Source: Candidatus Moranbacteria bacterium RIFCSPHIGHO2_01_FULL_55_24 (GTDB taxonomy: Bacteria; Patescibacteriota; Minisyncoccia; Moranbacterales; UBA1568). Taken from it: a stretch of DNA of 64,000 nucleotides. The notes beneath the pieces were generated by a model. That model had not been told where the DNA came from. It saw only the letters and a program-made list of their open reading frames with translations, and searched no databases. Shown piece after piece: positions 1-64,000 of this stretch (positions are counted from its first letter, which is position 1; every line of letters starts with the position of its first letter). Where the stretch lies: positions 23,581 through 87,580 of the forward strand of contig MFRW01000005.1 in NCBI GenBank assembly GCA_001786575.1. The letters run 5' to 3'. The translations under genes and the position numbers were made by a program.

Positions 1-2232
1 TTTTGGGAAGAAGGGCTGAACCCCGAGCAGCTGCGAGCGGTACTCCAGACGGAGGGGCCGGTCTTGATTCTGGCTGGCGCGGGAAGCGGCAAGACCAAGA
101 CGCTGACGCACCGGATCGCGTATCTGATCGCCGAGAAAGGCGTCTCGCCGGTCAACATTCTGGCGGTGACTTTCACCAATAAGGCGGCGCAGGAAATGCG
201 CGAGCGCATCGAACGCTTGCTGGGCTCGGGAGAGGCGGGAACGATTTTCCATGCGGGCTCGCTCCCCCAAGTCGGGACATTCCACAATATCTGCGCCAAG
301 ATCCTGCGGCGCGAAATCGCCGTCTTGGGCTATGGCCAGAGTTTCCATATCCTAGACGATCAGGACCAGCAGGCGGTAGTGAAGCGCGCCATGAAGGAGC
401 TCGAGATAAGCACCGATCAGGTGCGCCCGCGCTCCATCCTCGAGGCCATATCGCGCGCCAAGAACGCCTTCATCGATGAAGAACAGTTCGTGCTCCAGGC
501 CGGAAGCTACTACGAGGAGATCGTCGCGAAGGTCTATGCCCGCTATCAGCGGGAGCTCCGGACCAACAACGCCCTGGATTTCGATGACCTCATCCGCTTG
601 TGCGTGAAGATCTTCCAGGAATACCCGGAAGTCCTCGAGCGCTACCAGAACCTTTTCCGCTACATCATGGTGGACGAATACCAGGACACCAACCATCCCC
701 AGTACCTCTTGATCCACCTGCTCGCCAAGAAACACCGCAATGTCTTCGTGATCGGCGATGATTACCAGTCGATCTACGGCTGGCGTCAGGCGGATATCCG
801 GAACATCCTCGATTTCGAGAAAGACTATCCGGATGCCGCCGTCATCACGCTCGACCGGAACTACCGCTCGACGCAGATCATCCTCGATGCGGCACAGGGC
901 GTGATTTCCAAGAATAGGGACCAGCGCCACAAGAAGCTCTGGACGGAGAGCAAGGAGGGAGAGCTCGTGACGCTCTGCCCCGCGAGCGACGAAGAGGGCG
1001 AAGCGCGCGCCGTCGCGGAAATCGTGCGCGCCGGGAAGGATGTCGGCAGGCGCTTCAGCGACTTCGCGGTCCTCTACCGCACCAATGCCCAATCGCGGGC
1101 GCTGGAAGAGATGTTTCTCCGCACCTCTATCCAGTACCGGATCGTCGGCGGGCTCAAATTCTACCAGCGCAAGGAAGTGAAGGATATGGTGGCGTATGTG
1201 CGTCTCTTGGAGAACCCGCGCGACTTTCTGGCGCTGGAGCGCATCGTGAACGAGCCGAAACGCGGCATCGGCAAGACGACTTTGGCCAAGTGGGAAGCGT
1301 ATGCGCGCGAGCGCGCCGTGAATTTCCTGGACGCAGCGTACCAGATGGGTCCGGACGATGGGCCCAACGAATCCAAGCGCAAGGCGATCAAGGATTTTGC
1401 GGATATTTTCTTGCGTCTCCAGGCCGAGCGCGAAACGCGGCCGGACATGCGCTTAGCGGAACTCCTCTACAAGATCTCCCAGGAGAGCGGCTACATGGAT
1501 GCGCTCGCGGACGGAACGCAGGAAGGCGAGACCCGGCAGGAAAACGTGCGCGAACTCTTTACGGTGGCGGAGAAGTTCCGCACTATGCCGCTCGATGAGG
1601 CGCTTCACAGCTTCCTCGAGGAAGTGGCGCTTTCATCCGATACGGATGAGATCAATGCCGATGCCGATGCAGTCCAGCTGATGACGGTGCATAGCGCGAA
1701 GGGACTGGAGTTCCCTGTGGTCTTCATCGTCGGATTGGAAGAAGGAGTCTTCCCGCATTCGCGGAGCGCGCTTTCGCCGCAAGAGATGGAGGAGGAGCGG
1801 CGCCTCATGTATGTAGCGCTCACGCGAGCCAAGGAGAAACTGTACCTTCTCTATGCTGAAACGCGCATGATTTTCGGAAATACCCAGGTGAACCCGCCAT
1901 CGCGTTTCTTGAGCGAGATTCCCGAACACCTCACGCACGAAACAGAAAAGAAATCTTCCGGCCTGCTCGGCAAGCGCTCGTTCGCGCGCACCCCGTACCG
2001 TTTCGCTTCGCGTCTCAAGGCAGCTTCTGCACCGGCAATGAAAGAGGATTCATCTTCGGAAAAAAGAAAGCCGCTCATGCCGGAAGAAGTACGTCCCGGA
2101 GATATGGTGGAACACCCGCAGTTCGGGTCAGGCCTCATCGTCTCTCTCGACGGAACCCTGGCGACCATCGCCTTCAAGCGCTCGGGAGTGAAGAAAATGA
2201 TGCTTGGCGTCGCGCCGCTCCAGAAGAGCTAA
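1..2232 (+). CDS. uvrD: ATP-dependent DNA helicase UvrD/PcrA family (5' end outside window)
   Basis: Frame 1 reads from base 1 (FWEEGLNPEQLRAVLQTEGPVLILAGAGSGKTKTLTHRIAYLI, Walker A). Contains DEYQDTN, VIGDDYQSIYGWRQA, TLDRNYRST and VHSAKGLEFPVVFIV helicase motifs plus a UvrD C-terminal tail. The TTG at 64 is only the first in-frame start inside the window. Confidence 0.9.
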   Translation, partial: FWEEGLNPEQLRAVLQTEGPVLILAGAGSGKTKTLTHRIAYLIAEKGVSPVNILAVTFTNKAAQEMRERIERLLGSGEAGTIFHAGSLPQVGTFHNICAKILRREIAVLGYGQSFHILDDQDQQAVVKRAMKELEISTDQVRPRSILEAISRAKNAFIDEEQFVLQAGSYYEEIVAKVYARYQRELRTNNALDFDDLIRLCVKIFQEYPEVLERYQNLFRYIMVDEYQDTNHPQYLLIHLLAKKHRNVFVIGDDYQSIYGWRQADIRNILDFEKDYPDAAVITLDRNYRSTQIILDAAQGVISKNRDQRHKKLWTESKEGELVTLCPASDEEGEARAVAEIVRAGKDVGRRFSDFAVLYRTNAQSRALEEMFLRTSIQYRIVGGLKFYQRKEVKDMVAYVRLLENPRDFLALERIVNEPKRGIGKTTLAKWEAYARERAVNFLDAAYQMGPDDGPNESKRKAIKDFADIFLRLQAERETRPDMRLAELLYKISQESGYMDALADGTQEGETRQENVRELFTVAEKFRTMPLDEALHSFLEEVALSSDTDEINADADAVQLMTVHSAKGLEFPVVFIVGLEEGVFPHSRSALSPQEMEEERRLMYVALTRAKEKLYLLYAETRMIFGNTQVNPPSRFLSEIPEHLTHETEKKSSGLLGKRSFARTPYRFASRLKAASAPAMKEDSSSEKRKPLMPEEVRPGDMVEHPQFGSGLIVSLDGTLATIAFKRSGVKKMMLGVAPLQKS

Positions 2233-2289
2233 CGTTTGCTTTTTCCTGGGATTTACGGGAAAGTAAAGGATACCTCTGTATTTTTTTCT

Positions 2290-3615
2290 ATGGGCGCGAT
2301 CAAGGTCAATCTGAAGCCGGTACTAGGTGCGATTCTCGTTGCAGGCTTTCTTTTCGCCTCTCTTCCTTGGACTGTCTCTGGCGCCGAAACCACCCAGAAT
2401 CTGGATAAAGCGCTCAAATCAGGGAAGAAAAATATCCAATTTTCCGGGAAAGAGAATGATGATGTGAAGATCCGCAAAGGGGTCGCAGTGATCGGCTCGA
2501 GCCCGGACAAAGCGATCATCAACGGCGACATCGAAATGGAGAACGGTTCGTCGCTTCAGAATGTGACAGTGAACGGGAATGTTGTTCCGATCACGGTCGA
2601 TAAAGGCGCAAGCGTCACCCTCATCAATGTGACGGTACGCGGCGGCAAGGATACGGGCATTTACGCTCCGAAGGGCGGAGGGACGCTTACCGTGAGAAAT
2701 TCACGGATAACCAAGAATCGCAAAGGTCTCTTTATCCTCGAAGGGAAAGCTCTACGGCTTTCCGGCAACCAGATTTCCGGGAACGGCGAGGAGGGCTTGG
2801 ATGTGCATGCGTTCGCGAGCGGTTCTATCGCGGGGAATACGTTTTCGGGAAACGGCGAGGGCGGCGCGGAGATCATCATCAACGGCTCATCGCTTACAGT
2901 TTCCGGAAATACTTTCAATGGAAACAAGTCGAGCGGACTCGCGCTTCAGACATACGGCGGGAGCAGCAAAGCGGGAAAAATTTCTATTAACAATAATACT
3001 TTCGTCGGAAACGGAAATTTCGGCATCGACTGCAAGAACCCGAGCGGCAGCGGGGGTCTCCAATATTTCCGGCAAACGGCGCGGGCAGTCGGGAACAAAT
3101 TTTCAGGGAACGGTCTCGGTCCGATCAGTCAGCGCTGCAGTTTCGGAAACCAGGCAGAAATTCCCAAGGAAGATATCGCGGAGAATGATAGTGAGACCGA
3201 GGAGTCACTGGAGACAGAAGAAGGAGAATTAGCGGAAGAAGCGGAAGTAGAGCAGATGGCTAAGGCAGGATCATTCCCCCAGCCAGGCATAGCAGAGAGC
3301 CTGTTGGTGGCAGCAGCCCGTTTCGAGGAGGATCTCGAAGCGGCGAATACTCCGAAAGCCAAATACGAGCGGGTCGTCTCCGGAGTTGATCGGGCATTCA
3401 TACGGGAAAAAGAGGCCGAACTGGAAGCGCTTCGCTTGGAGAAGAATAGCTGTTACGCCTCCGATGCGCTTGCCCAAAGGGATGCATGCACCGCGGATGA
3501 GGTGCGCATCATCGACGAGACGCTGGACTACGGAGAAATGCTTCTCCGAGAATCCCGAGACCGTTTCGGACTCTTCTCTTGGGAAACCCTTCGGGAAATC
3601 TTCTCTTCACGCTGA
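2290..3615 (+). CDS. secreted right-handed parallel beta-helix repeat protein with acidic C-terminal tail
   Basis: ATG at 2290 followed by a hydrophobic signal/anchor (LKPVLGAILVAGFLFASLPWTVSGAE). Repeated SGN/GNG beta-helix rungs (ISGNGEEGLDV, FSGNGEGGAEIII, FNGNKSSGLAL, FVGNGNFGIDC, FSGNGLGP). E/D-rich C-terminus. Confidence 0.55.
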   Translation: MGAIKVNLKPVLGAILVAGFLFASLPWTVSGAETTQNLDKALKSGKKNIQFSGKENDDVKIRKGVAVIGSSPDKAIINGDIEMENGSSLQNVTVNGNVVPITVDKGASVTLINVTVRGGKDTGIYAPKGGGTLTVRNSRITKNRKGLFILEGKALRLSGNQISGNGEEGLDVHAFASGSIAGNTFSGNGEGGAEIIINGSSLTVSGNTFNGNKSSGLALQTYGGSSKAGKISINNNTFVGNGNFGIDCKNPSGSGGLQYFRQTARAVGNKFSGNGLGPISQRCSFGNQAEIPKEDIAENDSETEESLETEEGELAEEAEVEQMAKAGSFPQPGIAESLLVAAARFEEDLEAANTPKAKYERVVSGVDRAFIREKEAELEALRLEKNSCYASDALAQRDACTADEVRIIDETLDYGEMLLRESRDRFGLFSWETLREIFSSR

Positions 3616-3616
3616 A

Positions 3617-4597
3617 TCAAGCTGACTTCTTCCGCTTGGCGTGGAAGGAGCGGTGGACTTCTTTGAGCCGCTCATTGGTGATGTGGGTGTAGACCTGGGT
3701 CGTGGTGATCGAGGCGTGCCCGAGCATCGCCTGGACGCTTCGGATATCGGCGCCATTTATGAGGAGATCGGTGGCGAAACTGTGGCGGAGCGTATGTGGG
3801 TGCACATCCTTCACGATGCCTGCTTTCTTGGCATAGTGCTTCACGAGGCGCTGGACGGTGCGGGGGGTGAGACGTTCCGTATCACGCTCTTTCGCCTTCT
3901 TTGTCTGCAAGCCCTTCTTCGGATAGCCGACGAAGAGCGCCGGGTCGATATCGGTCCGCTTATCGAGATAGGCTTTGAGGGCGAGCCTGGCATCGGGTGA
4001 GAGGAAGACGATACGCAGCTTGCTTCCTTTTCCGCGCACGCTGAATTCCTCCTTGTCGAGATTCACATGGTTCCGGTCGAGACCGATAAGTTCCGATACG
4101 CGGAGCCCGGAAGAGAACAGGAGCTCGACAATAGCGCGATCGCGCAGGCTTTTCGCGTCGATTCCTTGGGTCGCGGCGATGAGGCGCTCTACCTCATCGA
4201 ATTCCAGGAAGTCTACCTGGCGGTCCGGGATCTTGCCGACCTCGACCTTCTCGGCGGCGAGGGTGCTTATGTCCTGTTTGGCCAGGTATTTGAGAAATGT
4301 CCGGATGACGATCGCGTGGTAGGCCTGGGTATTCTTCTTGAGGGTCTCCCCGCGCCCGTTTTCCTTGCGATTCAGGTAGAGGCGGTATTCGCGGACTCGC
4401 CCGAAGGTGATATCTGCCGGGATTACGAGCTCTCCCCACTGGAAAAAATGTGAGAGCACCCTCCCGTAGCTCTCGAGCGTCCGGCGGGAGCGGTTCATCT
4501 CGATTTCCAGGTGGTCCAGGAACTCTTGGGCGAGCCTTTCGAGCTCGGTCCGGGGCTTCTTTTGTTTTTCTTTTTCCATGGTAGTATTATGCGACAT
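3617..4597 (-). CDS. tyrosine site-specific recombinase, XerC/XerD/phage-integrase family
   Basis: C-terminal catalytic motifs HTLRHSFATDLLINGADIRSVQAMLGHASITTTQVYTHI (R..H..R..Y). Core-binding N-terminal domain. ATG at 4597, with an alternative at 4579. Confidence 0.85.
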   Translation of the reverse strand: MSHNTTMEKEKQKKPRTELERLAQEFLDHLEIEMNRSRRTLESYGRVLSHFFQWGELVIPADITFGRVREYRLYLNRKENGRGETLKKNTQAYHAIVIRTFLKYLAKQDISTLAAEKVEVGKIPDRQVDFLEFDEVERLIAATQGIDAKSLRDRAIVELLFSSGLRVSELIGLDRNHVNLDKEEFSVRGKGSKLRIVFLSPDARLALKAYLDKRTDIDPALFVGYPKKGLQTKKAKERDTERLTPRTVQRLVKHYAKKAGIVKDVHPHTLRHSFATDLLINGADIRSVQAMLGHASITTTQVYTHITNERLKEVHRSFHAKRKKSA

Positions 4598-4677
4598 TAT
4601 TGTAACATGGAGCTCGGCTTTTCTTCATAAGTATGCTTCAAATAAGCCATAAATAAGAAAATTAGCTCTTTTTTTCC

Positions 4678-4706
4678 TTGACGGGAATCGGTCTCGGGGC
4701 TATACT
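4678..4706 (+). promoter_or_regulatory. sigma70-like promoter (TTGACG-17nt-TATACT) in the divergent intergenic region
   Basis: -35 TTGACG at 4678-4683 and -10 TATACT at 4701-4706, spacer 17 nt, AT-rich surroundings. Directed toward the LysM-CHAP gene. Confidence 0.45.
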
Positions 4707-4985
4707 TACCTTTGTAAAAATTAGGGTAAAAGCCTGATGGGTAGGAAATAAGCTTTTTTCGAAAAGCTCCTATTCTAAAGCTTTTTCCAATTGAAAGGCG
4801 CGATTCATATCCGCAATTTTCACCCGTTTTCCCATCGTGAGAGCGAGCAGGAAAACGATCTTCAGCACGGTACCAAAGGAAAGGAAAAAGTAGCCCTTGG
4901 GGACCGCTTGCATGGTTGGCATACCAAGTCGCACTACCTGCAGAGACGTCTGCTGACCTTCTTGAAGGATGTTTCGGGGTATCGG

Positions 4986-6071
4986 GTGGTCCGGGTCTTC
5001 CGGAATTACTCGGCTTTTTCTATCGTGGCGTCGAGCGCCCTTCTGGTCTCGGCAAGCAATTTCGCCCAGGGCCAGGATTCTTCCAGCGTTCTTTTGAGCT
5101 ACATCGGCGAAGATACCGCGACTGAAGACACGCTTTCTGCCAAGCATCGGATCGCCGCCCAGAGCGGCAAGAAAGAGAATCTGGCGCTGGTGCCCCTCGC
5201 TGACGCGTCTACGTCTGTCGATCCGGAACAGAAAGACAACACTTCTCTCTTCGATGTCGAAGCGCTGGCTTTCCAGAATCAAGTGATGCTCTCGACCCAG
5301 ACGGTCGATATGGCCAAGGATCCCGAAGAAGAGGGTGGTGTCACGATCTATACCGTCAAATCCGGGGACAATCTCGGCTCGATCGCAGAGAAGCATGGCA
5401 TTACGGTCAATACCATCCTCTGGGCGAACGACTTGGCGAATGCCGACGAGATCAAGCCTGGGGACCAGATCTTCATCCTGCCGGTAGCCGGCCTTTCCCA
5501 TGTGGTGAAGAGCGGCGAAACCATCGACTCTATCGCCAAGGAATACAAGGCCGATGCCGAGAAGATCATCGCTTTCAACAGCCTGCCGGCCAATGGCGAG
5601 CTCAAGATCGGCGACTCGATCATCATTCCGGATGGCAAAAAGGATGCTCCGAAGCCGGCTCCGAGCGATGAAACTGGGCTCGAACGCCGCCAGTATGCGA
5701 CTTCGACCGGCGGAACCGCTACGGATGTTTCCGGCTATCGGAAGCTCGAAGGCAAGGCGGGGGCCGGGCACCGCTTCCCTTACGGCTATTGCACCTGGTA
5801 CGTGGCGCAGAAACGCTATGTGCCATGGGGCGGCAATGCCGGAACCTGGCTCTACAATGCCAAGGCCATGGGCTACAGGACCGGCAAGGCTCCGGCTGTC
5901 GGCTCGATTGTCGTAACGACCGAGAACCGCTACTATGGCCACGTCGCTATAGTAGAGAAGGTGAGCGGCGGGATGATTACCGTGAGCGATATGAACTACG
6001 TGGGCTGGGGCAAAACCAGTCGCCGCACGCTCCCGGCAAATAGCCGCGTCATCAAGGGGTATATCTACTAG
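4986..6071 (+). CDS. peptidoglycan hydrolase: signal peptide, 2x LysM, C-terminal CHAP domain (candidate T4SS cell-wall hydrolase, PrgK/TcpG-like role)
   Basis: Two LysM repeats (YTVKSGDNLGSIAEKHGITVNTILWANDL...GDQIFIL and HVVKSGETIDSIAKEYKADAEKIIAFNSL...GDSIIIP). CHAP signature (YGYCTWYVAQKR...GNAGTWLYNAKAMGY...YGHVAIVEKV, Cys and His present). There is no in-frame ATG. GTG at 4986 gives a signal peptide (VRVFRNYSAFSIVASSALLVSASNFAQG). The first possible start is TTG at 4791. Confidence 0.7.
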   Translation: MVRVFRNYSAFSIVASSALLVSASNFAQGQDSSSVLLSYIGEDTATEDTLSAKHRIAAQSGKKENLALVPLADASTSVDPEQKDNTSLFDVEALAFQNQVMLSTQTVDMAKDPEEEGGVTIYTVKSGDNLGSIAEKHGITVNTILWANDLANADEIKPGDQIFILPVAGLSHVVKSGETIDSIAKEYKADAEKIIAFNSLPANGELKIGDSIIIPDGKKDAPKPAPSDETGLERRQYATSTGGTATDVSGYRKLEGKAGAGHRFPYGYCTWYVAQKRYVPWGGNAGTWLYNAKAMGYRTGKAPAVGSIVVTTENRYYGHVAIVEKVSGGMITVSDMNYVGWGKTSRRTLPANSRVIKGYIY

Positions 6072-6101
6072 GTAGATTCCTCATCTAAAGCGTGATTTTC
6101 C

Positions 6102-6129
6102 AGCCCGAGGCTTATCCTCGGGCTTTTCC
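6102..6129 (+). terminator. rho-independent terminator after the LysM-CHAP gene
   Basis: 9-bp perfect stem AGCCCGAGG/CCTCGGGCT, loop CTTAT, then TTTCC. Confidence 0.5.
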
Positions 6130-6150
6130 GCCTCTTTTATGCTGGAGGGC

Positions 6151-6179
6151 TTTACAAAAGTCGAAAAATATGCTATAAA
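6151..6179 (+). promoter_or_regulatory. sigma70-like promoter TTTACA-17nt-TATAAA
   Basis: -35 TTTACA at 6151-6156 and -10 TATAAA at 6174-6179, exact 17-nt spacer. Lies upstream of the small secreted protein gene. Confidence 0.45.
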
Positions 6180-6238
6180 GGGGGTACAAAGGTTCTTTTT
6201 CATGCTCTATCATGAGCACCAAGCCAAAGGAGGCTATC

Positions 6239-6562
6239 ATGAAACTGCGTGCAAGCTCATTGAGCGTCATCATTTCTTTCGGCCTCGCTGCAGCTGCTGT
6301 GGCCGGCGGTGCCAGCCTTTCCTCGAAAGATAAGGGTGGTCCTGCTTCTGCACAGAAGATCTCTTTCGTTTACAGCCAGGAAGAAGCAGAAAGGTATCGC
6401 TACAGAAGCGAACACTGTACGGAAGTGAATCAGGGTGTGAATTCTTCCCGGAGATACGGAGAAAAGCCTTCACGCTATGATTCGGATGAACAAGAGAAGT
6501 GCGCGTTCTATCAGGAGATCGAGCTGAAAGGTCTCCCTGTGGAAGCAGCAGTGAGTGAATAG
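6239..6562 (+). CDS. small secreted protein (signal peptide, 2 Cys), unknown function
   Basis: MKLRASSLSVIISFGLAAAAVAGGASLSS signal peptide. Has its own promoter and a strong downstream terminator. Longest ORF begins at 6212. Confidence 0.45.
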   Translation: MKLRASSLSVIISFGLAAAAVAGGASLSSKDKGGPASAQKISFVYSQEEAERYRYRSEHCTEVNQGVNSSRRYGEKPSRYDSDEQEKCAFYQEIELKGLPVEAAVSE

Positions 6563-6581
6563 GGACGGTCAACACGTCCGT

Positions 6582-6620
6582 AAGGAGGTAACTTGATTCT
6601 TCAAGAGACCTCCTTTTTTC
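6582..6620 (+). terminator. strong rho-independent terminator
   Basis: 8-bp perfect stem AAGGAGGT/ACCTCCTT around an 18-nt loop that is itself palindromic (CTTGATTCTTCAAG), followed by TTTTTTC. Confidence 0.55.
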
Positions 6621-6687
6621 TTTGCTTAACTATGGTATACTTGGTGTTGAGGTGCTCCATATCGGAAGGCGCTTTTCCTGGTTTGCT

Positions 6688-8895
6688 ATGACCATTTTCG
6701 AAAATAAAAAGAAAAGGAACGGAGTTCTCGCGCTAACGCTTGCTTTGATATTCTTTGCAGGCGTTTTTGTATTTTTTGGAGCAGGAATAGTACATGCTGA
6801 ATCAGGATCGGTGGGGTATAACTCTGCTGTGCAACTTGGAGAGGCGGCAGCGAGCAATAGCGGAGGGGGCATGTTTGGATGGATAAGAGATGGCGTGATC
6901 TATGCTTTTAAAACCGTTCTTTACTGGGTTTTTCAATTGATGGGATGGGGGGTGTCCGTGGCGGTCACAATCTTCGGTTGGGCGATCAATCCGGAATACG
7001 TCTCCGGCCCGAACGGTTTCTTCAATCTGCCGGCAGTATATGACATGTGGAAATTCGTGCGAGATTTCCTGAACCTCTTCTTTATTCTCGCGCTCCTTTT
7101 CGCGGCCTTCGCAACGATTTTCCAGATAGACAAGTACAGCTACAAGAAGATCCTCTTGAAACTCGTTATCGCAGCGCTCATGGTGAACTTCAGTTTCCCT
7201 ATCTCCCGAGCGCTCATCGATGTGACGAATGTCCCGATGTATTTTTTCGCGAATTCTTTGATAGCGGATACCAATAATCCGAGCGCAGCTTTTGGGTCAG
7301 CGTTAAGCGCTTCGAAATTAGAGAATATTTTAGTTCCGCCAGCAGCCCAAGATGATCTGGACAAGATTGATACGTCACGATTGCTCGCAGCAATCGTGTT
7401 CATGTTTCTGTTCGCAGTCACGCTTCTGGTGCTGGCTGTGCAGTTTATCATCCGTCTCATCGCGCTTATCATTCTCGTTATTCTTTCGCCGATCGGGTTC
7501 GTGATGCCGGCTGTTCCGGGACTCCAGAAGTATGGAGGGCAATGGTGGGATAATTTCCTGAAGTATGCATTCTTCGGCCCGGCGGCGATGTTCATGCTGG
7601 TGCTTGCGACTCACTTCTTTGATGCTATCGGCGGAGCGAATAGCGGCACGTATAAGAACTTTCAGGCGGCAAGCCAGACTTCTGCTGCTGTCAACAGTGA
7701 CTTCATCGCTTCCATGGCGATGTTCTCCATCCCGATCGTGATGCTCTGGTTCACTATCGGTATTTCCGGGAAATTCGCTATTGCTGGCGCATCGGCCTCT
7801 ACCGCTTGGGGATACAAGGCAGGCAATTGGGGCAAGCGAAAATTATATGACAACCGCATAGGCCGGGGATTGTACCGTGGCGGAAAGAAGGCTGTTAGCG
7901 AAGGGAAGATCGCCGGCTTTGACTACGGGAACAAGAGGCTGGGCAAATATCTGTCGGGCAACTATTGGAAGCAGCCGAGCAAGATTGAAGCTGGTATTGC
8001 CGGCGGTGTCTACGGAGGCAAGGCCGGTGCTCGCCAGGAAATCGATAACGAAAGACATAAAGCCGTACTTAAAAGGGCGAAAGAGATTAAGGAAAGCAAT
8101 GAGAGCAATGAAACGAATAGGATCGGTCTCAAATCTTCGAGTCTGGTCGAAAGACAGGCTCGCGCCCGGGCTTTGGCCGAGGCTGGAGCCATCAAGACTC
8201 CGGAACTTCTCCTCCAGGCTCTCGAAGCCAATAAGGATAATCAGGGAATTGTCGATAAGGAACTGCATGAGTTCGTGCAAGACAAGGCTCATTCCGATGC
8301 CTGGGACGGCGTATCCGACAGGTACAAGAAAGATCCGGAATTCAAGCAGAAATACGATGCAATGGTTGAGAATCCTTCTATGTATCTGCGGGATGAAAAA
8401 ACCGGAAAATATGTCGATCATAATGGCAAAGAAGTTGATGCGGAGAAGAGAGTCGCTAGCAGCGCGCTGGAAGGATTCTATAGCAAGATCAAGAAAGAAG
8501 GCGAACTTCAGGTACGCGTGGATTATGATGCCCAGCAGTTTATGAAGGCAGGCAAGTCCGAGAGTGAAGCCAAGAGCCTGGCGTATGAGAAGCACATCGC
8601 GAAATTGAGCGCTGATGACTTGGCAAAGCAGGGAAGCATACTGTCTGTCCTGAAGAAGATGGATGATAAGGGTGAGCCCAATAAGAATTATGATCCGGAG
8701 CTTGTCGACTACTTCAAAGGTAAAACCAAGGATGACCCGCAGTACTACCAGGAGGCTCTGAAGAAGATGAAGAAGGGGAGCCGTGAAATTTGGCGGCAAG
8801 CGATCGATGGAGTTCAAAAAGAACAAAAGGAGGGACTAAAAGAAGGGTCGCGCGAATGGGCAGAGGCTGAATGGAAAAAGAAGCAAGGGGCTTAA
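6688..8895 (+). CDS. VirB6/TrbL-like polytopic membrane protein with long charged C-terminal coiled-coil extension (PrgH/TcpH-like)
   Basis: ATG at 6688 with signal/anchor MTIFENKKKRNGVLALTLALIFFAGVFVFFGAG. At least 6 predicted TM helices (FLNLFFILALLFAAFATIF, LLKLVIAALMVNFSF, LLAAIVFMFLFAVTLLVLAVQFIIRLIALIILVILSPIGFVMPA, YAFFGPAAMFMLVLATHFF, MAMFSIPIVMLWFTIGISG). About 350 aa of K/E-rich hydrophilic tail. Extended -10 TGGTATACT lies just upstream (6633-6641). Confidence 0.6.
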   Translation: MTIFENKKKRNGVLALTLALIFFAGVFVFFGAGIVHAESGSVGYNSAVQLGEAAASNSGGGMFGWIRDGVIYAFKTVLYWVFQLMGWGVSVAVTIFGWAINPEYVSGPNGFFNLPAVYDMWKFVRDFLNLFFILALLFAAFATIFQIDKYSYKKILLKLVIAALMVNFSFPISRALIDVTNVPMYFFANSLIADTNNPSAAFGSALSASKLENILVPPAAQDDLDKIDTSRLLAAIVFMFLFAVTLLVLAVQFIIRLIALIILVILSPIGFVMPAVPGLQKYGGQWWDNFLKYAFFGPAAMFMLVLATHFFDAIGGANSGTYKNFQAASQTSAAVNSDFIASMAMFSIPIVMLWFTIGISGKFAIAGASASTAWGYKAGNWGKRKLYDNRIGRGLYRGGKKAVSEGKIAGFDYGNKRLGKYLSGNYWKQPSKIEAGIAGGVYGGKAGARQEIDNERHKAVLKRAKEIKESNESNETNRIGLKSSSLVERQARARALAEAGAIKTPELLLQALEANKDNQGIVDKELHEFVQDKAHSDAWDGVSDRYKKDPEFKQKYDAMVENPSMYLRDEKTGKYVDHNGKEVDAEKRVASSALEGFYSKIKKEGELQVRVDYDAQQFMKAGKSESEAKSLAYEKHIAKLSADDLAKQGSILSVLKKMDDKGEPNKNYDPELVDYFKGKTKDDPQYYQEALKKMKKGSREIWRQAIDGVQKEQKEGLKEGSREWAEAEWKKKQGA

Positions 8896-8913
8896 GAGAA
8901 TTTCAGGATACTT

Positions 8914-10104
8914 ATGGGAGGAAACAAAATAACAAAACGGATTTACTATCCCCTTCTCTCTTCAGAATCTCTGTCGGGAGGGGTTCAGGCTACGGAAGAG
9001 ATGTTGTCCGTATGGGATGCGTTCGATAAGATTGCTCCTGAAAAGCAGGATGTTTTGACGAGCGAAGAAATGCCTCAAAGAATCTCTGATTTTCAGGGCC
9101 AGCTGGGCGTGAGCGACCAGGAAATAGAGAAGTTGAGCATTCTGATCCGCAAGTATTTTTTCGGGACGTTGGATGGAGCGCAGTTTTCCGGAGAAGTTCG
9201 GACTCTTTTCGGCCAAAAAACAGAAGCGGAAAAAGAGAATGCTATAAAATATATCCAAAAAGAAATTTTGGAACTGAAACCGAAACCGAAAATTGTCGAG
9301 AAGGAAAACTTGCAAGAAACCCCGCAGAATAATTCCGTAGTGATATACCCACTTCTCCAAGCGCTTTCCAAATATGAAGGGCTTGGCAACCAGATGGTGA
9401 CGAACGAGCGCATTCACATCAAATCCCAGCCGGAGCCGGTCCGCCCGTCGCTTTTCAATTGGCTCAAATGCTACCGCGATGAGCTCGGTATCGGCCAGCA
9501 CAACAGCGTGCAGCGCGGGCAGTTCCTCTTCCGTTCCGAGAACGGCCGCCGCTTGAATCCCGAGGAGCGCGAGCGTATCAATCTGATACTGAAGTCTGTC
9601 GAAGAGAATTTCCCGCTCCAGATCGATGCACGCCGGCAGGAAATCATCTTCCCGAAGTTCGAGTTCGAGTCGGTCTCGGAGCGCCCGGCCCAGGAATCGA
9701 GAGACGCCTCTCCTCGGATAGAGCTCGCTTTCGGCGGGGCGACCTTCGCCAAAGGCCCGAGTTTCGATGCGCATGGAGAGAATGCAGAGAAAGCACCGGC
9801 ACCGCTTCCTCCTCGGGAAACAAAGAGCTCTGTACCGAACGGCAACCGGTTCACCGTTACGCGCGAGGCTCCGATGGGGAAGCTCCTCGGAGTGAAAGCT
9901 TTCCAAGAGACGGAGGAATCCCCAGCCGGAACCATGAGTTTCTCGTCGAGCCATACGCTCCCGGCAGAACAGGAAGAAAAAGTGCAAGCGACGGGTCAGA
10001 ATCAGGGAGCGAAATTGAAGCCACGGGAGATCAACCCCTTCCATATCCGCCCAGTCAGCCTAGGAGAGGAAAAGAAAAGCCGTAAAGAAACCTCACGCCT
10101 ATGA
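8914..10104 (+). CDS. hypothetical protein in T4SS-like operon
   Basis: ATG at 8914. Protein-like K/E-rich composition, unlike the R/L-rich antisense ORF 8962-10044. Its stop TGA overlaps the next start (ATGA at 10101). Confidence 0.5.
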   Translation: MGGNKITKRIYYPLLSSESLSGGVQATEEMLSVWDAFDKIAPEKQDVLTSEEMPQRISDFQGQLGVSDQEIEKLSILIRKYFFGTLDGAQFSGEVRTLFGQKTEAEKENAIKYIQKEILELKPKPKIVEKENLQETPQNNSVVIYPLLQALSKYEGLGNQMVTNERIHIKSQPEPVRPSLFNWLKCYRDELGIGQHNSVQRGQFLFRSENGRRLNPEERERINLILKSVEENFPLQIDARRQEIIFPKFEFESVSERPAQESRDASPRIELAFGGATFAKGPSFDAHGENAEKAPAPLPPRETKSSVPNGNRFTVTREAPMGKLLGVKAFQETEESPAGTMSFSSSHTLPAEQEEKVQATGQNQGAKLKPREINPFHIRPVSLGEEKKSRKETSRL

Positions 10105-10511
10105 TGTTCAATGTTCCGCAATTCATCGATGTCGAAGACAAGATCGCCGGTCCGCTTACCTGGCGCCAGATCCTCTGGATGATCGGGATGGGCGCGACGC
10201 TCCTCACGTTCTACAACCTTTTCGATAGCACGCTCTTCTTCATCATCTCTGTTCCGACGGTGCTTCTCTTCGCGGCTTTCGCATTCTATCGGCCCAATGG
10301 CATGTCGATGACCGCATTCTTCCTTCACGCGGTATTTTTCTTCTTCCGGCCGAAGGTTTCCGTGTGGGAGAGACCCGCGACTGTCCGGCGGATGCCGCAA
10401 GCGCCGAAGACATCGGAAAACGGGACCCAAGCGCCGCCAGCCGCGAAAGATTTGAGCGAAGATCGGCTGCACGAGTTGGCAAAAATCCTCGATCGGCATG
10501 GAAGAGTATGA
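10101..10511 (+). CDS. PrgI/VirB3-like small membrane protein (two TM helices) immediately upstream of VirB4
   Basis: Two TM helices (ILWMIGMGATLLTFYNLF; FFIISVPTVLLFAAFAFY). Size and position match VirB3/PrgI analogs. Translationally coupled to the upstream gene. Confidence 0.5.
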   Translation: MMFNVPQFIDVEDKIAGPLTWRQILWMIGMGATLLTFYNLFDSTLFFIISVPTVLLFAAFAFYRPNGMSMTAFFLHAVFFFFRPKVSVWERPATVRRMPQAPKTSENGTQAPPAAKDLSEDRLHELAKILDRHGRV

Positions 10512-10543
10512 CGGCAATAACCTGCGGATGCTAGAATAACGAT

Positions 10544-11224
10544 ATGGAATTCCTCAAACCAAAACAAAAAGCTGGCGCATCCAGCACGCAGCGCTACGTT
10601 GACGTCGAAGAAATCCGCGACGGCATCATCGTGCTCAAAAGCGGAGCGCTCCGTTCGGTGCTTCTCGTCTCTTCGCTCAATTTCGATCTCAAGTCGAGCG
10701 AGGAGCAGGATGCGATTATCAGCCAGTACCAAGCTTTTCTGAATTCGCTCGACTTCCCGATCCAGATCGTTGCGAGCTCGCGACGCTTCAATGTGGAGCC
10801 GTATCTGGAGCTCTTGAACGACAAAGAGGCCGTCCAGGAAAACGAGCTTTTGCGTTTCCAAATCGCGGAATACAAGAATTTCATCAAGAATCTGACGGAT
10901 GTCTCGAACATCATGTCCAAGTATTTCTATGTCGTCGTGCCGTTCTCGCCGTCGGAAGATGAGAGGAGCAGCTTCCTCGGGAAGCTGACAGGAATCTTCA
11001 ATCCGCAGAAAACCGTGAATCTCCACGGAGAGCTTTTCGAGACCTATCGGAGCCAGCTCTTCCAGCGTGTCGAACAGGTGACAGCAGCGCTTTCGGGTAC
11101 CGGAGTGCGGGCGACAGCACTCACGACCGAAGAGATCATCGAACTCCTTTATAACAGCTACAATCCATCGCTCTTCGCCACATCGATCATCAAGAACGTC
11201 GATGCGCTGGAACTGATAAAATAA
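10544..11224 (+). CDS. VirB4/TrbE/CagE family N-terminal domain (split from the ATPase domain by an in-frame TAA)
   Basis: RYVDVEEIRDGIIVLKSGALRSVLLVSSLNFDLKSSEEQDAIISQYQAFLNSLDFPIQIV matches the VirB4 N-terminal region. Same reading frame as 11231-13078, with a single TAA at 11222-11224. Confidence 0.6.
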   Translation: MEFLKPKQKAGASSTQRYVDVEEIRDGIIVLKSGALRSVLLVSSLNFDLKSSEEQDAIISQYQAFLNSLDFPIQIVASSRRFNVEPYLELLNDKEAVQENELLRFQIAEYKNFIKNLTDVSNIMSKYFYVVVPFSPSEDERSSFLGKLTGIFNPQKTVNLHGELFETYRSQLFQRVEQVTAALSGTGVRATALTTEEIIELLYNSYNPSLFATSIIKNVDALELIK

Positions 11225-11230
11225 ACACCC

Positions 11231-13078
11231 ATGGAGCCAGGAATCGTATTCACCGCCAAGGAAGAAGAGAAGCCCCCAAGCGACAAGAAGGGCTTGTTCC
11301 ATGCGGAAAAAGCGAGCGAGAGCGATCTCCTCTACCAGAAAGGCTTGGCGACGATCCGGGATCTCATCGCGCCGCCGGCGATCAAGATCACGCCGAACAC
11401 CATGCAGATCGGCGAAGTGGTGTCGCGCACCTTTTTCGTCATCGCGTACCCGCGCTACTTGAGCACCAACTGGTTTTCGCCGATCATCAACATCGACTTC
11501 CCGATGGACATCTCTCTCTTCATCCATCCGATCGATACGGCCGAGATCTTAAAGAACCTGCGCAAATCCGCGACCCAGGTGCAGTCGCAGATCCACATCG
11601 AGGCGGAGGGGGGCAAGATCCGCAACCCGGTCCTCGAAACCGCTCTCGAAGATATCGAAGGACTGCGGGACAAGCTCCAGCAGGGAACGGAAAAATTCTT
11701 CCGGTTCGGCCTCTACATCACGCTCTATGGAGCCGATGAGAAAGACTTAAACGAGAAGAGCCAGGCGATCGAGGCGCTTCTCGAAGCCCAGCTCGTCTAT
11801 ACCAAGCCGGCCGTCCTGCGGATGGACCAGGGATTCGCGGCGACGCGCCCGCTCGCCAACGATGTCTTGGATGTGGCAAACAACCTGAACACCGAGCCGC
11901 TTTCCACGACCTTTCCGTTCGTCTCCTCGGACCTTTCCTCGAACCAGGGCATCCTCTACGGCATCAACCGGCACAACAACAGCCTGGTCTTGTATGACCG
12001 TTTCAATCTGGAGAATGCCAACATGGTCGTGTTCGCCAAGTCCGGTGCCGGTAAGAGCTATATGGTGAAGCTCGAAGTGCTGCGTTCGATGATGTTCGGG
12101 ACGAGCGTTATCATCATCGACCCGGAAAACGAATACAAGCATCTCTGCGAGGCGGTCGGCGGCACGTTCCTCAAGATCTCGCTCAATTCCGAAGCGCGTC
12201 TGAACCCGTTCGATCTTCCGAAGCGCGTGGACGATGAGGACGGCGAGAGCGTGTTTCGGAGCAGCGTGGCGAATCTCATCGGCCTGCTCCACCTCATGCT
12301 CGGGACGGTCACACCGGAAGAAGACTCGATCCTCGACCGCGCCATCCGCGAGACCTATGCGCTCCGCGATATCACCGAGCACAGCGACTACCAGGGCCTG
12401 ACGCCCGAGGCGTTTCCTACGATGTCGGACCTGTACCAGGTACTCCAGAATATGGACGGTGCAGAATCGCTTGCCATGCGGCTCGAGCGCTATACCGAAG
12501 GAATCTTCGGCGGGTTCCTCAACCAACAGACCAATGTGTCTACCGAGAATCAGCTGATCGTTTTCAACATCCGCGACTTGGAGGACGAGCTCCGGCCGAT
12601 CGCCATGTACATCGTGCTTCAGTTCATCTGGAATGAGATCCGCTCGCAGATGAAGAAGCGCCTCGTCGTGGTGGATGAGGCCTGGGTCATGATGCAGAAC
12701 GAAGATGCGGCTTCGTTCCTCTTCGGAATCGCGAAGCGCTGCCGCAAATACTATGCGGGCCTGACCACGATTACCCAGGATATCAGCGACTTCATGGCAT
12801 CCCGCTACGGCAAGCCGATCATCACGAACTCATCGCTCCAGCTCCTCCTGCGCCAGTCGCCGGCGACTATCGATGCGGTGTCCGAGACCTTCTATCTGAC
12901 CGATCACGAGAAATTCCTGCTCCTGGAGAGCAACGTCGGAGAGGGGATATTCTTCGCCGGGACCAAGCATGCCGCGATCAAGGTGATCGCTTCCTATAGC
13001 GAAGACCAGATCATCACTTCCGACCCGCGCCAGCTCTTGGAAATCGAGGAAGCGAAGCGGGATTTCGGGTCTTCATGA
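11231..13078 (+). CDS. VirB4/TraC-type T4SS ATPase (middle and C-terminal ATPase domains)
   Basis: Walker A VVFAKSGAGKSYMVK. Walker B LVVVDEAWVMM. VirB4 middle-domain region IKITPNTMQIGEVVSRTFFVIAYPRYLSTNWFSPIINIDFPMDISLFIHP. Combined with the upstream fragment the length is about 843 aa, typical for VirB4. Confidence 0.85.
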   Translation: MEPGIVFTAKEEEKPPSDKKGLFHAEKASESDLLYQKGLATIRDLIAPPAIKITPNTMQIGEVVSRTFFVIAYPRYLSTNWFSPIINIDFPMDISLFIHPIDTAEILKNLRKSATQVQSQIHIEAEGGKIRNPVLETALEDIEGLRDKLQQGTEKFFRFGLYITLYGADEKDLNEKSQAIEALLEAQLVYTKPAVLRMDQGFAATRPLANDVLDVANNLNTEPLSTTFPFVSSDLSSNQGILYGINRHNNSLVLYDRFNLENANMVVFAKSGAGKSYMVKLEVLRSMMFGTSVIIIDPENEYKHLCEAVGGTFLKISLNSEARLNPFDLPKRVDDEDGESVFRSSVANLIGLLHLMLGTVTPEEDSILDRAIRETYALRDITEHSDYQGLTPEAFPTMSDLYQVLQNMDGAESLAMRLERYTEGIFGGFLNQQTNVSTENQLIVFNIRDLEDELRPIAMYIVLQFIWNEIRSQMKKRLVVVDEAWVMMQNEDAASFLFGIAKRCRKYYAGLTTITQDISDFMASRYGKPIITNSSLQLLLRQSPATIDAVSETFYLTDHEKFLLLESNVGEGIFFAGTKHAAIKVIASYSEDQIITSDPRQLLEIEEAKRDFGSS

Positions 13079-13091
13079 TTAAGAAAATGTT

Positions 13092-13613
13092 ATGGCTTTC
13101 GTGTCTGATTACGCTTCCGGGGAATCCCAAGATGAGGCACTTGCCCAAGAGCTCGAGTACCATACGCGCCTGACGGCGGAACTCCGCGCCCGGGCAGCGG
13201 CGCAGTCTTCTTACGAGACGGTTTCCTCCCAGATCGAACGGGTGAAAAAGAGCAAAGCGAGCCTTTTCGCGTACGCCCCGGCACTCCTCTTAGCCGCTCT
13301 GAAGGACACGCTCGATCTCGTCGCTATAGGCTCTATCCCGGTTATCGGGACGATAATCACGATCTGTGTCTCCTTTCTTATCTTCCTGTCTCTGCTTATC
13401 ACGCGAGCCAACAAAGATCTGATCGATTCGAGATTCGTTCTCCGCATGGGTATCGCCGTCATCGCCGGCTTCATCGTGGAGGGATTCTTCTTCGGGATAA
13501 ATTTCCTGCCGATCGAAGTATTCACGGTACTCGCTGTCCTCTGGATGGATAGACACTTGTCCGATGAGCAGATCCAGGCTTTTTCTGAAAAGGCGAAAAG
13601 CATGAAAAGGTAG
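13092..13613 (+). CDS. hypothetical membrane protein (3-4 TM) in T4SS-like operon
   Basis: ATG at 13092. Hydrophobic segments LLLAALKDTLDLVAIGSIPVIGTIITICVSFLIFLSLLI and MGIAVIAGFIVEGFFFGINFLPIEVFTVLAVLW. Confidence 0.5.
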   Translation: MAFVSDYASGESQDEALAQELEYHTRLTAELRARAAAQSSYETVSSQIERVKKSKASLFAYAPALLLAALKDTLDLVAIGSIPVIGTIITICVSFLIFLSLLITRANKDLIDSRFVLRMGIAVIAGFIVEGFFFGINFLPIEVFTVLAVLWMDRHLSDEQIQAFSEKAKSMKR

Positions 13614-13662
13614 GCGCGGATAGCTGTTTCCCTTCCGATATTTTTGGTATACTAGAGGAAAT

Positions 13663-14319
13663 ATGAGAACATTCTCGCTCGCAGAAAAAAAGTTTATCGG
13701 GACCAGCGCCCTGATTCTTTTCTGTCTCCTTTTCTTCGCTTTTTTCGAGGAGAGTTCGCAGTTGAGCGGGGTGCTCCAGGGTTTCATTATCGGTATCGTT
13801 TTCTTCTTGGTCATTCCGCTCGCGTACTGCAGGATGGTCTTGCGGGAGCCGCTTTCCAATATGGGGTGGCAAAGAGGAGAAGGTATCTTCGGGTTCTTTT
13901 GGCCGCTTCTCTCTGTCGCGATCGCCTTTGCGGGCATTTTCTTCCTTACGTGGCAGTTCCCGGCATTCGCAGAGGCGTATACGTTCCCGGTCGCGGTGGA
14001 GACGAACTTCCTCTGGTTCGTGCTTTATGAGCTCTTCATGGTCCCGTTCATCGTCCTCATCTACGAGTCATTCTTCCGCGGATTGGTGCAGATGCTCTGG
14101 CTCCAAGCGCTCGGCGCATGGGCGATTCTGGTACAGGCGGCGCTTTTCACAGGCCTGGTCTATGTGAGCGACGGCTTCACCTGGGAGACGCTCCCGCTTC
14201 TCGTCTTTGCGCCTTTTGCGGGGTATATCGCCTATAAGACGCACTCGCTCTGGTATGCATTTCTCGGAAGCTGGACATTTCTCTTTCTGACTGACGTACT
14301 CTTTTTGATTCTCCGTTAG
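13663..14319 (+). CDS. CPBP/Abi-like polytopic membrane protein (degenerate CAAX-protease motifs)
   Basis: 6-7 TM helices. IYESFFRGLVQ resembles CPBP motif 1 (EExxxR). Later motifs are not canonical. Preceded by extended -10 TGGTATACT (13644-13652). Confidence 0.4.
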   Translation: MRTFSLAEKKFIGTSALILFCLLFFAFFEESSQLSGVLQGFIIGIVFFLVIPLAYCRMVLREPLSNMGWQRGEGIFGFFWPLLSVAIAFAGIFFLTWQFPAFAEAYTFPVAVETNFLWFVLYELFMVPFIVLIYESFFRGLVQMLWLQALGAWAILVQAALFTGLVYVSDGFTWETLPLLVFAPFAGYIAYKTHSLWYAFLGSWTFLFLTDVLFLILR

Positions 14320-14336
14320 CCTCTAGCCTCAAAAAT

Positions 14337-17129
14337 ATGTTTACATTCGGAAAACGAAAAAAGACCCTTCTCGCTATCCTCATGGTCGGCCAGATGTTCA
14401 TAGGGAGCGCCCTGCCGGCTGCAGCGCTCTTCGGCGGGATCAAGATCCCGTCGGCATCCAAGGTGGTCTCGGACATCGAGAAGCGCTATCATATCGATCT
14501 TGAGAATGTCCAAGATCAGGGAGAGTTGTTCAATGTCCTTTCGAATAAACAGCCTGCTCCGGAGGTCTCTTTATTTTTCTCGCCGTCCGACCCTCGCCTC
14601 GGGGAGAAGATTTCTGCCAAGGCTTTTCCGGTTTATTTTATCAACAATGAAGAATCTCTCTATTACACATGGTACCTGAAGCGCGCTGATTGCGGACTGA
14701 CGAACTCCCCAAGCGCTGCGGTCAGGAGCGCTTGCGATCGGAATAATGATAACCGCATCACCGTAGAAGACTGGAAGATCGAGGCGGTGCGTATCATCGC
14801 CCAGAACGGCTATGACAATACCGCTACCAGCTACTCCTCGGACTCCGATGATGACGGCTATCGTGCGCGTTTCGGCGGCGATAACAGGGCGAATACGCCG
14901 GATTATTGCTACATCCACGACAATTCTTCGGGGAAGAATTACGAGCTGACAGACAGTTCTTCCGACACGAGTTTCTCCTGTCCGGCCGGGACAACTGCAG
15001 TGTGCGTGATCGAGGATGAAGGAGTCGAGCCGGGAGAGATCCCAGAGGGCACATTGGGAACCAGCAGCGCAAGCGATACGTTCGTTGTCGGCAATACCGA
15101 TGAGTGCAGCGTTTCGGGGCTTCCGGCCTGTACAACGAGCGGAACGCCTTCTTGCGGAACAGGAACGCCGCGCTGCGTCGCGAATCCGGAAAGCAATACT
15201 ACTTCCTGCGGTACGGCTTTGAGCACCTGCAGCACGACTTCTTCCGGTAATGCAGATCCTTCCTGCAAGCACCTTTTCCCGAAGGCTTCCGGCGCGACGA
15301 CTGGCGACGGGTCATTCAATGCGAGTGAAGAACGCTTCTGGGGAACCGACCCGAATGATCCGGACACAGCCGACAACGGCAACAAGGACGAAGCGAATGT
15401 CACCGGTCTCGGCCGTTCTACCTTCACCTGGAACTATGCGACAGGCGACCAGGTGGGCGTAGCGGTAGAAGGCACCTCGATGATCGCTACCAAGCATGAC
15501 AATTCTTCGGTGATGATCATGTGGGCCTTCGCCAAGAAGGACTGCCCAGTAGAGGATACCGGATCATATACCCAGTCCATCAAGAATTACAGCGTCGAGA
15601 TAGAGACGGCCGACATGGATCTCAATAATTGTCTGGAACGCAACCTCGTCGACCCGGCCCAAGGCGGCCAGGCGACGAATCTGGAAGTGGAAGTTTCGGC
15701 AACCCCGAATGAGCCGGTGAACGATGAGACCGGGGACGAGTCGGGCGATCTCGTCATCGCCCAGGCGAGCGTGAGCAATGGAGTCCAGGATTTGTCGAGC
15801 ATACTCTTCGATTGGAAGGTAGATATCAGCAATAATATCCAATTCAGTTCCTCGATCGGGCCAACCGCCGATGTCACTGCGGATCTTCGCAGTCTCTCGC
15901 TTTTGAGCAACGCGAAGGGGAATGCTCTGGACGCTGTCCGGCTGAAGCTTGATATTCCGCGGAGCGCGAGCTTGGGCGGCCGGCCGCTTTCGAGCTATCT
16001 TTCCGGAGATGTGGGGTATCTCCGCTTCACTTCCCGGGTGAGCGAGAATTTCTCGCAGGGAATCGCTCGCCAGGGGAGGAGCGATGTGATCGTGAAGTTC
16101 ACTTCCACCCAGAGGAAGATCGTCGCCTATAAGGCAGAACCGGCTCTCGTAGCAGGAAAGATGCAAGTGAGACTCCCTGCCAATGCCGGAGCCATCTGCA
16201 ATGATGATGCCTTGGATCGCAATGTCTGCCGTGTCGTCGAGAACGAAATCGTCGGCTTGAGCGTCGATGAGAATGATCTCACGAATTTCAATTGGACAAT
16301 CAATGGATCGCCGCTCCGCTGTTCCGCAAGCGCCGTATCGCCGGACTGCACCGACGGCCAGCAGAATGCGGTGAATTTCTTCCCGGTCACGGGGAACGTG
16401 GGCGATACCTACACGGTCACGCTCACGGCAAACGACGTGACGAATGGCAAGACCGTCACGCTCTCGCGCTCATTCAATATCGTCTCGCCGCAAGTACGGA
16501 TCGTTTCCGGCGATGAGAACGCCGCGTGGCCGAAATTCCTCGGCCAGTACAGGGATGTGACGGGGACAGCGACGGATTGCCCCGGAGGCCTCTGCGATGA
16601 TGTGAGCAAGAATGTCTTCGAAGCATTCTCCGGCGACAGCCTCACGCTCCAGGCGAAGTTTATCCCGAGCTTCCTCGCGAGTTCCGCCGAAAGGCAGTGG
16701 ACCATCGATAACGAAAACGTATCCGAGACCAGCCCGAACGAACTTGTCTTCCCGGCCGATAAAGCGCCCTTCATGGTCTACAATATCGGGCTCGCGGCCC
16801 GCGTGATGCAGTCCAACGATACCCGGAGGGCTCTCCTGGATATCTGGAATATTTCCCCGCTCGATTCGCCAGAAGTGCATTTCTCTTCAGGGATACAGAT
16901 CGAGCTCCAGGATCCGACTCTTGTCCGCGGCGATGAAACCCCGGTTCAGAAGTATCTGGCCGCTCTGGTATCGTATGTCCCGGCATCGCTTCTTTTCTCC
17001 TTCCGTATCCTTCTAAGCGGAGCGCTCATCCTCTTCGCCACCGGATTCGTGATGGCCATCCTGCCAGGCGGAAGAGCGGCCGAGGCGATTGCTCCAAGTC
17101 CGGGCAGATCCGGCAGAAACGATTGGTAA
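14337..17129 (+). CDS. large secreted Cys-rich/Ser-Thr-rich surface protein with C-terminal membrane anchor (candidate adhesin)
   Basis: Signal peptide MFTFGKRKKTLLAILMVGQMFIGSALPAAALFGG. Cys-rich block (CSVSGLPACTTSGTPSCGTGTPRCVANPESNTTSCGTALSTCSTTSSGNADPSC). Hydrophobic C-terminus (LLFSFRILLSGALILFATGFVMAIL). Confidence 0.6.
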   Translation: MFTFGKRKKTLLAILMVGQMFIGSALPAAALFGGIKIPSASKVVSDIEKRYHIDLENVQDQGELFNVLSNKQPAPEVSLFFSPSDPRLGEKISAKAFPVYFINNEESLYYTWYLKRADCGLTNSPSAAVRSACDRNNDNRITVEDWKIEAVRIIAQNGYDNTATSYSSDSDDDGYRARFGGDNRANTPDYCYIHDNSSGKNYELTDSSSDTSFSCPAGTTAVCVIEDEGVEPGEIPEGTLGTSSASDTFVVGNTDECSVSGLPACTTSGTPSCGTGTPRCVANPESNTTSCGTALSTCSTTSSGNADPSCKHLFPKASGATTGDGSFNASEERFWGTDPNDPDTADNGNKDEANVTGLGRSTFTWNYATGDQVGVAVEGTSMIATKHDNSSVMIMWAFAKKDCPVEDTGSYTQSIKNYSVEIETADMDLNNCLERNLVDPAQGGQATNLEVEVSATPNEPVNDETGDESGDLVIAQASVSNGVQDLSSILFDWKVDISNNIQFSSSIGPTADVTADLRSLSLLSNAKGNALDAVRLKLDIPRSASLGGRPLSSYLSGDVGYLRFTSRVSENFSQGIARQGRSDVIVKFTSTQRKIVAYKAEPALVAGKMQVRLPANAGAICNDDALDRNVCRVVENEIVGLSVDENDLTNFNWTINGSPLRCSASAVSPDCTDGQQNAVNFFPVTGNVGDTYTVTLTANDVTNGKTVTLSRSFNIVSPQVRIVSGDENAAWPKFLGQYRDVTGTATDCPGGLCDDVSKNVFEAFSGDSLTLQAKFIPSFLASSAERQWTIDNENVSETSPNELVFPADKAPFMVYNIGLAARVMQSNDTRRALLDIWNISPLDSPEVHFSSGIQIELQDPTLVRGDETPVQKYLAALVSYVPASLLFSFRILLSGALILFATGFVMAILPGGRAAEAIAPSPGRSGRNDW

Positions 17130-17165
17130 GAGGCTTGTCTGCAAGAAAAATAAAGAAAAATAAAA

Positions 17166-17194
17166 CCGAGGCACCGTAACGCCTCGGTTTTTTT
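17166..17194 (+). terminator. rho-independent terminator at end of T4SS-like operon (abuts tRNA-Leu 3' end)
   Basis: Stem CCGAGGC/GCCTCGG with an 8-nt loop, followed by TTTTTTT. Confidence 0.6.
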
Positions 17195-17195
17195 G

Positions 17196-17278
17196 TGGGC
17201 AGGGAGGGACTCGAACCCTCATTTCACAAGGAAACTAGTTCCTAAGACTAGCGCGTATACCAATTCCGCCACCTGCCC
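17196..17278 (-). tRNA. tRNA-Leu (anticodon TAG)
   Basis: Reverse complement folds as GGGCAGG acceptor, anticodon stem CTAGT / loop CTTAGGA / ACTAG, long variable arm, and T-arm GGTTCGAGTCC. Confidence 0.8.
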
Positions 17279-17382
17279 GAAATTATAGCGTCTACTGATT
17301 CCCTGCCCGAAACGCTCCGCTCGCTAGGGGGATAGAGTATCTGTCAGGGTATCGGTGCGGGTGTGCACCATCCCGGCAAGAA

Positions 17383-17694
17383 CTACACTATTGTAGCGTT
17401 TTCGCCGAAAAGTTCAAGGAGGCGGGCTGCTTCCTCACGGAGCGGGAGCGAATCCTCATACTCGCCATGATGGCGGGTGTACTCGCCATACGTATGCTTT
17501 TTCTGATCCAGGTGGATATTGATGGAGAATTCGAGACCCGCCTGTTTCGTATAGCAGTGGAAGCGGGGATAGCCAGCTCGGGCAAGAGGCCGGATGAAGC
17601 TTTTTTCGCCTTGCTCCTCGCGCTGGAAGGTGTAGCCAGCCCGGCGCATGAGCGTGAGGGAATTCTCCGTAAGCGGTGAGATGCGGATTTTCAT
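17383..17694 (-). CDS. hypothetical protein (about 104 aa)
   Basis: Internal ATG (MKIRISPL...). The longer ORF's N-terminus overlaps tRNA-Pro and was trimmed. Confidence 0.35.
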   Translation of the reverse strand: MKIRISPLTENSLTLMRRAGYTFQREEQGEKSFIRPLARAGYPRFHCYTKQAGLEFSINIHLDQKKHTYGEYTRHHGEYEDSLPLREEAARLLELFGENATIV

Positions 17695-17709
17695 GAATTT
17701 GTTCTGTAG

Positions 17710-17780
17710 TCGGGGTACCGGGAATCGAACCCAGACTTCACGCACCCGAAGCGCGCGTACTACCACTATACTATACCCCG
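17710..17780 (-). tRNA. tRNA-Pro (anticodon CGG)
   Basis: Reverse complement CGGGGTA...anticodon stem CGCGC, loop TTCGGGT, GCGTG...GGTTCGATTCC...TACCCCG A. Confidence 0.8.
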
Positions 17781-17789
17781 TGTTTTTTC

Positions 17790-19286
17790 TTACTCTACCC
17801 AGTGCCGTTTCCGGATAGCCTGGTCTTCCGCTTCCCGCTTTTCCTCGATCTTCTCTTGCGCGAGCGCGCGGAGCTCGCCTATGTCGCTTGCGGCGAGTGT
17901 CCGGGCGCGCCCGAGGAGAATCTCGCGCGTATTCTTCTCTTTGTCATCGATCACTTCCGCGAGAAGCACATCGAGGATCGCGCCGATCTTCGGGCCGGCA
18001 GGGATACCGACCGTCTCTATGAGATCCGTGCCTTTGATGGCGAGCATCTTCACCGAGAGCGGATCCCGGGAGACTTTCTCGATCATGTATTCCAAATGCC
18101 GGAGCTTGTACGGCTTGGCTTTCGGCACACCCGAACCCAAGCGGTCGCCGACGCGGACTGCCATGAGATCATCCATGTTTTCGAGCCCTACCCGTTTCAC
18201 CAAACGCCGCACAGAGGCTTCGGTGACTTCGCCGACATTGTAATAGAAGAGATGATTATCCACAAGGAGGGAGGCCTTTTTCACGATCGCTTGCGGATAT
18301 TTGAGACGCTCGAGGATTTTGGTCGTCATGCGCGCTCCGACATGGTCGTGGTTGTAGAAGGTGGAGCGGTAACCCTCACCGCGCTTGGTGCATGGCTTGG
18401 CGACGTCATGGAGGAGGGTCGCCAGGCGGACGGAAAGCTTCTGCGACGGGCAAGTTTGGAGGGCGCGCAGGTTGTGCTCCCAGACAGTATAGATATGATG
18501 CAGATTCTGGGTCACCCCGATCCCTTCGCGAAGCTCGGGAATGATGTATTCCAAGAGACCCGAGTATTCCAGCATCTCGATGCCTTCTTTCGAGCTTGGG
18601 GAAAGGACGATCTTCGAGAACTCATCGCGGATGCGTTCCTGCGAGATGTGGGCCAGATTGCCCGAAAGTTTTTTGATAGCCAGAAGCGTTCCTTCCTCGA
18701 TGCGCCAGTTTTTCCCGTCATCTTTTTCTTGCGGGTCGCGGAGCTCCGCGAAGAGGCGCACGGCGCGCATGAGGCGCAGAGCGTCTTCGCCGAAGCGTTC
18801 TTCCGGAACGCCTACCGTCCGGATGATCTTTTTTTCCAGATCCTCTTGGCCGTGGAATGGATCGATGAGCTGTTCTTTGTCTTCCTTTTTCCCATACGCC
18901 AGCGCATTGACAGTGAAGTCCCGTCGCGCCAGATCTTCCTCGAGCGACGCGGTGAAGCGGACTTCATCGGGGCGGCGCTTGTCCTCATAACCGGATTCTA
19001 CCCGGTAGGTAGTGACTTCGATGATGTCGTGTTCGTGCTTCGGAGGAGTGGTCTTCAGGAAGCGGGGGACTTTGACGCCGACCGTCCCGAAGCGGTTCTC
19101 ATAGACGCTTCCCGGAAAGACTGCCAGGATCTCTTCGGGAGTGGCGTTGGTCGTGATGTCCCAATCTTTCGGCACGCGTTCGAGGAGCAGGTCACGGACG
19201 CAGCCCCCGACGATGAATGCTTCGAAACCGGCTTGTTCCAAAGCCGTCATGGTTTCTCGGACTGGGGTAGGTATATGTATCTTCAT
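17790..19286 (-). CDS. cca: CCA-adding tRNA nucleotidyltransferase (PolyA-pol head + HD domain)
   Basis: GGCVRDLLLERVPKDWDITTNATPEEI, RRDFTVNALAY, HD motif LLHDVAKP. Confidence 0.8.
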   Translation of the reverse strand: MKIHIPTPVRETMTALEQAGFEAFIVGGCVRDLLLERVPKDWDITTNATPEEILAVFPGSVYENRFGTVGVKVPRFLKTTPPKHEHDIIEVTTYRVESGYEDKRRPDEVRFTASLEEDLARRDFTVNALAYGKKEDKEQLIDPFHGQEDLEKKIIRTVGVPEERFGEDALRLMRAVRLFAELRDPQEKDDGKNWRIEEGTLLAIKKLSGNLAHISQERIRDEFSKIVLSPSSKEGIEMLEYSGLLEYIIPELREGIGVTQNLHHIYTVWEHNLRALQTCPSQKLSVRLATLLHDVAKPCTKRGEGYRSTFYNHDHVGARMTTKILERLKYPQAIVKKASLLVDNHLFYYNVGEVTEASVRRLVKRVGLENMDDLMAVRVGDRLGSGVPKAKPYKLRHLEYMIEKVSRDPLSVKMLAIKGTDLIETVGIPAGPKIGAILDVLLAEVIDDKEKNTREILLGRARTLAASDIGELRALAQEKIEEKREAEDQAIRKRHWVE

Positions 19287-19352
19287 GGAGATAAGGAGAG
19301 CATCTGAAGCGCAGGCTTTTCAGAATACTCGGAAAGTTGAGAAGTCTCTGGT

Positions 19353-21125
19353 CTACAAGCTGCGTTTTTTCTCTTCTTCTTTGTAGGCAACGAGCGTGTC
19401 TCCGACTTGGATCTTGACGGATCCTTCGAAGACGACACCGCATTCATTCCCTTGGCCGACCTCGTCCGCATTCTGCTTGTTCTGCTGGAGATTCGTCATG
19501 CGGCCGCTTCCGACGGATTCGCCGTCACGGAGCACTTCGATGAGCGATCCGCGCAGGAGCTTGCCTTCGCTGACGCGTCCGCCGACGATCATGTCGCGCT
19601 TGCCGGTCTTGAAAATCGCCATGACCGAGAGGCGGCCGGAATCGGTGCGGACGATTTCCGGCGGCAGGAGGGAAGCCATCTTCTCTTTCACGGCCTCGAC
19701 CAGCTTGTAGATGATGTTGTAGGTTTCGATCATAACACCGCTGTTTTCGGCCAGACGCTTCGCGACGGAGGTGGGTTCGGCATTGAATCCGAGGATCAGC
19801 GCGTCGCCGCTTTCTGCCATCCTCACGTCGGACTCGGTGATATTACCGACCCCGGAAGAGATGATCTGGAGATTCACCTCGGAGGATTCGATAGAGCCGA
19901 GGATCTGTTCGATAGCCTCGAGCGACCCCTGGACGTCAGCCTTGAGGACGACAGCGAGCTTCTTGATCTCCTCTTCTCCCTCGCCTTGGATCTTGGAAGT
20001 TTTGCTCTTGGCAGTATCTTTCAGGAGCGCTTCCTTGGATTTGAGCCGGGCCAAGCCTTTGCCACCGACGACTTGGACGACATCATTCACCTGGGGAGCC
20101 GTATTGAAACCGTAGACCGTCGTCGGCGCGGAAGGACCAGCGCTTTCCAGATTGCGGCCAGCGAAATCCTCGATGCGGCGGATGCGCCCGAAGGCGGCTC
20201 CGGAGACCACATCTTGGCCGACTTTGAGCATTCCGGTGCGCACGAGAACGGTTGCGACCGGACCCTTCTGGGGGTCGAGATGGGATTCGAGAACGACGGA
20301 GAGCCCATCCCGTTTCTGATCGGCCCGGAAATCCTCGACTTCGGCTACCAGGAGGATGTTATCGAGAAGGGTGTCGATATTGATATTGTTCTTAGCGCTG
20401 ATTTCCGTGCACATAGTGTCACCGCCCCATTCTTCGAAGAGGATGCCGTGCTCCGCCAATTCCTGCTTGACGCGCTCCGGCTTGGCATCGGGCTTGTCGA
20501 TCTTGTTTATCGCCACGATTACCGGGAGCTTGCGCTCTTTCAGGTAGGCGATCACTTCCTTGGTCTGGGGGCGGACGCCATCGTCTGCCGCTACGACGAG
20601 GATGGCGATATCGGCGATCGAAAGACCGCGCTTCCGCATCGCAGCGAAGGCTTCATGGCCGGGAGTATCCACGAAGGTGATCAGCTGCTTGTGCTTCTTC
20701 ACTTGGTAAGCGCTGATGTGCTGGGTGATGCCGCCTGCTTCGCCGGAAGCGACGCTCGCTTTGCGGATGGTATCGAGAAGCGTTGTCTTGCCGTGGTCGA
20801 CGTGACCGAGGATAGTGACGACCGGCGGGCGGGGAGAAAGATTCTTGCCGGAAGTCTTCTCTTCGGCGAGGATCTTGTTGAGCCCTTCGAGGGTGAGCGC
20901 TCCTTCACCGGACTCCTCGACGCTTTCCTGCGTCTCGAAGCCGAGGTCTGCCGCGATGACGCTCGCTGTCTCGAAATCGATCTCCTCATTGATCGTCGCC
21001 AGGATACCGTTCTTCATGAGTTCGGTGATAAGCGCCGGCACCGGCACGCCCAAAAGCTCCGCGAGTTTCTTGACGGTCACGGAAGATGGGAGCTGGACGA
21101 TTTTCGGAGCGGTTTCATTTGTCAT
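19353..21125 (-). CDS. infB: translation initiation factor IF-2 (short form, about 591 aa)
   Basis: G-domain [35 protein letters not shown], plus C-terminal beta-barrels. Start chosen at the ATG ([12 protein letters not shown]) at 21125. The upstream part of the longest ORF is R/C-rich junk. Confidence 0.9.
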
Positions 21126-21163
21126 AGCGGAAGTTTTCTTAGGAAATAATATGAGAAGAGAGG

Positions 21164-21679
21164 CTAAACGGTAGTTGATTTTCCGCTGATCGCTTGGGAG
21201 ATGGCGGTCTTTTCCTCTTCGGTGAAGGGAAAACCGTCGGCATTTCCGTTTACGACAGGCTTGGCATAGACACGGGTGCCTTCGCGGGTATGGAGCGAGG
21301 AGATGACGAGGCCGCAATTCCGGCCATCCAGGAGGGCGACCGAAAAGCTCTGATTGCCGCCGACTTCCTTGAAAGGGTTGAAACGGAGCACGCTGGTCTT
21401 GTGGACGCTCTTCATGCCCAATTCCCGGAGACGGTTCGAAATCTCGAAAAGCTCTTGGATTTCCTGGTCAAGCGTTTTGGTTTCCTCGAGCTGTTCCAGA
21501 AGCACTTTTTCGAGGTCGCGGGCTTCTTTCCCGGAAAAGAAAACCTGAAGCTTCTTGGCAGTACGTCTCTGCCGTACCCAGACGGTAACGAGACCGGCCA
21601 ATATAAGCATTTCCCCGGCGAAAAGGCCGATGAGAGTATAGAGTGCTGCGGGAGAAAGCTCTTGGAAAAATCCGAACAT
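21164..21679 (-). CDS. hypothetical membrane-anchored protein with coiled coil
   Basis: ATG at 21679 (MFGFFQELSPAALYTLIGLFAGEMLILAGLVTVWV TM anchor). Confidence 0.4.
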   Translation of the reverse strand: MFGFFQELSPAALYTLIGLFAGEMLILAGLVTVWVRQRRTAKKLQVFFSGKEARDLEKVLLEQLEETKTLDQEIQELFEISNRLRELGMKSVHKTSVLRFNPFKEVGGNQSFSVALLDGRNCGLVISSLHTREGTRVYAKPVVNGNADGFPFTEEEKTAISQAISGKSTTV

Positions 21680-21769
21680 AAGAAAAAGGCGTCTTGTTCG
21701 AAACGGTATCACGGATTTTCTCTTTTGTAAAGCCTTTTAAAAGCGAAAAAAAGCCAAGGCAAGGGATTT

Positions 21770-22033
21770 TTATCGGGCCGTCCAGAGCGCTTGCGGGTGA
21801 GCTACCAGGTCTTCTGGGGTGAAAGGGCGGACGAACTGGAAGCGCGGGCCGGAATAGCCTGCTTCGGGGATGTCCACCTGCTCTTCGAAGACTTCCCGCT
21901 TGCGGGCCCAGAGGGTGTAGTCGTCGTAGAGCGCCTGGTAGATGACCATGTCTTCGAGGTTTTCCTCATACTTGGCGATTCCGATTACCAGATACTCGCG
22001 GCCTTTGTAGTGCCTGTAGATGCCTAGCTGCAT
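21770..22033 (-). CDS. DUF1653-family small protein
   Basis: MQLGIYRHYKGREYLVIGIAKYEENLEDMVIYQALY...WARKREVF matches the DUF1653 pattern. Start trimmed to ATG 22033 because the longest ORF overlaps tRNA-Ser. Confidence 0.55.
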   Translation of the reverse strand: MQLGIYRHYKGREYLVIGIAKYEENLEDMVIYQALYDDYTLWARKREVFEEQVDIPEAGYSGPRFQFVRPFTPEDLVAHPQALWTAR

Positions 22034-22058
22034 AGGTTTTTGTTTATGAAAATAATGA

Positions 22059-22144
22059 GGAGAGGGAGGGATTCGAACCCTCGGTACCCTTGCAGGTACA
22101 ACAGTTTTCGAGACTGTCCTATTCGACCACTCTAGCACCTCTCC
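22059..22144 (-). tRNA. tRNA-Ser (anticodon CGA)
   Basis: 86 nt with long variable arm. Anticodon stem ACAGT, loop CTCGAAA, ACTGT. T-arm GGTTCGAATCC. Confidence 0.8.
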
Positions 22145-22266
22145 TGGTTCCGGTTTTCTTATCTCTCCACTCTTTGTACAAGAAAGCGTCTGGCGAGGCA
22201 AGGGAGAGGCTTTGTTGTTCGCTTTTTTCGTTGTACAATAAAAGGCGAAATACCAACAAGAAAAAT

Positions 22267-22815
22267 ATGGCTGCGCCCCTTGCTTTGACGTTTGTCGACC
22301 CATCCCATGTCCTGCGTGATCTGCCCGTAGCGGCAGGGCAGAAAGTCGCCGATTTCGGCTGCGGCTCGGGTTATTTTTCCCTAGAATTCGCCAAGCGTGT
22401 CGGTGCGGACGGGAGCGTCCACGCCTTCGATGTGCTGCCTTCCGCCCTCGAGGCGGTCGCGAGCCGCGCGAAAACGATGGGAATCCAAAATATCACGACC
22501 AAGCGCGTGAACCTGGAGAACGCCGATGGTTCCACGCTCCTCGCAGAAAGCGTCGACTGGGTAGTGATCAAGGACATGCTTTTCCAGAATCAGAAGAAAG
22601 AAGCCATCCTCCACGAAGCGGCCCGCGTACTGCGGCCCGGAGGCTACATGCTCATCATGGAGTGGAGCCCGGAAGAATCGCTTGTCGGACCGGGGAGAGA
22701 ACTGCGCATCGCTCCGGAGAAGCTGCAGTCCATGACGGAAGCCGCCGGATTTTCCTTGGAGAAGGAAATCCCGGTTGGAGGATTCCACTACGCTTTTTTA
22801 GTGAAGAAAAAATAG
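22267..22815 (+). CDS. class I SAM-dependent methyltransferase
   Basis: Motif I VADFGCGSGYFSLEFA, acidic loop HAFDV, LRPGGYMLIMEW. ATG at 22267 after trimming the tRNA overlap. Confidence 0.75.
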   Translation: MAAPLALTFVDPSHVLRDLPVAAGQKVADFGCGSGYFSLEFAKRVGADGSVHAFDVLPSALEAVASRAKTMGIQNITTKRVNLENADGSTLLAESVDWVVIKDMLFQNQKKEAILHEAARVLRPGGYMLIMEWSPEESLVGPGRELRIAPEKLQSMTEAAGFSLEKEIPVGGFHYAFLVKKK

Positions 22816-22819
22816 GCTT

Positions 22820-24217
22820 ATGAAGCGCTGGCAGAAAAGCATCATGCTCGGAATGGGGATATGCGGGATCGCGCTCCTTTCAGGCTGCGGATTCAAGACG
22901 ACTGCACCCGAGAGCTATAGCGTGGATCTGGAAGTCTGGGGAGTTTTCGACGACAGTGATGCCTACACGGAAATCTTCAACGAGTACCAGAAGCTCAATC
23001 CGTACGTGAAGAATATCCGCTACCGCAAGCTGCCGGTAGAGACGTATAAGGAGGATCTCCTGAACGCTTTGGCGGCGAACAAGGGGCCGGATATCTTCAT
23101 GATCCGCAATGTCTGGCGGACGTCGTTCGAGGACAAGCTTTCCCCGGCACCGGAAAGTTTCGCGGAACGGAGCTTCCGGGACGCGTTTGTCGATGTAGCC
23201 GCCGCCGACTTTATCGGGGACGACAAGAAGATCTATGCCGTGCCGCTCTCGGTGGATTCTCTCGCGCTCTACTACAACAAAGACCTCTTCAACGCGGCCG
23301 GCATCGCTGCGCCGCCGACGACCTGGGAAGAGCTTGCTGCCGATGCGGAGAAACTGAATAGCCTCGATGAATACGGCAATTTCCGCCAGTCGGGCGTCGC
23401 GCTCGGGACAGCCCGGAATATCAACCGCTCGACTGACATCCTTTCGGCTATGATGTTCCAGCTCGGAGCGAATCTGGGTCAGGAAAACGCTTCCGGCCAA
23501 GTGAACCTTAATGACGAAGCAAGCAGCAAAGCGACGGAATTCTATACCCAATTCGCGCGTATCGGTTCCCCATCCTATTCTTGGAATCCGCGCCAGCATT
23601 ACTCGATCGATGCTTTCTACGAGGGCACCCTCGGCATGATGATCAACTATTCCTGGCAGTACCCGACGATCAAGCAGAAGAACGCCAAGCTAAACATCGG
23701 CGTGGCACCCCTGCCCCAGTTCATCGGCGGGAAGACCAGCAATTATGCCAATTATTGGGGCTACGGAGTTTCCAAAAACAAAGAGTATACTGCGCCAGTG
23801 GGGCAGCAAGCGACGGTTGATCCGGCCAAGCAGAATGAGCTTCGCATCCATGAATCCTGGCAGCTTCTCCGCTTCATGGCGTACCCGCACCCCGAAAAGA
23901 CGATTACGCTCGTAAACGGGGCTGAAGGCACTTCCAAAGACTTTCCGCTCGCGTTCGATCCGGCGGAGAAGTATCTGGAGAAAACAAGGAAGCCGGCCGC
24001 CCGTCGCGACCTCATAGAGAAACAGAAGAACGATGTGGTGCTCTCGCCTTTCGCTCTGGGGAATCTCATCGCGAAGAACTGGGAACAGAGCAATCCGGAA
24101 GCGATCGAGACAATCCTCGCGGATATGATAGAGAGTTTCGTCAGCGGAGAAAAGAGTATTTTCGACGCATTGAGCACTGCCACGAACCGGATCAACGTGC
24201 TTTCGAACAAGCGCTGA
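22820..24217 (+). CDS. ABC transporter substrate-binding lipoprotein (family 1 sugar/solute-binding protein-like)
   Basis: Lipoprotein signal MKRWQKSIMLGMGICGIALLSGC (lipobox). Type-1 SBP-like length and composition. Confidence 0.55.
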   Translation: MKRWQKSIMLGMGICGIALLSGCGFKTTAPESYSVDLEVWGVFDDSDAYTEIFNEYQKLNPYVKNIRYRKLPVETYKEDLLNALAANKGPDIFMIRNVWRTSFEDKLSPAPESFAERSFRDAFVDVAAADFIGDDKKIYAVPLSVDSLALYYNKDLFNAAGIAAPPTTWEELAADAEKLNSLDEYGNFRQSGVALGTARNINRSTDILSAMMFQLGANLGQENASGQVNLNDEASSKATEFYTQFARIGSPSYSWNPRQHYSIDAFYEGTLGMMINYSWQYPTIKQKNAKLNIGVAPLPQFIGGKTSNYANYWGYGVSKNKEYTAPVGQQATVDPAKQNELRIHESWQLLRFMAYPHPEKTITLVNGAEGTSKDFPLAFDPAEKYLEKTRKPAARRDLIEKQKNDVVLSPFALGNLIAKNWEQSNPEAIETILADMIESFVSGEKSIFDALSTATNRINVLSNKR

Positions 24218-24318
24218 TATTGACAGAAGGCTTTTTTCCCTGTAGAATTCAGTCAATAAGAAAAGGCGTGCACGCGCCTTTTTTCAGTGTTACAGCCTTT
24301 TTATCCCTCTCCATAACT

Positions 24319-26106
24319 ATGCAGATCAGAAACATCGCTATCATCGCGCACGTTGACCACGGCAAGACCACCTTGACGGATGCTTTGATGCGCCAGACAG
24401 GCATGGTGACCGCTGAAGGGGTCTCTATGGACTCGAACCAGCTGGAGCGCGAGCGCGGCATCACCATCTATGCCAAAAACGCCGCTCTCTTCTACAAGGA
24501 CACGAAGATCAATATCGTGGATACTCCGGGCCATGCCGATTTCGGCTCCGAAGTGGAACGGGTGCTCCGCTCTATCGACAGCGTCGTGCTCGTCGTGGAT
24601 GCCCAGGAAGGACCGATGCCGCAGACGCGTTTCGTCCTGAAGAAGTCCCTCGAGCTGGGGCTGAAGCCGATCGTGGTCTTGAACAAGATCGACAAGCCGG
24701 CCGCCCGGCCGAAAGAAGTCGCAGAGATGGTGTACGAACTCTTCTTGGATCTCGGCGCGAACGATGAGCAGCTGGATTTCAAAATCGTCTATGCGATCGC
24801 ACGCGAGGGCGTGGCGAGCCTCTCTCTCGAAACCAAGGGTGAGAACCTCTTCCCGCTTCTCGACACGCTGCTTGAAGTGGTGCCTCCGGCCGAACAGGCC
24901 GTAGACAAGCCGCTTTCCGCACAGCCCTTCAACCTGGGCTATGACAACTTCGTCGGACGTCTGGCGGTTGCCCGCGTCTACGAAGGCAAGGTTTCCGTGA
25001 ATGATTCCGTGCTCGTACGGAACGTTTCCGGAAAGAGCGAATCAGGCAGGATCGTAAAGCTGTTCACCTTCCGCGGACAGGAACGCGTCGAGACGAATCA
25101 GGTGGAGGCAGGGGATATCGTCATGATCGCCGGACTGCCGAATATCGAGATTGGCGATACTATCTGCGTGAATTCCGACCAGGAGCTTCTGCCCGCTATC
25201 GCGATCGACGAGCCGACTATCTCGCTCAACTTCTTCGTGAACGATTCTCCGTTCGCCGGACGCGAAGGAAAATTCGTGACGAACAAGCAGATCCGCGAAC
25301 GTTTGGAGAAAGAATTGGAAGTGAACGTGGGACTCCGTATCGACTTCGGCGATGCCTCCTACAAGGTCTATGGCCGCGGCGAACTGCACGTAGCAATCCT
25401 TCTGGAGAACATGCGCCGCGAAGGCTATGAGGTCCAGGTATCCCAGCCGCAGGTGATCATCAAGGAAGTGGACGGCCAGAAAGTCGAGCCGTTCGAAGAA
25501 GTGACCGTCGAGTGTCCGCAGGAGGCCTCGGGAACCGTCATCGAGAAGCTCGGCAAGCGCAAGGGCATCATGACCGATATGCGCGAAGGGAGTGGAGGCT
25601 ATACCCGCATGCTCTTCGATGTTCCGACTCGCGGGCTTTTGGGCTACCGCGGCGAGTTCATGATCGATACCCGCGGCGAGGGCACCCTCTATACCCGGGT
25701 GCTCGGTTTCCGTCCGCATGCCGGAGAAATCAAGAAACGCGATGAGGGATCGATGATCTCTATGGTTACCGGCAAAACCGCAGCCTTCGCACTGTACAAT
25801 CTGCAAGACCGCGGGGTTCTGTATGTAGGTGCCGCCGTAGAGGTCTACGAAGGCATGGTTATCGGCAATGTCACCAAGGGGTCTGACATGGCAGTAAACC
25901 CGATCAAGGGGAAGCAGCTGACCAACATGCGTTCTTCCGGCACTGATGATGCGATCAAGCTCATCCCAGCCTGGGAGCTTTCTATCGAGCGGGGATTGGA
26001 AACCATAGCGGAGGATGAATACCTCGAAGTCACGCCGGAAAGCGTCCGCCTCCGCAAGCAGTTTTTGAAAGAGACTGATCGGACAAAAGCCGGCCGCAAG
26101 AAGTAA
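24319..26106 (+). CDS. typA: translational GTPase TypA/BipA
   Basis: [56 protein letters not shown]-like domains and BipA C-terminal domain. ATG at 24319. Confidence 0.9.
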
Positions 26107-26127
26107 CGTTCGCGATCGATATAGCTC

Positions 26128-26159
26128 GGGCCAGGAGGAGACTCCTGGCCCTCTTTTTT
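26128..26159 (+). terminator. rho-independent terminator after typA, overlapping an extended -10 promoter (TGATACAAT at 26172-26180)
   Basis: 9-bp stem GGGCCAGGA/TCCTGGCCC, loop GGAGAC, then TCTTTTTTG. Directly followed by TGaTACAAT. Confidence 0.6.
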
Positions 26160-26204
26160 GCTGTTTTTCTGTGATACAATAGAGAAAACAAAAACAGGCT
26201 CCAT

Positions 26205-27290
26205 ATGTATCAGAAAACTGCAAGAATCTTCTTTCTCGGGATGTTCTTGTTTTCTTTTTTCTCGCCGCTGCCGGCGGACGGCGCGGGTTTGGTGCCCTGC
26301 GGCCAGAATGTGAACGATCCTGCCACCGATATCGATGAGTCGGCAAAATGCACCATGTGCCATCTCGTGGTGGCCGGAAACGGGATCATCAACTGGCTCA
26401 TGGGGATCATGACGATCCTCGCGATCGCGATCGTCTTCGCTATGGCGATCTATTACATCATCTCGGCCGGGAACCAGGGGATGATGGAGACCGCCAAAAG
26501 CGGCATCAAGGCGGCACTCATCGGGTTTGCGGTCATGCTTTCGGCCTGGCTTATCGTCAATACCACGCTCCGGATCTTCGGCGCTACTATTCCGGGACTT
26601 ACTAGCTCTAGCGGAGGCTTCACCTTCACTTGCGATATCTCGTCTTCTGCCGGCACATCCAGCGCAGGCGCCGGAGCAGGTGCCGGAGCAGGCGTCGGAG
26701 CAGGTGCGCCAGCCGGAGGCGGTGCGGCCTGCGAGAACATCGATGCTGCCAAGGCGCGGCTTTCGGCAGGCGGTACGGTCTGCAACGGGACCGGTTCCTG
26801 CCCGTCTTGCAATACCCAGCCGTTCGATTCCTTGATCGAGAGGTATGCCAAGCAGTACAAAGTCTCTCCTGGACTGATCCGCGGAGTGATCGCTCGGGAA
26901 TCAAGCTGTGATCGGATTAAGGAGAAGAAGGAGAGCGACGGCAGTTCAAGCTGCGGGCTGATGCAGGTGAATACGCGTTCTTCTACATACTCCTGCGCCC
27001 AATTGAAAGATTCAGCCACGGGGATCATGGAGGGGACGCGTATCCTGGCAGCGGCTTACTCTACAGCACAAAGCCTGAAAGCCAAGTATGGCAATAGGGT
27101 GACCGTGAACGAACTCGCAGCAGCGATTCATAACGCGGGAGCGGGAGAGAGCGCGGCGAGCGTCGACTGTTCGTCGGCGAGCGGTTGGCCCACTATCCCG
27201 AAATGGGGATGCCCTATCAATCCAGGGAACGCTCAATTCAATGCGTGCGCCATCAGGGATTACGCTTGCAATGTCGGAGCGTGTAAATAG
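26205..27290 (+). CDS. fusion protein: signal peptide + VirB2/TrbC-like pilin domain + Gly/Ala linker + VirB1-like SLT lytic transglycosylase
   Basis: N-terminal part has two TM helices around YIISAGNQG, the motif shared with the downstream pilins. GAGAGAGAGVGAGA linker. SLT motifs: ARESSCD (catalytic E-S), GLMQVN, IHNAGAGE (AYNAG-like). Confidence 0.65.
   Translation: MYQKTARIFFLGMFLFSFFSPLPADGAGLVPCGQNVNDPATDIDESAKCTMCHLVVAGNGIINWLMGIMTILAIAIVFAMAIYYIISAGNQGMMETAKSGIKAALIGFAVMLSAWLIVNTTLRIFGATIPGLTSSSGGFTFTCDISSSAGTSSAGAGAGAGAGVGAGAPAGGGAACENIDAAKARLSAGGTVCNGTGSCPSCNTQPFDSLIERYAKQYKVSPGLIRGVIARESSCDRIKEKKESDGSSSCGLMQVNTRSSTYSCAQLKDSATGIMEGTRILAAAYSTAQSLKAKYGNRVTVNELAAAIHNAGAGESAASVDCSSASGWPTIPKWGCPINPGNAQFNACAIRDYACNVGACK
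26663..26710 (+). repeat. in-frame tandem 12-nt repeat (GGAGCAGGNGNC x3-4) encoding the GAGAGAGVGAGA linker
   Basis: gcaggcgcc ggagcaggtgcc ggagcaggcgtc ggagcaggtgcg. Confidence 0.5.
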
Positions 27291-27302
27291 CTTTTAGGAA
27301 CG

Positions 27303-27587
27303 ATGATGTTTCACGCAGCACTTGTCTCTGTGGCCCATGCCGGAGCGATCACGGACGCGACACCGGTCGCCGGCATCCTTCAGAATGTTTTGGAATTTCT
27401 GTTGTCAATCGTTGGCGTGCTTGGTATAATCGGGTTAGTTATCGCTGGATTCCTGTATCTGTCGGCCGCCGGGAATATGAGGCAGACGAATCTTGCCAAG
27501 ACGATGACAGTCGCTTCGCTCATCGGCATCATAATCGCCTTGGGAGCGCTGGTCATCGTTTCACAGTTAAGCAAATTCTTCAGTTAA
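27303..27587 (+). CDS. VirB2/TrbC-like pilin-family small membrane protein
   Basis: Two TM helices flanking FLYLSAAGNMRQTNLAKTMT. C-terminal VIVSQLSKFF is shared with the last pilin. Confidence 0.6.
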   Translation: MMFHAALVSVAHAGAITDATPVAGILQNVLEFLLSIVGVLGIIGLVIAGFLYLSAAGNMRQTNLAKTMTVASLIGIIIALGALVIVSQLSKFFS

Positions 27588-27658
27588 GAGCAGAACGTAA
27601 AAATAAAAACAGAGCGCCTCGCAGGGAGGCCTCGTACATGGAAGGAGGTGAGAGAAGT

Positions 27659-28027
27659 ATGACACAAATCAAAAAAGCTTTGTACGGCGCATACGCTACC
27701 GCGTTGGCTTTGTCTCCTTTGGCGGCATCCGCACAATGGGGCCAGGGCATCAGTAATGCTGGCGAAGCAGATCTCCCGAGCGGAAGCATCATCGGTATCA
27801 TCGAACAGACCATGTACTGGCTTCTGGCCATCTTGGGTTTCATCGGTATTATCGGTTTCGTTATCGCTGGTATTCTCTATCTCACCGCAGCTGGCGATGA
27901 GAGCCAGATCGAGAAGGCCAAGAATGCTATGACGTATTCCATCATCGGCGTCATCGTCGCTCTGATCGGTTTCGTTATCATCCAGGCTGTCACGCAGTGG
28001 CTCGGTGGAGGAACCTCCAGTTTCTAA
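27659..28027 (+). CDS. VirB2/TrbC-like pilin-family small membrane protein
   Basis: Strong SD GGAGGTG 8 nt before the ATG at 27659. Signal peptide. ILYLTAAGDESQIEKAKNAMTYSIIGVIVALIGFVIIQAV. Confidence 0.6.
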   Translation: MTQIKKALYGAYATALALSPLAASAQWGQGISNAGEADLPSGSIIGIIEQTMYWLLAILGFIGIIGFVIAGILYLTAAGDESQIEKAKNAMTYSIIGVIVALIGFVIIQAVTQWLGGGTSSF

Positions 28028-28050
28028 GGACCACTTGTCCGGACCAAAGC

Positions 28051-28079
28051 AATCCGCCTGCAAGGCGGATTGTTTTTTT
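28051..28079 (+). terminator. rho-independent terminator
   Basis: Stem AATCCGCC/GGCGGATT with loop TGCAA, then GTTTTTTT. Confidence 0.55.
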
Positions 28080-28120
28080 ATGCGGAAAAGAGTAGTATGG
28101 AGGCAGTAATAAAAGGATTT

Positions 28121-28519
28121 ATGTCCAAAAAACAAATACAAAGAAGCCTTCTATCCGTATTCTCAATTCTCCTGTTCGCGGGCGCGGTGCCTGTCCTTCA
28201 GGCGGTGACCACTTGCCCCACAGGCTATAATTTAGTTTCCGGAGTCTGTATTCCGAGTAACACCGGATTGCCTGACACGCCCGTCATCGACATTATCGGC
28301 GAGTTCATGTTCTGGCTCCTTTCCATCTTCGGAATGCTGGCGGTCATCGCTTTCGTGATTTCCGGTATCCAGTACATCACTTCGGCCGGCGATGAGGGCC
28401 AGGCCGAGACAGCCAAGAACAACATGAAGTACGCTATCATCGGCGTCATCGTCGCATTGAGCGGACTCGTTATCATCCAGGCTGTAGAGGGGGTACTTAC
28501 TGCGACGCCTGGTTTCTAA
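28121..28519 (+). CDS. VirB2/TrbC-like pilin-family protein with Cys-containing N-terminal segment
   Basis: ATG at 28121 with signal peptide MSKKQIQRSLLSVFSILLFAGAVPVLQAV. TTCPTGYNLVSGVCIP. IQYITSAGDEGQAETAKNNMKYAIIGVIVALSGLVIIQAV. Confidence 0.6.
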   Translation: MSKKQIQRSLLSVFSILLFAGAVPVLQAVTTCPTGYNLVSGVCIPSNTGLPDTPVIDIIGEFMFWLLSIFGMLAVIAFVISGIQYITSAGDEGQAETAKNNMKYAIIGVIVALSGLVIIQAVEGVLTATPGF

Positions 28520-28528
28520 TACGGGACT

Positions 28529-29434
28529 ATGCAAAACACAAAAAAATTCTCACGGAACCTCCTAGCGGCAATATTGTTTTTCTTGGTGAGCGCAGGATTC
28601 GCCGGCATAGCGGAGGCCCAGCAGCCAGGCACAACAGCCACTTGTCGAGCAGTAAGCGGGACCTGTATTCCTGGTAGTCCCCATCCGCAATATTCTAGTT
28701 GCGGTCATGATTGGGGGCGGCTGGATTGTGCGGAGAGTTACAAGTGCTGCACGCTGAAAACCAGTACGACATCTGCCAACACTAACGCTAACGCCAATAC
28801 CACAGGAGGCACTACTTCTCCGACAGGTGGCGGAGGAGGCGCTCCCAAAGCAGGCAACGGCGGCGGAGCAACTGCACCGAATGCTCTCGGCGGCGGAAAT
28901 GCCACATCGACATCGATAAACATTACGAATCCCCTCAAGTTCGAAACAGTCGAGGAAGTGGTGACGAGCCTTCTGGGGACGCTCCAGGGCATCGTCGTGA
29001 TTCTCGCCTTGGTATTCATCGTCATCGGTGCGCTTCTCTATATCACTTCGGCTGGGGATGAGGGCCGGATAAAGACCGCCAAAGCGGCTATCACGGCGGC
29101 GCTTATCGGTCTGGCTATCGCGCTGGCCGCGCCATCGTTCTTGAAGGAAATAGGAGGAATCCTGGGCTGGGGCGCAGTCGATAGCAGCGCCGCGGCGGGA
29201 GCGCAGACGCTCTCGGAGATCGCGATGAATGTCTTGAATTTCCTCCTCTCGATTGTCGGCGTACTGGCGATCATCATGCTCATCGTAGGCGGCATCATGT
29301 ACCTCACCGCTGCCGGAGACGAGGACCGGGTCGATACCGGCAAGAACATCGTGAAGTATGCGATCATCGGTATTATCGTGGCTTTCGCCTCTCTCGTGAT
29401 TGTCAGCCAATTGGCAAAATTCTTCGCACCGTAA
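28529..29434 (+). CDS. secreted protein with Cys-rich N-domain, Gly/Thr/Asn-rich linker and two tandem VirB2/TrbC-like pilin domains
   Basis: Signal peptide. ATCRAVSGTCIPGSPHPQYSSCGHDWGRLDCAESYKCC. Two motif copies: LLYITSAGDEGRIKTAKAAITAALIGLAIALAA and IMYLTAAGDEDRVDTGKNIVKYAIIGIIVAFASLVIVSQLAKFF. Confidence 0.6.
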   Translation: MQNTKKFSRNLLAAILFFLVSAGFAGIAEAQQPGTTATCRAVSGTCIPGSPHPQYSSCGHDWGRLDCAESYKCCTLKTSTTSANTNANANTTGGTTSPTGGGGGAPKAGNGGGATAPNALGGGNATSTSINITNPLKFETVEEVVTSLLGTLQGIVVILALVFIVIGALLYITSAGDEGRIKTAKAAITAALIGLAIALAAPSFLKEIGGILGWGAVDSSAAAGAQTLSEIAMNVLNFLLSIVGVLAIIMLIVGGIMYLTAAGDEDRVDTGKNIVKYAIIGIIVAFASLVIVSQLAKFFAP

Positions 29435-29460
29435 AATTTGAGACGAGCGCAAAGAAAAAA

Positions 29461-29490
29461 GCGGTGAGTACAGATGTACTCGCCGCTTTT
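29461..29490 (+). terminator. rho-independent terminator at end of pilin array
   Basis: Stem GCGGTGAGTAC/GTACTCGCCGC (one mismatch), loop AGAT, then TTTT. Confidence 0.55.
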
Positions 29491-29509
29491 AGTTGGGTTG
29501 AAGCAGAAT

Positions 29510-30103
29510 CTAATCCGCTTTCTGTGTGATCCTCATCACGATTTCTCCCTGGTTGCCCTCGAAGGCTCCGGGACTCGGGACGACATTGATGCTTATCCCG
29601 ATGCGCGATGGTTCATCCAGCACGAAGCTTCTTTTTCTTGGATCGAAGGCTTCGCCATGGTCGATACGCGCTATAGGCGCTGCCACGAGACGCATCTTCC
29701 TCACCGGTGCCTGATCGAGGAATTGCTTCTCGTACGGCTGGCCAGACCAGCTCTCGAGACTCATCCCTTGAGGAGGGATGGGCTGGGAGCTGATGATCCG
29801 GGTATGGTTATCATCCCAGATTGCCAGCTGTATATTTGCGCTCTGGAGCTTGAGCTTATAGGTTCCGGGCTCCAATTCTTCGGACATGCACCACCCGGCG
29901 CTTTTCTTCCAGAGTGTTTCATTCGGACTGCACGTGATGGTAGCGACCGTTTGGTAGCTAGTATCACTTTCCGAAGAAATCTTGGAAGCGATGCTTTGTA
30001 TGAGCGCGATCGCGATTATGCCGATAATGAACCACTTCAGGACGCCAACTTCGTTGAATTTCCCAGTGACTAGGGTAGCCACGGATCCTTTCGGGTTAGA
30101 CAT
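29510..30103 (-). CDS. hypothetical membrane-anchored protein (downstream partner of the SPFH gene)
   Basis: TM anchor WFIIGIIAIALIQSIASKI. Its start overlaps the stop of the upstream SPFH gene (ATGA). The + strand ORF 29474-30073 is judged to be its antisense shadow. Confidence 0.45.
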   Translation of the reverse strand: MSNPKGSVATLVTGKFNEVGVLKWFIIGIIAIALIQSIASKISSESDTSYQTVATITCSPNETLWKKSAGWCMSEELEPGTYKLKLQSANIQLAIWDDNHTRIISSQPIPPQGMSLESWSGQPYEKQFLDQAPVRKMRLVAAPIARIDHGEAFDPRKRSFVLDEPSRIGISINVVPSPGAFEGNQGEIVMRITQKAD

Positions 30104-31173
30104 TATTTTTTCTCCTGTTTCTGTCGCCGACGCTGGCGCAGATTCTTCTGAAGTTGATCCTCATCAGTTTTCTGTTCCTGCGTCAGATTGTTCATGAGTC
30201 CTGCAGCAGCGCCTGCTTGAGCAAGCGGGCTGCCGCCTTCCAGTGTGACAACGGTTCTCTCGCCTCGAGATGCCTGGACAGCAGCCAAAGCTTCTTGAAC
30301 CGAAAGATTTCCGCCACCTGCTTCCATAAGGTGCTTGACCTGTCTTGCAAGGGTAGCAGTATCGGCCATATCTGAATCAGCCTCTGCCTTTTCCTCTGCG
30401 ATCTTGGTTTTTGCAGCTTCCAATTTTTCAGGCAAGCGGATGCCGGCAATCTGGATATCACAGATGAGGATACCTGTTCCGGTTTTTTCCATCTGCTTTT
30501 GTAATTTCTCTTGCAAGTTATTCGCGAAGTCCTGGCGCTTTTTGGCTAAGTCATCATACGGCATATCTGCCACGTCGTCTCGGATCTGATCTTCAGCCTC
30601 GAGTTGGAGCAGCTTGACCGGATCCTCCACATTGAGGAAAAGCGAAATACTCTCCACTTTGTAGGTCAGGCTGATATTGACGGTAATCGGCAGGCCTTCC
30701 TTATCGAGTACTTCTGAAGGGTTGATATCCAAGTTTCTCTTTTCGATAGAAACTTCGAGGACTTTTCCAAGCGGTTCCGGCCAATGCCAGCACCACCCTT
30801 CGCGGAAGATCTTCTTCTCTTCGCGGCGCCCGAGGAAAATCGGTATGCCGCGGTGCGCGATCTTTACTATCCGGAGTCCGCGCCGGAAAAAGTTTGAACC
30901 GATAAACAAACCGAAGAGAGCGACAAAAATATACTGGAGGCTCATGCCGAATAGCTTGAGATCGTGCAGTCCGCCGGTCAAGAGGGAAATGATTCCATTG
31001 ACGAGGAGGGCGACCGCAATCGCTACACCGAGCGACCACCAGAAACCGATAAGCAGATTGTCTTCTTCTGCAACTTGGATAACAATCGCTCGTTCCTCCC
31101 CGATATTCGAGGCTCTACGAATGAGAGCATCATCGGACAAAGGAGGGGTCACGGGATTTTCTGTAGGTGACAT
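30103..31173 (-). CDS. SPFH/band-7 (stomatin/prohibitin/HflK-like) domain membrane protein
   Basis: TM anchor (LLIGFWWSLGVAIAVALLVNGIISLL) followed by an SPFH core and a charged coiled-coil tail. ATG at 31173 preceded by AAGGAGA. Confidence 0.7.
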   Translation of the reverse strand: MSPTENPVTPPLSDDALIRRASNIGEERAIVIQVAEEDNLLIGFWWSLGVAIAVALLVNGIISLLTGGLHDLKLFGMSLQYIFVALFGLFIGSNFFRRGLRIVKIAHRGIPIFLGRREEKKIFREGWCWHWPEPLGKVLEVSIEKRNLDINPSEVLDKEGLPITVNISLTYKVESISLFLNVEDPVKLLQLEAEDQIRDDVADMPYDDLAKKRQDFANNLQEKLQKQMEKTGTGILICDIQIAGIRLPEKLEAAKTKIAEEKAEADSDMADTATLARQVKHLMEAGGGNLSVQEALAAVQASRGERTVVTLEGGSPLAQAGAAAGLMNNLTQEQKTDEDQLQKNLRQRRRQKQEKK

Positions 31174-31333
31174 TCGAATTCTCCTTGAAAAGTTGTTAAG
31201 GTGCCTATTTTGGACGGCTTTTGGCCGCGTCACAGATCTAGGCACCGCCTAAACTTGTAACGTGTCACTATAGCATAAAAACGAATAAAAGTCAATAATG
31301 GGCTTGTATAAGCTAAAAAGGCGGCAGAGCGGT

Positions 31334-31362
31334 TGACAAGAGCTCGTTTTCCGGCTAGAATG
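31334..31362 (+). promoter_or_regulatory. sigma70-like promoter TTGACA-17nt-TAGAAT upstream of nusA
   Basis: -35 TTGACA at 31334-31339 and -10 TAGAAT at 31357-31362. Confidence 0.45.
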
Positions 31363-31467
31363 GGCTTGTCCAGTCATGAGAGGTATGAAAGTTCGCGGAA
31401 GCGAGCTTTTCTTTTTTTCTCGGGGCACGGATATTTTTTATACGTAATCAAGCTAATCAAGAATCCT

Positions 31468-32805
31468 ATGCCACGCAAAAAAGTGCAGAAGGAAGAAAAG
31501 GAAGAAGATGTGCAGGAATCCGGGAGCCTCTCGGGACGCCTGGGCGAATTCGGCAGCGCAGTGATGCAGATCGCTGACGAGAAGAGTCTCTCCAAGGAGC
31601 GTGTCCTGGAAGTAGTGGAAGCCGCTCTCGCCGCTGCTTATAAGAAGGACTACGGCAAGAAGGGTCAGGTGATCCGCGCCCAGTTCGACGAAGTCTCCAA
31701 GAGCGCGTCGTTTTTCCTCGTGAAGGAAGTCGTTGATGAGACGACTCGCGAGTTCGTCGAAGAAGGTGTCGAAGAGGAGGAAGAAGCGGCTCCGGCCGAA
31801 GAAGCGGCTGACGAGGACCGCCTGCCTCGCTACAATCCGGAACGCGATATCACTCTGGAAGAGGCGAAGAAGATCCGCAAGGATGCCAAAGTCGGTGAAA
31901 CCATCGAGATCGCTCTCCCGAGCGAAGAGAATTTCGGCCGCGTCGCCGCGCAGACCGCCAAGCAGGTGATCATCCAGCGCATCCGCGAAGCCGAACGCGA
32001 GACGATGTTCGAAGAATACAAGGAGAAGGAAGGCCAGGTCGTGAACGGCATCGTCCAGCGCGTCGAGGGCCGGAACGTCTTTGTCGATCTCGGCAAATCC
32101 ATCGGCATCCTGTTCCCGTCGGAGCAGATCGAAGGCGAGCACTACCGCATCGGCCAGCACCTGAAGGTGTACCTGGTGCGCGTCGAGTCCGATACCAAGG
32201 GTCCCGGACTCCTCCTTTCCCGTACGCATCCGGAAATGGTGCGTCACCTGTTCACGCTCGAAGTGCCGGAAATCTTTGCCGGAACGGTAGAGATCAAGGC
32301 GATCGCCCGCGAAGCGGGTTCCCGTACCAAGATCGCTGTTTCCTCCACTGAAGAAGGCGTCGATCCGATCGGCTCCTGCGTGGGCCAGAAGGGGACGCGT
32401 GTCCAGGCCATCATCGATGAGCTCGGCGGCGAGAAGATCGATATCATCGAATGGAACGAAGACCCGATCAAGTTCATCAGCGCGGCTCTTTCCCCTGCGA
32501 AAGTCCTGGGCGCCGAACTGTTCGAGGAGGAGAAGCGGGCCGTGGTGACCGTTCCGAACGACCAGCTGTCGCTCGCGATCGGCAAGCGCGGCCAGAACGT
32601 GCGCTTGGCAGCCAAGCTTTCCGGCTGGAAGCTGGATGTGACCAGCAATGGCGAGCCGGAAGCGGCGAAGGAAGAAGGCGCTCCGGAAGAAAAGGAAGAA
32701 GAGAAGGAAGCGCCGAGCGAGGAAGCTCCTCTCGTCGAAGCGGAACCCGTAACGGAAGCGCCTCTCCCTGAAGCGGCTCCGGAAACGGAAGAGAAGGAAG
32801 CGTAA
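31468..32805 (+). CDS. nusA: transcription termination/antitermination factor NusA (with K/E-rich N- and C-terminal extensions)
   Basis: NusA N-terminal domain (ERVLEVVEAALAAAYKK), S1 domain (VVNGIVQRVEGRNVFVDLGKSIGILF), two KH domains (GSCVGQKGTRVQAIIDELGGEKIDII; IGKRGQNVRLAAKLSGWKLDV). ATG at 31468, with an alternative at 31564. Confidence 0.85.
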   Translation: MPRKKVQKEEKEEDVQESGSLSGRLGEFGSAVMQIADEKSLSKERVLEVVEAALAAAYKKDYGKKGQVIRAQFDEVSKSASFFLVKEVVDETTREFVEEGVEEEEEAAPAEEAADEDRLPRYNPERDITLEEAKKIRKDAKVGETIEIALPSEENFGRVAAQTAKQVIIQRIREAERETMFEEYKEKEGQVVNGIVQRVEGRNVFVDLGKSIGILFPSEQIEGEHYRIGQHLKVYLVRVESDTKGPGLLLSRTHPEMVRHLFTLEVPEIFAGTVEIKAIAREAGSRTKIAVSSTEEGVDPIGSCVGQKGTRVQAIIDELGGEKIDIIEWNEDPIKFISAALSPAKVLGAELFEEEKRAVVTVPNDQLSLAIGKRGQNVRLAAKLSGWKLDVTSNGEPEAAKEEGAPEEKEEEKEAPSEEAPLVEAEPVTEAPLPEAAPETEEKEA

Positions 32806-32831
32806 ATCAAAACTCTAACTGTTCCAAACAT

Positions 32832-33365
32832 ATGAATCTTTGGCACGAAATCTCTCCTGGCAAGAATGTCCCGAACGTGATCAATGTGATCATCGAATGT
32901 CCCAAGGGAACGAAGAACAAGTATGAGATCGACAAGGAAACCGGCCTCATCAAGCTGGATCGCGCGATGAAGACGAGCCAGGATTACCCGTTCGATTACG
33001 GTTTCGTTCCCCAGAGCCTCTGGGAGGATAACGACCCGCTCGACGTGGTGCTCCTCACCACCTATCCGCTCGCACCGGGCATCCTGGTGGAAGCCCGCCC
33101 GGTCGGCATCATGAACATGATCGACGGCGGCGAAGGCGATGACAAGATCATCGCTGTCCCGAAGGACGACCCGCGTTTCGACAACGTGAAGAACTTAAAC
33201 GATCTGAACCCGTACACGCTCAAGGAAATGCAGCATTTCTTCGAGACGTACAAGACGATCGACGGCAAGAAAGTCGTCGTGAAAGGATTCAAGAAGAAGG
33301 ACGAGGCGCTCAAAGCCGTGAAGCGCGGCCTCAAGATATATCAGGACAAGTACGGCAAGAAGTAA
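32832..33365 (+). CDS. ppa: inorganic pyrophosphatase (family I)
   Basis: ECPKGTKNKYEIDKETG, DYPFDYGFVPQSLWEDNDPLDVVLL, MIDGGEGDDKIIAV. Confidence 0.9.
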   Translation: MNLWHEISPGKNVPNVINVIIECPKGTKNKYEIDKETGLIKLDRAMKTSQDYPFDYGFVPQSLWEDNDPLDVVLLTTYPLAPGILVEARPVGIMNMIDGGEGDDKIIAVPKDDPRFDNVKNLNDLNPYTLKEMQHFFETYKTIDGKKVVVKGFKKKDEALKAVKRGLKIYQDKYGKK

Positions 33366-33427
33366 GCCTTTAAGTTGACGGTTCCGACCGGCGGGAAATT
33401 CCCGGCCGGAGCCCATTTGAAAATGCT

Positions 33428-34720
33428 ATGGAAGTCAAAGTGAAGAATCTGCCGGAATCTCGCGTCGAATTGGAAATCTCTCTCCCATGGGAAGAATGGA
33501 AGGGTGAGATGGACCATGCGGCAGAGAGTCTCGCAAAACAGGTGAAGATGGAAGGGTTCCGTCCGGGCAAGGCGCCGCGTGCCGTATTGGAGCAGCGCTT
33601 CGGACGCGGAGCTCTCCTCGCGGAAGCAGCCGAACACGCTGTGTCACATTCCTACCCGAAAGCCCTCGAAGAGAAAGCGCTGGATGCGATCGGCCGTCCG
33701 GAAGTGGAGCTCGGAACCGTCAAGGAAGAAGAGACACTCACGTACACCATCCGTACCGATGTCATGCCGGAAGCCAAGCTTAGCGACTGGAAAAGCGCGG
33801 TGAAGAAGATCAATAAGGAAGCCGGGAAGGAGCCGGTAGCCGTAAGCGACCAGGATGTCGCAGATGAGCTCGCGCGCATCGCCGAGATGCGAGCGCCGAT
33901 CATCACGGTTCCGAGAAAAGCGCTCGATGGCGATACGGTCCTCGTGGACTTCACCGTGCGCCAGGACGGCGTCGTGATCGAAGGCGGCAAGAGCGAGAAT
34001 CACCCGCTAGTTCTCGGGAGCAATGCCTTCATCCCCGGTTTCGAGGGCGAAGTAGCCGGCATGGAGGCGGGCGAAGAGAAAATCTTCACCCTCACCTTCC
34101 CGGCGGATTACCATGTGAAGCACCTGGCAGGCAAGCCGGCGGAGTTCACCGTGAAGGTACGTGCCGTCCAGGAGAAGCAGATCCCGGAGATCAACGATGA
34201 GTTCGCGAAGATGGTAGGAAACTTCGAAAGCCTCGCCAAGCTTGAGGAAAATATCCGTTCCGGCATGGCAGAAGAGCAGAAGACGAAGCGCAAGGAAGAG
34301 CAGCGCACCAAGATTCTGGATGTGCTCATCGACGGGGCGACGATCGAATTCCCGCGCTCGCTCATCGAGGAAGAGCTGGGCCGGATGCTCCGCGAATTCG
34401 AATCCCAGGTCCAGATGATGGGCATGGATTTCCAGGGGTATCTGAACCAGGTCGGAAAGAGCGAGGAAGATGTGAAGAAGGATTGGGAACCGCAGGCCAA
34501 GAAGCGCCTGGCGGCCCATCTGGTCCTGGATGCCGTGGCGAAGGAGTTGGAAATCTCCATAGAAAGCGATGAGATCGAGGCCGAGATGAACAAGACAATC
34601 CAGTACTACAAGAACGTGAAGGATATCGAGAAGAACATCGATCTTTCCCGGCTCTACACGGCTGTCCGCGGCCAGATCCAGAACGAACGGGCGATTGCCG
34701 AACTCGAAAAGATCAGCTAG
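33428..34720 (+). CDS. tig: trigger factor
   Basis: Ribosome-binding N-terminal domain (FRPGKAPR motif), FKBP-type PPIase domain (GDTVLVDFTVRQDGVVIEGG...LVLGSNAFIPGFE), C-terminal domain. Confidence 0.85.
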   Translation: MEVKVKNLPESRVELEISLPWEEWKGEMDHAAESLAKQVKMEGFRPGKAPRAVLEQRFGRGALLAEAAEHAVSHSYPKALEEKALDAIGRPEVELGTVKEEETLTYTIRTDVMPEAKLSDWKSAVKKINKEAGKEPVAVSDQDVADELARIAEMRAPIITVPRKALDGDTVLVDFTVRQDGVVIEGGKSENHPLVLGSNAFIPGFEGEVAGMEAGEEKIFTLTFPADYHVKHLAGKPAEFTVKVRAVQEKQIPEINDEFAKMVGNFESLAKLEENIRSGMAEEQKTKRKEEQRTKILDVLIDGATIEFPRSLIEEELGRMLREFESQVQMMGMDFQGYLNQVGKSEEDVKKDWEPQAKKRLAAHLVLDAVAKELEISIESDEIEAEMNKTIQYYKNVKDIEKNIDLSRLYTAVRGQIQNERAIAELEKIS

Positions 34721-34820
34721 CCGCCATTGACGTTTCGGAAATCCCAGAGTAAGATAAAGGACACTTCAGATAAGAGTGTCCTTTTCTTTTCAGTATAAAT
34801 CCGAATAACAATATCTCTCT

Positions 34821-35405
34821 ATGCAAAACAACTATCTCATCCCGATGGTGGTAGAGAAATCGCAGTACGGCGAACGTTCCTACGACATCTACTCCCGCCT
34901 CCTGAAGGACCGCATCATTTTCATCGGCTCTCCCATCGATGACGGCGTGGCCAACGCGGTGATCGCCCAGCTCCTCTTCTTGGAATCCCAGAATGCCAAG
35001 GAGGACATCAAGATGTACATCAATTCCCCGGGCGGACAGGTGACCTCCGCACTCGCGATCTACGACACCATGCAGTACGTGAAGCCGGAAGTCCAGACCA
35101 TCTGCATCGGCATGGCCGCTTCGGCTGCGTCCGTGCTCCTGGCTGCCGGCAAGAAGGGGAAGCGCATGGCGCTCCCGAACGCCGAGGTGATGATCCATCA
35201 AGTCTTGGGCGGCGTGCAGGGCCAGGCGACCGATATCGATATCCACGCCAAGCACATCTTGAAGACCCGCGACCGGCTCAACAAGATCCTGGTGAAGCAC
35301 ACCGGCCAGAAATTGGCGAAGATCGAGCTGGATACCGAACGCGATTACTTCATGGCGGCTGAAGAGGCCGTGAAGTACGGCATTGTCGACAAGGTGATCA
35401 GCTAA
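34821..35405 (+). CDS. clpP: ATP-dependent Clp protease proteolytic subunit
   Basis: [49 protein letters not shown], catalytic Ser/His/Asp context. No clpX follows. Confidence 0.9.
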
Positions 35406-35414
35406 CCGTTAAGC

Positions 35415-35445
35415 AAAAACCGCCATTAAGGCGGTTTTTGCTTTG
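35415..35445 (+). terminator. hairpin terminator after clpP
   Basis: 10-bp stem AAAAACCGCC/GGCGGTTTTT with loop ATTAA. Confidence 0.5.
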
Positions 35446-35473
35446 TATAAAGCCAGAAACAGTCTTATAGTCT

Positions 35474-35501
35474 TGACAAAAGACTCTTTTAGGAGTATAA
35501 T
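35474..35501 (+). promoter_or_regulatory. near-consensus sigma70 promoter TTGACA-16nt-TATAAT with flanking inverted repeat (AGTCTT...AAGACT)
   Basis: -35 TTGACA at 35474-35479 and -10 TATAAT at 35496-35501. The inverted repeat overlaps the -35. Confidence 0.5.
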
Positions 35502-35633
35502 AATAAGTTATTTAAAAATAGGTATCTCGTGACCGGATGGAGCCGCTTGCAGGAAAGCTTTTTCTGTAAGCGTACTCCCTCTGGGAGCCAAGTTTTCTGC
35601 TCAATAGTGAGCTATAACTATGGGAGAAATAGT

Positions 35634-36275
35634 ATGACCCGCTTTCAGTCCGTTTCCGGTGTCGCCAAGATGCAGGATGTCGGGAATTACGAACGCGAAC
35701 GCAGCGCGGCTTATGAGCGCAGGGCGCAGTATCACCGCGAAGAATACCTTCGGGATGTCGATACTACCATAGATATGCTGAAGGAGCGCCGGAGCAATGG
35801 AGAGAACGTGTACGCGCACATCCAGGCTACGGTCGGCGTGGTCTTCAAGCGCTTCATCGACGAACTTGCAGGGTGTCAGAACTTCTACGGGATTCAGGAT
35901 ATTTCCTTCAAGCTCTGCAAATATGTCGGGCTTAACATGCGCGAGTTCGAGAAGATCCATGCAGCTATCCTGGCCGCCTGGAAACGTCTTGACCGGCCGC
36001 TGCCGCCGAAACTCCAGGAGCGCCTCGAGACGCTCGAAGATCGGCAGCGGCACTATCTTGCTAATCGTAACAGGCCTCGCGTAAGCAGCGCTCCCTTGAA
36101 TAAGGGTTCGCTCCAGCACGTCACACCGGTCACCGGCAAGACGGCTAAAGCTCGGGCCAACGGTGTGGCCAAGCGTGTGGCCGAGAATCGTGCAGCGCGC
36201 CTCGCAGCCCAGCCGCCGAAGGGGTCGAGCGGCAGTAGCGGCCGCCCTGGCGCCAAGGACCAGAAGAAGAAGTAG
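35634..36275 (+). CDS. hypothetical protein with basic C-terminal tail
   Basis: ATG at 35634 preceded by GGGAGA. Longest ORF starts at GTG 35529. About 130-nt leader from the consensus promoter. Confidence 0.4.
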   Translation: MTRFQSVSGVAKMQDVGNYERERSAAYERRAQYHREEYLRDVDTTIDMLKERRSNGENVYAHIQATVGVVFKRFIDELAGCQNFYGIQDISFKLCKYVGLNMREFEKIHAAILAAWKRLDRPLPPKLQERLETLEDRQRHYLANRNRPRVSSAPLNKGSLQHVTPVTGKTAKARANGVAKRVAENRAARLAAQPPKGSSGSSGRPGAKDQKKK

Positions 36276-36337
36276 GGATACGTTCCCAAAACCCGAATAC
36301 GGGCGTCGTAGGATAAAACCTGCGGCGCCCTTTTTCT

Positions 36338-37903
36338 TTACGTCAGAAGAGAGAGCAGGCTGGTGCCGTTCATCTCGGCAGGCTTCTCGAGACTCATGAT
36401 CTCGAGGATGGTCGGGGCGACATCGGAGAGGAGGCCGTTCACTTCGTTCTGCTCGCGCGTCATCTGTTCGGCGTTTTTCTCGCGCTGGTTGTCCGGCGTG
36501 ATGTACCAGAGGGGAATCGGATTGGTGGAGTGTTCCGTATCGATCTCGCCCGTCGCATGCTTCTTCAACTCCTCGACGTTGCCGTGGTCGGAGGTGATGA
36601 TGATCGCCGCACCGGCTTTCAAGAGTGCGGGAATGAGGATGGAGAGACTCTTGTCAGTGGCTTCGACGGCTTCGATAGAAGCTTCTTCGTTCCCGGTGTG
36701 CGCCACCATGTCCGGGTTGGCATAATTGACCAGGATGAAATCATACTCGTTCTTCTCTACGGCTGCGATGAGCGCTTCGGTAATCTGGGGCGAACTCATT
36801 TCCGGGATTTCATCGAAGCGCGCGACTGACGGCGAAGGGATGAGCATGCGGTCTTCTCCGGCAAAGGCTTTTTCATTGCCGCCGTTGAAGAAGTAGGTGA
36901 CGTGCGCGTACTTCTCGGTTTCGGCGATACGAAGCTGCTTCTTGTTGTTTCGGCTCAAGACCTCGCCCAAGCTGTTCTGGATGTCTTCCGGCGGGAAAGC
37001 GACAGCTACCGGCAGTCCGCGTTCGTACTCGGTCATGGTCGCGAAGAAAAGGCCGCGCTTTTCGCGAGTGAAGCCGCTGAAACTGTCCAGAACGAAAGCC
37101 TGGGTCAGTTCGCGAGCCCGGTCTTCACGGAAATTGAAGAAGATGACCGAGTCGTTGTTTTCGATAAGGGCGACCGGGTGCCCCTTTTCCGTGATGACCG
37201 TCGGTTCGATGAATTCATCGGTGATGTTTTTGGCGTAGGACTGTTCGAGGAAAAGAAGAGGGTCATCGGATTGGTCCCCTTTTCCTTCGGTCAGCATGCG
37301 GTATGACTTCTCGATGCGGTCCCAATTGTTGTTCCGGTCCATGGCGAAGTTCCGGCCGGAGAGGCTCGCGATCTTGCCTACGCCGACGAGGCGCATCTCG
37401 CGGATGAGTTCCTTCAGCTGCTGGATGGCGGCCGTCGGTGCCGAATCGCGGCCGTCGGTGAAGATATGGACGTAGACATCTTCGAAGTTCTCTTTCTTGG
37501 CGAGTTTCAGGAGCGCCAGCAGGTGGTCCCTGTGGGAATGCACGCTTCCGGAGCTGACGAGTCCCATCAGATGGAGCTTGCTCTTCTTTTCTTTGGCTTG
37601 GTTGATGGCTTCGAGAAGGACGGCGTTCTGGTAGAAACTTTCATCCTGGATGGCAAGCGAAATGCGCGGCATGTTCTGGTAGATGACGCGCCCGGCACCC
37701 ATGGTCATATGGCCGACTTCGCTGTTGCCGGAGGTATTCCAAGGAAGGCCCACGGAGATTCCGGAGGCCTGCAGAGTGGTCATCGGGTAGTAGCGATTCA
37801 GGGCATCGAAGGTAGGGAGCGTCGCTTCGCGGATCGGATTGCCTTGGACGGTATTGCTCAACCCCCAGCCATCAAGCACGATCAATACGACAGGTCGGTA
37901 CAT
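36338..37903 (-). CDS. gpmI: 2,3-bisphosphoglycerate-independent phosphoglycerate mutase
   Basis: VVLIVLDGWGLS, metal-binding Ser region SGNSEVGHMTMGAGRV, full iPGM length. Confidence 0.9.
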   Translation of the reverse strand: MYRPVVLIVLDGWGLSNTVQGNPIREATLPTFDALNRYYPMTTLQASGISVGLPWNTSGNSEVGHMTMGAGRVIYQNMPRISLAIQDESFYQNAVLLEAINQAKEKKSKLHLMGLVSSGSVHSHRDHLLALLKLAKKENFEDVYVHIFTDGRDSAPTAAIQQLKELIREMRLVGVGKIASLSGRNFAMDRNNNWDRIEKSYRMLTEGKGDQSDDPLLFLEQSYAKNITDEFIEPTVITEKGHPVALIENNDSVIFFNFREDRARELTQAFVLDSFSGFTREKRGLFFATMTEYERGLPVAVAFPPEDIQNSLGEVLSRNNKKQLRIAETEKYAHVTYFFNGGNEKAFAGEDRMLIPSPSVARFDEIPEMSSPQITEALIAAVEKNEYDFILVNYANPDMVAHTGNEEASIEAVEATDKSLSILIPALLKAGAAIIITSDHGNVEELKKHATGEIDTEHSTNPIPLWYITPDNQREKNAEQMTREQNEVNGLLSDVAPTILEIMSLEKPAEMNGTSLLSLLT

Positions 37904-37953
37904 GGTATTTGTTTTCGGCTTAATGATTGCATCATAGCATCCATTTTAGGCTT

Positions 37954-37982
37954 TTGACAAAAGCATTTTCCGGGATTATCAT
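37954..37982 (+). promoter_or_regulatory. sigma70-like promoter TTGACA-17nt-TATCAT upstream of rny
   Basis: -35 TTGACA at 37954-37959 and -10 TATCAT at 37977-37982. Confidence 0.4.
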
Positions 37983-38176
37983 CCTTATACAGGCTTAAAT
38001 TACTCATTTTTGCATGTACCGGAATATTTCGGGAAACGACCTGGTTTATATCAGTCTTATGACGCATCTTTTCTCACTCAATCAAATAAATCAGCAGAGA
38101 AAACTCGCCTCCGGCAAGGGGAGCGAGCGTGCCTGGTCGGCTTCCTTGGGTTTCTGGTCCGTTGCAGAGCACACCT

Positions 38177-39706
38177 ATGGAATCACTTATCCCTATCCTG
38201 CTTTCAGCGGTCGCGCTGGGGGTGGGTATCTTTTTGGGCTATCTTGTCCGTCAGAATCTCGCTAAGAAGCAGCTTTCGACCGCCGAAGGTCAGGCGGCCA
38301 AAATGATCGAAGAGGCCGAGAAGAAGGTCCAAGAGATGACTCTTGAGGCCAAGAATCAGGCTGTCCAAATCCTCGAGGACGCCAAGAAAGAAGAGAAGAT
38401 CCGCGAGGAGAAACTCTTGAACCAGGAAGCGCGGATCGAGAAGCGCGAAGAGCAGGCCGAACAGCTCCACCAGGAGAACGAGACCGAGAAGAAGCGCATC
38501 TTGGAAAAGGCAGAGGAAATAAAGGCGATTCAGAAGGATACGGAAGCGCTCCGGAGCCAGGAGATGGAGAAGCTCGAAAAGATTGCTGCCCTTCCGAAGG
38601 AGGAGGCCGCGCAAGAGCTCTTCCGTCTGGTAGAAGAAGAAAGCAAGGAGGCGCTGGTGAAGCGCATGTCGAAGCTGGAACGCGAGAGCCACGAGGAACT
38701 GGAAAAGCGCTCTCTCAATATCATGGCGACGGTTATCCAGAAGTATTCCCGTTCGCATGTCTCTGAATTTACGACCACGACCGTCCAGATCCCTTCGGAC
38801 GAAGTGAAAGGGAAGATCATCGGCAAGGAAGGGCGGAATATCCGCGCCTTGGAGAAGGAGACAGGCGTCGAGCTGATCGTAGACGATACGCCGGAGACGG
38901 TGATCATCTCGGGCTTCGATCCGGTGCGGCGCGAGATCGCGAGGATCGCGCTTGAGAAGCTGGTCAGCGACGGCCGTATCCACCCGGCTCGCATCGAAGA
39001 AGCGGTAGAGGAGGGAAAGAAAGAAATCGACCAGAAAATCAAGGAAGCCGGCGAGGCCGCGGCCTATGACGCCGGTATCGCGGGGCTCCACCCGAAGCTT
39101 CTCTATATATTGGGACGCCTGCGTTACCGCTATAGCTACAAGCAGAATGTGCTCCTGCACTCGCTCGAAGTATCGTACCTGGCCGGAGCGCTCGCAGCCG
39201 AGCTCGGAGCGGACGTCGCCTGCGCCAAGAAGGCGGGACTCCTCCACGATATCGGCAAGGCGGTGGACCATGAGATCGAGGGCACGCACGTGAAGATCGG
39301 CATGCGCATCCTGGAGAAGTTCGGCTTGGGCCAGAACGTCATCGATGCGATGAAGTGCCACCACGACGAATACCCTCATCAGACCATCGAATCGTTCATC
39401 GTGACGGCCGCTGACGCTATTTCTGCCGCTCGTCCGGGCGCTCGCAAGGAAACGGCAGAGAAGTACATCAAGCGCCTGCAGGAACTGGAAGCGCTCATCA
39501 ATACCTTTCCGGAGGTAGAGAAGTCCTATGCTATCCAGGCCGGCCGCGAAGTGCGCATCTTCGTCAATCCGGAGAAGACCGACGACTTGGGCGCTATGAA
39601 GCTCGCTCGCGATATCGCCAAGCGCATCGAGGAAGAACTCAAGTATCCGGGTGAAATCAAAGTGAATGTGTTCCGCGAGACTCGCGCCGTGGAGTACGCC
39701 AGATAA
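38177..39706 (+). CDS. rny: ribonuclease Y
   Basis: N-terminal TM helix ([21 protein letters not shown]), long coiled coil, KH domain ([26 protein letters not shown]), HD domain (LLHDIGKA...H). ATG at 38177. Confidence 0.85.
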
Positions 39707-39858
39707 GGACCATTCCAAGAAATGGCTTATCTATTGCATTCTCTGGAAAAAAGGCTTAGAATCAGGGACAGGAGGATAACTTGCACTTTCGGCTCTTCTC
39801 GCTGTTCCGTACGGGGCAGGAAGAAAGAAAGTCTAAACTAGAAAGGCAGGTGGGAAGC

Positions 39859-40140
39859 ATGAAAAACATAAATAAGGACGCTCTCGTACACGCTCTCGTT
39901 GAAAAGACGGATCTTTCGAAGAAAGATGTTGAAGCAGTACTCGAGTGCATAATCGACCAGATCACGAGCGAACTCCGTCAGGGGAACAAGGTGACTCTCA
40001 CCGGTTTCGGAACTTTCAAGGTTTCGAATCGCGCCGCTCGCGAAGGTATCAACCCGCAAACCAAGGCCAAGATCACCATCCCGGCCATGACTGTACCGAA
40101 GTTTACTGCTGGCAAGACTCTGAAAGAAGCAGTAAAGTAG
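39859..40140 (+). CDS. hup: DNA-binding protein HU
   Basis: MKNINKDALVHALVEKTDLSKKDVEAVLECIIDQITSELRQGNKVTLTGFGTFKVSNRAAREGINPQTKAKITIPA. ATG at 39859. Confidence 0.9.
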   Translation: MKNINKDALVHALVEKTDLSKKDVEAVLECIIDQITSELRQGNKVTLTGFGTFKVSNRAAREGINPQTKAKITIPAMTVPKFTAGKTLKEAVK

Positions 40141-40183
40141 CCAACGCCGTCTTTTGAAAGACGGTAAAACAAAAGATAGGGCT

Positions 40184-40214
40184 GGAACCTGCCATACGGC
40201 AGGTTCTTGCTTTT
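40184..40214 (+). terminator. rho-independent terminator after hup
   Basis: Stem GGAACCTGCC/GGCAGGTTC with loop ATAC, followed by TTGCTTTT. A smaller hairpin (CCGTCTTT/AAAGACGG) precedes it. Confidence 0.5.
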
Positions 40215-40280
40215 CCTGATTGACTGGAGGCTTTCTTTCGGCTAGACTTGGGAAAGTCTTTCCGAAAACCGGGACTTTAA

Positions 40281-40351
40281 CGGGGCGTAGTATAGTGGCA
40301 GTACGAGTGGTTTGGGACCATTTAGTCTGGGTTCGATTCCCAGCGCCCCGA
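40281..40351 (+). tRNA. tRNA-Pro (anticodon TGG)
   Basis: CGGGGCG acceptor. Anticodon stem AGTGG, loop TTTGGGA, CCATT. GGTTCGATTCC T-arm. The next gene's ATG is 2 nt downstream. Confidence 0.8.
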
Positions 40352-40352
40352 C

Positions 40353-41375
40353 ATGAAAAAGGTAGTCACCATCGGCGGAGGAACCGGGAGCTTCATGCTC
40401 TTGTCAGGGCTCAAGAAATATCCGATTGAGCTCTCGGCCATCGTCTCCATGGCGGATGATGGCGGATCGACAGGAATCCTGCGGGATGAGCTCGGTGTCC
40501 TCCCGCCTGGCGACGTGCGCCAGTGCCTGGTAGCGCTTTCGGATTCTTCCGACATGCTTCGGAAGCTCATGAACTACCGTTTTGCCGATGGCGGGCTTTC
40601 CGGGCATAGCTTCGGGAATCTCTTCCTCTCGGCTCTGGAGAAGATTACCGGGGATTTCACGGATGGCGTCTTGGAAGCGGCACAGATCTTGAATGTCAAA
40701 GGCGAGGTGGTTCCGGTGACGTCCGCTGACACGAATCTGAAGGTGGAACTCCGGAACGGAACGGTCCTTGCCGGCGAGCACGAGATCAATACGAACAAAA
40801 AGATCGGGAAAACAGGCATCAAGAAGGTATTCCTCGCACCCCGAGCCAAAGCGAACAAACAAGCGATAAAGAAGATCCTCGAGGCCGACCTCATCGTCAT
40901 CGGTCCGGGAAACCACTATTGCAGCATCCTGCCGAATCTCCTGGTGGCAGGCATCCCGGAAGCGATCCGCAAGTCCCGGGCCAAAGTCGTGTATAATTGC
41001 AACCTGGTAAACAAGCGCGGCCATACGGACGGGTTCTCTCTCCATGACTATGTGCGCGAGATCAACGGGTTCTTGGGTGGGGAGCGCATCGACTTCGTGA
41101 CATTCAATACCAAGGAGCCTTCCCCGGCCCTCGTGCGCCGCTACAGCGAGGAGGACGGGGAACTGGTTACTTTCGAGAGCGAAAGCGATCCGAGCCGCCG
41201 GTACCGGGTAATCCGGGCAGACCTGTTGAGCCGCTCGCGGACCCGTTTCGACAAGGCAGACAAGATTGCAGCCGCGCGCTCTTTTATCCGTCATGATGCG
41301 GATCGTTTGGCAAAAGTGCTCGTCATGCTCTTGGAGCTCGGGGAATACGAGAGCATCATCCGGGAAATCGTCTAG
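40353..41375 (+). CDS. yvcK: YvcK/UPF0052 family gluconeogenesis factor (CofD-like)
   Basis: VTIGGGTGSFMLLSGLKKY, IVSMADDGGSTGILRDELGVLPPGDVRQCLVALS. Confidence 0.8.
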   Translation: MKKVVTIGGGTGSFMLLSGLKKYPIELSAIVSMADDGGSTGILRDELGVLPPGDVRQCLVALSDSSDMLRKLMNYRFADGGLSGHSFGNLFLSALEKITGDFTDGVLEAAQILNVKGEVVPVTSADTNLKVELRNGTVLAGEHEINTNKKIGKTGIKKVFLAPRAKANKQAIKKILEADLIVIGPGNHYCSILPNLLVAGIPEAIRKSRAKVVYNCNLVNKRGHTDGFSLHDYVREINGFLGGERIDFVTFNTKEPSPALVRRYSEEDGELVTFESESDPSRRYRVIRADLLSRSRTRFDKADKIAAARSFIRHDADRLAKVLVMLLELGEYESIIREIV

Positions 41376-41434
41376 AGAGAGGCTTTGACGAGGGGAGAAT
41401 TGCCCCGTACAATAGGAGGGAACTGAAAACACCT

Positions 41435-42166
41435 ATGCAGACACTTACATTCAAGAAGCGCGAAGATGCCGCTGCCGGAACCGCGACATTTTTTTTTGAA
41501 AAGCCGGAGAACTTCGTTTTTCTCGCCGGCCAGTATGTAGCCATCAAGCTCGATAACCTCGTGGCTCCGGATACGCGAAGCGGCGCCCGTTCCCTCTCCA
41601 TTTCTTCCGCGCCGTTCGAGGAAGACCTCGCTTTTACGGTAAGAGGCGGCGACAGCGGCTTCAAGCAGACTCTTTGGAAACTCGAGCCGGGCGATACGGT
41701 TTCGATCACTCCTCCGGTCGGACGGTTCGTACTCGAGCCGGGCGATACCCGTCCGGTCGTATTCTTGGTCGGCGGGGTCGGCATCACACCCGCCCGGAGT
41801 ATCCTCAAGCAGGCGGAGCACGAGGGTGATACCCGCCCGTTCGTCCTCCTGTATGCCAATCGCACGCTGCCGGACGCGCCATTCGCCGAGGAGCTTCGCA
41901 GCCTTAAGCTCGGGAATTTCCGGTATGCCGATGTCTTGAGCCAGGAGTCCTCTCCGAGCCAAGGCGAGTTCGATGAGCGCGGATACATCACCACAGAGGT
42001 ACTGAAGCGTCATGTGGACAAGATCGCTGATTCCCTGTACTATATCGTGGGTTCACCGAGCTTTATCGAGGCTATGGAAAAGATGCTTGATAGCGTCGGA
42101 GTGACCAAAGAACAGCGGCATAAGGACCCGTTTACGGGTCTCGGCTCCGCAAATCTGAAAGCGTAA
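41435..42166 (+). CDS. FAD/NAD(P)-binding oxidoreductase (ferredoxin-NADP reductase-like fold)
   Basis: FAD-binding R-x-(Y/L)-S motif RSLSISSAP. GGxGITP-type NAD-binding motif VFLVGGVGITPARSIL. Confidence 0.55.
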   Translation: MQTLTFKKREDAAAGTATFFFEKPENFVFLAGQYVAIKLDNLVAPDTRSGARSLSISSAPFEEDLAFTVRGGDSGFKQTLWKLEPGDTVSITPPVGRFVLEPGDTRPVVFLVGGVGITPARSILKQAEHEGDTRPFVLLYANRTLPDAPFAEELRSLKLGNFRYADVLSQESSPSQGEFDERGYITTEVLKRHVDKIADSLYYIVGSPSFIEAMEKMLDSVGVTKEQRHKDPFTGLGSANLKA

Positions 42167-42230
42167 AGAAGCGGGCGTCGTGCTCATAATCAGCGGCTCA
42201 TTATATCAGCCAAGGATCCAGAGCGACAGT
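42167..42230 (+). repeat. degenerate partial duplicate of the 5' half of the downstream tRNA-Gly(TCC) plus 5 nt of its upstream flank
   Basis: aagaagcgggcgtcgt...ggctcattatatcagcc recurs at 42254 (intact tRNA). The copy has gctc/cagc insertions and diverges after the anticodon stem. Confidence 0.6.
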
Positions 42231-42258
42231 CAAAAATAAAATTGAATATTTCTAAGAA

Positions 42259-42331
42259 GCGGGCGTCGTATAATGGCTCATTATATCAGCCTTCCAAGCT
42301 GAGGACGTGGGTTCGATTCCCATCGCCCGCT
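42259..42331 (+). tRNA. tRNA-Gly (anticodon TCC)
   Basis: GCGGGCG acceptor. Anticodon stem TCAGC, loop CTTCCAA, GCTGA. GGTTCGATTCC T-arm. CGCCCGC 3' acceptor. Confidence 0.7.
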
Positions 42332-42462
42332 CAATAAGTAACAAAAGGCGTCTTCAGAGACGCTCTTTGTTATTTTTCGGGCGATAAGGGAATCGAATGC
42401 CGCGAGTCAAAAAAGAAGCTTTTTCTTTCCGAATCGAGGGTGTATACTGGATACCCAAGAGT

Positions 42463-43728
42463 ATGTCTTCCTTAATCGCTTTTTTCAGCCGTTTTCCCCG
42501 CAAGAGCCGCGCCGTCTTCGGGACGGGAGCTCTTCTTTTGGCGCTTAGCAGCTGGTATGTTTTCGATCCTGCATCTTCCGGGGAAGGGTTCGTAGCAAGC
42601 GTCCAGAGAGAGGAAGAAAATACGAGTACTCTCTCTGATTGGGTCGACGAGAAGCCGATCGTAACAGACGAGGCGAATGGTGTCCCGCAGCCGGAAGGCG
42701 AGGAAGCGTTCCCGGTCCTGCCTCCGCCACCGGCGCCATCGCTTGCGCGGATGAAAACCCAAGGCTGTGTGGCCGACGGATTCCTTTCCGGTTACGGCGG
42801 CGATGTGAACAGTTCGATCGCGCTCATCAACCGCTCGCAGTGCTACTATCTCCACCGCGCGCTCGAGACTTGGCTCCGACCGCCGGATTTCAAACTCGCC
42901 AGAAAGATCCAGTCCAAAGTCACGAAGCCCAATACCGTCTACGGGATGTTCATTGCGGAAGCGATCGATACCAAGTCGAATTACTTTTATCCGGCCGAGA
43001 AGCGGGATTTCGAATTTGCCGAGATGTGCCGCCAGGGCAGCAAGAATTTCTGGGGCGAACATACCTGCAAACCGTCCCTGGAGCGCGAGGAGTACCGGAA
43101 ATATCTGCGCTCCATCACCGAGTCTGCGATGGATATGAATGTGCAGGTGTTCCTCTTCGGCCAGGTCTTCTACCAGGATGCCGGAGATCTTTCGCATTCG
43201 ATCATGCCGGAGGTTATCCGCGAGATGCGCGAGTATGCGGATTTCCGCGGGATAGACATCCTGATCGGCGCGCAGACCAACGATATCGCCGATGAGGCCT
43301 ATCTTCGCCAATTCGACTTCATCGAGGGCGGCGTGGGGCTTTCTCAAGAAGGCCGCGTCGAGGAAGGGCCGTGCTTCTCCCGCTGGTACGAGAAGCCTGG
43401 CGACTGGTGCTGGGCGCTTCTCTGGAATCAGCGTTTCAAGAGCAAGGCGAACAATGTCTTCGTGCACTTCGACTGGAGCGGGAAAGTCGGCGATGACATG
43501 AGCGTCTTCACGCGGATGACGCAGGATGAGCGCGCCCGGACGCTCCGCGATCTGCGTGCGTACTTCCTGCACCGCGATGTCGGATTCCTCATGCCGGTGC
43601 TTGCGACGCTCCATCGCGACAACAACGGCTGCCACGGAGCCAAGGAGAGATTCTACTCCGCGAGCCGGAAATATACCTGTCAGGACGAAGACGCGATAAA
43701 TGAAATCCTGAAATCCCAGAAGCCGTAA
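42463..43728 (+). CDS. hypothetical membrane-anchored/secreted protein (Cys-containing), unknown function
   Basis: ATG at 42463 with TM/signal LIAFFSRFPRKSRAVFGTGALLLALSSWYVF. Balanced protein-like composition, whereas the antisense ORF 42472-43635 is R/A/L-rich. Confidence 0.45.
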   Translation: MSSLIAFFSRFPRKSRAVFGTGALLLALSSWYVFDPASSGEGFVASVQREEENTSTLSDWVDEKPIVTDEANGVPQPEGEEAFPVLPPPPAPSLARMKTQGCVADGFLSGYGGDVNSSIALINRSQCYYLHRALETWLRPPDFKLARKIQSKVTKPNTVYGMFIAEAIDTKSNYFYPAEKRDFEFAEMCRQGSKNFWGEHTCKPSLEREEYRKYLRSITESAMDMNVQVFLFGQVFYQDAGDLSHSIMPEVIREMREYADFRGIDILIGAQTNDIADEAYLRQFDFIEGGVGLSQEGRVEEGPCFSRWYEKPGDWCWALLWNQRFKSKANNVFVHFDWSGKVGDDMSVFTRMTQDERARTLRDLRAYFLHRDVGFLMPVLATLHRDNNGCHGAKERFYSASRKYTCQDEDAINEILKSQKP

Positions 43729-43754
43729 TCGGAAACCTTTGGTATAATACGAGC

Positions 43755-44090
43755 ATGACAGAAATATTCTCGACGAAAAAATTCCAGCGGCGGGACGAGG
43801 ATTTTGCCTGTGAGCGCTGCGGCGAAACCGTAGCGGGGAATGGCTATACCAATCATTGTCCGAGCTGTCTCTTTAGCAAGCATGTGGATGTCTATCCTGG
43901 CGATCGGTTGGCGACTTGCCAGGGTCTCATGCGGCCGGCAGAGATCGAACTTTCCCAGAACGAATACCGCATTTTGCATCAATGCCTCGAATGCGGATAC
44001 ACAAAGAAAAATAAAATCAGCGAGCAGGATGATATGGAGGCAGTGATCCGGCTCGCCAAAGACAGCGCTTCACGGGCCGTCCAGGCCTAG
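43755..44090 (+). CDS. RNHCP-domain small Cys-rich protein
   Basis: CERCGE...YTNHCPSCLFSKHVD...CLECGY, i.e. paired CxxC motifs around the N-H-C-P signature. Confidence 0.5.
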   Translation: MTEIFSTKKFQRRDEDFACERCGETVAGNGYTNHCPSCLFSKHVDVYPGDRLATCQGLMRPAEIELSQNEYRILHQCLECGYTKKNKISEQDDMEAVIRLAKDSASRAVQA

Positions 44091-44111
44091 GAAGAAGCCC
44101 TGTTCATATCT

Positions 44112-46655
44112 ATGGATTGGAAACGTTTCGCACTTGAAGACCGGGAGGGCATGTTTGCCGAGTACGGCAGCGGTTCTTCTGGGTTGAGCTTGAAAGAGGC
44201 TCATCTGCGTTTGGAACGCTATGGCAAGAATGCTCTCGAGCCGAAACACTCGATTTTTCTGGAAATACTGAAACGGCGTTTCCGTTCGGCTTTCCTCTAC
44301 CTCCTCCTTGCGGCAGCAGCACTCTCCTTTTTCCTGGGGCAGTTCTTCGAAGCGCTGCTGATCCTCGTGTTCGTCGGCATAAACGTGTCTTTGGAAGTGT
44401 ATCAGGAGTACCACTCGGAAGAAGCGGCCAAGCTTCTGAAGCGTTACCTGGTTATCCGCTCCCGAGTGCGCCGTGCCGGAAAAGTGATGACGATAGAAAG
44501 TTCCCAGATCGTGCCGGGGGATATCATCCTGCTTGAGGTCGGGGATCGTCTGCCGGCAGATGTGCGTTTCTTGGAAACGGCGTTTCTGGAGATAGATGAG
44601 AGCCTCATAACAGGGGAATCCATCGCGGTTTCCAAGACGGATAAGCTCCTGCCGGTGCCGCCTCTCGAGATGTACGAAGCCGCGAATATCGGCTTTGCCG
44701 GAACGGTCGTGACGCATGGGCGCGGCGAAGGCATCGTGTTCGCGACGGGAGATGAGACAGCGCTCGGCGATATCGCGCACCTTGCCGAAACGACCGAGCG
44801 CGAAACGGTATTCGAGAAGGAGATAACGCAATTCAGCCGCTTCATCCTGAAACTGGTTTTCTTCACGCTTGCCATTATCTTCATCGCGAACATCTTCATC
44901 AAGGGCAGCGAAGTGAATGCCATCGAGTTCCTCGTCTTCACGCTGGCCCTCGCGGTATCCGTCGTTCCCGAGGCGCTTCCAGTGATCCTGACGGTTGCAC
45001 TCTCGCGCGGAGCGCTCCGTTTGGCGCAGAAAAAAGTGATCGTCAAGCGCCTGTCGGCCATCGAAGATCTCGGAAGCATCGAAGTGCTCTGCACGGACAA
45101 GACCGGGACGCTGACGGAGAATCTCCTTTCCGTGAGAGATGTCTTTTCAGAAAAGAAGGAACATTGCCTGGAAGCGGCGTTCCTGGCCTGTCTCGAAGTA
45201 CCGGAGAAGCGGGGACTGCTCCACGATGCCTTCGATCTCGCGCTCTGGCAGAAGCTTTCGCACGCGAAGCGCGAAGAACTCGCTTCACAGGAACGCTACG
45301 AAGTGCTTCCCTTCGATCCTGCACGGCGGCGGAATGGCGTGGTGGCAGACGTTCAGGGGGAAACGAGGCTTATCGTCCGAGGCGCTCCGGAAGAAGTGTT
45401 CCGGCTCTGTCGCGATGTGGATCTCTACCACGAACGGAGCCTCATGCAGTGGGTGAAGGAAGCCGGCCGCAGGGGAGAGCGGGTGCTCGCAGTCGCTTCC
45501 AAGACGCTTCCCCGGTATGAGCGCGGGAAGGTCCACGAAGACCATCTGGAATTCCTGGGACTCATCAGTTTTTCGGATAGCCTGAAGCCGACAGCGATCC
45601 AGACGATAGAGCGGGCCCGCGCGCTCGGCGTCCAAGTGAAGATCCTGACCGGTGATGGCCGGGAAGTGGCAGGCGCGGTCGGATATGCTATCGGACTCCT
45701 TTCCGATCCGGAGCAGGCGCTGACCTGGAAGGATCTGGAGGCCATGTCCCCCATCGAGCGCCGGGAAGCGGTGTTTCGGGGATCCGTTTTCGCTCGGGTC
45801 TCGCCTCGGGAAAAATACGAAATCCTGAAGATTCTCAAAGAGAAGCACGAGGTCGGATTCTTAGGCGAGGGAATCAATGACGCTCCAGTACTCAAGCTCG
45901 CGAATGTCGCCCTGGTGGTTTCGCACGCGTCGGATATCGCCCGGGAAGCCGCCGACGTGGTTCTGCTTGATAAGAATCTCGAGACGATCATCGATGGCAT
46001 CGGCGAGGGCCGCAAGATCTTCGCGAATATCCTGAAGTATCTGAAGATCACGCTCACTTCGAATTTCGGGAATTTCTATTCAGTCGCGCTCGCGTCTCTC
46101 ATGCTTCCCTTCGTACCGCTTCTCCCGACCCAGATCCTCCTTCTGAACCTGCTTTCGGATTTCCCGATGATCGCCATCGCGACCGATAACGTAGATACCG
46201 AAGAGTTGGAGATGCCGAAGAATTACCAGGTGCATTCTATCGTGCTCTTCGCTACTTTTTTCGGAATCATCAGTTCCGTCTTCGATTTCACATTGTTCGG
46301 GATCTTCGCGCAGTTCTCGGAAGCGACACTCCAGACCGCCTGGTTCCTCTTGAGCATCGCGACAGAGATCGTCCTCATCTTCTCGCTCCGCTCGAGGAAG
46401 CCTTTTTTCCGGGCAAAGCGGCCGCCGTTCCTCCTGCTCTACCTCTCTCTCGTCGTATTCGCCATAGCGTTCGCGCTGCCATTCACGCCGTTCGGCGACC
46501 GGCTCGGCTTCATCCAGCCGAATCCGTTCTTCCTGCTTCTGGTGGTGGCGCTGGTTGCCGCCTACTTCTTCGCGACCGAGGCCCTGAAGCGTTTCTATTA
46601 CCAGCATTTCCAGGAAGGCCGCTTCGCTTTCGATCCGAAAGCCGATTCCCGTTAG
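44112..46655 (+). CDS. cation-transporting P-type ATPase (P2/P3-like; Mg2+/Ca2+ type)
   Basis: Phosphorylation site CTDKTGTLTEN. TGD (KILTGDGREVA). Hinge GEGINDAPVLKLANVALV. 10 TM helices. Cation_ATPase_N-like N-terminus. Confidence 0.85.
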   Translation: MDWKRFALEDREGMFAEYGSGSSGLSLKEAHLRLERYGKNALEPKHSIFLEILKRRFRSAFLYLLLAAAALSFFLGQFFEALLILVFVGINVSLEVYQEYHSEEAAKLLKRYLVIRSRVRRAGKVMTIESSQIVPGDIILLEVGDRLPADVRFLETAFLEIDESLITGESIAVSKTDKLLPVPPLEMYEAANIGFAGTVVTHGRGEGIVFATGDETALGDIAHLAETTERETVFEKEITQFSRFILKLVFFTLAIIFIANIFIKGSEVNAIEFLVFTLALAVSVVPEALPVILTVALSRGALRLAQKKVIVKRLSAIEDLGSIEVLCTDKTGTLTENLLSVRDVFSEKKEHCLEAAFLACLEVPEKRGLLHDAFDLALWQKLSHAKREELASQERYEVLPFDPARRRNGVVADVQGETRLIVRGAPEEVFRLCRDVDLYHERSLMQWVKEAGRRGERVLAVASKTLPRYERGKVHEDHLEFLGLISFSDSLKPTAIQTIERARALGVQVKILTGDGREVAGAVGYAIGLLSDPEQALTWKDLEAMSPIERREAVFRGSVFARVSPREKYEILKILKEKHEVGFLGEGINDAPVLKLANVALVVSHASDIAREAADVVLLDKNLETIIDGIGEGRKIFANILKYLKITLTSNFGNFYSVALASLMLPFVPLLPTQILLLNLLSDFPMIAIATDNVDTEELEMPKNYQVHSIVLFATFFGIISSVFDFTLFGIFAQFSEATLQTAWFLLSIATEIVLIFSLRSRKPFFRAKRPPFLLLYLSLVVFAIAFALPFTPFGDRLGFIQPNPFFLLLVVALVAAYFFATEALKRFYYQHFQEGRFAFDPKADSR

Positions 46656-46716
46656 CGCGGGCAAAGAAAAACAGGAGAGCTATCTCCTGTTTTTTTTATT
46701 CCTTCCTTTCCGGAAT

Positions 46717-47985
46717 CTAGAGCCGTTCCCGGGTTTCCTTTTCCAGGAGCATCCGCGTTTCTTCGAGAGAGAGCGTACCGAGAGATCCCCGGTCCCGATG
46801 CTCGACGGCGAGCGCGCTCGCTTCGACTTCCTTGTCGCCGATCACGAGAAGGTAGGGGATTTTCGCAAGCTTCGCATTTCGGACCCGCTTCCCGAGGGAT
46901 TCGTCGCTCTGGTCCAGTTCAGTGCGGATACCGGCGGTGCGAAGCTTCTTGTCTATGTCTTCTGCGAAGCCGCGATGCTTTTCTCCTATGGGGAGGATGA
47001 CTGCCTGCACCGGCGCGAGCCAGAGCGGGAAAGCTCCGGCATAGTGTTCGATCAGGAAGGCCATGACGCGCTCTACGGCACCGATAGATGAGCGGTGGAT
47101 GACAATCGGACGCTTCTCTTGGCCATCCGCATCGATGTAGGTGAGATCGAAGCGGTCCGGCATGCAGAAATCATACTGGACGGTGAATGCCGTGTTTTCT
47201 TTGCCGCGAGCGTCTTTCATCTGGATGTCGATTTTCGGCCCGTAAAAAGCAGCCTCTCCGGATGCTTCAGTAAAGGTGCCTTGGCGCTTCTTCAAGACTG
47301 AACGGAGCAAGGCTTCACCTTCGTCCCAGGCTGCATCGTTCTTGTAGTATTTTTTGTCGTCAGTCCTATCGCCCAGAGAGAGACGGTACCAGTAATCTTC
47401 TCCCAGCTTGAGCCCGAAGACGGAAGATATGTGTTCGATAAGATCGAGCGCGCCTCCGACTTCTTCGGCGGCTTGTTCTTTGTCTTTGCAGATAATGTGC
47501 GCATCGGCGAGACAGAAGCTGCGGACCCGGACGAGGCCGGACAGCTCGCCGGAGCCTTCATAGCGGTAGAGTTTGGCGAGCTCGGCGATCCGCATGGGAA
47601 GTTCCCGGTAGCTCCTCGGCCGGTCGAGGTAGAGCTGGAAGTGGTGCGGGCATGTCATGGGACGGAGCATGAACTCGTGCTCGTCGATCACGATCGGCGC
47701 ATACATCGAATCCTTGTAGTACGGGTAATGGCCGGAAGTCTTGTAGAGGTCGAGTTTGGCGATGTCCGGGGTATAGACATGACTGTACCCCCAGGCGATT
47801 TCGGTGTCGACGATGAAACGCTCTAAGATACGGCGGATCGTGGCGCCCTTCGGGAGCCAGAGAGGGAGGCCGGATCCGACCAGATCGGAGAATGTGAAAA
47901 GCTCGAGCTCTTTCCCGAGACGGCGATGGTCGTTCGGAGCGAGCGAATCAGCTTCTTCGAGTTTTTTCTCGTCATGAGAGGACAT
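46717..47985 (-). CDS. thrS: threonine--tRNA ligase, short form lacking the N-terminal TGS/editing domains
   Basis: DHRRLGKELELF, GLPLWLPKG, SGHYPYYKDSMY, LRPMTCPHH, class II motifs 2/3 (RVRSFCLADAHIIC), C-terminal anticodon-binding domain. Protein begins about 20 aa before the catalytic core. Confidence 0.85.
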   Translation of the reverse strand: MSSHDEKKLEEADSLAPNDHRRLGKELELFTFSDLVGSGLPLWLPKGATIRRILERFIVDTEIAWGYSHVYTPDIAKLDLYKTSGHYPYYKDSMYAPIVIDEHEFMLRPMTCPHHFQLYLDRPRSYRELPMRIAELAKLYRYEGSGELSGLVRVRSFCLADAHIICKDKEQAAEEVGGALDLIEHISSVFGLKLGEDYWYRLSLGDRTDDKKYYKNDAAWDEGEALLRSVLKKRQGTFTEASGEAAFYGPKIDIQMKDARGKENTAFTVQYDFCMPDRFDLTYIDADGQEKRPIVIHRSSIGAVERVMAFLIEHYAGAFPLWLAPVQAVILPIGEKHRGFAEDIDKKLRTAGIRTELDQSDESLGKRVRNAKLAKIPYLLVIGDKEVEASALAVEHRDRGSLGTLSLEETRMLLEKETRERL

Positions 47986-48013
47986 AAGTGTTCGGTCAGC
48001 GGATTATTCTGGA

Positions 48014-49423
48014 TTACTTCTTCGCGTCTACGGTCTGGAAGGTGAAGTTGAGGTCTTTCACGAGGTCGGTCTCGTAGTCGTAAGTCTTGCCTTTGGTGAT
48101 GACGTGAACTTTGGTCGGGATAGTGCCGACACCGGACTGCTTCTGGATGAGGAGAGTGTAGTTTTCCGGCTTGATAGTATCGGGGAGCTCGTATTTGAGC
48201 GTAGTGTGGACGTCGCTCTGGCCGATCTCTACGTCGACGAATCCGCCGAAGTACGTCTTGCCGAGATCTTCATTGGTGAGGACGGCATTGATCATGAAGC
48301 GTTCCAGGAATTTGGAGCCCTTCGGGACGAAGGCACGGAGATAGGTGTGATAGTCGCTGGTGCGCCAGTCGCCGTAGGGGGCGGTATTCTGGTAGGTCTG
48401 GACGACAGTCGCTATCGGCTTCTCGCCCGTGAAATCCACGGTGTACTCCAGCGAGCGCTTGATGTAGTAGTCGGTCTTGAGCGCGCCCATGTTGGCATCG
48501 ACGAGCATCAGGTAGTCGCCGTTCCAATCGGTCACGACAGACCCGTCCCAGTGCACGCTTTTCACGAGCGCTTGGAGATTCTCGTCCTTGAAGTGGAGCA
48601 TGACGTTCTTGTTGCGAAGCTCGGTCAGTCCCAGCTCGGCCACTTTGGGGATGTTCCCGATGGTGGCGAGGCGGCTTAGCATCTCGGCTGCGAGTTTCTT
48701 CATGATGGCCTTGCGGTTCTGCTTGAGTTCCGCTGGGACGTCTTCGCCTAGGTAGGACTTCTCAACGACCTCCTCGAGCTTCAGCGCTCCGCCCTCGCTT
48801 GAAAACGTCGTCGAATAGCCGGCCGGAGTGATCGGCCCGGTCAATCCCAAGAGATGGTCGAAAACATCGCTGTTGACCGCGATAGTGCCGTCGAATTGTT
48901 CCCGGCCGCCGGCGAGACGGTAGAAGTACTCGGCCTTCTCCGCATTCGTAGGGAAATCCGGAGAGAAATTGGAGTCGCGGAATTTCCATTTCTTCAGCTG
49001 CATCTTGCGGGTGAAGGGATAGGGAGGAGTAATCTTCGCTTCGATGCGCTGATCGAGGAGGTTGGCGTCTTCGACCAAGTGGTAGATGACTTCGCCGTTC
49101 TTGATCTTGATGACGGCGTATTGGCCGAGGAAACCGCCGCCCGGCCGCAGCTCGTAGTTGTTCTGAAGCATCACCAGGTACGTGCGGGTGACATCGTCTT
49201 TCTTGGTCAGCTCGGAAACCAGCTTGTCGATCACCTCTATCTCCTTCTTCGTGTCCGGGGAAATCGGGAGGAGCTGGGAGACTTTCTGGAAGAGATTCAG
49301 TCCGCCTGCGGCGAATTCCGTCTTATGGCTTTTGGCATAGAAAAAGAACGAGACACCGGCCACGATGAGAGCGGCAACGATGCCTAGCACAATAAGGCGT
49401 TTCTTCGTGAAAAACGATTGCAT
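48014..49423 (-). CDS. DUF4012-family membrane-anchored extracytoplasmic protein
   Basis: N-terminal TM (LIVLGIVAALIVAGVSFFFY). Signature LVMLQNNYELRPGGGFLGQYAVIKIKNGEV. Start trimmed to ATG 49423 to avoid tRNA-Gly. Confidence 0.55.
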   Translation of the reverse strand: MQSFFTKKRLIVLGIVAALIVAGVSFFFYAKSHKTEFAAGGLNLFQKVSQLLPISPDTKKEIEVIDKLVSELTKKDDVTRTYLVMLQNNYELRPGGGFLGQYAVIKIKNGEVIYHLVEDANLLDQRIEAKITPPYPFTRKMQLKKWKFRDSNFSPDFPTNAEKAEYFYRLAGGREQFDGTIAVNSDVFDHLLGLTGPITPAGYSTTFSSEGGALKLEEVVEKSYLGEDVPAELKQNRKAIMKKLAAEMLSRLATIGNIPKVAELGLTELRNKNVMLHFKDENLQALVKSVHWDGSVVTDWNGDYLMLVDANMGALKTDYYIKRSLEYTVDFTGEKPIATVVQTYQNTAPYGDWRTSDYHTYLRAFVPKGSKFLERFMINAVLTNEDLGKTYFGGFVDVEIGQSDVHTTLKYELPDTIKPENYTLLIQKQSGVGTIPTKVHVITKGKTYDYETDLVKDLNFTFQTVDAKK

Positions 49424-49535
49424 GAAAGTATGACAAGAAAAATTATACTTTTCAATCCTACCAAATTTCCCCGTCATTGGAAAGCTTTGCGAAGAAAGTT
49501 TTTTGGAGTACAATGGCTTCAATAAAGGAAGGAAT

Positions 49536-49606
49536 GCGGAATTAGTACAATGGCAGTACACTAGCTTCCCAAGCTAGGGACGCGAGTTCGATTCTCGTAT
49601 TCCGCT
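49536..49606 (+). tRNA. tRNA-Gly (anticodon CCC)
   Basis: GCGGAAT acceptor. Anticodon stem CTAGC, loop TTCCCAA, GCTAG. GTTCGATTC T-loop. ATTCCGC 3' acceptor. Confidence 0.75.
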
Positions 49607-49702
49607 CAAGGTTTTCGGGTTCTCCGCCTGCAGCGCTCTGCGTAGCAGCGCGGGCAGGGGTTCCCGTTACCCGCTCTATAATTCGTTATCTTACATAAGG
49701 CT

Positions 49703-50401
49703 ATGAACAGCACCGCTCTCATCAAAAGCGCTTGGGAGACCTTGAAGAAGCATATTTTTTTCGTGTGGATAGTCTTGGGAATCACCTGGGGCATCTCGCT
49801 TTTCTTCAGTCTTTTGGAAAAGAACTTCCAACACTCGGCGCTTGAGCCGTTCTTCGGGATACTCTCGTTCTTCGCCATGTTCTTTCTTCAGCTGGGATCG
49901 ATCCATATGTTCCTCCATCTGGTACGGACCGGCGAGGAACTGTCGCTGGAGCATCTCTTCTCGCAGAGAGAGATTTTCTGGAGGGCAATTCTCTCGAACA
50001 TCCTCTATTATCTGATGGTGATTATCGGTTTGATTTTCCTCATCGTTCCCGGCATTTACCTCGGCCTTCGCTACTATTTCCTCTCATACGTCTTCGTGGA
50101 CAAGAAAACCTCTATCGGAGAAGCGTTTTCCCAGAGCAGCAAATTGACAGAGGGGAAGAAGTGGGATCTGTTCGGTTTCTTCCTGCTGCTCATCGCCTTG
50201 AATATCTTGGGAGCACTTCTCTTTCTCGTGGGTCTCGTCGTGACCATCCCGCTTACCACGCTTGCGATCGTCTACGCCTATGTTTCTCTGGCTGGCGGAC
50301 CGAAAGAAGAGGAAAAGGTAGAAGAGGCCGAGCCGGCACCGAAAGAAGAAGTACTGCCAGAAGAGCCGGGAATAGGGCTCGAGTCGCCGGTGAAGATCTA
50401 A
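49703..50401 (+). CDS. hypothetical polytopic membrane protein with acidic C-terminal tail
   Basis: 5-6 TM helices (IFFVWIVLGITWGISLFFSLL...). C-terminal EEEKVEEAEPAPKEEVLPEE. Confidence 0.45.
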   Translation: MNSTALIKSAWETLKKHIFFVWIVLGITWGISLFFSLLEKNFQHSALEPFFGILSFFAMFFLQLGSIHMFLHLVRTGEELSLEHLFSQREIFWRAILSNILYYLMVIIGLIFLIVPGIYLGLRYYFLSYVFVDKKTSIGEAFSQSSKLTEGKKWDLFGFFLLLIALNILGALLFLVGLVVTIPLTTLAIVYAYVSLAGGPKEEEKVEEAEPAPKEEVLPEEPGIGLESPVKI

Positions 50402-52317
50402 CGGGTTTCGAGGCGGTTTATCAGAGCATTGAGCCTTTCATTGAGCGCTTCCAGAAGGAAACTTCCGGGAGCGCTTTTTGCATGTTCCACATCTGATACT
50501 CTTTCTGCCGCTTCCGGCTGATAGGAAACACCTTGAGGAAGCTTGAGGCCTGTACCGGAGGAGAGAAGCGCTTCAGGATTTTTGGTCCGGAACGGGTCGA
50601 TCTCTATCCGGAGCACCGGTTCCATTTCTGGGGATTCTGCCGCTACTCCGAGGACGGCGCTCGTGAAACTTTCCTCGGAATCTTCAAGGCTTTCCTCCTG
50701 GGTCTCTTCAGTTGCTGCGAGCCGGACAGCATCCGAAGCGGCTCCCTTCTGCCAGCTCCAGCGTTTCTCGGCGTCTTTCACATATACGATACCTTCTTCG
50801 ATATTCTTTGCGGATGCGTAGCGTACCTTGTCTATGGTTTCGCCATTCGGTGCGCGGAGTTCGACACGACCTTTCTTGTTGGGGAGGGTAAAGAGAGCTG
50901 TTTCTCTGGTGAGGGTGATCTCGCTTTTCGGGCTGATGACGATATCCTCGCGGATAGGGTGATTCACGATTTTTTTCGAACTCGCTCCGGTCGCGATGCC
51001 GAAGCCTTTGAGATTCACCGATTTCTTCTCTTTGTTCTCTACGCGGAGCCATTCATTCTCGCTGTCCTTTCCTTCCGGGTTGGGGGCGATGGCGGTCAGG
51101 CGGAGCTTCGGCGGATCATAGGTTCCGATTTCTAGAGGGAACATCTCGACGGTCTCGTCCTGGCCATCGGAAACGGACAATCGGACCAGATAAGCGCCTT
51201 TTTTCTCGTACCTGTGTTCGGTTTTTTCTTTGTAGCTTTTGCGGCCATCTCCGAAATCCCAGACAACATTGAGCTTCCCTTCGTCAGGATCCTCGGCGCG
51301 CGCATCGAAGAGTACCGGGATATCCACGTATCCTTTCCGCGGTACTTTCTCATGGGTTTCCGGAAGCGCGTTGTACCGGTTCGGCGCACCGGGCGTCGGG
51401 GTCCCTCCGCGCCAGCTTCCATCGAGGAAATTCAGGGAAACGCCTGCTCTGGTTTTCGTGTAAGCCATCCGATCAATCGGGTTTCCTGCCGGATCCGAGA
51501 GTAGGACGGTCTCATTGCTGTTATTCAAAGCGAAGGAGAAGTCTTTGCGCCAAATGACGAGGTAGCGCCCCGGTTCAAGTACGCTCCCGCTCGGGAAAAC
51601 ATACTTGCCGGTTTTGGAAGCGTCCTTCAGGGTAAAGCCCGAAAGGTCGAGAGGAGCTTCGCTCGCAGAGTAGAGCTCGATGAATTCTTGCGAGCCCTCG
51701 TCTCCTTCCGGATCAGGAAGGATTTCGTTGATCCGGATGCCGGAGACATCTTGCGGTGCGGAAGGAATATCCTCCGGATCTTCCGGAGGGCAGCCGGAGC
51801 TTCCGGCGGGGGTCGGCGTACTCGAGAGGGACCAATCGAGCGTTTCGCGGTTACGGACGAGACTCTGGTTCGCGAGCGGGTTCGGCAGCGGCGCGTCTTT
51901 TCCCCAGGCCAGGGAATCGACGAGGGCCCCGCCTGATTTCTCCGGAGCGAAAAGAAGGAGAGCATAGTCTGAAGAGAGTGTCGCGCCGGTCGCAGTATCG
52001 GCAAGCGGGGCGAAGACTCCTTTGCTATTGGCCCAGAGGAAATATCCGCCGGGAGGGACGCAACTTCCCGCATCGAATACCTTGATGGAATTCTCGGTAC
52101 CCTTGCTGTTCCGAGAACGGAGGCGGAATCCGGATATATCCGCAGCCGCTTCATTCGGATTATGAAGCTCGACGAAGTCATCGTCGCTCTTGCCTTGGCC
52201 TCCGGTTATATGGACTTCAGAGATGATTACGGGATTTCCGGCTGTGGCTGCTTGCGGCAGAAAGAAAAAAAGCAAAAAGAAGAAGATGTCCCTCCGCATA
52301 CGTTTATTTTTCATCAT
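50398..52317 (-). CDS. secreted protein with three lamin-tail (LTD) domains and a PKD domain
   Basis: Signal peptide MMKNKRMRRDIFFFLLFFFLPQAATAG. LTD-like blocks (IISEVHITGG...DDFVELHNPNEAAADISGFRL; IRINEILPDPEGDEGSQEFIELYSASEAPLDLSGFTL; LRLTAIAPNPEGKDSENEWLRVENKEKKSVNLKGFGI). PKD-like VVWDFGDGRKSYKEKTEHRYEKKGAYLVRLSVSDG. Confidence 0.55.
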   Translation of the reverse strand: MMKNKRMRRDIFFFLLFFFLPQAATAGNPVIISEVHITGGQGKSDDDFVELHNPNEAAADISGFRLRSRNSKGTENSIKVFDAGSCVPPGGYFLWANSKGVFAPLADTATGATLSSDYALLLFAPEKSGGALVDSLAWGKDAPLPNPLANQSLVRNRETLDWSLSSTPTPAGSSGCPPEDPEDIPSAPQDVSGIRINEILPDPEGDEGSQEFIELYSASEAPLDLSGFTLKDASKTGKYVFPSGSVLEPGRYLVIWRKDFSFALNNSNETVLLSDPAGNPIDRMAYTKTRAGVSLNFLDGSWRGGTPTPGAPNRYNALPETHEKVPRKGYVDIPVLFDARAEDPDEGKLNVVWDFGDGRKSYKEKTEHRYEKKGAYLVRLSVSDGQDETVEMFPLEIGTYDPPKLRLTAIAPNPEGKDSENEWLRVENKEKKSVNLKGFGIATGASSKKIVNHPIREDIVISPKSEITLTRETALFTLPNKKGRVELRAPNGETIDKVRYASAKNIEEGIVYVKDAEKRWSWQKGAASDAVRLAATEETQEESLEDSEESFTSAVLGVAAESPEMEPVLRIEIDPFRTKNPEALLSSGTGLKLPQGVSYQPEAAERVSDVEHAKSAPGSFLLEALNERLNALINRLETR

Positions 52318-52402
52318 AATAGCGCAAAGACGCTGAAAAAGCTTGCTTTGAAGCCAATTTTATGCTATTATAGGTATGTGAAGCTCTTAACAAAGCGGAA
52401 AT

Positions 52403-52744
52403 ATGCCGATTTTCGGTAAAAAGAAAAACGAAGAGACAGAAGAGGGAAGCGCCCTCGGCAAACTCCTTATCGGGGTTGTCACGACGTTCTTCTTCGGCCG
52501 CATCAGCAGTTTCTTCGCAGAGCTTCTGGAAACCGCGAAGGATGTGACGGATGAGTATATCCGTCGTCTCGTACGCAGTCTCACCCTTGCGATCGCCGCA
52601 TTGACCGGAGTCGTCTTCCTCTTGATCGGCGTCGCGCAGTACTTGAGCAGCCTCTATAGGCAGCCGGGAAGCGGTGAGATGATCGTCGGGGTGACGCTCC
52701 TCCTCATCTCGCTCGTATGGTTCTCCATTCCGGGAAGAAAATAA
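52403..52744 (+). CDS. small 3-TM membrane protein (holin-like topology)
   Basis: 113 aa with a charged N-terminus, then three hydrophobic helices. Confidence 0.35.
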   Translation: MPIFGKKKNEETEEGSALGKLLIGVVTTFFFGRISSFFAELLETAKDVTDEYIRRLVRSLTLAIAALTGVVFLLIGVAQYLSSLYRQPGSGEMIVGVTLLLISLVWFSIPGRK

Positions 52745-52777
52745 GTAAAAATAATAATTTCATAATAGAAAAGCGTT

Positions 52778-53029
52778 ATGGCTATTCTGGGAAAGGCGAC
52801 AGCTAAAGAAGTGAAGGACAAGGTGGCTTCTGAAATCGAGAAGAACAAGGCGAAGGCCGAAAAGGAAATCGCAAAAGTACGGAAACAAGTCGAGGCAACT
52901 ATCAAGAAGACCGACGACTATATCAAAAAGAACCCGGAAAAAGCCGCTCTCATCTCGGCTGGTATCGGCGCCGCGCTCGGTGCTGCGACCGCTCTCCTTC
53001 TCGGAGGCAATAACAAGAAGAAGCGCTAA
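52778..53029 (+). CDS. small coiled-coil protein with C-terminal TM anchor (DUF883/YqjD-ElaB-like)
   Basis: K/E-rich helix followed by ALISAGIGAALGAATALLLGG. Confidence 0.4.
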   Translation: MAILGKATAKEVKDKVASEIEKNKAKAEKEIAKVRKQVEATIKKTDDYIKKNPEKAALISAGIGAALGAATALLLGGNNKKKR

Positions 53030-53097
53030 ACATCCTCTGATTTTCTCAAACCCCCTCATAAACCAGGGGGTTTTCTTTTTCGCGGTATACTAGGGAT

Positions 53098-53865
53098 ATG
53101 CAAAAGAAAGTTACTGTCATTCTCGGAAGCGTCGTTTCTCTCGCCGTTCTTGCGGCGGGCGGCTTCTTTCTCTTCTCCGGTGCGCGGCAAGGGAAGGCGC
53201 TGGTCTATGAGAATACTTCTGGAGGCTTGGAAACAGAGGTCGCAGAAGCGGAAGACAGCGGAGCGGAAGAGGAGAAGGCTCTGCCTGCGGAAGCAGTAGA
53301 ATCAGTTTCGAAAAAAGATGAGGCGAAGACCGAAGAAAGCGCGCCGCCTTCAGTTGAGGAAAACGTAAAGGAAACGCAGCCGGCTTCCCGAAATGGGGCC
53401 AAACCGTCCATTACTGACCGCCTTATGCATTCCGGGTTTTCTTCGAAAAGCGGCCGCTCGATCGATACGATCGTCCTTCATTCCTCGTATGACGCGCTCG
53501 GGAATGACCCGTATTCGGTGTCGGGGCTCATCAAGGAATATGAAGAGTACGGCGTGAGCGCGCATTACCTCGTTGATCGCAAGGGGAACATCTACCGGCT
53601 GGTGAAGGAGGAGAACGTCAGCTATCATGCGGGCGTGAGCAAGATGTCAGATGGCCGGACCGATGTGAACGGCTTCTCGCTCGGGATCGAGCTCATGAAC
53701 CAGATGGACGGGAATTACACGGATGCCCAGTATCAGGCGGTAAACAGGCTGGTCGCCTGGCTCAAAAGCGAGTATCCGATACGGCATGTGGTCGGGCATG
53801 ATGATATCGCGCCGGACAGAAAGAGTGATCCGTGGAATTTCGATTGGAAGAAACTGAAGAAATAA
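53098..53865 (+). CDS. membrane-anchored N-acetylmuramoyl-L-alanine amidase (Amidase_2/PGRP fold)
   Basis: N-terminal TM, low-complexity acidic linker, then DTIVLHSSYD...SAHYLVDRKGNIYRLVKEENVSYHAGVS...FSLGIELMN...AVNRLVAWLKSEYPIRHVVGHDDIAPDRKSDPW. Confidence 0.8.
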   Translation: MQKKVTVILGSVVSLAVLAAGGFFLFSGARQGKALVYENTSGGLETEVAEAEDSGAEEEKALPAEAVESVSKKDEAKTEESAPPSVEENVKETQPASRNGAKPSITDRLMHSGFSSKSGRSIDTIVLHSSYDALGNDPYSVSGLIKEYEEYGVSAHYLVDRKGNIYRLVKEENVSYHAGVSKMSDGRTDVNGFSLGIELMNQMDGNYTDAQYQAVNRLVAWLKSEYPIRHVVGHDDIAPDRKSDPWNFDWKKLKK

Positions 53866-53866
53866 T

Positions 53867-54175
53867 ATGGCTTATATTTTCGAACTTTCCGTAAATCAGG
53901 ATCGCTCCAGTCTCGAGCTCGTGCAGGACGGAGAGAGCGTGGCCCGGAGGGAATGGAAGGAAGAACGCGACATGGGGCGACAGCTCCTGGAAGCGCTCCA
54001 GGGCATCTTGGAAGAGACTGGTATCGCTCCGGACCAGGTAGAGACATTCCGGATAAGCGGGGAAACCCCCGAGAACTTCACTTCGCGGCGTATTGCCGAA
54101 ACGGTCGCCCGGGTGTATACTTTCGCTGTGACATCCAAAGAATCCGCCGGAAGTCCAAAACCCGAAGGCACGTGA
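53867..54175 (+). CDS. hypothetical 102-aa protein; weak resemblance to the N-terminal part of TsaB/YeaZ
   Basis: Start overlaps the amidase stop (TAATATGG). MAYIFELSVNQDRSSLELVQDGESV...LLEALQGILEETGIAPDQVETFRIS...FTSRRIAETVARVY is reminiscent of TsaB but is about half its length. Confidence 0.3.
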   Translation: MAYIFELSVNQDRSSLELVQDGESVARREWKEERDMGRQLLEALQGILEETGIAPDQVETFRISGETPENFTSRRIAETVARVYTFAVTSKESAGSPKPEGT

Positions 54176-54243
54176 TGTTTCACCCTCTATAAAAAGAAAA
54201 AAATCCCCAAAAAAGCGTAACAGCTTTGTTTTTTGCATTACAT

Positions 54244-54272
54244 TTGACAAGCTTGACAAGGGCTGTTACAAT
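54244..54272 (+). promoter_or_regulatory. consensus sigma70 promoter TTGACA-17nt-TACAAT (with TGn extended -10) about 210 nt upstream of rpoB
   Basis: -35 TTGACA at 54244-54249. A second TTGACA at 54253. TGtTACAAT at 54264-54272. Confidence 0.55.
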
Positions 54273-54483
54273 CCCAACACTTGTTTTGAAGAAGTGGCTG
54301 ACTTTTGGAAGCATCCGGAGCGCTCTCTACTCCTGTCCCTGTCCTCCGAAAGCTAATATTTTCCAAGCAGAATGGAGCGAAACTTCGCCCAGAGAACAAT
54401 TAAATAGTTTATCCGGTAATCTCACGGACCCTACTTGTTTCAATCTTGGCTGAAGCAAGGAGTGCACATGTGAGTGTCTTTTT

Positions 54484-57400
54484 ATGTCTACAGCACAGAA
54501 AGCGCTGCGAGTGAAAGATTCCTTTAGTAAAGAGTCATCTCTCGCAAAACGTCGGTTTTTCAATAATCGTATTACGGTGTCCCTTCCGGACCTCATCGAG
54601 GTGCAGAAGGACTCGTACCAGTGGTTCTGGGACAAGGGCTTGAAGGAGCTCTTGGCCGAGATCAATCCGATCGCGGATTTCACCGGAAAAGACCTGGAGC
54701 TCAAGCTCTCCGACTACTATTTGGACGAACCCAAATACAGCGCTCTCGTTGCCAAGAATAAGAATATCTCCTACGAAGCCCCGCTGCGCGCCAAGGCCCA
54801 GCTCATCATGAAGACGACCGGCGAGGTAAAGGAGCAGGAGATCTACCTCGGAGATTTCCCGCTCATGACCGAGCGCGGCACCTTCATCATAAACGGCGTC
54901 GAACGCGTCGTCGTCTCCCAGCTGATCCGCTCCCCGGGAGTCTTCTTTACTATGGAATATCAGAAGGGCAAGAAGCTCTTCGGCGCGAAAATCATCCCGA
55001 ACCGCGGTGCCTGGCTCGAGATCGAGACCGACCTCGACGGCGTGATTTCCGTGAAGATCGACCGCAAGCGCAAGCTTCCGATCACGGCCCTCTTCAAGGC
55101 ATTCGGCTACGATGAGAAGCGCATCCGCAAGGAATTCGCCGATGACGATAACGGAGCGACCAAATATATCGAGACAACCCTCATGAAGGACCCGTCCAGC
55201 AATCAGGGCGAGGCCTACCGCGAGGTCTACAAGAGACTGCGCCCAGGGGATCTGGCGACCGAAGAGAACGCCAAGCAGATGATCGATGCCATGTTCTTCA
55301 ACTTCGAGCGCTATGACTTCGGCTCTGTCGGACGTTACCGCCTGAACCAGCGTTTGAGCGTGGAACGTGAAGACAAGGAAGAGAACCGCATCCTCAATGT
55401 GGATGATTTGGTATTGATCGTGAAAGAAGTCATCCGTCTGAACAATGATCCGGAAGGCCGCGCCGATGACATCGACCACTTGGGGAACCGCCGCGTGCGC
55501 GCCGTGGGCGAGCTCATCCAGAACAAGCTCCGCGTCGGTCTCTACCGCATGGTGCGGAACATCAAAGACCGTATGTCGACCTGCGACCCGGACACCGTCG
55601 TTCCGGGCCAGCTCATCAACCCGCGCCCGGTCGCTGCGAGCGTCAAGGAATTCTTCTCGAGCTCCCAGCTTTCGCAGTTCATGGACCAGGTGAATCCGCT
55701 TGCCGAGCTTGAGCACAAGCGCCGCTTGTCGGCGATGGGTCCGGGCGGTCTGACCCGCGAGCGCGCCGGCTTCGAAGTCCGCGACGTGCACCACTCACAC
55801 TACGGCCGCATCTGTCCGATCGAGACTCCGGAAGGACCGAACATCGGTCTCGTCGGCCACTTGGCGACGTATGCCCGCGTCAATGAATACGGCTTCCTCG
55901 AAACCCCGTACCTTATCGTAAAGAAAGAAGTCGCTGCCAAGAAAGAAGAGCTGGAGAACCGCATCCTTGCCGAAGCGGTTGCCGGCTTCAAGACAGGAGA
56001 GAAGCTGACCGCAGAAACGGCCAAGAAGGTCGCTGACGCCAAGAAAGGCGAGACCGTGAAGGTCCTCCCGTTCGTGACGCTCGACATCGAATACTTAAAC
56101 GCCATCGTCGAAGACCGGAAGATCATCGCGCACGCCGGCATCACGCTTGACGAGCACCGGAACGTTACCGAGCCTATGGTTGAGGCTCGCGTGAAGGGGC
56201 ACCCGGAAACCATCGAAGCCGAATCTCTCGACTTCATCGATGTTTCCGTGAAGCAGTGTATCTCTATCGCGACCGCGCTCATCCCGTTCCTCGAGCACGA
56301 TGATGCGAACCGCGCCCTCATGGGATCGAACATGCAGCGCCAGGCTGTTTCCTGCGTCGTTCCGGAATCTCCGATCGTCGGAACCGGTATCGAAGACAAG
56401 GCGGCCCGCGATTCCGGACAGGTCGTGCTTGCGACTGAAGCCGGCGAGGTCATCGCCGTCGACGGCAACAAAGTCATCGTCCGCTCCAAGGCTCCGGCCG
56501 GCGCGAAGAAAGAGCACATCGACCACGAATACGGACTTCAGACCTTCGAGAAGTCGAACGCGTTCACTTCCATGAATCAGATCCCGCGCGTCGCGAAGGG
56601 CCAGAAAGTAGCGAAGGGAGACCTCCTTGCTGACGGCGCTTCGACCGATCACGGCGAATTGGCGCTCGGCCAGAACATGGTCGTCGCCTTCGTCCCATGG
56701 GACGGTTACAACTTCGAAGACGCTATCATCGTTTCCGAACGCGTCGTTCAGAAGGACCGCTGGAGCTCGATCCACATCGAAGATTTCTCTATCGATGTGC
56801 GTGACACCAAGCTCGGTCCGGAAGTCGTGACTCGCGATATCCCGAACATCGGCGAAGACCGCCTGAAGAATCTCGACGAATCCGGCATCATCCGCATCGG
56901 CGCCGAGGTCTCTTCCGGTGACATCCTCGTCGGCAAGATCACCCCGAAAGGCGAGGGCGACCTCACCGCGGAAGAGCGCTTGCTCCGCGTGATCTTCGGC
57001 GAGAAGTCCCGCGATGTCAAAGACTCTTCTCTCTACCTCCCGCACGGCGAGCACGGCAAAGTGGTGGATGTGAAGATCTTCTCCCGCGAGCGCGGCGACA
57101 AGCTCCCGATGGGTGTCTTCCAGCAGATCCAGGTATCCGTAGCCCAGATGCGCAAGATCTCTGTCGGTGACAAGCTTGCCGGACGCCACGGAAACAAGGG
57201 TGTCATCTCTATCATCGCCTCCGTCGAAGATATGCCGTACCTGCCGGACGGAACTCCGGTCGACATCATCTTGAATCCGCTCGGTGTCGCTTCCCGTATG
57301 AACATCGGCCAGATCCTGGAAACCCATCTCGGATGGGCCGCCAAGGAGCTCGGCTACAAAGTCGCGAGCTCGTCTCTCGACGGTGTCTCGGAAGATGATA

Positions 57401-57888
57401 TCAAGGGAGAGCTCAAGAAAGCAGGGCTTCCGGAAAACGGCAAGATCCGCCTCGTCAACGGCAAGACCGGCGAAGCCTACGATAACGAGTCCACGGTCGG
57501 CGTCATGTACATCATGAAGCTCAATCACTTGATCGAAGACAAGATCCACATGCGCTCGATCGGTCCGTACTCGCTCATCACCCAGCAGCCGCTCGGCGGT
57601 AAGGCGCAGTTCGGAGGCCAGCGCTTCGGTGAAATGGAAGTATGGGCGCTCGAAGGTTATGGCGCCGCCTACACACTGCAAGAAATGCTCACAATCAAGT
57701 CCGATGATGTATTGGGCCGTTCCAAGGCCTATGAGTCGATCATCAAGGGCGAGCCGATCAAGAGTCCGAATCTCCCAGCTTCCTTCCACGTGCTCGTGAA
57801 CGAGCTCAAGGGCCTGTGCCTCAATGTGGAACTGAAGGGGGCGAAGACAGAGGTACTCGACGAACACGGGGATATCGAAACTGTCTAA
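54484..57888 (+). CDS. rpoB: DNA-directed RNA polymerase subunit beta
   Basis: Full-length RpoB with all conserved regions, e.g. GDKLAGRHGNKGVIS and NMQRQAV. Confidence 0.95.
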   Translation: MSTAQKALRVKDSFSKESSLAKRRFFNNRITVSLPDLIEVQKDSYQWFWDKGLKELLAEINPIADFTGKDLELKLSDYYLDEPKYSALVAKNKNISYEAPLRAKAQLIMKTTGEVKEQEIYLGDFPLMTERGTFIINGVERVVVSQLIRSPGVFFTMEYQKGKKLFGAKIIPNRGAWLEIETDLDGVISVKIDRKRKLPITALFKAFGYDEKRIRKEFADDDNGATKYIETTLMKDPSSNQGEAYREVYKRLRPGDLATEENAKQMIDAMFFNFERYDFGSVGRYRLNQRLSVEREDKEENRILNVDDLVLIVKEVIRLNNDPEGRADDIDHLGNRRVRAVGELIQNKLRVGLYRMVRNIKDRMSTCDPDTVVPGQLINPRPVAASVKEFFSSSQLSQFMDQVNPLAELEHKRRLSAMGPGGLTRERAGFEVRDVHHSHYGRICPIETPEGPNIGLVGHLATYARVNEYGFLETPYLIVKKEVAAKKEELENRILAEAVAGFKTGEKLTAETAKKVADAKKGETVKVLPFVTLDIEYLNAIVEDRKIIAHAGITLDEHRNVTEPMVEARVKGHPETIEAESLDFIDVSVKQCISIATALIPFLEHDDANRALMGSNMQRQAVSCVVPESPIVGTGIEDKAARDSGQVVLATEAGEVIAVDGNKVIVRSKAPAGAKKEHIDHEYGLQTFEKSNAFTSMNQIPRVAKGQKVAKGDLLADGASTDHGELALGQNMVVAFVPWDGYNFEDAIIVSERVVQKDRWSSIHIEDFSIDVRDTKLGPEVVTRDIPNIGEDRLKNLDESGIIRIGAEVSSGDILVGKITPKGEGDLTAEERLLRVIFGEKSRDVKDSSLYLPHGEHGKVVDVKIFSRERGDKLPMGVFQQIQVSVAQMRKISVGDKLAGRHGNKGVISIIASVEDMPYLPDGTPVDIILNPLGVASRMNIGQILETHLGWAAKELGYKVASSSLDGVSEDDIKGELKKAGLPENGKIRLVNGKTGEAYDNESTVGVMYIMKLNHLIEDKIHMRSIGPYSLITQQPLGGKAQFGGQRFGEMEVWALEGYGAAYTLQEMLTIKSDDVLGRSKAYESIIKGEPIKSPNLPASFHVLVNELKGLCLNVELKGAKTEVLDEHGDIETV

Positions 57889-57920
57889 ATCCTTCTTTCT
57901 CACTTGATTACAACAATCTT

Positions 57921-60900
57921 ATGGAAAACATCACGAAAGTAAGCGACTTCGACAGCGTACGACTCACCCTCGCGAGCCCGGACCAGATCATGGAGTGGTC
58001 TCATGGCGAAGTCACCAAGCCGGAAACTATCAACTACCGCACCCAGCGTTATGAACCGGACGGACTCTTCTGCGAGAAGATCTTCGGCCCTTCCAAGGAC
58101 TGGGAGTGTTATTGCGGCAAGTACAAGCGCATCCGCTACAACGGCATCGTCTGCGATAAGTGCGGCGTCGAAGTGACGCGCGCTATCGTGCGCCGCGAGC
58201 GCATGGGCCACATCAAGCTGGCGACTCCGGTTTCCCACATCTGGTTCCTCCGTGGCGTACCGTCGAAAATCGGCCTCGTCTTGGGCATTTCGCCGCAGGA
58301 CCTGGAGCGCGTCATCTACTTCTCCTCGTACATCATCATGAGCGTGAACGAGAAGCTGAAGAAACAGTCGCTCGAAGCGCTTGAGAAGGAATACAAGACC
58401 AAGCAGAAGGAACTGAAGACCGGAGAGAAGGACGCGAAAGCGCTCGAAGCCCGCTTGGATGAATTGAAAGACCAGTATCGCGGGACGAAGGACGAGATCA
58501 AGAATCTCCGTCCGTACCAGATCCTCTCCGAAGTCGAATACTTCAATCTCTCGAGCCGTTTCGGTCAGATCTTCACCGCCGGCATCGGCGCGGAAGCGAT
58601 CCGGAAGATCCTCGAGACGATCGACATCGAGGCCCAGCTCGAAGTACTGAAACAAGAGCTCGCCGAAAACGAGAGTGCCGATCAGAAGAAGCTCCTCCAG
58701 CGTCTGAAGATCTACCAGGGATTTCAGAAAGCGGAACTCAACTTCGAGTGGATGCTCCCGACCGTGCTCCCAGTCATCCCGCCGGATCTCCGGCCGATGG
58801 TAGCTCTCGACGGAGGCCGCTTCGCGACGTCCGACCTGAATGATCTCTACCGCCGCATCATCAATAGAAACAACCGCCTGAAGAAACTCATGGGCATCGG
58901 CGCTCCGGAAGTCATCACCCGGAACGAGAAGCGCATGCTCCAGGAAGCCGTAGACGCTCTCTTCGACAACTCTGCCCGCCGCGGCCAAGCCTCGACGGCT
59001 GCTTCGACCGGCCAGCGCCGCGCACTTCGCTCGCTCGCTGACGCTTTGAAGGGCAAGCAGGGACGCTTCCGCCAGAACCTCCTCGGAAAGCGCGTCGACT
59101 ACTCGGGACGCTCCGTGATCGTGGTCGGCCCGAAGCTGAAGCTCCACCAGTGCGGACTCCCGAAGAAGATGGCGCTCGAACTCTTCAAGCCGTTCATCAT
59201 CAACAAACTCATCGAGAAGGAATACGCGCATAACGTGCGTACCGCCGGACGCATGGTGGATGCCGAAACCGAAGAAGCCTACGAGATCCTCGACGAGATC
59301 ATCGAACACCACTACGTGCTCTTGAACCGCGCACCGACGCTCCACCGCCTCTCGATCCAGGCCTTCCAGCCGGTGCTTATCGAAGGCAAGGCAATCCGCC
59401 TCCACCCGATGGTATGTAGCGCCTTCAATGCCGACTTCGACGGTGACCAGATGGCGGTCCATGTGCCGCTCACCGATCAGGCTCGCCACGAGAGCGCGAC
59501 CATCATGCTTTCCTCCAAGAACCTCCTGAAGCCGGCCTCCGGCGAACCGATCGTCTCCGCGACGCTCGATATGGTGCTCGGCGCCTATTATCTGACTCAC
59601 ATCAAGCCGGAAGGCAAGGGGAAGGGGAAGATATTCGGCACGATGGACGAAGCGATTCTCGCTCACCAGAACGGCCATGTCGACGTGAATGTCGCCATCA
59701 AGCTTTCTTGGAATGGGGAAATCATCGAGACTTCTGTCGGCCGCATCCTCTTGAATGACATCCTGCCGGAACACCTGCGCTTCGTGAACGAAGAGATGGT
59801 GAAGAAGGATCTCAAGATTCTCATGTCACGCATTCTGGAGACCCTCGGACAGGAAGAGGCAGCACTCTTCGCTGACCGTCTCAAGGATCTCTCCTTCTCG
59901 GCGGTTTCCAAGTCCGGTATCAGCTGGGGCATGAACGACCTCCAGGTGCCGAAGGAGAAGAAAGCGCTCGTAGCGCAAGCAGAAACCAAAGTGAAGGAAG
60001 TCCAGGGCCAGTTCAATATGGGACTCCTCACGAACGAAGAGCGCCGTAACCGCGTCATCGAGATCTGGAACGACACCAAGAACCAGATTACCGATGCGGT
60101 CCGCGCTTCGCTCGACAAGGAAGGCCCGGTCTATTCCATGGTCTACTCCAAGGCTCGCGGTTCCGAATCCGTCGTCGTGCAGATGACCGGTATGAAAGGC
60201 CTCATGGCCGGACCGACCGGAGAAACGATCGAACTCCCGGTGAAGAGCTCCTTCAAGGAAGGCTTCAACGTGCTGGAATACTTCATCTCGACCCACGGTG
60301 CGCGTAAAGGTATGGCTGACACCGCTCTCCGTACGGCGACTGCCGGTTACCTCACCCGTCGCTTGGTGGACGTGGCCCAGGATATCATCGTCCGCGATGA
60401 GAACTGCGGCGACACCGAAGGCACATACCTCTACCGCGCGGATTCTGACGTCATCGGAGCGAGCTTCGCTGCCCGTGTCGAAGGTCGTGTGACCCTCGAA
60501 GCGGTGAAGCATCCGGAAACCAAGGAAGTGATCGCGAAGAAGGGTGTGCTCGTCAACAAGGAACAGGCCAAAGTGATCGAAGAAACCCATGTCGAAAAGA
60601 TCAAGATCCGCAGCCTGGTCTCCTGCAAGGCTCGCCGCGGCGTCTGCCGCCTCTGTTACGGCCTCGACCTCGGCCGGAACGAACTGGTAAGCCTTGGCGC
60701 CTCTGTCGGCGTCGTGGCAGCCCAGGCGATCGGTGAGCCGGGTACCCAGCTTACGATGCGTACCTTCCACATCGGCGGTGTGGCCGGATCCGACATCACC
60801 CAGGGTCTCCCGCGTGTGGAAGAGATCTTCGAAGCCCGCAATCCGAAGACGGAAGCGATCCTCTCGGAAGTGGATGGTCAGGTGAAAAGCATTACCAAGG

Positions 60901-61511
60901 ACATCAAAGCAGTGAAAATCGGTATCGAGGGGAACGATAAGACGATGCATGAATACCAGGTGCCGACGAACGTCGCTCTCAAAGTGAAGGAGAATGACCT
61001 TGTCGGAGTCGGGACTATTCTTTCCGAAGGACACATCGATCTGCGCAAGCTCTACACCATCATGGGCCAGGAATCGGTGCATCGCTACATCATCCGCGAG
61101 ATCGAAGAGATCTATGCGTCACAGGGCGAAGGCATCAACGACAAGCACATCGAAGTGATCATCCGTCAGATGCTTTCCCGCATCCGCGTGGTGGATCCGG
61201 GCGACACGATTCTCCTCCCGGGCGATGTCGTGGAGCGCGACCAGTTCGAGGAAGCCAACGAAGAAGTGGCTGCCAAGAAGGGGAAGATCGCGACCGGTGA
61301 GTCGATGGTCTTGGGTATCACCAAGGTAGCTCTCTCGACCGAATCCTTCCTCTCCGCCGCTTCCTTCATGGAAACGGCCCGCGTGCTCATCAACGCTGCG
61401 GTCCAGGGCAAGGAAGACCGCCTGCGCGGACTCAAGGAAAACGTCATCATCGGACGCTTGATTCCGGCCGGTACCGGTTACCGCGGTCTCGGAACAGAAG
61501 AACAGGCTTAG
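57921..61511 (+). CDS. rpoC: DNA-directed RNA polymerase subunit beta'
   Basis: Zn-finger [21 protein letters not shown], catalytic [12 protein letters not shown], trigger loop and clamp. ATG at 57921. The upstream 35 codons of the longest ORF overlap the rpoB end. Confidence 0.95.
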
Positions 61512-61544
61512 TCGCTTGCATGTGCCGCACAGCCTGAAAGCAAA

Positions 61545-61572
61545 ACACCCCTCTTTCGAGGGGTGTTTTCGT
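61545..61572 (+). terminator. rho-independent terminator after rpoC
   Basis: Stem ACACCCCTC/GAGGGGTGT, loop TTTC, then TTTCGTATT. Confidence 0.5.
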
Positions 61573-61695
61573 ATTCCGCCGGGATCCGTCTGTCGCCTCG
61601 GGAGCGTCTTCCCGGAAACCGGATCCCCAGAGGAGGATTTTCCTTTGAGGAAAGGGCGTCGCCTGTGATATACTTTCCCTATACATGCTTTGATT

Positions 61696-64000
61696 ATGGG
61701 GAGAAAAAAGAAAGAAAAGGCAGATCCGGAAGCGGAAAAGCCGGCTTTTCAATTCGATCAGATTCTGGGGAGCGATGCGAAGCGGAGCATCGCTGCCGTG
61801 TTTCTATTCACGTTAAGCATCCTGATCATTCTCGGGTTCTTCGGGGCGTCCGGGCTTTTGGGCGAGTGGCTTGATGCGGGCCTCGGGTCGATATTCGGCT
61901 GGGGAAAATGGCTTTTCCCGCTGGTCCTCATGACTGCTTCCGCGATGCTCTTGCGGCGCCGTGAGACGACCCTTTCCGATATCGTGAAATTCATCGGCCT
62001 CGGCCTCGCCTTTGCGGCCTGTCTCGGTCTGCTTCATCTCTTCAGCGGAGATACATCCAAGGAATATATGAAACTCGCCAAAGCGGGCGAGGGAGGGGGA
62101 TATATCGGCTACGGGCTTGCGGCATCTTTTCTCATGTTCACCGGCAAGGCAGCGGGAGCTATTCTCCTCGTCGCGCTTTTCCTGGCCGGAGTGATCTCCG
62201 CTTTCAATGTCTCGCTCATCCATTTCGCAGAGAAGCTCTTCCGTCGGGTTCCTTCCGGGGGTGAACCCCCGGCAGGAGAGGAGAGCGAGGGTCCGGCTCT
62301 GGCTGGCCAAGAAACGCCTCCTGCCTCCGAGGAGGAAGCATTCTCGCTCTCGCTCGATGCCAAAGCGGCTGATGAGTCGCAGGCTCTTCCGGAAGATGCG
62401 CTTCATGCGAACAATATCCGCAACGTGGAATTCCGCGACGAGGAAGATATCGAACTGCCCCAGTCCGAAGAAACCGATTCTTCTACGCCTGCCGGTGCGG
62501 CTACTTCGGCGAAGCGCCGCCGCCGGCGTTCCAAGTATGCTTGGGAACTGCCCCCGGTAGACCTTCTCGAGTCGACCACCGGCCAGGCAGTCGGGGGCGA
62601 TACGGAACGCAACAAGCATATTATTCAGAATACTCTCAAGTACTTCGGCATCGACGTGACGCCGGGCGAAGTGAAGGTCGGACCGACCGTAACCCAGTAT
62701 ACGTTTACGCCGGGAATGGGAGTGAAACTTTCCAAGATTACGACGCTCAACAACGACTTGGCGCTGGCGCTGGCCGCGCATCCGATCCGCATCGAGGCGC
62801 CGATACCGGGGCAGTCGCTCATCGGCATCGAGGTGCCGAACAAGTCTGTAGCGACCGTGCGTCTGCGCGCGATCGTCGAGAGCCGCGAGTTCAAGGATCG
62901 CAAGTCCAACCTGACGCTGGTCATGGGCCAGGATGTTTCGGGGAAGAACCTGCTTGCGGACCTGCGCAAGATGCCCCATCTTCTCATCGCTGGACGGACC
63001 GGGTCCGGAAAATCCGTGTGTATCAATACGCTCATCCTCTCGCTTCTCTATCAGAATTCTCCGGAAGACCTGAAGCTCCTTCTGGTGGACCCGAAACGCG
63101 TCGAACTCTCGGCATACAAGAATATCCCGCACCTCCGGGCAGACGTGATCGTCGACAACAAGAAGGTGGTGAACGTCCTCAAGTGGGCGGTCGGCGAGAT
63201 GGAGCGCCGCTACAAGATTCTCGAGGAAGCGCATACGCGCGACCTCATGTCCTATCGCGAGAAGTGTGCCCGGGGCGAGACCAAGACCGTGATCGATCCG
63301 GATACCAATAAAGTGCGCGAAGAAGAATTGGAGCCGCTCCCGTACATCGTGATCGTGATCGACGAGATGGCGGATCTCATGGTGGCGCACGGCAAAGAAG
63401 TGGAGAGTCTCGTCATCCGCCTGGCGCAGATGTCGCGCGCGATCGGCATCCATCTGGTTCTCGCTACCCAGCGTCCGAGCGTCGAGGTGCTGACAGGCCT
63501 GATCAAGGCGAATGTCCCGACTCGGGTCGCCTTCCAGGTGACGACCCAGATCGATTCTCGTACGATCCTCGATACCGGCGGCGCCGAAAAGCTTCTCGGG
63601 AACGGCGATATGCTCTACGCACCGAGCGAAGGGACGGATATGAAACGTCTCCAGGGCGTGTTCGTCTCGGATGATGAAGTGAAGCGGGTGACCTCATTTC
63701 TCAAGAAACAGAAGGAAGAGATGGGCGACGAAGAAGATGAGGAAGATGTGGCCGGCGACGAAGCGAAGGACGATATTATGCGGGCCCTGGATGCCGTCGA
63801 TGAGGGAGCCAAGGAAGACGATCTTTATGAGCGCGCGAAGCAGATCGTGATCGATACCGGACGGGCTTCGACGACCTATCTCCAGACCGCGCTCGGCGTA
63901 GGCTACCCGCGCGGGGCGCGTCTCATGCATCTTCTGGAACAGAACGGTATCGTCGGAATGATCGATGGCAAGAAGAAAGTGCTGGTCGGAAAGGCCGTAC
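61696..64000 (+). CDS. ftsK: DNA translocase FtsK/SpoIIIE (3' end outside window)
   Basis: Frame-1 ORF starting at ATG 61696 (MGRKKKEKADPEAEKPAFQFDQILGSDAKRSIAAVFLFTLSILIILGFFG). N-terminal TM helices, P/E-rich linker, motor domain with Walker A LIAGRTGSGKSV and Walker B IVIVIDEMADL, gamma-domain-like C-terminus. Not in the ORF track because no stop occurs before the window end. Confidence 0.85.
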   Translation, partial: MGRKKKEKADPEAEKPAFQFDQILGSDAKRSIAAVFLFTLSILIILGFFGASGLLGEWLDAGLGSIFGWGKWLFPLVLMTASAMLLRRRETTLSDIVKFIGLGLAFAACLGLLHLFSGDTSKEYMKLAKAGEGGGYIGYGLAASFLMFTGKAAGAILLVALFLAGVISAFNVSLIHFAEKLFRRVPSGGEPPAGEESEGPALAGQETPPASEEEAFSLSLDAKAADESQALPEDALHANNIRNVEFRDEEDIELPQSEETDSSTPAGAATSAKRRRRRSKYAWELPPVDLLESTTGQAVGGDTERNKHIIQNTLKYFGIDVTPGEVKVGPTVTQYTFTPGMGVKLSKITTLNNDLALALAAHPIRIEAPIPGQSLIGIEVPNKSVATVRLRAIVESREFKDRKSNLTLVMGQDVSGKNLLADLRKMPHLLIAGRTGSGKSVCINTLILSLLYQNSPEDLKLLLVDPKRVELSAYKNIPHLRADVIVDNKKVVNVLKWAVGEMERRYKILEEAHTRDLMSYREKCARGETKTVIDPDTNKVREEELEPLPYIVIVIDEMADLMVAHGKEVESLVIRLAQMSRAIGIHLVLATQRPSVEVLTGLIKANVPTRVAFQVTTQIDSRTILDTGGAEKLLGNGDMLYAPSEGTDMKRLQGVFVSDDEVKRVTSFLKKQKEEMGDEEDEEDVAGDEAKDDIMRALDAVDEGAKEDDLYERAKQIVIDTGRASTTYLQTALGVGYPRGARLMHLLEQNGIVGMIDGKKKVLVGKAV

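Follow-up and report, generated by a model that had tools for sequence, protein, structure and literature searches.

Ultra-small Patescibacteria are already known to carry a T4SS (Wang 2023; Quinonero-Coronel 2025). The homologous locus of Southlakia epibionticum (SEML1_0006-0019), pilins included, is essential and encodes no recognisable coupling or relaxase proteins (PMC10633639). A phylum-wide survey that covers class Paceibacteria, to which the Moranbacteria analysed here belong, places the Patescibacteria VirB4 proteins in a monophyletic clade inside MPF-FATA, with TrsD, VirB3, VirB6 and VirB2 arrays nearby; its VirB4-positive genomes include that of Moranbacteria RIFCSPHIGHO2_01_FULL_55_24 (Quinonero-Coronel 2025, PMC12102498). 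We analysed a 64,000-nucleotide stretch of this groundwater Moranbacteria genome (the window) and conclude, with a probability of about 85%, that it carries a chromosomal, relaxase-less T4SS of the Patescibacteria clade, a vertically inherited monoderm MPF-FATA system of pGO1/pSK41-like origin that is no longer tied to DNA processing. The locus shares with the described Patescibacteria systems a chromosomal location, the gene order VirB6-like, PrgI/VirB3, TrsD, VirB4, peptidoglycan hydrolases, a diverged VirB2-like pilin array and the lack of a relaxase or T4CP within the locus.

Ten plus-strand genes at 4791-17129 form a tight operon with intergenic gaps of 6-140 nt and one 4-nt overlap (Table 1). 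The original prediction of a co-directional cluster closed by a strong terminator agrees with this layout, but it counted eleven genes and probably included the overlapping ORF 6139-6333. It also placed the start at 4986, an in-frame GTG followed by a signal-peptide-like N-terminus, which may be the true start of the LysM-CHAP hydrolase, although the longer ORF begins at 4791. This hydrolase, recognised as such in the original prediction, matches the CHAP domain of pSK41 TrsG (hhalign, 98.8%) and pCF10 PrgK (96.7%) and is syntenic in 50 related loci. The small secreted protein predicted next to it does have a signal peptide, but it has a homologue in 0 of 80 related loci, and in most relatives the VirB6 gene directly follows LysM-CHAP.

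Table 1. Features of the T4SS operon, its boundaries and the pilin array (positions in the window).
Feature	Coordinates	Strand	Evidence or remark
Tyrosine recombinase, Phage_integrase family	3617-4597	-	Directly upstream of operon
Promoter-like site TTGACG-17-TATACT	4678-4706	+	Upstream of first gene; 10/12 matches, consensus match only
VirB1-type cell-wall hydrolase, LysM-LysM-CHAP (CHAP C-terminal)	4791-6071	+	Pfam LysM 2.7e-24, CHAP 5e-18
116-aa ORF with signal peptide	6212-6562	+	Not a conserved system part
Extended VirB6/TrbL-like polytopic membrane protein	6688-8895	+	At least 6 TM segments (TM scan); K/E-rich C-terminal tail of ~330 aa
u396, 396-aa soluble, predicted cytoplasmic protein, fold not recognised	8914-10104	+	Helical domain, alpha/beta domain, disordered tail
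PrgI/VirB3-like membrane protein	10101-10511	+	Pfam PrgI 2.5e-12, 47.6 bits (cut-off 27)
TrsD, free-standing VirB4 N-terminal domain, 226 aa	10544-11224	+	NCBIfam TrsD 2.6e-8
VirB4 ATPase, C-terminal P-loop part	11231-13078	+	NCBIfam CD1110 family 2.5e-108, 363 bits (cut-off 325)
m173, 173-aa protein	13092-13613	+	N-terminal cytoplasmic segment, 3 TM helices (TM scan)
CPBP/Rce1-like 6-TM protein	13663-14319	+	Pfam Rce1-like 6.1e-6, 26.9 bits (cut-off 22.4)
s930, 930-aa surface protein, 20 Cys	14337-17129	+	N-terminal helix, Ig/FN3-like beta-sandwich repeats, two C-terminal TM helices
Bidirectional intrinsic-terminator hairpin	17162-17191		13-bp stem, A/T runs on both sides; separates operon end from tRNA-Leu
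tRNA-Leu	17195-17278	-	Directly past hairpin 17162-17191
VirB2-like pilin domain fused to SLT lytic transglycosylase	26205-27290	+	Pfam T4SS_pilin 1.2e-7, SLT 6.5e-6
VirB2/TrbC-like pilin, 93 aa	27306-27587	+	Pfam T4SS_pilin 5.3e-7, TrbC 2.3e-6
VirB2-like pilin, 129 aa	27638-28027	+	Pfam T4SS_pilin 2.6e-9
Hairpin with T-run	28051-28080		3' of 129-aa pilin gene; read from sequence
VirB2-like pilin, 132 aa	28121-28519	+	Pfam T4SS_pilin 1.1e-11
301-aa protein: signal peptide, Cys-rich region, two tandem VirB2-like pilin domains	28529-29434	+	T4SS_pilin 3.3e-23 over 2 stretches
Terminator hairpin	29460-29491		After 301-aa pilin gene

The core of the operon consists of VirB6-like, PrgI/VirB3-like, TrsD and VirB4 genes. 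The assignment of the 6688-8895 product (longest ORF from TTG 6622) as VirB6-like, also made in the original prediction, is weak but consistent at the sequence level: the protein has a precomputed Pfam TrbL_3 match, whereas a separate Pfam profile search returned none; it aligns with pSK41 TrsL (hhalign E 1.6e-4, 50.7%); and among 37 homologues, 8 match the NCBIfam CD3337/EF1877 VirB6-type model, 2 match pLS20_p028 and 1 matches TraJ, all VirB6 matches lying below the curated cut-offs. The PrgI/VirB3-like gene, found in 73 related loci, scores above its cut-off and confirms the earlier call. The VirB4 ATPase was likewise correctly named, but it is encoded by two genes rather than one. TrsD aligns with positions 101-280 of VirB4_plasma (3.6e-10) and has a precomputed match to PF26593 (TraC-like), and the downstream ORF retains both Walker A (GAGKS) and Walker B (VVVDEAW) motifs and matches TrsE and PrgJ (hhalign, 99.8% each). 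TrsD and VirB4 form separate ORFs in 76/76 loci, and their frames relative to each other are random, so the split is an ancestral trait rather than a lesion. VirB4 has at least 8000 homologues, the best 120 of which are 78-88% identical, and its nearest relatives among the matches listed are all named Patescibacteria or Moranbacteria.

The split VirB4 and the order PrgI-TrsD-VirB4 are shared with the pGO1/pSK41 (and pIP501-type) Trs systems, conjugative staphylococcal MPF-FATA systems with TrsD in which trsC (VirB3), trsD and trsE (VirB4) are colinear; pSK41 also has a CHAP hydrolase (TrsG) and a TrbL-type VirB6 (TrsL). As pSK41 TrsB is CagC/VirB2-like (Pfam 8.4e-15), the order pilin-pilin-PrgI-TrsD-VirB4 found in one subclade of relatives (L079-L087) matches trsB-C-D-E. 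In contrast to the locus analysed here, pSK41 is a plasmid with the T4CP TrsK, the relaxase Nes, an oriT, the topoisomerase TrsI and an SSB, none of which is present here, and it lacks the pilin array and counterparts of the four orphan proteins described below. The hhalign comparison with pSK41 proteins revealed no counterparts of TrsA, TrsF, TrsH or TrsJ. The pCF10 Prg/Pcf system of Enterococcus faecalis resembles the locus in its PrgI (Pfam), its PrgJ VirB4, its PrgK CHAP protein and its monoderm architecture without VirB7, VirB9 and VirB10. However, PrgJ is a single full-length VirB4 without TrsD, PrgH gives no detectable hhalign match to the VirB6-like protein, and the adhesins PrgA, PrgB and PrgC, the VirB8-like PrgL, the T4CP PcfC and the relaxase PcfG are all absent here. 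The original prediction of a Gram-positive core of the PrgH/PrgI/PrgJ/PrgK type is thus correct as to a monoderm-type T4SS but not as to the Prg subclass.

Five VirB2-like pilin genes lie at 26205-29434, 9 kb downstream of the core and in this respect unlike Southlakia. They are absent from the original prediction, whose description of the T4SS as minimal they revise. The six pilin domains of the array have a mean identity of 37%, and the pilin-SLT fusion supplies the other half of the 'VirB1' function. Two distant loci, L092 and L093, have a T4SS_pilin gene directly 3' of the s930 homologue, and L090 keeps a CPBP-s930-pilin module together; this placement of a pilin gene directly after s930 in distant relatives indicates that the array and the core are one system. 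The two pilin genes next to PrgI in subclade L079-L087 are a second link between pilins and core.

Four further operon genes, correctly described in the original prediction as a 396-aa unknown, two membrane proteins (one CPBP-like) and a Cys-rich surface protein, encode orphan proteins. There are no known family relatives of u396, m173 or s930. The u396 gene is always found between the VirB6 and VirB3 genes, and m173, which has no match in Pfam or NCBIfam searches and is not pilin-like by hhalign, is syntenic in 52 loci and in L093. The CPBP-like protein keeps the ExxxR(G) motif (E135, F137, F138, R139 and G140 invariant in 63/63) but is missing the two canonical (catalytic) His motifs, positions that are not conserved among its homologues; its gene is paired with that of s930 even in distant genomes. 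In Southlakia (class Saccharimonadia), by comparison, the genes downstream of VirB4 encode a 1113-aa DD-peptidase protein, a lysozyme/Cys-protease protein and a PEGA protein in place of m173, the CPBP-like protein and s930, and a non-essential NTF2/VirB8-like gene (SEML1_0012) is present, of which no counterpart was found here. We infer a role for the four orphans, which may be subunits of the system or merely co-transcribed.

The order UvrD-Xer(-)-LysM/CHAP-VirB6-u396-PrgI-TrsD-VirB4-m173-CPBP-s930-CCA(-)-IF2(-) is kept across 80 Moranbacteria species loci, over which the median identity of VirB4 (80%) exceeds that of IF2 (73%), the CCA enzyme (68%) and UvrD (61%). Because order and neighbours are kept in 80 species and VirB4 is more conserved than IF2, the cluster is, as judged from sequence comparison, a vertically inherited cell machine and not a mobile element. 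The Phage_integrase-family gene directly upstream on the opposite strand and the tRNA gene at the other end of the cluster might instead point to a decaying integrated conjugative element, with its DNA-processing genes gone and the recombinase as its integrase. We regard this as extremely unlikely: all cluster genes are intact, no direct repeats flanking the cluster were found, its GC content differs little from that of the flanking DNA, and the recombinase has syntenic counterparts in 49 loci (70% identity), which fits XerC/D, with UvrD, the CCA enzyme and IF2 syntenic too.

No T4CP or relaxase Pfam families were found in contig positions 3240-78838 (75.6 kb, ~10% of the ~0.79 Mb genome), PcfC, TrsK, PcfG and Nes gave no tblastn match in 1.65 Mb (window and related loci), and no oriT-like repeats were found in the window, in line with the original prediction. 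The gene from 61696 onward encodes a protein with the 4TM, alpha, motor and gamma domains, which is, as also predicted, a genuine FtsK. With no relaxase or coupling protein nearby, the apparatus is probably not conjugative, which supports the predicted non-conjugative use of a T4SS-derived apparatus and matches the published inference for the phylum (PMC10633639, PMC12102498, PMC12857230). It is very unlikely that the system still conjugates by means of a coupling protein, a relaxase and an oriT located in another part of the genome. T4CP genes are often distant from virB4, VirD4-like matches occur in 2,918 Patescibacteria genomes, mostly far from virB4 (PMC12102498), and our inspection covered ~76 kb of ~789 kb. 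However, no more than 103 of 3,035 Patescibacteria genomes have relaxases, and the distant t4cp homologue of Southlakia is non-essential while its T4SS is essential (PMC12102498). The housekeeping synteny over 80 species, with conservation above that of IF2, is unlike the behaviour of a mobile element, and the 1.65 Mb around virB4 in relatives shows no T4CP or relaxase similarity.

Chromosomal, non-conjugative T4SSs without coupling protein or relaxase include H. pylori ComB (DNA uptake), B. pertussis Ptl and Brucella VirB (both protein secretion). The likeness of our locus to these would be an analogy in function only. All three are of the diderm MPF-T type, have an outer-membrane core of VirB7/9/10 and are related in sequence to our locus only at the VirB4/VirB3/VirB6/VirB2 superfamily level. 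A DNA or nucleotide uptake machine, like ComB or archaeal Ced, feeding a cell unable to make nucleotides seems unlikely. Such a role has been proposed in a PNAS perspective, ComB likewise lacks T4CP and relaxase, VirB4 weakly matches CedB (3e-15, far under the cut-off), and the neighbourhood includes a ComM-like gene, RecA and FtsK, all of them housekeeping genes. The cluster has no recognisable DNA-binding component, however, and Southlakia loses competence but stays viable when comEC is deleted, whereas its T4SS is essential; uptake, if any, would have to be ComEC-independent. It is possible, though doubtful, that the system injects or releases effector proteins into a host bacterium, either via Sec and independently of a T4CP as in Ptl, or directly as in Brucella VirB. 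T4CP-less protein-secreting T4SSs have precedent and Wang 2023 favoured protein export or an alternative role (PMC10633639), but the cluster encodes no recognisable effector or chaperone, and its sole variable small secreted ORF (6212-6562) lacks conservation.

Since there is no coupling protein nearby to recruit cytoplasmic substrates, a pilus-and-conduit or an uptake role seems to us likelier than classical export of effectors or DNA. In such a machine, TrsD and VirB4 would form a membrane-associated ATPase that PrgI/VirB3 docks onto the extended VirB6-like protein, the putative membrane channel, and the LysM-CHAP peptidase and the pilin-SLT muramidase would open the peptidoglycan locally. 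VirB4 would pull VirB2-like pilins, for which five diverged genes are available, from the membrane for polymerisation into a pilus or tube. The assembled machine may contact a host cell and carry material needed for epibiotic growth, a role extrapolated from Southlakia, in which Tn-seq shows the homologous locus to be essential but which belongs to another class, Saccharimonadia, and whose locus differs downstream of VirB4. The lineage-specific trio of m173, the CPBP-like protein and s930 could supply the envelope-spanning or host-contacting part, which monoderm systems get from adhesins; in relatives, the genes of this trio sit between VirB4 and a pilin gene.

Ten co-directional ORFs on the plus strand, rather than the eleven genes first counted, fill positions 4791-17129 with short gaps and a single 4-nt overlap. 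The GC content of this cluster is 0.50-0.55, against about 0.55 in the rest of the window. The longest ORF of the first gene begins at a TTG (4791); the start originally placed at 4986 is an in-frame GTG inside it that would give a signal-peptide-like N-terminus. The ORFs, their family matches and their synteny in related genomes confirm a gene cluster of the T4SS type, as the original prediction held.

Features of the window, with median identities among related loci (rows without positions are conserved neighbouring genes)
Feature	Position	Strand	Evidence or remark	Median identity (%)
UvrD				61
NosD/beta-helix repeat protein	2236-3615		acidic coiled C-terminal part; between UvrD and Xer genes	
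Tyrosine recombinase (Xer)	3617-4597	-	divergent, upstream of operon	70
Promoter-like site	4678-4706	+	TTGACG-17-TATACT	
LysM x2 + CHAP	4791-6071	+	Pfam 2.7e-24 (LysM), 5e-18 (CHAP)	63
116-aa ORF	6212-6562	+	no match in Pfam or NCBIfam	
VirB6-like polytopic membrane protein	6688-8895	+	at least 6 TM, ~330-aa K/E-rich tail (TM scan)	37
u396 (396 aa)	8914-10104	+	no match in Pfam or NCBIfam	40
PrgI/VirB3	10101-10511	+	Pfam PrgI 47.6 bits (cut-off 27); adjoins TrsD-VirB4	53
TrsD, free-standing VirB4 N-terminal domain	10544-11224	+	NCBIfam TrsD 2.6e-8 (under curated cut-off); precomputed PF26593	70
VirB4 P-loop part	11231-13078	+	NCBIfam conju_CD1110 363 bits (cut-off 325)	80
m173 (173 aa)	13092-13613	+	no match in Pfam or NCBIfam	36
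CPBP/Rce1-like, 6 TM	13663-14319	+	Pfam 6e-6, above cut-off	46
s930 (930 aa)	14337-17129	+	no match in Pfam or NCBIfam	52
Hairpin	17162-17191		13-bp stem, A/T runs both sides; operon end; abuts minus-strand tRNA-Leu	
CCA enzyme				68
IF2				73
Pilin array	26205-29434		five genes	
Terminator-like hairpin	28051-28080		after third pilin gene	
Terminator-like hairpin	29460-29491		after last pilin gene	
Cell-surface/wall gene group	48014-53865			
FtsK	61696 onward			

The LysM-CHAP hydrolase, the PrgI/VirB3-like protein and the CPBP-like membrane protein named in the original prediction were each borne out by Pfam matches. The CHAP domain of the hydrolase also aligns with pSK41 TrsG (hhalign 98.8%) and pCF10 PrgK (96.7%). 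The call of a VirB4 ATPase stands on its CD1110 match, but not as a single gene: it is encoded by two ORFs, with the TrsD gene directly upstream of the VirB4 gene. The best 120 of at least 8,000 VirB4 homologues share 78-88% identity, and the named ones among them all belong to Patescibacteria, Moranbacteria or Minisyncoccota. The two ORFs lie in one frame, separated by a TAA (11222-11224) and ACACCC ahead of the ATG (11222-11233). As they are separate in 76/76 relatives, where each of the three relative frames occurs equally often, we discard the TAA as a read-through site, recoding site or pseudogene lesion; the split is ancestral, as it is for trsD-trsE of pGO1/pSK41, and the shared frame in the window is a coincidence.

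The VirB6/TrbL-like call, with its long tail, is accepted on weak but consistent evidence. TrbL_3 is assigned in the precomputed newer Pfam annotation, pSK41 TrsL aligns by hhalign (E 1.6e-4, 50.7%), and topology and gene position fit VirB6. Within the family (n = 37), the NCBIfam CD3337/EF1877 VirB6-type model matches eight proteins (best 4.6e-6, all under the cut-off), pLS20_p028 matches two and TraJ one. TrbL/VirB6 models in another Pfam copy matched neither the window protein nor its 36 homologues; PDB sequences searched with a profile likewise gave no match.

The system had been described as minimal, which does not hold because a VirB2-like pilin array lies 9 kb downstream of the core. 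Its five genes encode six T4SS_pilin (VirB2-type) domains, all above the Pfam cut-off and with a mean identity of 37%. In the first product (361 aa) an SLT lytic transglycosylase is joined to the pilin domain; the last (301 aa) has a signal peptide and a Cys-rich stretch, and its pilin domain is present twice in tandem. According to PMC12102498, the usual monoderm VirB1 combines SLT and CHAP as two domains. With SLT on the pilin fusion and CHAP on the LysM protein, VirB1 function is divided here between two proteins.

Relatives of the window join the two loci. A divergent subclade of Moranbacteria (L079-L087; e.g. L080, 7355-11806) has the cluster rearranged, with pilin-double pilin-PrgI-TrsD-VirB4-m173 as one block, UvrD-Xer-LysM/CHAP-VirB6 as a second block 4-6 kb downstream, and IF2 upstream. 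The fullest layout is found in L092 and L093, where VirB6(-like), a u396 homologue, PrgI, TrsD, VirB4, a small TM protein, the CPBP-like protein, an s930 homologue and a T4SS_pilin protein follow one another, preceded in L093 by LysM-CHAP. L091 carries VirB6(TrbL_3), a u396 homologue, PrgI, TrsD, VirB4, a 211-aa ORF without a match among families or window proteins, and an s930 homologue. From this linkage we conclude that core and pilin array are, on gene order, parts of one system, and that the window arrangement is a derived one, the pilin genes having moved away. Immediately 3' of the cluster in L091 (14924-17971) lies a gene for a 1015-aa MshEN/T2SSE (PilB-like) ATPase, which places type IV pilus genes next to those of the T4SS there.

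The pilin position in subclade L079-L087 also corresponds to that of trsB in pSK41, and the layout is Trs-like (pGO1/pSK41) rather than of the Prg type originally assigned (plasmid record used for comparison, NC_006827). pSK41 TrsB (locus L089, 25115-25432) itself matches Pfam T4SS_CagC (8.4e-15) and TrbC/VirB2 (9.8e-5), so that a VirB2-like gene directly precedes trsC-trsD-trsE in at least one subclass of Gram-positive T4SSs, that of pGO1/pSK41. A VirB2-like TrsB bears on the question whether Patescibacteria inherited their pilins or co-opted them.

Four proteins of the operon fall outside the recognised T4SS components. u396 has no TM segment, and its AF2 model (51-sequence alignment) shows a confident helical domain (10-120), an alpha/beta domain (140-250) and a disordered tail, which does not support the VirB8/NTF2 fold suggested for it. 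The same suggestion for m173, which has three TM helices, fares no better: hhalign gave at most 1.3% probability against the window pilins and all pCF10/pSK41 proteins, and we reject it as a pilin, PrgF, TcpE or VirB8. No VirB8-like NTF2-fold subunit of the PrgL, TraM or TcpC type was found in the region examined. In the CPBP-like protein, E135-x-F-F-R139-G is invariant in 63/63 homologues, while the FxxxH and HxxxN/D His motifs are not kept, their positions being hydrophobic or variable. Of the CPBP/Rce1 protease signature (EExxxR, FxxxH, HxxxN/D) ExxxR(G) alone is thus retained, which makes a canonical protease improbable; the protein is a family-fold member and may be a non-catalytic CPBP fold.

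The Cys-rich surface protein at the end of the operon, s930, was correctly foreseen. It contains 20 Cys, and in its model (pLDDT 79.8) a helix at the N-terminus is followed by a string of beta-sandwich domains and, at the C-terminus, by two TM helices; fold searches recovered generic Ig/FN3 sandwiches alone and no specific match. The homologues listed share 48-66% identity, high for an adhesin. Clustering of 1.84 billion proteins at 50% leaves 487 representatives of the family, in which the C-terminal ~600 residues are conserved and the N-terminal part is variable.

The CPBP-like gene and the s930 gene associate with pilins. At 9342-14977 of L090 (JGI Ga0451577_0000003, a 922-kb contig) the CPBP-like protein, a 1271-aa s930 homologue and a pilin-domain protein form a module of their own close to rpmH-rnpA-yidC, with Wzy_C and glycosyltransferase genes on its flanks and no VirB4 within 10 kb. 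As the pair stays together next to a pilin gene even there, it may be a pilus-anchoring or host-contact module. More broadly, u396, m173, the His-less CPBP-like protein and s930 could be unrecognised order- or class-specific T4SS subunits, a proposal to which we give roughly an even chance (about 0.5). As such a module, the CPBP-like/s930 pair would take the place of VirB8 and the adhesins, components of monoderm systems that are missing here. The available portions of the patescibacterial T4SS papers do not mention these four proteins, and the conserved orphan set, above all the CPBP-like/Ig-repeat pair linked to pilins, is the modestly new element here, offering concrete candidates for missing extracellular machine parts.

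The small secreted protein predicted at 6212-6562 exists as a gene, but not as a part of the core: the 116-aa ORF has no homologue among the 80 related loci and its slot is empty in most relatives, and we reject it as a core subunit or pilin. In L011, L021, L023, L048 and L060 variable inserts of 1-2.3 kb occupy this slot between the LysM-CHAP and VirB6 genes and include a recurring ORF pair of ~90 aa and ~205 aa (the latter beginning 'MLHKEILS...').

The proposed synteny comparison with other Patescibacteria revealed a conserved locus. Across 80 species loci (one genome per species in GTDB, all Moranbacteria-type), the order UvrD-Xer(-)-cluster-CCA(-)-IF2(-) is kept. This order and the median identities are those expected of a cell machine that is inherited vertically under strong constraint, and not of a mobile or decaying element; that the cluster is the remnant of an ICE is very unlikely. 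The NosD/beta-helix protein is found in just 7/80 loci and is thus a variable insertion beside the conserved cluster. Many GTDB species-representative records with the Moranbacteria-type cluster and synteny (L010, L012, L014-L016 and others) are titled 'uncultured Bdellovibrionales bacterium', titles that look like mislabels.

The absence of a VirD4-type coupling protein, a relaxase/MOB and oriT-like repeats, on which the original prediction relied, holds over the regions searched. Precomputed Pfam annotation contains no T4SS-DNA_transf, TraG-D_C, TrwB or relaxase family at contig positions 3240-78838 (75.6 kb), tblastn with PcfC, TrsK, PcfG, Nes, PcfD and PcfF gave no match at E <=0.01 in 1.65 Mb (window and related loci), and 3500-17400 has no oriT-like inverted or direct repeats. 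The sole FtsK-like ATPase is, as stated, a true FtsK with 4TM, alpha, motor and gamma domains. Coupling protein, relaxase with oriT and VirB8-like subunit, all expected of a conjugative MPF-FATA system, are thus missing from the region examined, which supports a T4SS-derived apparatus for something other than conjugation. Conjugation served by a coupling protein and relaxase encoded at a remote site is distinctly unlikely; in the survey of 3,035 genomes by Quinonero-Coronel et al. 2025 (PMC12102498), relaxases occur in just 103.

The system corresponds to the patescibacterial T4SS already described and is no new kind of system. The survey places the Patescibacteria VirB4 proteins in a monophyletic clade within MPF-FATA, reports TrsD, VirB3, VirB6 and VirB1 homologues as well as arrays of VirB2 close to virB4, and lists RIFCSPHIGHO2_01_FULL_55_24 as VirB4-positive (Table S1); a 2025 review (PMC12857230) stresses the same features. 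The window has a CD1110/MPF-FATA VirB4 with patescibacterial nearest relatives, TrsD and PrgI/VirB3 beside virB4 and a diverged VirB2-like pilin array, in a chromosomal, vertical locus free of relaxase and coupling protein (75.6 kb of contig). Membership of this clade is indicated by every testable feature, bar the weak VirB6 evidence. In Southlakia epibionticum, of another class, SEML1_0006-0019 encode a VirB6-like protein, PrgI, a TrsD-position protein, VirB4, hydrolases and six pilins, with no recognisable coupling or relaxase proteins, and are essential for epibiotic growth by Tn-seq, as Wang et al. 2023 (PMC10633639) report; Southlakia is the one case in which this requirement is known. 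Few machines have been shown to be essential to epibiotic life in these ultra-small bacteria, and the patescibacterial T4SS is one of them. PMC11665869 terms its function 'completely unknown'. The window provides a clean Paceibacteria/Moranbacteria example, with the VirB1 split, a pGO1/pSK41-like order with a trsB-equivalent pilin position and four orphan genes.

From the observed parts list, synteny and conservation we infer how the machine may assemble, form a pilus and function. In the best-supported model, TrsD and VirB4, docked through PrgI/VirB3 on a VirB6-like channel, would drive the assembly of VirB2-like pilins into a pilus or tube, which would cross the wall where the CHAP and SLT enzymes have opened it. 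A module specific to the lineage, made up of m173, the CPBP-like protein and s930, would belong to the envelope or serve host contact, and the pilus or tube would mediate host-dependent exchange. As no coupling protein was found, a role as pilus and conduit, or in uptake, seems to us the more likely one. Export of effectors through the same apparatus is somewhat doubtful, and its use for ComEC-independent DNA uptake unlikely. The window holds a further cell-surface/wall gene group, composed of a DUF4012 protein (minus strand), a DUF975 protein, a 639-aa LTD/PKD-repeat protein (minus strand), two small ORFs and an Amidase_2 protein.

Follow-up and report, generated by a model that had tools for sequence, protein, structure and literature searches.

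A VirB4 supplied by two adjacent genes is already known from Patescibacteria and from plasmids of the pGO1/pSK41 type. In Patescibacteria, no T4SS component is more abundant than the TrsD homologues, which usually lie beside virB4; 1,664 of them adjoin VirB4 (PMC12102498, Quinonero-Coronel et al. 2025). The same study states that TrsD and VirB4 are homologous, and places one TrsD homologue of Ca. S. epibionticum ML1 among the essential genes (PMC12102498). [quoted passage not shown] 2014 (PMC4027160). On the S. aureus plasmid pSK41, trsC (135 aa), trsD (227 aa) and trsE (672 aa) follow one another in that order. On plasmids of Pontibacillus, B. thuringiensis (Bt407) and Haloarcula, both parts are also adjacent and annotated separately. 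Fused VirB4 proteins of MPF-FATA systems, by comparison, are single polypeptides. In VirB4, the N-terminal domains link protomers and touch VirB3 and VirB8 (PMC12857230).

Here we analyse a locus of this kind from Candidatus Moranbacteria bacterium RIFCSPHIGHO2_01_FULL_55_24, contained in a window of 64,000 nucleotides (the whole stretch of DNA that was analysed). The analysis of the junction between the two genes is an addition to PMC12102498, which gives none. The relevant features of the window are as follows.

4791..6071, + strand: LysM-CHAP cell-wall hydrolase, candidate VirB1-like protein (Pfam LysM E 2.7e-24, CHAP E 5e-18)
6622..8895, + strand: possible VirB6-like membrane component, 757 aa, encoded further upstream in this run of genes; a mostly positional assignment
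10101..10511, + strand: VirB3-like small membrane protein of the PrgI family, 136 aa, directly upstream of ORF1 (Pfam PrgI PF12666, E 2.5e-12, 47.6 bits, cutoff 27)
10544..11224, + strand: ORF1, stand-alone TrsD-like protein, 226 aa, ATG at 10544
11222..11224, + strand: TAA of ORF1, a genuine, conserved gene end
11225..11230, + strand: spacer ACACCC, 6 nt, without a Shine-Dalgarno motif
11231..13078, + strand: ORF2, VirB4-type ATPase core, 615 aa, ATG at 11231, TGA at 13076-13078
11927..13078, + strand: C-terminal ATPase domain of ORF2, residues ~233-615 (phmmer against PDB)
12035..12058, + strand: Walker A, AKSGAGKS, ORF2 residues 269-276 (regular expression on the translation)
12662..12679, + strand: Walker B, LVVVDE, ORF2 residues 478-483 (regular expression on the translation)
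26205..27290, + strand: VirB2-like pilin segment with an SLT lytic transglycosylase (T4SS_pilin E 1.2e-7, residues 59-119; SLT E 6.5e-6, residues 210-316)
28529..29434, + strand: VirB2-like T4SS pilin with two pilin stretches (Pfam T4SS_pilin E 5.9e-22, TrbC E 4.4e-8)

VirB4, TrsD, PrgI/VirB3 and VirB2-like pilins therefore co-occur in the window, and a VirB6 is more tentative: the sole match of the 6622..8895 protein was the NCBIfam CD3337/EF1877 mobilome membrane protein (E 0.0034, 16 bits, cutoff 120). This repertoire, with a TrsD homologue beside virB4, matches that of the Patescibacteria-clade T4SS (PMC12102498). We found no substantive difference from those systems, and the locus is one more species-level instance of them.

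The gene order is also identical to that of pSK41 and pGO1, and of pIP501 with its TraD and TraE (MPF-FATA, pGO1 subclass). The PrgI-like gene occupies the place of trsC in pSK41 and of the PrgI gene in the Bt407 plasmid BTB_502p. The sizes agree closely between pSK41 and the Moranbacteria locus: 135 and 136 aa for the VirB3-like protein, 227 and 226 aa for the TrsD-like protein, 672 and 615 aa for the ATPase. A module of VirB3-like protein, TrsD-like protein and VirB4 ATPase with a matching junction is shared with the plasmids pSK41 and those of Pontibacillus, B. thuringiensis and Haloarcula. ORF2 (residues 44-585) aligned to TrsE (36-617) with 25% identity, so that TrsE from residue 36 and ORF2 from residue 44 begin at an equal point of the VirB4 alignment. 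The pairwise match of ORF1 to pSK41 TrsD was weak, with 25% identity over 65 aa, and the sequences are very divergent in both pairs. The settings differ as well: pSK41, pGO1 and pIP501 serve plasmid conjugation, whereas the Moranbacteria locus is chromosomal, stands amid housekeeping genes and comes with VirB2-like pilins.

The product of ORF2 can be assigned, on sequence grounds, to the VirB4/TraC-type T4SS ATPases. Besides its Walker A and B motifs, it scored 363.3 bits against NCBIfam conju_CD1110 (positions 180-730 of 752), above the cutoff of 325, and had Pfam matches to P-loop_TraG, AAA_10 and TraC_F_IV. Its ATPase domain is homologous to the VirB4 C-terminal domain of Thermoanaerobacter, 4AG5 (phmmer against PDB: E 1e-54, ORF2 233-596 against chain 3-388), and to TrwK/VirB4 of R388, 7O41/7O42 (TrwK 7O41 residues 445-735 against ORF2 263-563, E 2e-9). 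The nearby VirB3-like gene, the PrgI-family gene at 10101-10511, is separated from it by ORF1 only. A complete VirB4 N-terminal region is absent from the ORF2 polypeptide, and the missing part is ORF1.

ORF1 is best called "TrsD-like", since its score against the TrsD/TraD family NF041427 (E 2.6e-8, positions 6-142 of 201) indicates remote homology only: 33.9 bits, far below the curated cutoff of 200 bits. Its size (226 aa) and its site between the PrgI-like gene and ORF2 fit that family (~200-230 aa). ORF1 is homologous to the N-terminal portion of VirB4, as seen with the fused protein P0240 and with the VirB4_plasma (positions 101-280 of 894, E 3.6e-10) and CD1110 VirB4 (positions 3-119 of 752) profiles of NCBIfam. 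Its predicted model superposes on R388 TrwK over 150 residues. A sequence search of PDB with ORF1 gave no homologue (best E 1.2, unrelated). A local Pfam-A scan of ORF1 found no family, while PF26593.2 appears in the precomputed annotation of all of the best 120 ORF1 homologues; this is probably a difference of library version. The TraD of the pELF plasmid is a VirD4 homologue and is not comparable to ORF1. Weak BLAST side-matches had raised the idea of an internal duplication, in which ORF1 and the first 230 residues of ORF2 would be paralogous subdomains. We rejected this candidate at an hhalign probability of 0.6%, in what is a weak test given the low-diversity profiles (Neff ~2).

Where does the break fall within VirB4? 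The preliminary description had placed the N-terminal domain upstream, the Walker A/B ATPase downstream and the split at the border between them. That placement is imprecise. 4AG5 aligns only from ORF2 residue 233, so ~230 residues of ORF2 still belong to the classical N-terminal region of VirB4, and the break therefore lies inside that region, not at the ATPase border. On the VirB4_plasma profile, ORF1 (101-280) and ORF2 (281-893 of 894) abut exactly. The same picture emerged with fused relatives. ORF1 matched residues 13-223 of P0240 (898 aa) with 40% identity (E 3e-48), and ORF2 matched P0240 306-890 and P0244 226-793 with 52-53% identity; P0244 is a fused protein of 797 aa from Candidatus Colwellbacteria. 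The site of the split corresponds to the variable linker of P0240 (residues 224-305). Compared with fused MPF-FATA VirB4 proteins (the CD1110 family, Mycoplasma ICE VirB4, P0244), ORF1 plus ORF2 are collinear over the whole profile with no overlap, the difference being one polypeptide there and two in the Moranbacteria locus.

We then asked how this junction looks in relatives. Both ORF1 and ORF2 have their nearest relatives among Patescibacteria proteins, and the closest loci are from Moranbacteria MAGs. Eighty related loci (58-76% identity) carry an ORF1 homologue with its stop, 79 of them together with an ORF2 homologue. In every informative Moranbacteria genome at species level (79/79), the stop of the ORF1 homologue comes after query residue ~224-226 and the ATPase gene then follows. 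Spacing between the two varies (median 10 nt, up to 492 nt), with four overlaps at -4 nt and one computed at -16. The stops are TAA in 46 loci, TGA in 19 and TAG in 14, and the ATPase gene is out of frame with the ORF1 homologue in 61. In wider searches, the 120 top-ranking ORF1 homologues in the database were all 189-251 aa long (70-95% identity, mostly Moranbacteria), and the top match spanning the whole of ORF1 had 80% identity. A phmmer search of 1.84 billion representatives gave 2316 matches; among the best 150 (50%-identity cluster representatives), 148 were 104-443 aa long and two were fused (898 and 797 aa). The alignment of 54 ORF1 orthologues contains 62 invariant columns, which shows purifying selection on ORF1; ORF2, too, is under purifying selection, and its MxPGI start is kept in orthologues. 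The split is conserved at one junction across the clade.

These data bear on how the in-frame stop is to be read. As the preliminary description had it, the ORFs at 10544-11224 and 11231-13078 lie in one frame, the first ending in TAA, which ACA CCC ATG follows; the coordinates are exact, the starts being congruent modulo 3, and 10544-13078 translated as one piece has just one internal stop. One of its suggestions was that a recent nonsense mutation had pseudogenised a once-single VirB4 gene. The single frame, with one stop and 6 nt between the ORFs, and the existence of fused VirB4 in some relatives (P0240, P0244) would suit such an event. However, the stop lies at an equal position in 80/80 loci, frames and spacers differ among them, ORF1 is strongly conserved where relaxed conservation would be expected, ORF2 has a conserved start of its own, and the nearest fused forms are only ~40% identical to ORF1. 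A false stop at 11222-11224 from sequencing or assembly error had nothing in its favour but the in-frame arrangement. It would have to recur at the homologous site in 79 other species, whose genomes were assembled independently, in many laboratories and with many assemblers, and it leaves aside thousands of independently predicted stand-alone homologues of ~225 aa. Because the stop sits at the same position in 79/79 informative species, both readings fail, and we regard a recent mutation as extremely improbable and an error as scarcely credible.

Programmed readthrough or recoding, giving a fused VirB4 besides or instead of two polypeptides, would draw on the common frame, the 6-nt spacer and the missing Shine-Dalgarno motif before ORF2. 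Yet a shared frame has no significance in itself, since one in three neighbouring genes share one by chance, and here the homologues do so at only 18/79 loci, which is under that one-third. Shine-Dalgarno-like motifs are rare in the window (before only 11/41 long ORFs), so their absence before ORF2 is uninformative on initiation. Stop identity and downstream context vary among orthologues, some of which overlap (ATGA) while others are >100 nt apart. The earlier remark that TAA and TGA act as true stops elsewhere was also borne out, as all three stop codons terminate ordinary genes in the window. With neither frame relation, stop codon nor spacer conserved, this reading fails as well and is very unlikely. 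Even as a rare event confined to this genome, with its in-frame TAA and 6-nt spacer, readthrough to a fused isoform is most doubtful. A real two-polypeptide VirB4, also among the alternatives listed earlier, is strongly supported by the orthologues, as related genomes too carry two separate ORFs across the junction (79/79).

We conclude that, in all likelihood, two genuine, co-transcribed genes jointly supply the VirB4 that is one polypeptide in fused systems. ORF1 is a soluble TrsD-like protein that matches fused VirB4 over its first ~220 residues, and ORF2 provides the remainder, namely the distal N-terminal region and the Walker A/B ATPase domain. The order is VirB3-like (PrgI), TrsD-like, VirB4 core in a chromosomal Patescibacteria-type T4SS locus of Candidatus Moranbacteria. 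The two products may assemble non-covalently into a VirB4-like protomer. By analogy with fused relatives and the R388 architecture, we infer that ORF1 assembles with ORF2 and the VirB3-like protein. ORF1 could be the piece docking the ATPase to the VirB3-like protein, because the N-terminal domains of fused VirB4 link protomers and touch VirB3/VirB8 at the membrane. The gap of just 6 nt, in which no Shine-Dalgarno motif lies, suggests that translation of ORF2 depends on coupling or on re-initiation once ribosomes have reached the stop of ORF1, and the spacer at 11225-11230 probably serves translational coupling from ORF1 to ORF2.

Whether the split is functionally exploited, and not merely neutral, is a matter that the evidence neither supports nor contradicts; we consider it unlikely, readthrough to a fused isoform being less likely still. 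As a separate subunit, the TrsD-like module could be made in a stoichiometry of its own, unlike that of the ATPase core. For instance, just one ring of a VirB4 hexamer-of-dimers might carry it, or it might act as an assembly checkpoint docking the ATPase onto VirB3. If the split is exploited, Patescibacteria and pGO1-type machines would be architecturally unlike those with fused VirB4.

For annotation, the locus illustrates how readily adjacent same-frame ORFs which together rebuild a known protein can be taken for a pseudogene or a recoding site. Sequence comparison shows here a gene fission that is stable and ancient, or else an ancestral state without fusion, common to Patescibacteria, some Bacillota and haloarchaeal plasmids. 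The mapping of TrsD onto VirB4 is a modest refinement and no discovery. It defines the TrsD-like protein as a detached N-proximal part of VirB4, ~220 residues long, and yields the testable hypothesis that this protein lets the ATPase dock to VirB3 at the membrane.

The junction has the form first reported: two ORFs in the same frame, parted by a TAA and ACA CCC, with a Walker A/B ATPase downstream of the stop. The coordinates of both ORFs and of neighboring features are as follows.

Features of the virB4 locus in the window
3617–4597, − strand: tyrosine recombinase (Phage_integrase and SAM-like N-terminal domain), next to the LysM-CHAP/T4SS gene string, on its upstream side
10101–10511, + strand: PrgI-family, VirB3-like gene, directly upstream of ORF1
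10544–11224, + strand: ORF1, TrsD-like gene, ATG at 10544 to TAA at 11222–11224, 226 aa
After the TAA: spacer ACA CCC, 6 nt
11231–13078, + strand: ORF2, VirB4-type ATPase core gene in the ORF1 frame, ATG at 11231 to TGA at 13076–13078, 615 aa
12035–12058, + strand: Walker A of ORF2, AKSGAGKS
12662–12679, + strand: Walker B of ORF2, LVVVDE
13092–13613, + strand: ORF of 173 aa downstream of ORF2, no family match
13663–14319, + strand: CAAX/Rce1-like membrane protease downstream of ORF2 (E 6e-6)
14337–17129, + strand: ORF of 930 aa downstream of ORF2, no family match

The last three ORFs may be parts of the T4SS locus that have yet to be characterised. The recombinase may represent XerC/D or what is left of an integrative element.

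Searched against 5.8 billion proteins, ORF1 returned 2184 homologues, of which the best 120 were all 189–251 aa long, with 70–95% identity, and came mostly from Candidatus Moranbacteria. Scanning one genome per species, we obtained 80 related loci (58–76% identity), one cut by a contig end and 79 informative. In all 79, the ORF1 homologue stops after query residue ~224–226 and is followed by the ORF2 homologue as a separate ORF. Both borders are conserved across orthologous loci, with ORF1 ending in ...EL-x-stop and ORF2 starting with M-x-P-G-I. An exhaustive phmmer search of 1.84 billion representatives gave 2316 hits; among the best 150 (36–58% identity), 148 were 104–443 aa long and only two, P0240 (898 aa) and P0244 (797 aa), were fused full-length VirB4 proteins. 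Across 54 orthologues, 62 columns of ORF1 are invariant, so ORF1 is under purifying selection. Many MAGs with Moranbacteria-like loci (70–76% identity to ORF1; e.g. L002, L003, L005, L006, and L014) are titled “uncultured Bdellovibrionales bacterium”, probably a taxonomic mislabel.

The preliminary description had considered two real polypeptides, a pseudogenising mutation, an error, or programmed readthrough. A recent nonsense mutation that made VirB4 a pseudogene in this genome is excluded by the matching place of the stop in every informative species-level locus, by the stand-alone short homologues and by the purifying selection on ORF1. The separate ORF1 in those loci and in the best 120 homologues likewise excludes an assembly error as the source of the stop. 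Programmed readthrough of the TAA has no support left, because frame relation, stop identity and context all vary among the 79 loci: the ORF2 homologue is out of frame with the ORF1 homologue in 61 and in frame with it in 18, the stop that closes the ORF1 homologue is TAA (46), TGA (19), or TAG (14), and the two genes lie anywhere from overlapping (four overlaps are of the ATGA type) to 492 nt apart (median 10 nt). As had been noted for TAA and TGA, stop codons act as true stops in the window (55% G+C): TAA, TAG, and TGA all end ordinary genes (18, 14, and 9 of the 41 long ORFs), and the standard genetic code applies. Shine-Dalgarno usage is weak in the window. No such motif was found upstream of ORF2, and since only 11 of the 41 long ORFs are preceded by one, its absence there is uninformative. 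Judged by sequence comparison, ORF1 and ORF2 are instead a natural, conserved two-gene VirB4, TrsD-like protein plus ATPase core.

ORF2 scored 363.3 bits against the NCBIfam CD1110-family VirB4 model (curated cutoff 325), covering only profile positions 180–730 of 752, and ORF1 matched the first ~120 positions of this model. On the Mycoplasma-ICE VirB4 model the two abut exactly, ORF1 at positions 101–280 and ORF2 at 281–893 of 894. ORF1 also matched the TrsD/TraD family model (E 2.6e-8, well under the model’s cutoff). A Pfam-A scan of ORF1 (10544–11221) found no family, while every homologue listed carries PF26593.2 in its precomputed annotation; the library used is probably older than that model. 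The split had been placed between the N-terminal and ATPase domains. The ATPase does lie downstream, but ORF2 aligns with 4AG5, a solved VirB4 C-terminal domain, only over residues 233–596 (E 1e-54) and with TrwK 445–735 over residues 263–563, so that ORF2 still contains ~230 residues that belong to the N-terminal region of classical VirB4, and the break falls inside that region. ORF2 homologues in Moranbacteria species (e.g. loci L020, L033, L047, and L050) range from 597 to 900 aa; right after the junction, their conserved start is separated from the conserved core by an insertion that varies, reaching ~280 aa, and may be a low-complexity linker or an extra domain.

In the fused P0240, ORF1 aligns to residues 13–223 (40% identity) and ORF2 to residues 306–890 (52%); in P0244, ORF2 aligns to residues 226–793 (53%). 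The ORF1/ORF2 junction corresponds to a variable linker in the fused form. P0244 belongs to Candidatus Colwellbacteria, also a Patescibacteria lineage, and is present in three MAGs; split and fused forms thus coexist inside the phylum. By gene-fusion logic, this argues that the ORF1 and ORF2 products work as one unit.

Separate genes also occur on plasmids, in agreement with a real two-polypeptide VirB4. S. aureus pSK41 carries trsC, trsD (annotated TrsD/TraD family), and trsE (DUF87 ATPase) in the order seen in the window and with matching sizes (135, 227, and 672 aa vs 136, 226, and 615 aa). ORF2 residues 44–585 align with TrsE 36–617; the ATPase gene thus begins at the same point in both. 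A tblastn search with ORF1 found 83 plasmid records in Bacillota, Actinomycetota, and haloarchaea. Adjacent, separately annotated homologues are found in Pontibacillus (274 + 621 aa, 11-nt overlap), in B. thuringiensis Bt407 BTB_502p after a PrgI gene (328 + 661 aa) and in Haloarcula pelagica (556 + 761 aa, 4-nt overlap). Some stand-alone ORF1 homologues outside Patescibacteria carry added C-terminal sequence (556 aa at 3986–5656 of the H. pelagica plasmid locus L083 and 328 aa at 3911–4897 of the Bt407 locus L084, vs 226 aa), and some top ORF1 representatives are also 300–443 aa long; the detached module thus accretes other sequence in some lineages.

Patescibacteria and pGO1/pSK41-type plasmids were already known to have the two-gene VirB4. 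Quinonero-Coronel et al. (PMC12102498) described 2,272 TrsD homologues in 2,221 assemblies, 1,664 of them associated with virB4, and list the TrsD homologue of S. epibionticum ML1 as essential, so the window is a further instance of a described arrangement. It fits their chromosomal T4SS, with housekeeping neighbors (UvrD-type helicase, IF-2, NusA, BipA, trigger factor, and RNase Y), a LysM-CHAP hydrolase and VirB2-like pilins. A small pilin group lies apart from virB4. One 361-aa ORF (26205–27290, + strand), ~13 kb from the virB4 cluster, joins a VirB2-like T4SS pilin segment (residues 59–119) to an SLT lytic transglycosylase domain (210–316) and looks like a pilin-VirB1-type fusion; a 301-aa protein (28529–29434, + strand) has two T4SS_pilin/TrbC-like stretches.

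What is new here is only the junction-level comparative evidence and the exact point at which the VirB4 N-terminal region is split. The 6-nt spacer suggests that ORF2 is translationally coupled to ORF1. In R388, VirB4 N-terminal domains link the protomers of each dimer and touch VirB3 and VirB8 at the membrane (reviewed in PMC12857230). By analogy, the N-proximal VirB4 module would here come in trans from the TrsD-like protein, which would link the PrgI-like protein to the ATPase core.

Follow-up and report, generated by a model that had tools for sequence, protein, structure and literature searches.

The pilin array comprises five plus-strand open reading frames (g1 to g5, positions 26205-29434) in a 64,000-nucleotide stretch, hereafter the window, of the genome of RIFCSPHIGHO2_01_FULL_55_24, a Candidatus Moranbacteria bacterium (Table 1). 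The encoded proteins are held in GenBank as OGI21915-21919, all of them annotated as ‘hypothetical’. Between them they carry six hairpins of 77-80 aa, which align without internal gaps at 21-56% identity and share the invariant residues L16, I19, Y35, A39, G40, K49, I57 and G58; the five tandem genes with six hairpin domains described in an initial annotation are thus borne out by the reading frames, the gapless alignment and the Pfam family PF18895. The loop motif Y-x-x-(A/S)-A-G-(D/N) is found as YIISAGNQ, YLSAAGNM, YLTAAGDE (twice) and YITSAGDE (twice), and all six instances are present exactly as first quoted. A topology check that had been suggested there showed that the proteins bear signal peptides and that each domain has two hydrophobic helices, and the AF2 models of the hairpins are confident. 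Two finer points of that description needed correction: the proposed helix-2 ending II(Q/S)(A/Q)(V/L) fits loosely to g3 and g4 (VIIQAV) and to g2 and the second g5 domain (VIVSQL), but nothing alike occurs in g1 or the first g5 domain, and the SG(V/T)CIP element is found in two proteins rather than three (SGVCIP in g4, SGTCIP in g5), the cysteines of g1 being different.

Table 1. Genes and putative expression signals of the pilin array and of the presumed secretion machinery, in window coordinates.
Feature	Position	Strand	Description
PrgI/VirB3-like	10101-10511	+	PF12666 PrgI 47.6 bits; presumed partner machinery
TrsD-like	10544-11224	+	NF041427 TrsD E 2.6e-8, below its cutoff; presumed partner machinery
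VirB4-like ATPase, CD1110 family	11231-13078	+	TraG P-loop and AAA_10 matches; presumed partner machinery
Intrinsic terminator of typA/bipA	26128-26159	+	10-bp stem, 8 GC pairs, dG -23.6, z -5.0, then TCTTTTTT
Putative extended -10 promoter-like box	26172-26180	+	TGaTACAAT, read from sequence; 25 nt upstream of g1 ATG
g1	26205-27290	+	361 aa, OGI21915.1; pilin hairpin and SLT lytic transglycosylase; PF18895 32.2 bits (cutoff 26.6), PF01464 SLT 26.1 bits (cutoff 21.3)
g2	27303-27587	+	94 aa, OGI21916.1; minimal pilin (short signal peptide, one hairpin); PF18895 30.0 bits, PF04956 TrbC 28.1 bits (cutoff 27.9)
Promoter-like element in g2	27402-27430	+	TTGTCA, 17-nt spacer, TG-g-TATAAT; ~230 nt upstream of g3 start
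g3	27659-28027	+	122 aa, OGI21917.1; short, conserved ectodomain and one hairpin behind a signal peptide (..LAASA|QW); PF18895 37.5 bits
Intrinsic terminator directly after g3	28049-28079	+	hairpin 28049-28073 and T-run; dG -17.8, z -5.7
g4	28121-28519	+	132 aa; signal peptide, small Cys-pair ectodomain (TTCPTGYNLVSGVCIP), hairpin; PF18895 44.7 bits
g5	28529-29434	+	301 aa; signal peptide, Cys-rich ectodomain, T/G/N-rich linker, two tandem hairpins (aa 137-216 and 224-301); PF18895 78 bits over two stretches, PF04956 33.7 bits
Bidirectional intrinsic terminator	29457-29490		15-bp stem, dG -24.4, z -7.3; A-run before, T-run after

Each of the five proteins scores above the curated gathering threshold of PF18895 (T4SS_pilin), with E values of 1e-7 to 6e-22, so that the similarity of the hairpins is far beyond chance. 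The TrbC/VirB2 family PF04956 is matched just above threshold by g2 and g5, whilst NF045849, a model of a Mycoplasma ICE pilin-like protein, is passed by g5 (46.5 bits, cutoff 40), with g1-g4 below the NCBIfam cutoff and g3 and g4 at 36-37 bits. The HMM from the six domains that had been recommended was built and matched 63,647 cluster representatives at E<=1e-3; relatives are named ‘pilin’ at NCBI, and poly-pilins with 2-8 hairpin domains occur elsewhere among the homologues. The initial assignment to a type IV secretion pilin family is therefore upheld through PF18895. Its more specific form, ‘VirB2/TrbC-like’, has the PF04956 matches of g2 and g5 behind it, but the tie to classical VirB2 is only borderline at the sequence level, since hhalign gave a probability of 8% against an alignment of four alphaproteobacterial proteins (three Rhizobiaceae VirB2 and one Acetobacter TrbC/VirB2-family protein) and one Enterococcus TrbC/VirB2-family protein. 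A PDB profile search of solved structures returned no significant matches for the hairpins, and in fold searches a bare two-helix hairpin gives no discrimination. We know of no member of PF18895 for which filament formation has been shown.

The first gene encodes a fusion in which a signal peptide, a Cys-containing N-terminal ectodomain, the hairpin (aa 50-126), a G/A/S-rich disordered linker and an SLT lytic transglycosylase domain with a Cys-rich C-terminus (aa ~180-361) follow one another. The initial annotation spoke of paralogue-specific N-terminal extensions; that of g1 is C-terminal, and its SLT domain had been overlooked. The AF2 model of this domain has a pLDDT > 90, and Foldseek matches it to LtgA, MltE, Slt, MltF and g-type lysozymes with a probability of 1.00. 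Conserved features of g1 are the catalytic Glu E232, the CGLMQ motif and the cysteines C32, C49 and C52, and the fusion is kept in about 36 of the 49 homologous clusters (those covering at least 83% of the query). This arrangement mirrors the adjacency of virB1 and virB2 on Ti plasmids. Paceibacteria widely encode proteins that combine two TM helices with an SLT domain and whose hairpin is not recognisable.

The putative expression signals divide the array. Upstream, the terminator of typA/bipA sets the array off as a separate transcription unit, and the extended -10 box reported earlier can be read directly in front of g1; no good -35 hexamer accompanies it, and in L003, a typA-containing relative, the corresponding position reads TGGTATGAT. 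A second candidate promoter lies inside g2, with 11 of 12 matches to a sigma-70-like consensus plus the TG, the promoters of this phylum being uncharacterised. It is retained in the same register, with the same spacer and TG, in 10/10 g2 orthologues, which occupy position 2 in every locus examined, and is absent at the equivalent register of other paralogues encoding nearly the same peptide. Across these orthologues the hexamer positions are the sole sites with an invariant synonymous codon (Leu TTG 10/10, Ala GCT 7/7, Ile ATA 10/10); the top-codon share is 0.22-0.88 for every other conserved residue. A strong hairpin and T-run directly follow g3 in 8/8 non-redundant loci, at the same position and with unrelated stem sequences (the terminators of loci L010 and L011 were confirmed by a terminator scan), and -10-like boxes stand after this terminator. 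The last terminator closes both the array and a convergent gene (29510-30103, minus strand), its minus-strand reading also being found by the scan. Both terminators quoted initially are therefore real, but the genes are not individually terminated, as there are only two, after g3 and g5. Differential expression of the array genes, as first suggested, is plausible from these predicted signals, and the idea is strengthened because they are conserved across relatives.

The promoter-like element within g2 and the terminator after g3 together mark g3 as the likely major subunit. Its probable start at 27659 is preceded by a Shine-Dalgarno sequence (GGAGGTGA) and gives a product identical to OGI21917.1. 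At E<=1e-5 it has 758 homologues, and the 120 best of these are 57-77% identical and mostly 119-126 aa long; the AF2 model has helices at 44-76 and 81-116 joined by a loop at 77-80, with a block-mean pLDDT of 89-94 over residues 51-110. The identity of the g3 hairpin among relatives (~0.65) is no higher than that of either g5 hairpin (~0.65 each). Downstream, the TTG at 28070 falls within the terminator, so the start of g4 is at 28121, as called by JGI/ENA, or at 28097, as called by GenBank (140 aa), and the GenBank version of g5 (OGI21919.1) is shortened to 157 aa.

Eight related loci conserve one layout, in which [pilin-SLT][short pilin][pilin] are followed by a terminator and then by [1-4 pilins][double pilin], with 5-7 genes per array according to the copy number of the middle, g4-type gene, and a g5-type double pilin ends every complete array. 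Within g5 the hairpins and linkers (NPLxFxTVE, PSFLKEI..ILGW) are conserved, and the ectodomain is hypervariable, with a varying number of Cys-rich modules. Variation in the array is thus concentrated in this ectodomain and in middle-gene copy number. Among relatives whose g1 identity is only 36-59%, the hairpins group by position and not by genome, with clear one-to-one orthologues for positions 1, 3, 5 and 6 (best-hit margins 0.2-0.3), which indicates that the paralogues are old and specialised, not interchangeable.

The presumed partner machinery lies upstream, the end of the VirB4 gene being 13.1 kb and about 10 genes from the array, with cca, infB and typA between, so that the split locus noted initially is borne out. 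The VirB4-like ATPase scores 363 bits against NF045971 (cutoff 325), and these profile matches support the PrgI-TrsD-VirB4 core as a probable monoderm-type T4SS. The subset of window ORFs scanned yielded neither a relaxase nor a coupling protein.

Taken together, we consider it somewhat more probable than an even chance that a T4SS of monoderm type (MPF-FATA-like) has its pilin module at this locus, the proteins of which would be specialised subunits of one assembly fed by the PrgI-TrsD-VirB4 machine and would, presumably, form a filament. Once the signal peptide is cleaved, each hairpin would span the membrane so that its two ends face outwards and the Y-x-x-A-G-D/N-E...K loop faces inwards; linkers, Cys-rich modules and the SLT domain would then all be exposed on the outside. 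We infer the roles of the single paralogues from conservation and from matches to promoter and terminator consensus: g1, anchored by its pilin hairpin, would bring the peptidoglycan-cutting VirB1 function to the assembly site; g3, with its extra promoter, own terminator and constant length, would be the abundant shaft or core subunit; and g4 and g5, from a second, lower-level transcription unit, would be minor subunits displaying variable disulfide-rich modules for host-cell contact. Three observations sit uneasily with this reading, namely that a VirB2-type helical lattice could hardly accommodate the 361-aa fusion and the poly-pilins unless they were processed, that the Moranbacteria array is syntenic with housekeeping genes, not with virB4, and that the g3 hairpin is, as stated above, no more conserved than those of g5.

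The hairpins might instead be membrane subunits of a T4SS channel or platform, serving mainly as anchors that position the SLT and Cys-rich modules, with no pilus at all; we regard this as unlikely, though a serious alternative. The g1 fusion and the proteins with 2-8 hairpins would suit a membrane array better than a helical filament. A TrbC/VirB2-family gene lies within a pLS20-like conjugation module of Enterococcus, and a homologous ‘pilin-like’ protein occurs in the ICEs of Mycoplasma, which is wall-less. These genes are present even though monoderm conjugation systems are generally without pili (PMC12102498, PMC10633639). Against this, polymerising structural proteins typically have the kind of conserved, predicted high-expression cassette that serves one small subunit here, and it is from sequence that the family has been annotated as pilin, with two members passing the TrbC/VirB2 model.

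That the paralogues are alternative major pilins, whose diversity gives antigenic or host-range variation, is improbable. Their identity is similar to that in published arrays (mean 25%, maximum 54%; PMC12102498), Bartonella and Anaplasma offer precedents as cited there, and middle-gene copy number and the g5 ectodomain do vary. However, the positional clustering despite the divergence of g1, the position-specific architectures (enzyme fusion, minimal pilin, double pilin) and the lack of further hairpin copies in the window by the six-hairpin HMM all argue otherwise; the antigenic variation proposed initially does not suit the hairpin cores, as each paralogue has positional orthologues. Nor was the proposal new, since both pilin arrays in Patescibacteria and the idea of host-range or antigenic variation have been published (PMC12102498, PMC10633639, PMC12857230).

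Very improbable is a T4SS-independent module for cell-wall remodelling or adhesion that merely shares its two-helix anchor with T4SS pilins. It would accord with the synteny of the Moranbacteria array with cca-infB-SBP-(typA) and nusA, away from virB4, and with the SLT proteins of Paceibacteria mentioned above, but pilin genes and VirB4 co-occur in 1,948 assemblies and are near each other in 1,135 (PMC12102498), the pilins of S. epibionticum lie inside an essential T4SS cluster (PMC10633639), and here only about 10 genes intervene. An unrelated two-TM family such as holins or bacteriocin immunity proteins, the outcome named initially as fatal to the pilus interpretation, shares only a generic small two-TM topology and is effectively refuted, as searches of Pfam, NCBIfam and PHROGs, at the thresholds applied, matched no such family, curated pilin families were matched instead, and the context is chromosomal and vertically conserved, with no phage genes.

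Amongst known systems, the VirB1-VirB2-VirB3 region of Agrobacterium has in common with the array a signal peptide, two hydrophobic helices and a short polar loop, alongside a lytic transglycosylase encoded immediately beside the pilin and the PF04956 matches of g2 and g5. It differs in that VirB1 is separate and soluble whereas the transglycosylase here is fused to a hairpin, in having one pilin plus VirB5 in place of several specialised paralogues, and in that the profile-profile comparison with Rhizobiaceae VirB2 falls short of significance; nor is there any sign of cyclisation here. The Mycoplasma ICE Mbov_0395 family protein is related through NF045849, and VirB4 and TrsD of the window match the VirB4 model of the same module (Mbov_0397); there, however, the model name (compared by description) is that of a mobile-ICE conjugal-transfer protein, and here a five-gene array stands in chromosomal surroundings that are conserved. 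Tandemly amplified, divergent virB2-type genes beside a T4SS are also known from Bartonella and Anaplasma (cited in PMC12102498), where they are read as antigenic or host-adaptation variants of one subunit, in contrast to the old positional orthologues and differing architectures seen here. As a working analogy without homology, the fold and assembly ATPase being unrelated, operons for type IV pili and type II secretion pseudopili may be compared, in which an abundant subunit is combined with low-abundance specialised ones whose exposed modules are variable.

The array belongs with the VirB2-like pilin arrays already published for Patescibacteria, of which 441 were described in 383 assemblies in 2025, with 2-11 genes each, in a dataset that includes Candidatus Moranbacteria RIFCSPHIGHO2_01_FULL_54_31 and in which VirB1 is missing from most VirB2-bearing genomes (PMC12102498). 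The class includes the pilin series in the T4SS cluster of the cultivated Southlakia epibionticum ML1 (SEML1_0006-0019), where pilin array and T4SS are essential (2023; PMC10633639, PMC12857230), and the ‘Sec-secreted array’ of Nanosynbacter lyticus TM7x; the present organism is taken as monoderm on the same authority (PMC12102498, PMC10633639, PMC12857230). Term searches of the main texts of these three papers found neither a pilin-SLT fusion, nor a double pilin in last place, nor a split between array and virB4 by housekeeping genes, nor an internal terminator and intragenic promoter, nor the conserved architecture, the positional clustering and the concentration of variation in the last ectodomain and the middle genes. 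The present array shares with the class its family, its tandem divergent paralogues, Sec signal peptides and a monoderm-type VirB4/TrsD/PrgI set in the genome, and is set apart from it by 13 kb of housekeeping genes between array and virB4, a pilin-SLT fusion in first place, a double pilin in last, and a conserved internal terminator and promoter-like element.

The array comprises five consecutive genes (g1–g5) whose products carry six copies of a two-helix pilin hairpin, one in each of g1 to g4 and two in g5. The six inter-helix loop motifs quoted in the initial annotation were recovered exactly by translation and motif search, and the hairpin segments (77–80 residues) align without internal gaps at 21–56% pairwise identity, with eight invariant positions that include Y35, A39, G40 and K49 of the inter-helix loop. 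In each hairpin two strongly hydrophobic stretches of 19–25 residues flank the loop, and all five proteins begin with a signal-peptide-like segment with AxA-type cleavage motifs, as judged from hydropathy and reading of the sequence; this order of a signal peptide followed by two hydrophobic helices with a short polar loop is the classical VirB2/TrbC layout. AF2 models place the helices of g3 at residues 44–76 and 81–116 (block-mean pLDDT 89–94 over residues 51–110) and the hairpin helices of g1 at residues 50–86 and 91–126. The start of g3 is likely to be 27659, with GGAGGTGA just upstream and a 122-aa product identical to GenBank OGI21917.1, and that of g4 is likely to be 28121 or 28097, because the TTG at 28070 falls within a terminator hairpin.

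All five proteins score above the gathering cutoff of PF18895 (T4SS_pilin; 26.6 bits, whole-protein score). PF04956 (TrbC/VirB2; cutoff 27.9 bits) is passed narrowly by g2 (28.1 bits) and g5 (33.7 bits), and the Pfam search reported no match to it for g1, g3 or g4. The best NCBIfam family was NF045849, the pilin-like conjugal transfer protein of the Mycoplasma ICE (Mbov_0395), whose cutoff of 40 bits is exceeded by g5 alone. When a profile of the six hairpins was compared with 1.84 billion cluster representatives, 63,647 proteins reached E ≤ 1e-3, of which 6,547 reached E ≤ 1e-10. Two hairpins are present in most of the best 150 matches, and some contain up to eight. The family includes ‘poly-pilins’, three examples of which (348–820 aa) carry 4–8 tandem hairpins per polypeptide.

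The family name implies a closer tie to pilins of known structure than the comparisons bear out. When PDB sequences were searched with a profile of the six aligned hairpins, nothing was found at E ≤ 10. The alignment used as the hhalign target consisted of three Rhizobiaceae VirB2 proteins from Ti/Ri and Sinorhizobium plasmids (found with a query sequence that matched a database entry at 99%), together with one Acetobacter and one Enterococcus TrbC/VirB2-family protein; against it, the probability was 8% for the g3 family and 1.6% for the six hairpins, neither of which is significant, in a register that is topologically sensible. Significant profile similarity to experimentally characterised pilins was not found in these searches. 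When one hairpin was compared with plasmids by tblastn, only four weak matches were obtained, two of them annotated as ‘pilin’ or ‘TrbC/VirB2 family protein’, which is supportive but weak evidence for a pilin relationship. On the Enterococcus mundtii plasmid pLDW-8 (107971–108258), a ‘TrbC/VirB2 family protein’ is encoded within a Gram-positive pLS20-like conjugation module, adjoining a sortase and an isopeptide fimbrial protein, a VirD4-like gene and a pLS20_p028-family gene; hairpins of the VirB2 type thus also occur outside diderm systems. The main rival to a VirB2-type structure holds that the hairpins form a membrane platform and that a filament is not made. Conjugation modules of Gram-positive bacteria and of Mycoplasma that contain TrbC/VirB2-family genes speak in its favour, as do proteins with 4–8 hairpins, which are difficult to fit into a simple VirB2-type filament or its lattice unless they are cleaved. 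The host group is described as monoderm by the cited literature, and a recent review treats pilus-building by monoderm T4SSs as an open question and words the matter as a ‘potential to elaborate conjugative pili’ (PMC12857230).

The array is encoded together with a VirB4-containing T4SS, the core of which is monoderm MPF-FATA-like, and the initial description of a split locus, with some 13 kb and housekeeping genes between core and array, was correct (see table). The apparent split in virB4, where the TrsD-like ORF and the VirB4 ORF are 6 nt apart, corresponds to the known TrsD+TrsE arrangement; a frameshifted virB4 was rejected because the first ORF matches TrsD, known from pGO1-type systems as a component in its own right (PMC12102498). 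Amongst the larger ORFs scanned in the window no coupling protein or relaxase was seen. The C-terminal two-TM region of the 930-aa protein was considered as a possible hairpin, but no pilin motif was found in it. Two genes past virB4 lies a CAAX/Rce1-like intramembrane protease, a possible processing enzyme for pilin or poly-pilin precursors. Next to a tyrosine recombinase, immediately upstream of the membrane proteins of the T4SS, is a LysM-LysM-CHAP peptidoglycan hydrolase; it is of the CHAP type found typically in monoderm T4SSs and is another candidate for a VirB1-like role. Convergent with the array are two minus-strand genes, and relatives have two minus-strand genes (278–495 aa) at the same place, before nusA, with no Pfam match on record. 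Elsewhere in the window, a protein with Lamin-tail and PKD domains is likely to be a surface protein unrelated to the array.

Features of the pilin array and its surroundings (window positions; PF and NF scores are in bits)
Feature	Position	Strand	Size	Characteristics
Tyrosine recombinase, LysM-LysM-CHAP hydrolase	3617-6071	minus (recombinase)		Hydrolase in upstream part of T4SS region
VirB6-like candidate			757 aa	Six TM; at 6622-8895, upstream of PrgI/VirB3
T4SS core	10101-13078			PrgI, TrsD-like, VirB4; about 10 genes upstream of array
PrgI/VirB3-like	within 10101-13078		136 aa	PF12666
TrsD-like	10544-11224		226 aa	TrsD match E 2.6e-8, below family cutoff; also N-terminal part of VirB4 models
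VirB4, CD1110 family	11231-13078		615 aa	363 bits, cutoff 325
2-3-TM protein	after VirB4
CAAX/Rce1-like protease	13663-14319			6 TM; after VirB4
930-aa protein	14337-17129		930 aa	After VirB4
Genes between core and array				tRNAs, cca, infB, DUF4446, methyltransferase, solute-binding protein, typA
Pilin array	26205-29434	plus		Five ORFs (ORF listing)
g1	26205-27290	plus		PF18895 32.2; NF045849 18.0
g2	27303-27587	plus		PF18895 30.0; NF045849 20.3
g3	27659-28027	plus		PF18895 37.5; NF045849 36.1
g4	28121-28519	plus		PF18895 44.7; NF045849 37.2
g5	28529-29434	plus		PF18895 78.0 (two domains); NF045849 46.5
Two convergent genes	29510-31245	minus	197 aa, 380 aa	Protein without family; SPFH/Band-7 protein
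Likely surface protein	50398-52317	minus	639 aa	Three Lamin-tail domains, PKD domain

Relatives come from Moraniibacteriota MAGs. Gene order is constant in eight non-redundant related loci: a pilin-SLT gene, a short pilin, a g3-type pilin, one to four single pilins and a double pilin, within a flanking housekeeping context that is likewise shared. Several MAGs labelled ‘uncultured Bdellovibrionales bacterium’ or ‘Candidatus Saccharibacteria’ (L005–L008 and L011) have loci syntenic with the Moranbacteria array, and these labels are probably wrong. In a neighbour-joining tree of 54 hairpins (about 80 residues, without bootstrap support, positions 2 and 4 being less certain) and in best-hit tables, hairpins from the same position fall together, whichever genome they come from. 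One-to-one orthologues are clear for positions 1, 3, 5 and 6, with identity of 0.5–0.8 to the orthologue against 0.3–0.5 to the next-best paralogue, and duplications are limited to the middle pilin types. Grouping by position implies that the paralogues are older than the split of genomes whose g1 proteins are 36–59% identical, and such old, position-specific paralogues argue for a division of labour over antigenic switching within a pool of interchangeable variants; antigenic or host-range variation had been suggested from the sequence of the window. A holin or bacteriocin-immunity reading, named beforehand as the outcome that would overturn the pilin assignment, is rejected, as no match to such families was found in Pfam and NCBIfam at E ≤ 1 or in PHROGs at E ≤ 0.01.

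The first gene of the array encodes a signal peptide, a small ectodomain with conserved Cys, the hairpin, a disordered G/A/S linker, an SLT lytic transglycosylase domain and a Cys-rich tail, a fusion that is kept in about 36 clusters covering at least 83% of the query. The C-terminal domain is a predicted SLT/family-1 lytic transglycosylase, VirB1-like in its profile, catalytic Glu and modelled goose-lysozyme-like fold. It scores 26.1 bits against PF01464 (cutoff 21.3); E232-S233 (the catalytic Glu and E-S motif) and C250-G251-L252-M253 are invariant or nearly so in 19 homologues, with a conserved CGLMQ motif; and the AF2 model of the domain (pLDDT >90) was related by Foldseek, with probability 1.00, to LtgA, MltE, Slt, MltF and g-type lysozymes. 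Given the usual pilin topology, in which both termini are outside, the enzyme would face the wall. SLT-domain orthologues in the wider Paceibacteria (Nomurabacteria, Paceibacterota and mislabelled MAGs) open with a two-TM hairpin of the pattern TM, Y-R-M-E-A-S-E..K-S-N-E, TM and lack a signal peptide; PF18895 fails to recognise these hairpins (just 16.5 bits for L023, one such locus), which are possibly very divergent pilin anchors. At the other end of the array, g5 is a covalent double pilin. Both of its hairpins show high conservation, as do the linkers NPLxFxTVE and PSFLKEI..ILGW, and its N-terminal Cys-rich ectodomain measures between about 40 and about 150 residues in different orthologues, which also differ in how many Cys-rich modules they have. 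The GenBank model of g5 (OGI21919.1; 157 aa) uses an internal start and lacks the signal peptide, Cys-rich ectodomain and linker, all of which are retained by orthologues and in the full 301-aa ENA entry. In the related locus L001, a gene for a DsbD/CcdA-type thiol-disulfide transporter (6920–7678) lies a few genes upstream of the array and may have a bearing on the many Cys that are conserved where g1, g4 and g5 are exposed.

Transcription signals single out g3. A strong hairpin with a T-run lies directly 3' of the g3-type gene in 8/8 loci, with unrelated stem sequences (in the window, dG −17.8 and z −5.7). The terminator scan confirmed the plus-strand site in L010; in L011 it detected the hairpin, but with the tail on the other strand, and of the L003 hairpin it reported just a short minus-strand fragment. 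At the end of the array a further terminator is present in the window, L001, L003 and L011, and the script reported none there in the other four loci. A hairpin in the g2–g3 gap (27612–27633) was rejected as a plus-strand terminator, as it has no T-run, a z of only −2.0 and a terminator-like form on the minus strand only. Within g2, the promoter scan found the element TTGTCA-17-TG-n-TATAAT, which is present in identical codon register and with identical spacer in 10/10 g2 orthologues and absent from the equivalent register of other paralogues; the second hairpin of g5 has an almost identical peptide in this region, written in different codons. In the codon alignment Leu TTG (10/10), Ala GCT (7/7) and Ile ATA (10/10), all under the hexamers, are the sole conserved residues with invariant synonymous codons, the commonest-codon share of conserved residues elsewhere in g2 being 0.22–0.88. 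Such invariance at the hexamers suggests that the DNA itself has been selected to keep a promoter inside the gene. Provided that the consensus holds in this phylum, the predicted g2-internal promoter and the post-g3 terminator would together boost g3. Downstream of this terminator a -10-like box is found in most loci, so that g4 and g5 probably form a second transcription unit, on the same proviso.

In the reading that we favour, each hairpin would sit in the membrane with both termini outside, and g3 would be the abundant structural subunit. The g1 protein would serve as a pilin-anchored VirB1 equivalent, opening the peptidoglycan at the structure's assembly site. Both g4 and g5 would be minor subunits that expose variable modules for host contact, probably held together by disulfide bonds. 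A more far-reaching possibility, which we offer tentatively and regard as rather unlikely, is that the array encodes a heteropolymeric, functionally differentiated VirB2-type structure. In it, g1 would be a pilin-anchored peptidoglycan cutter, the dosage of g3, the abundant core, would be hard-wired by the promoter within the g2 coding sequence and by its own terminator, and g4 and g5 would be covalently duplicated, adhesin-bearing minor pilins whose disulfide-rich host-contact modules evolve fast.

Pilin arrays as a class have been described before. A series of essential predicted pilins was found within the T4SS cluster of Southlakia epibionticum (Wang et al. 2023; PMC10633639), and a search of 3,035 Patescibacteria genomes with PF04956 and PF18895 identified 441 arrays of 2–11 pilin genes in 383 assemblies (identity mean 25%, maximum 54%), for which adaptation to different host strains was proposed by analogy with Bartonella and Anaplasma (Quinonero-Coronel et al. 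2025; PMC12102498). In that survey an array comprised at least two PF18895/PF04956 genes, in tandem or one gene apart, in a VirB4-positive Patescibacteria genome; the present locus, with five consecutive genes and VirB4 in a member of the Moranbacteria, fits this definition, and the dataset lists Candidatus Moranbacteria RIFCSPHIGHO2_01_FULL_54_31 as VirB4-positive (PMC12102498). The point has been repeated in a 2025 review (PMC12857230). The array is real and was correctly recognised from its sequence, but its class and the functional speculation attached to it were already in print. Its fine structure is possibly unreported so far: term searches of the main text of PMC12102498, PMC10633639 and PMC12857230 and of a searchable literature library found no mention of a pilin-SLT fusion, double pilins, positional orthology or internal signals. 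Surveys may have overlooked fusions like g1 or counted them as pilins only, and a VirB1-type enzyme fused to a hairpin could explain why surveys describe most VirB2-bearing Patescibacteria as lacking VirB1.

The sole genetically tractable Patescibacterium cannot live as an epibiont without its T4SS and pilin array, and the function of this T4SS has been called ‘completely unknown’ (PMC11665869). The array described here leaves the category unchanged and gives it concrete, testable handles; in particular, conserved transcription signals point to g3 as the subunit that probably makes up most of the structure, and g3 is hence the first choice for antibodies, tagging or cryo-ET. On Ti plasmids virB1 and virB2 are adjacent genes, an arrangement that g1 parallels within one polypeptide. 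Classically, a T4SS is pictured with one pilin and a VirB5 tip. If the differentiated structure proposed here is real, T4SS pili would gain a major/minor-pilin logic that until now has been known for type IV pili and T2SS pseudopili alone.
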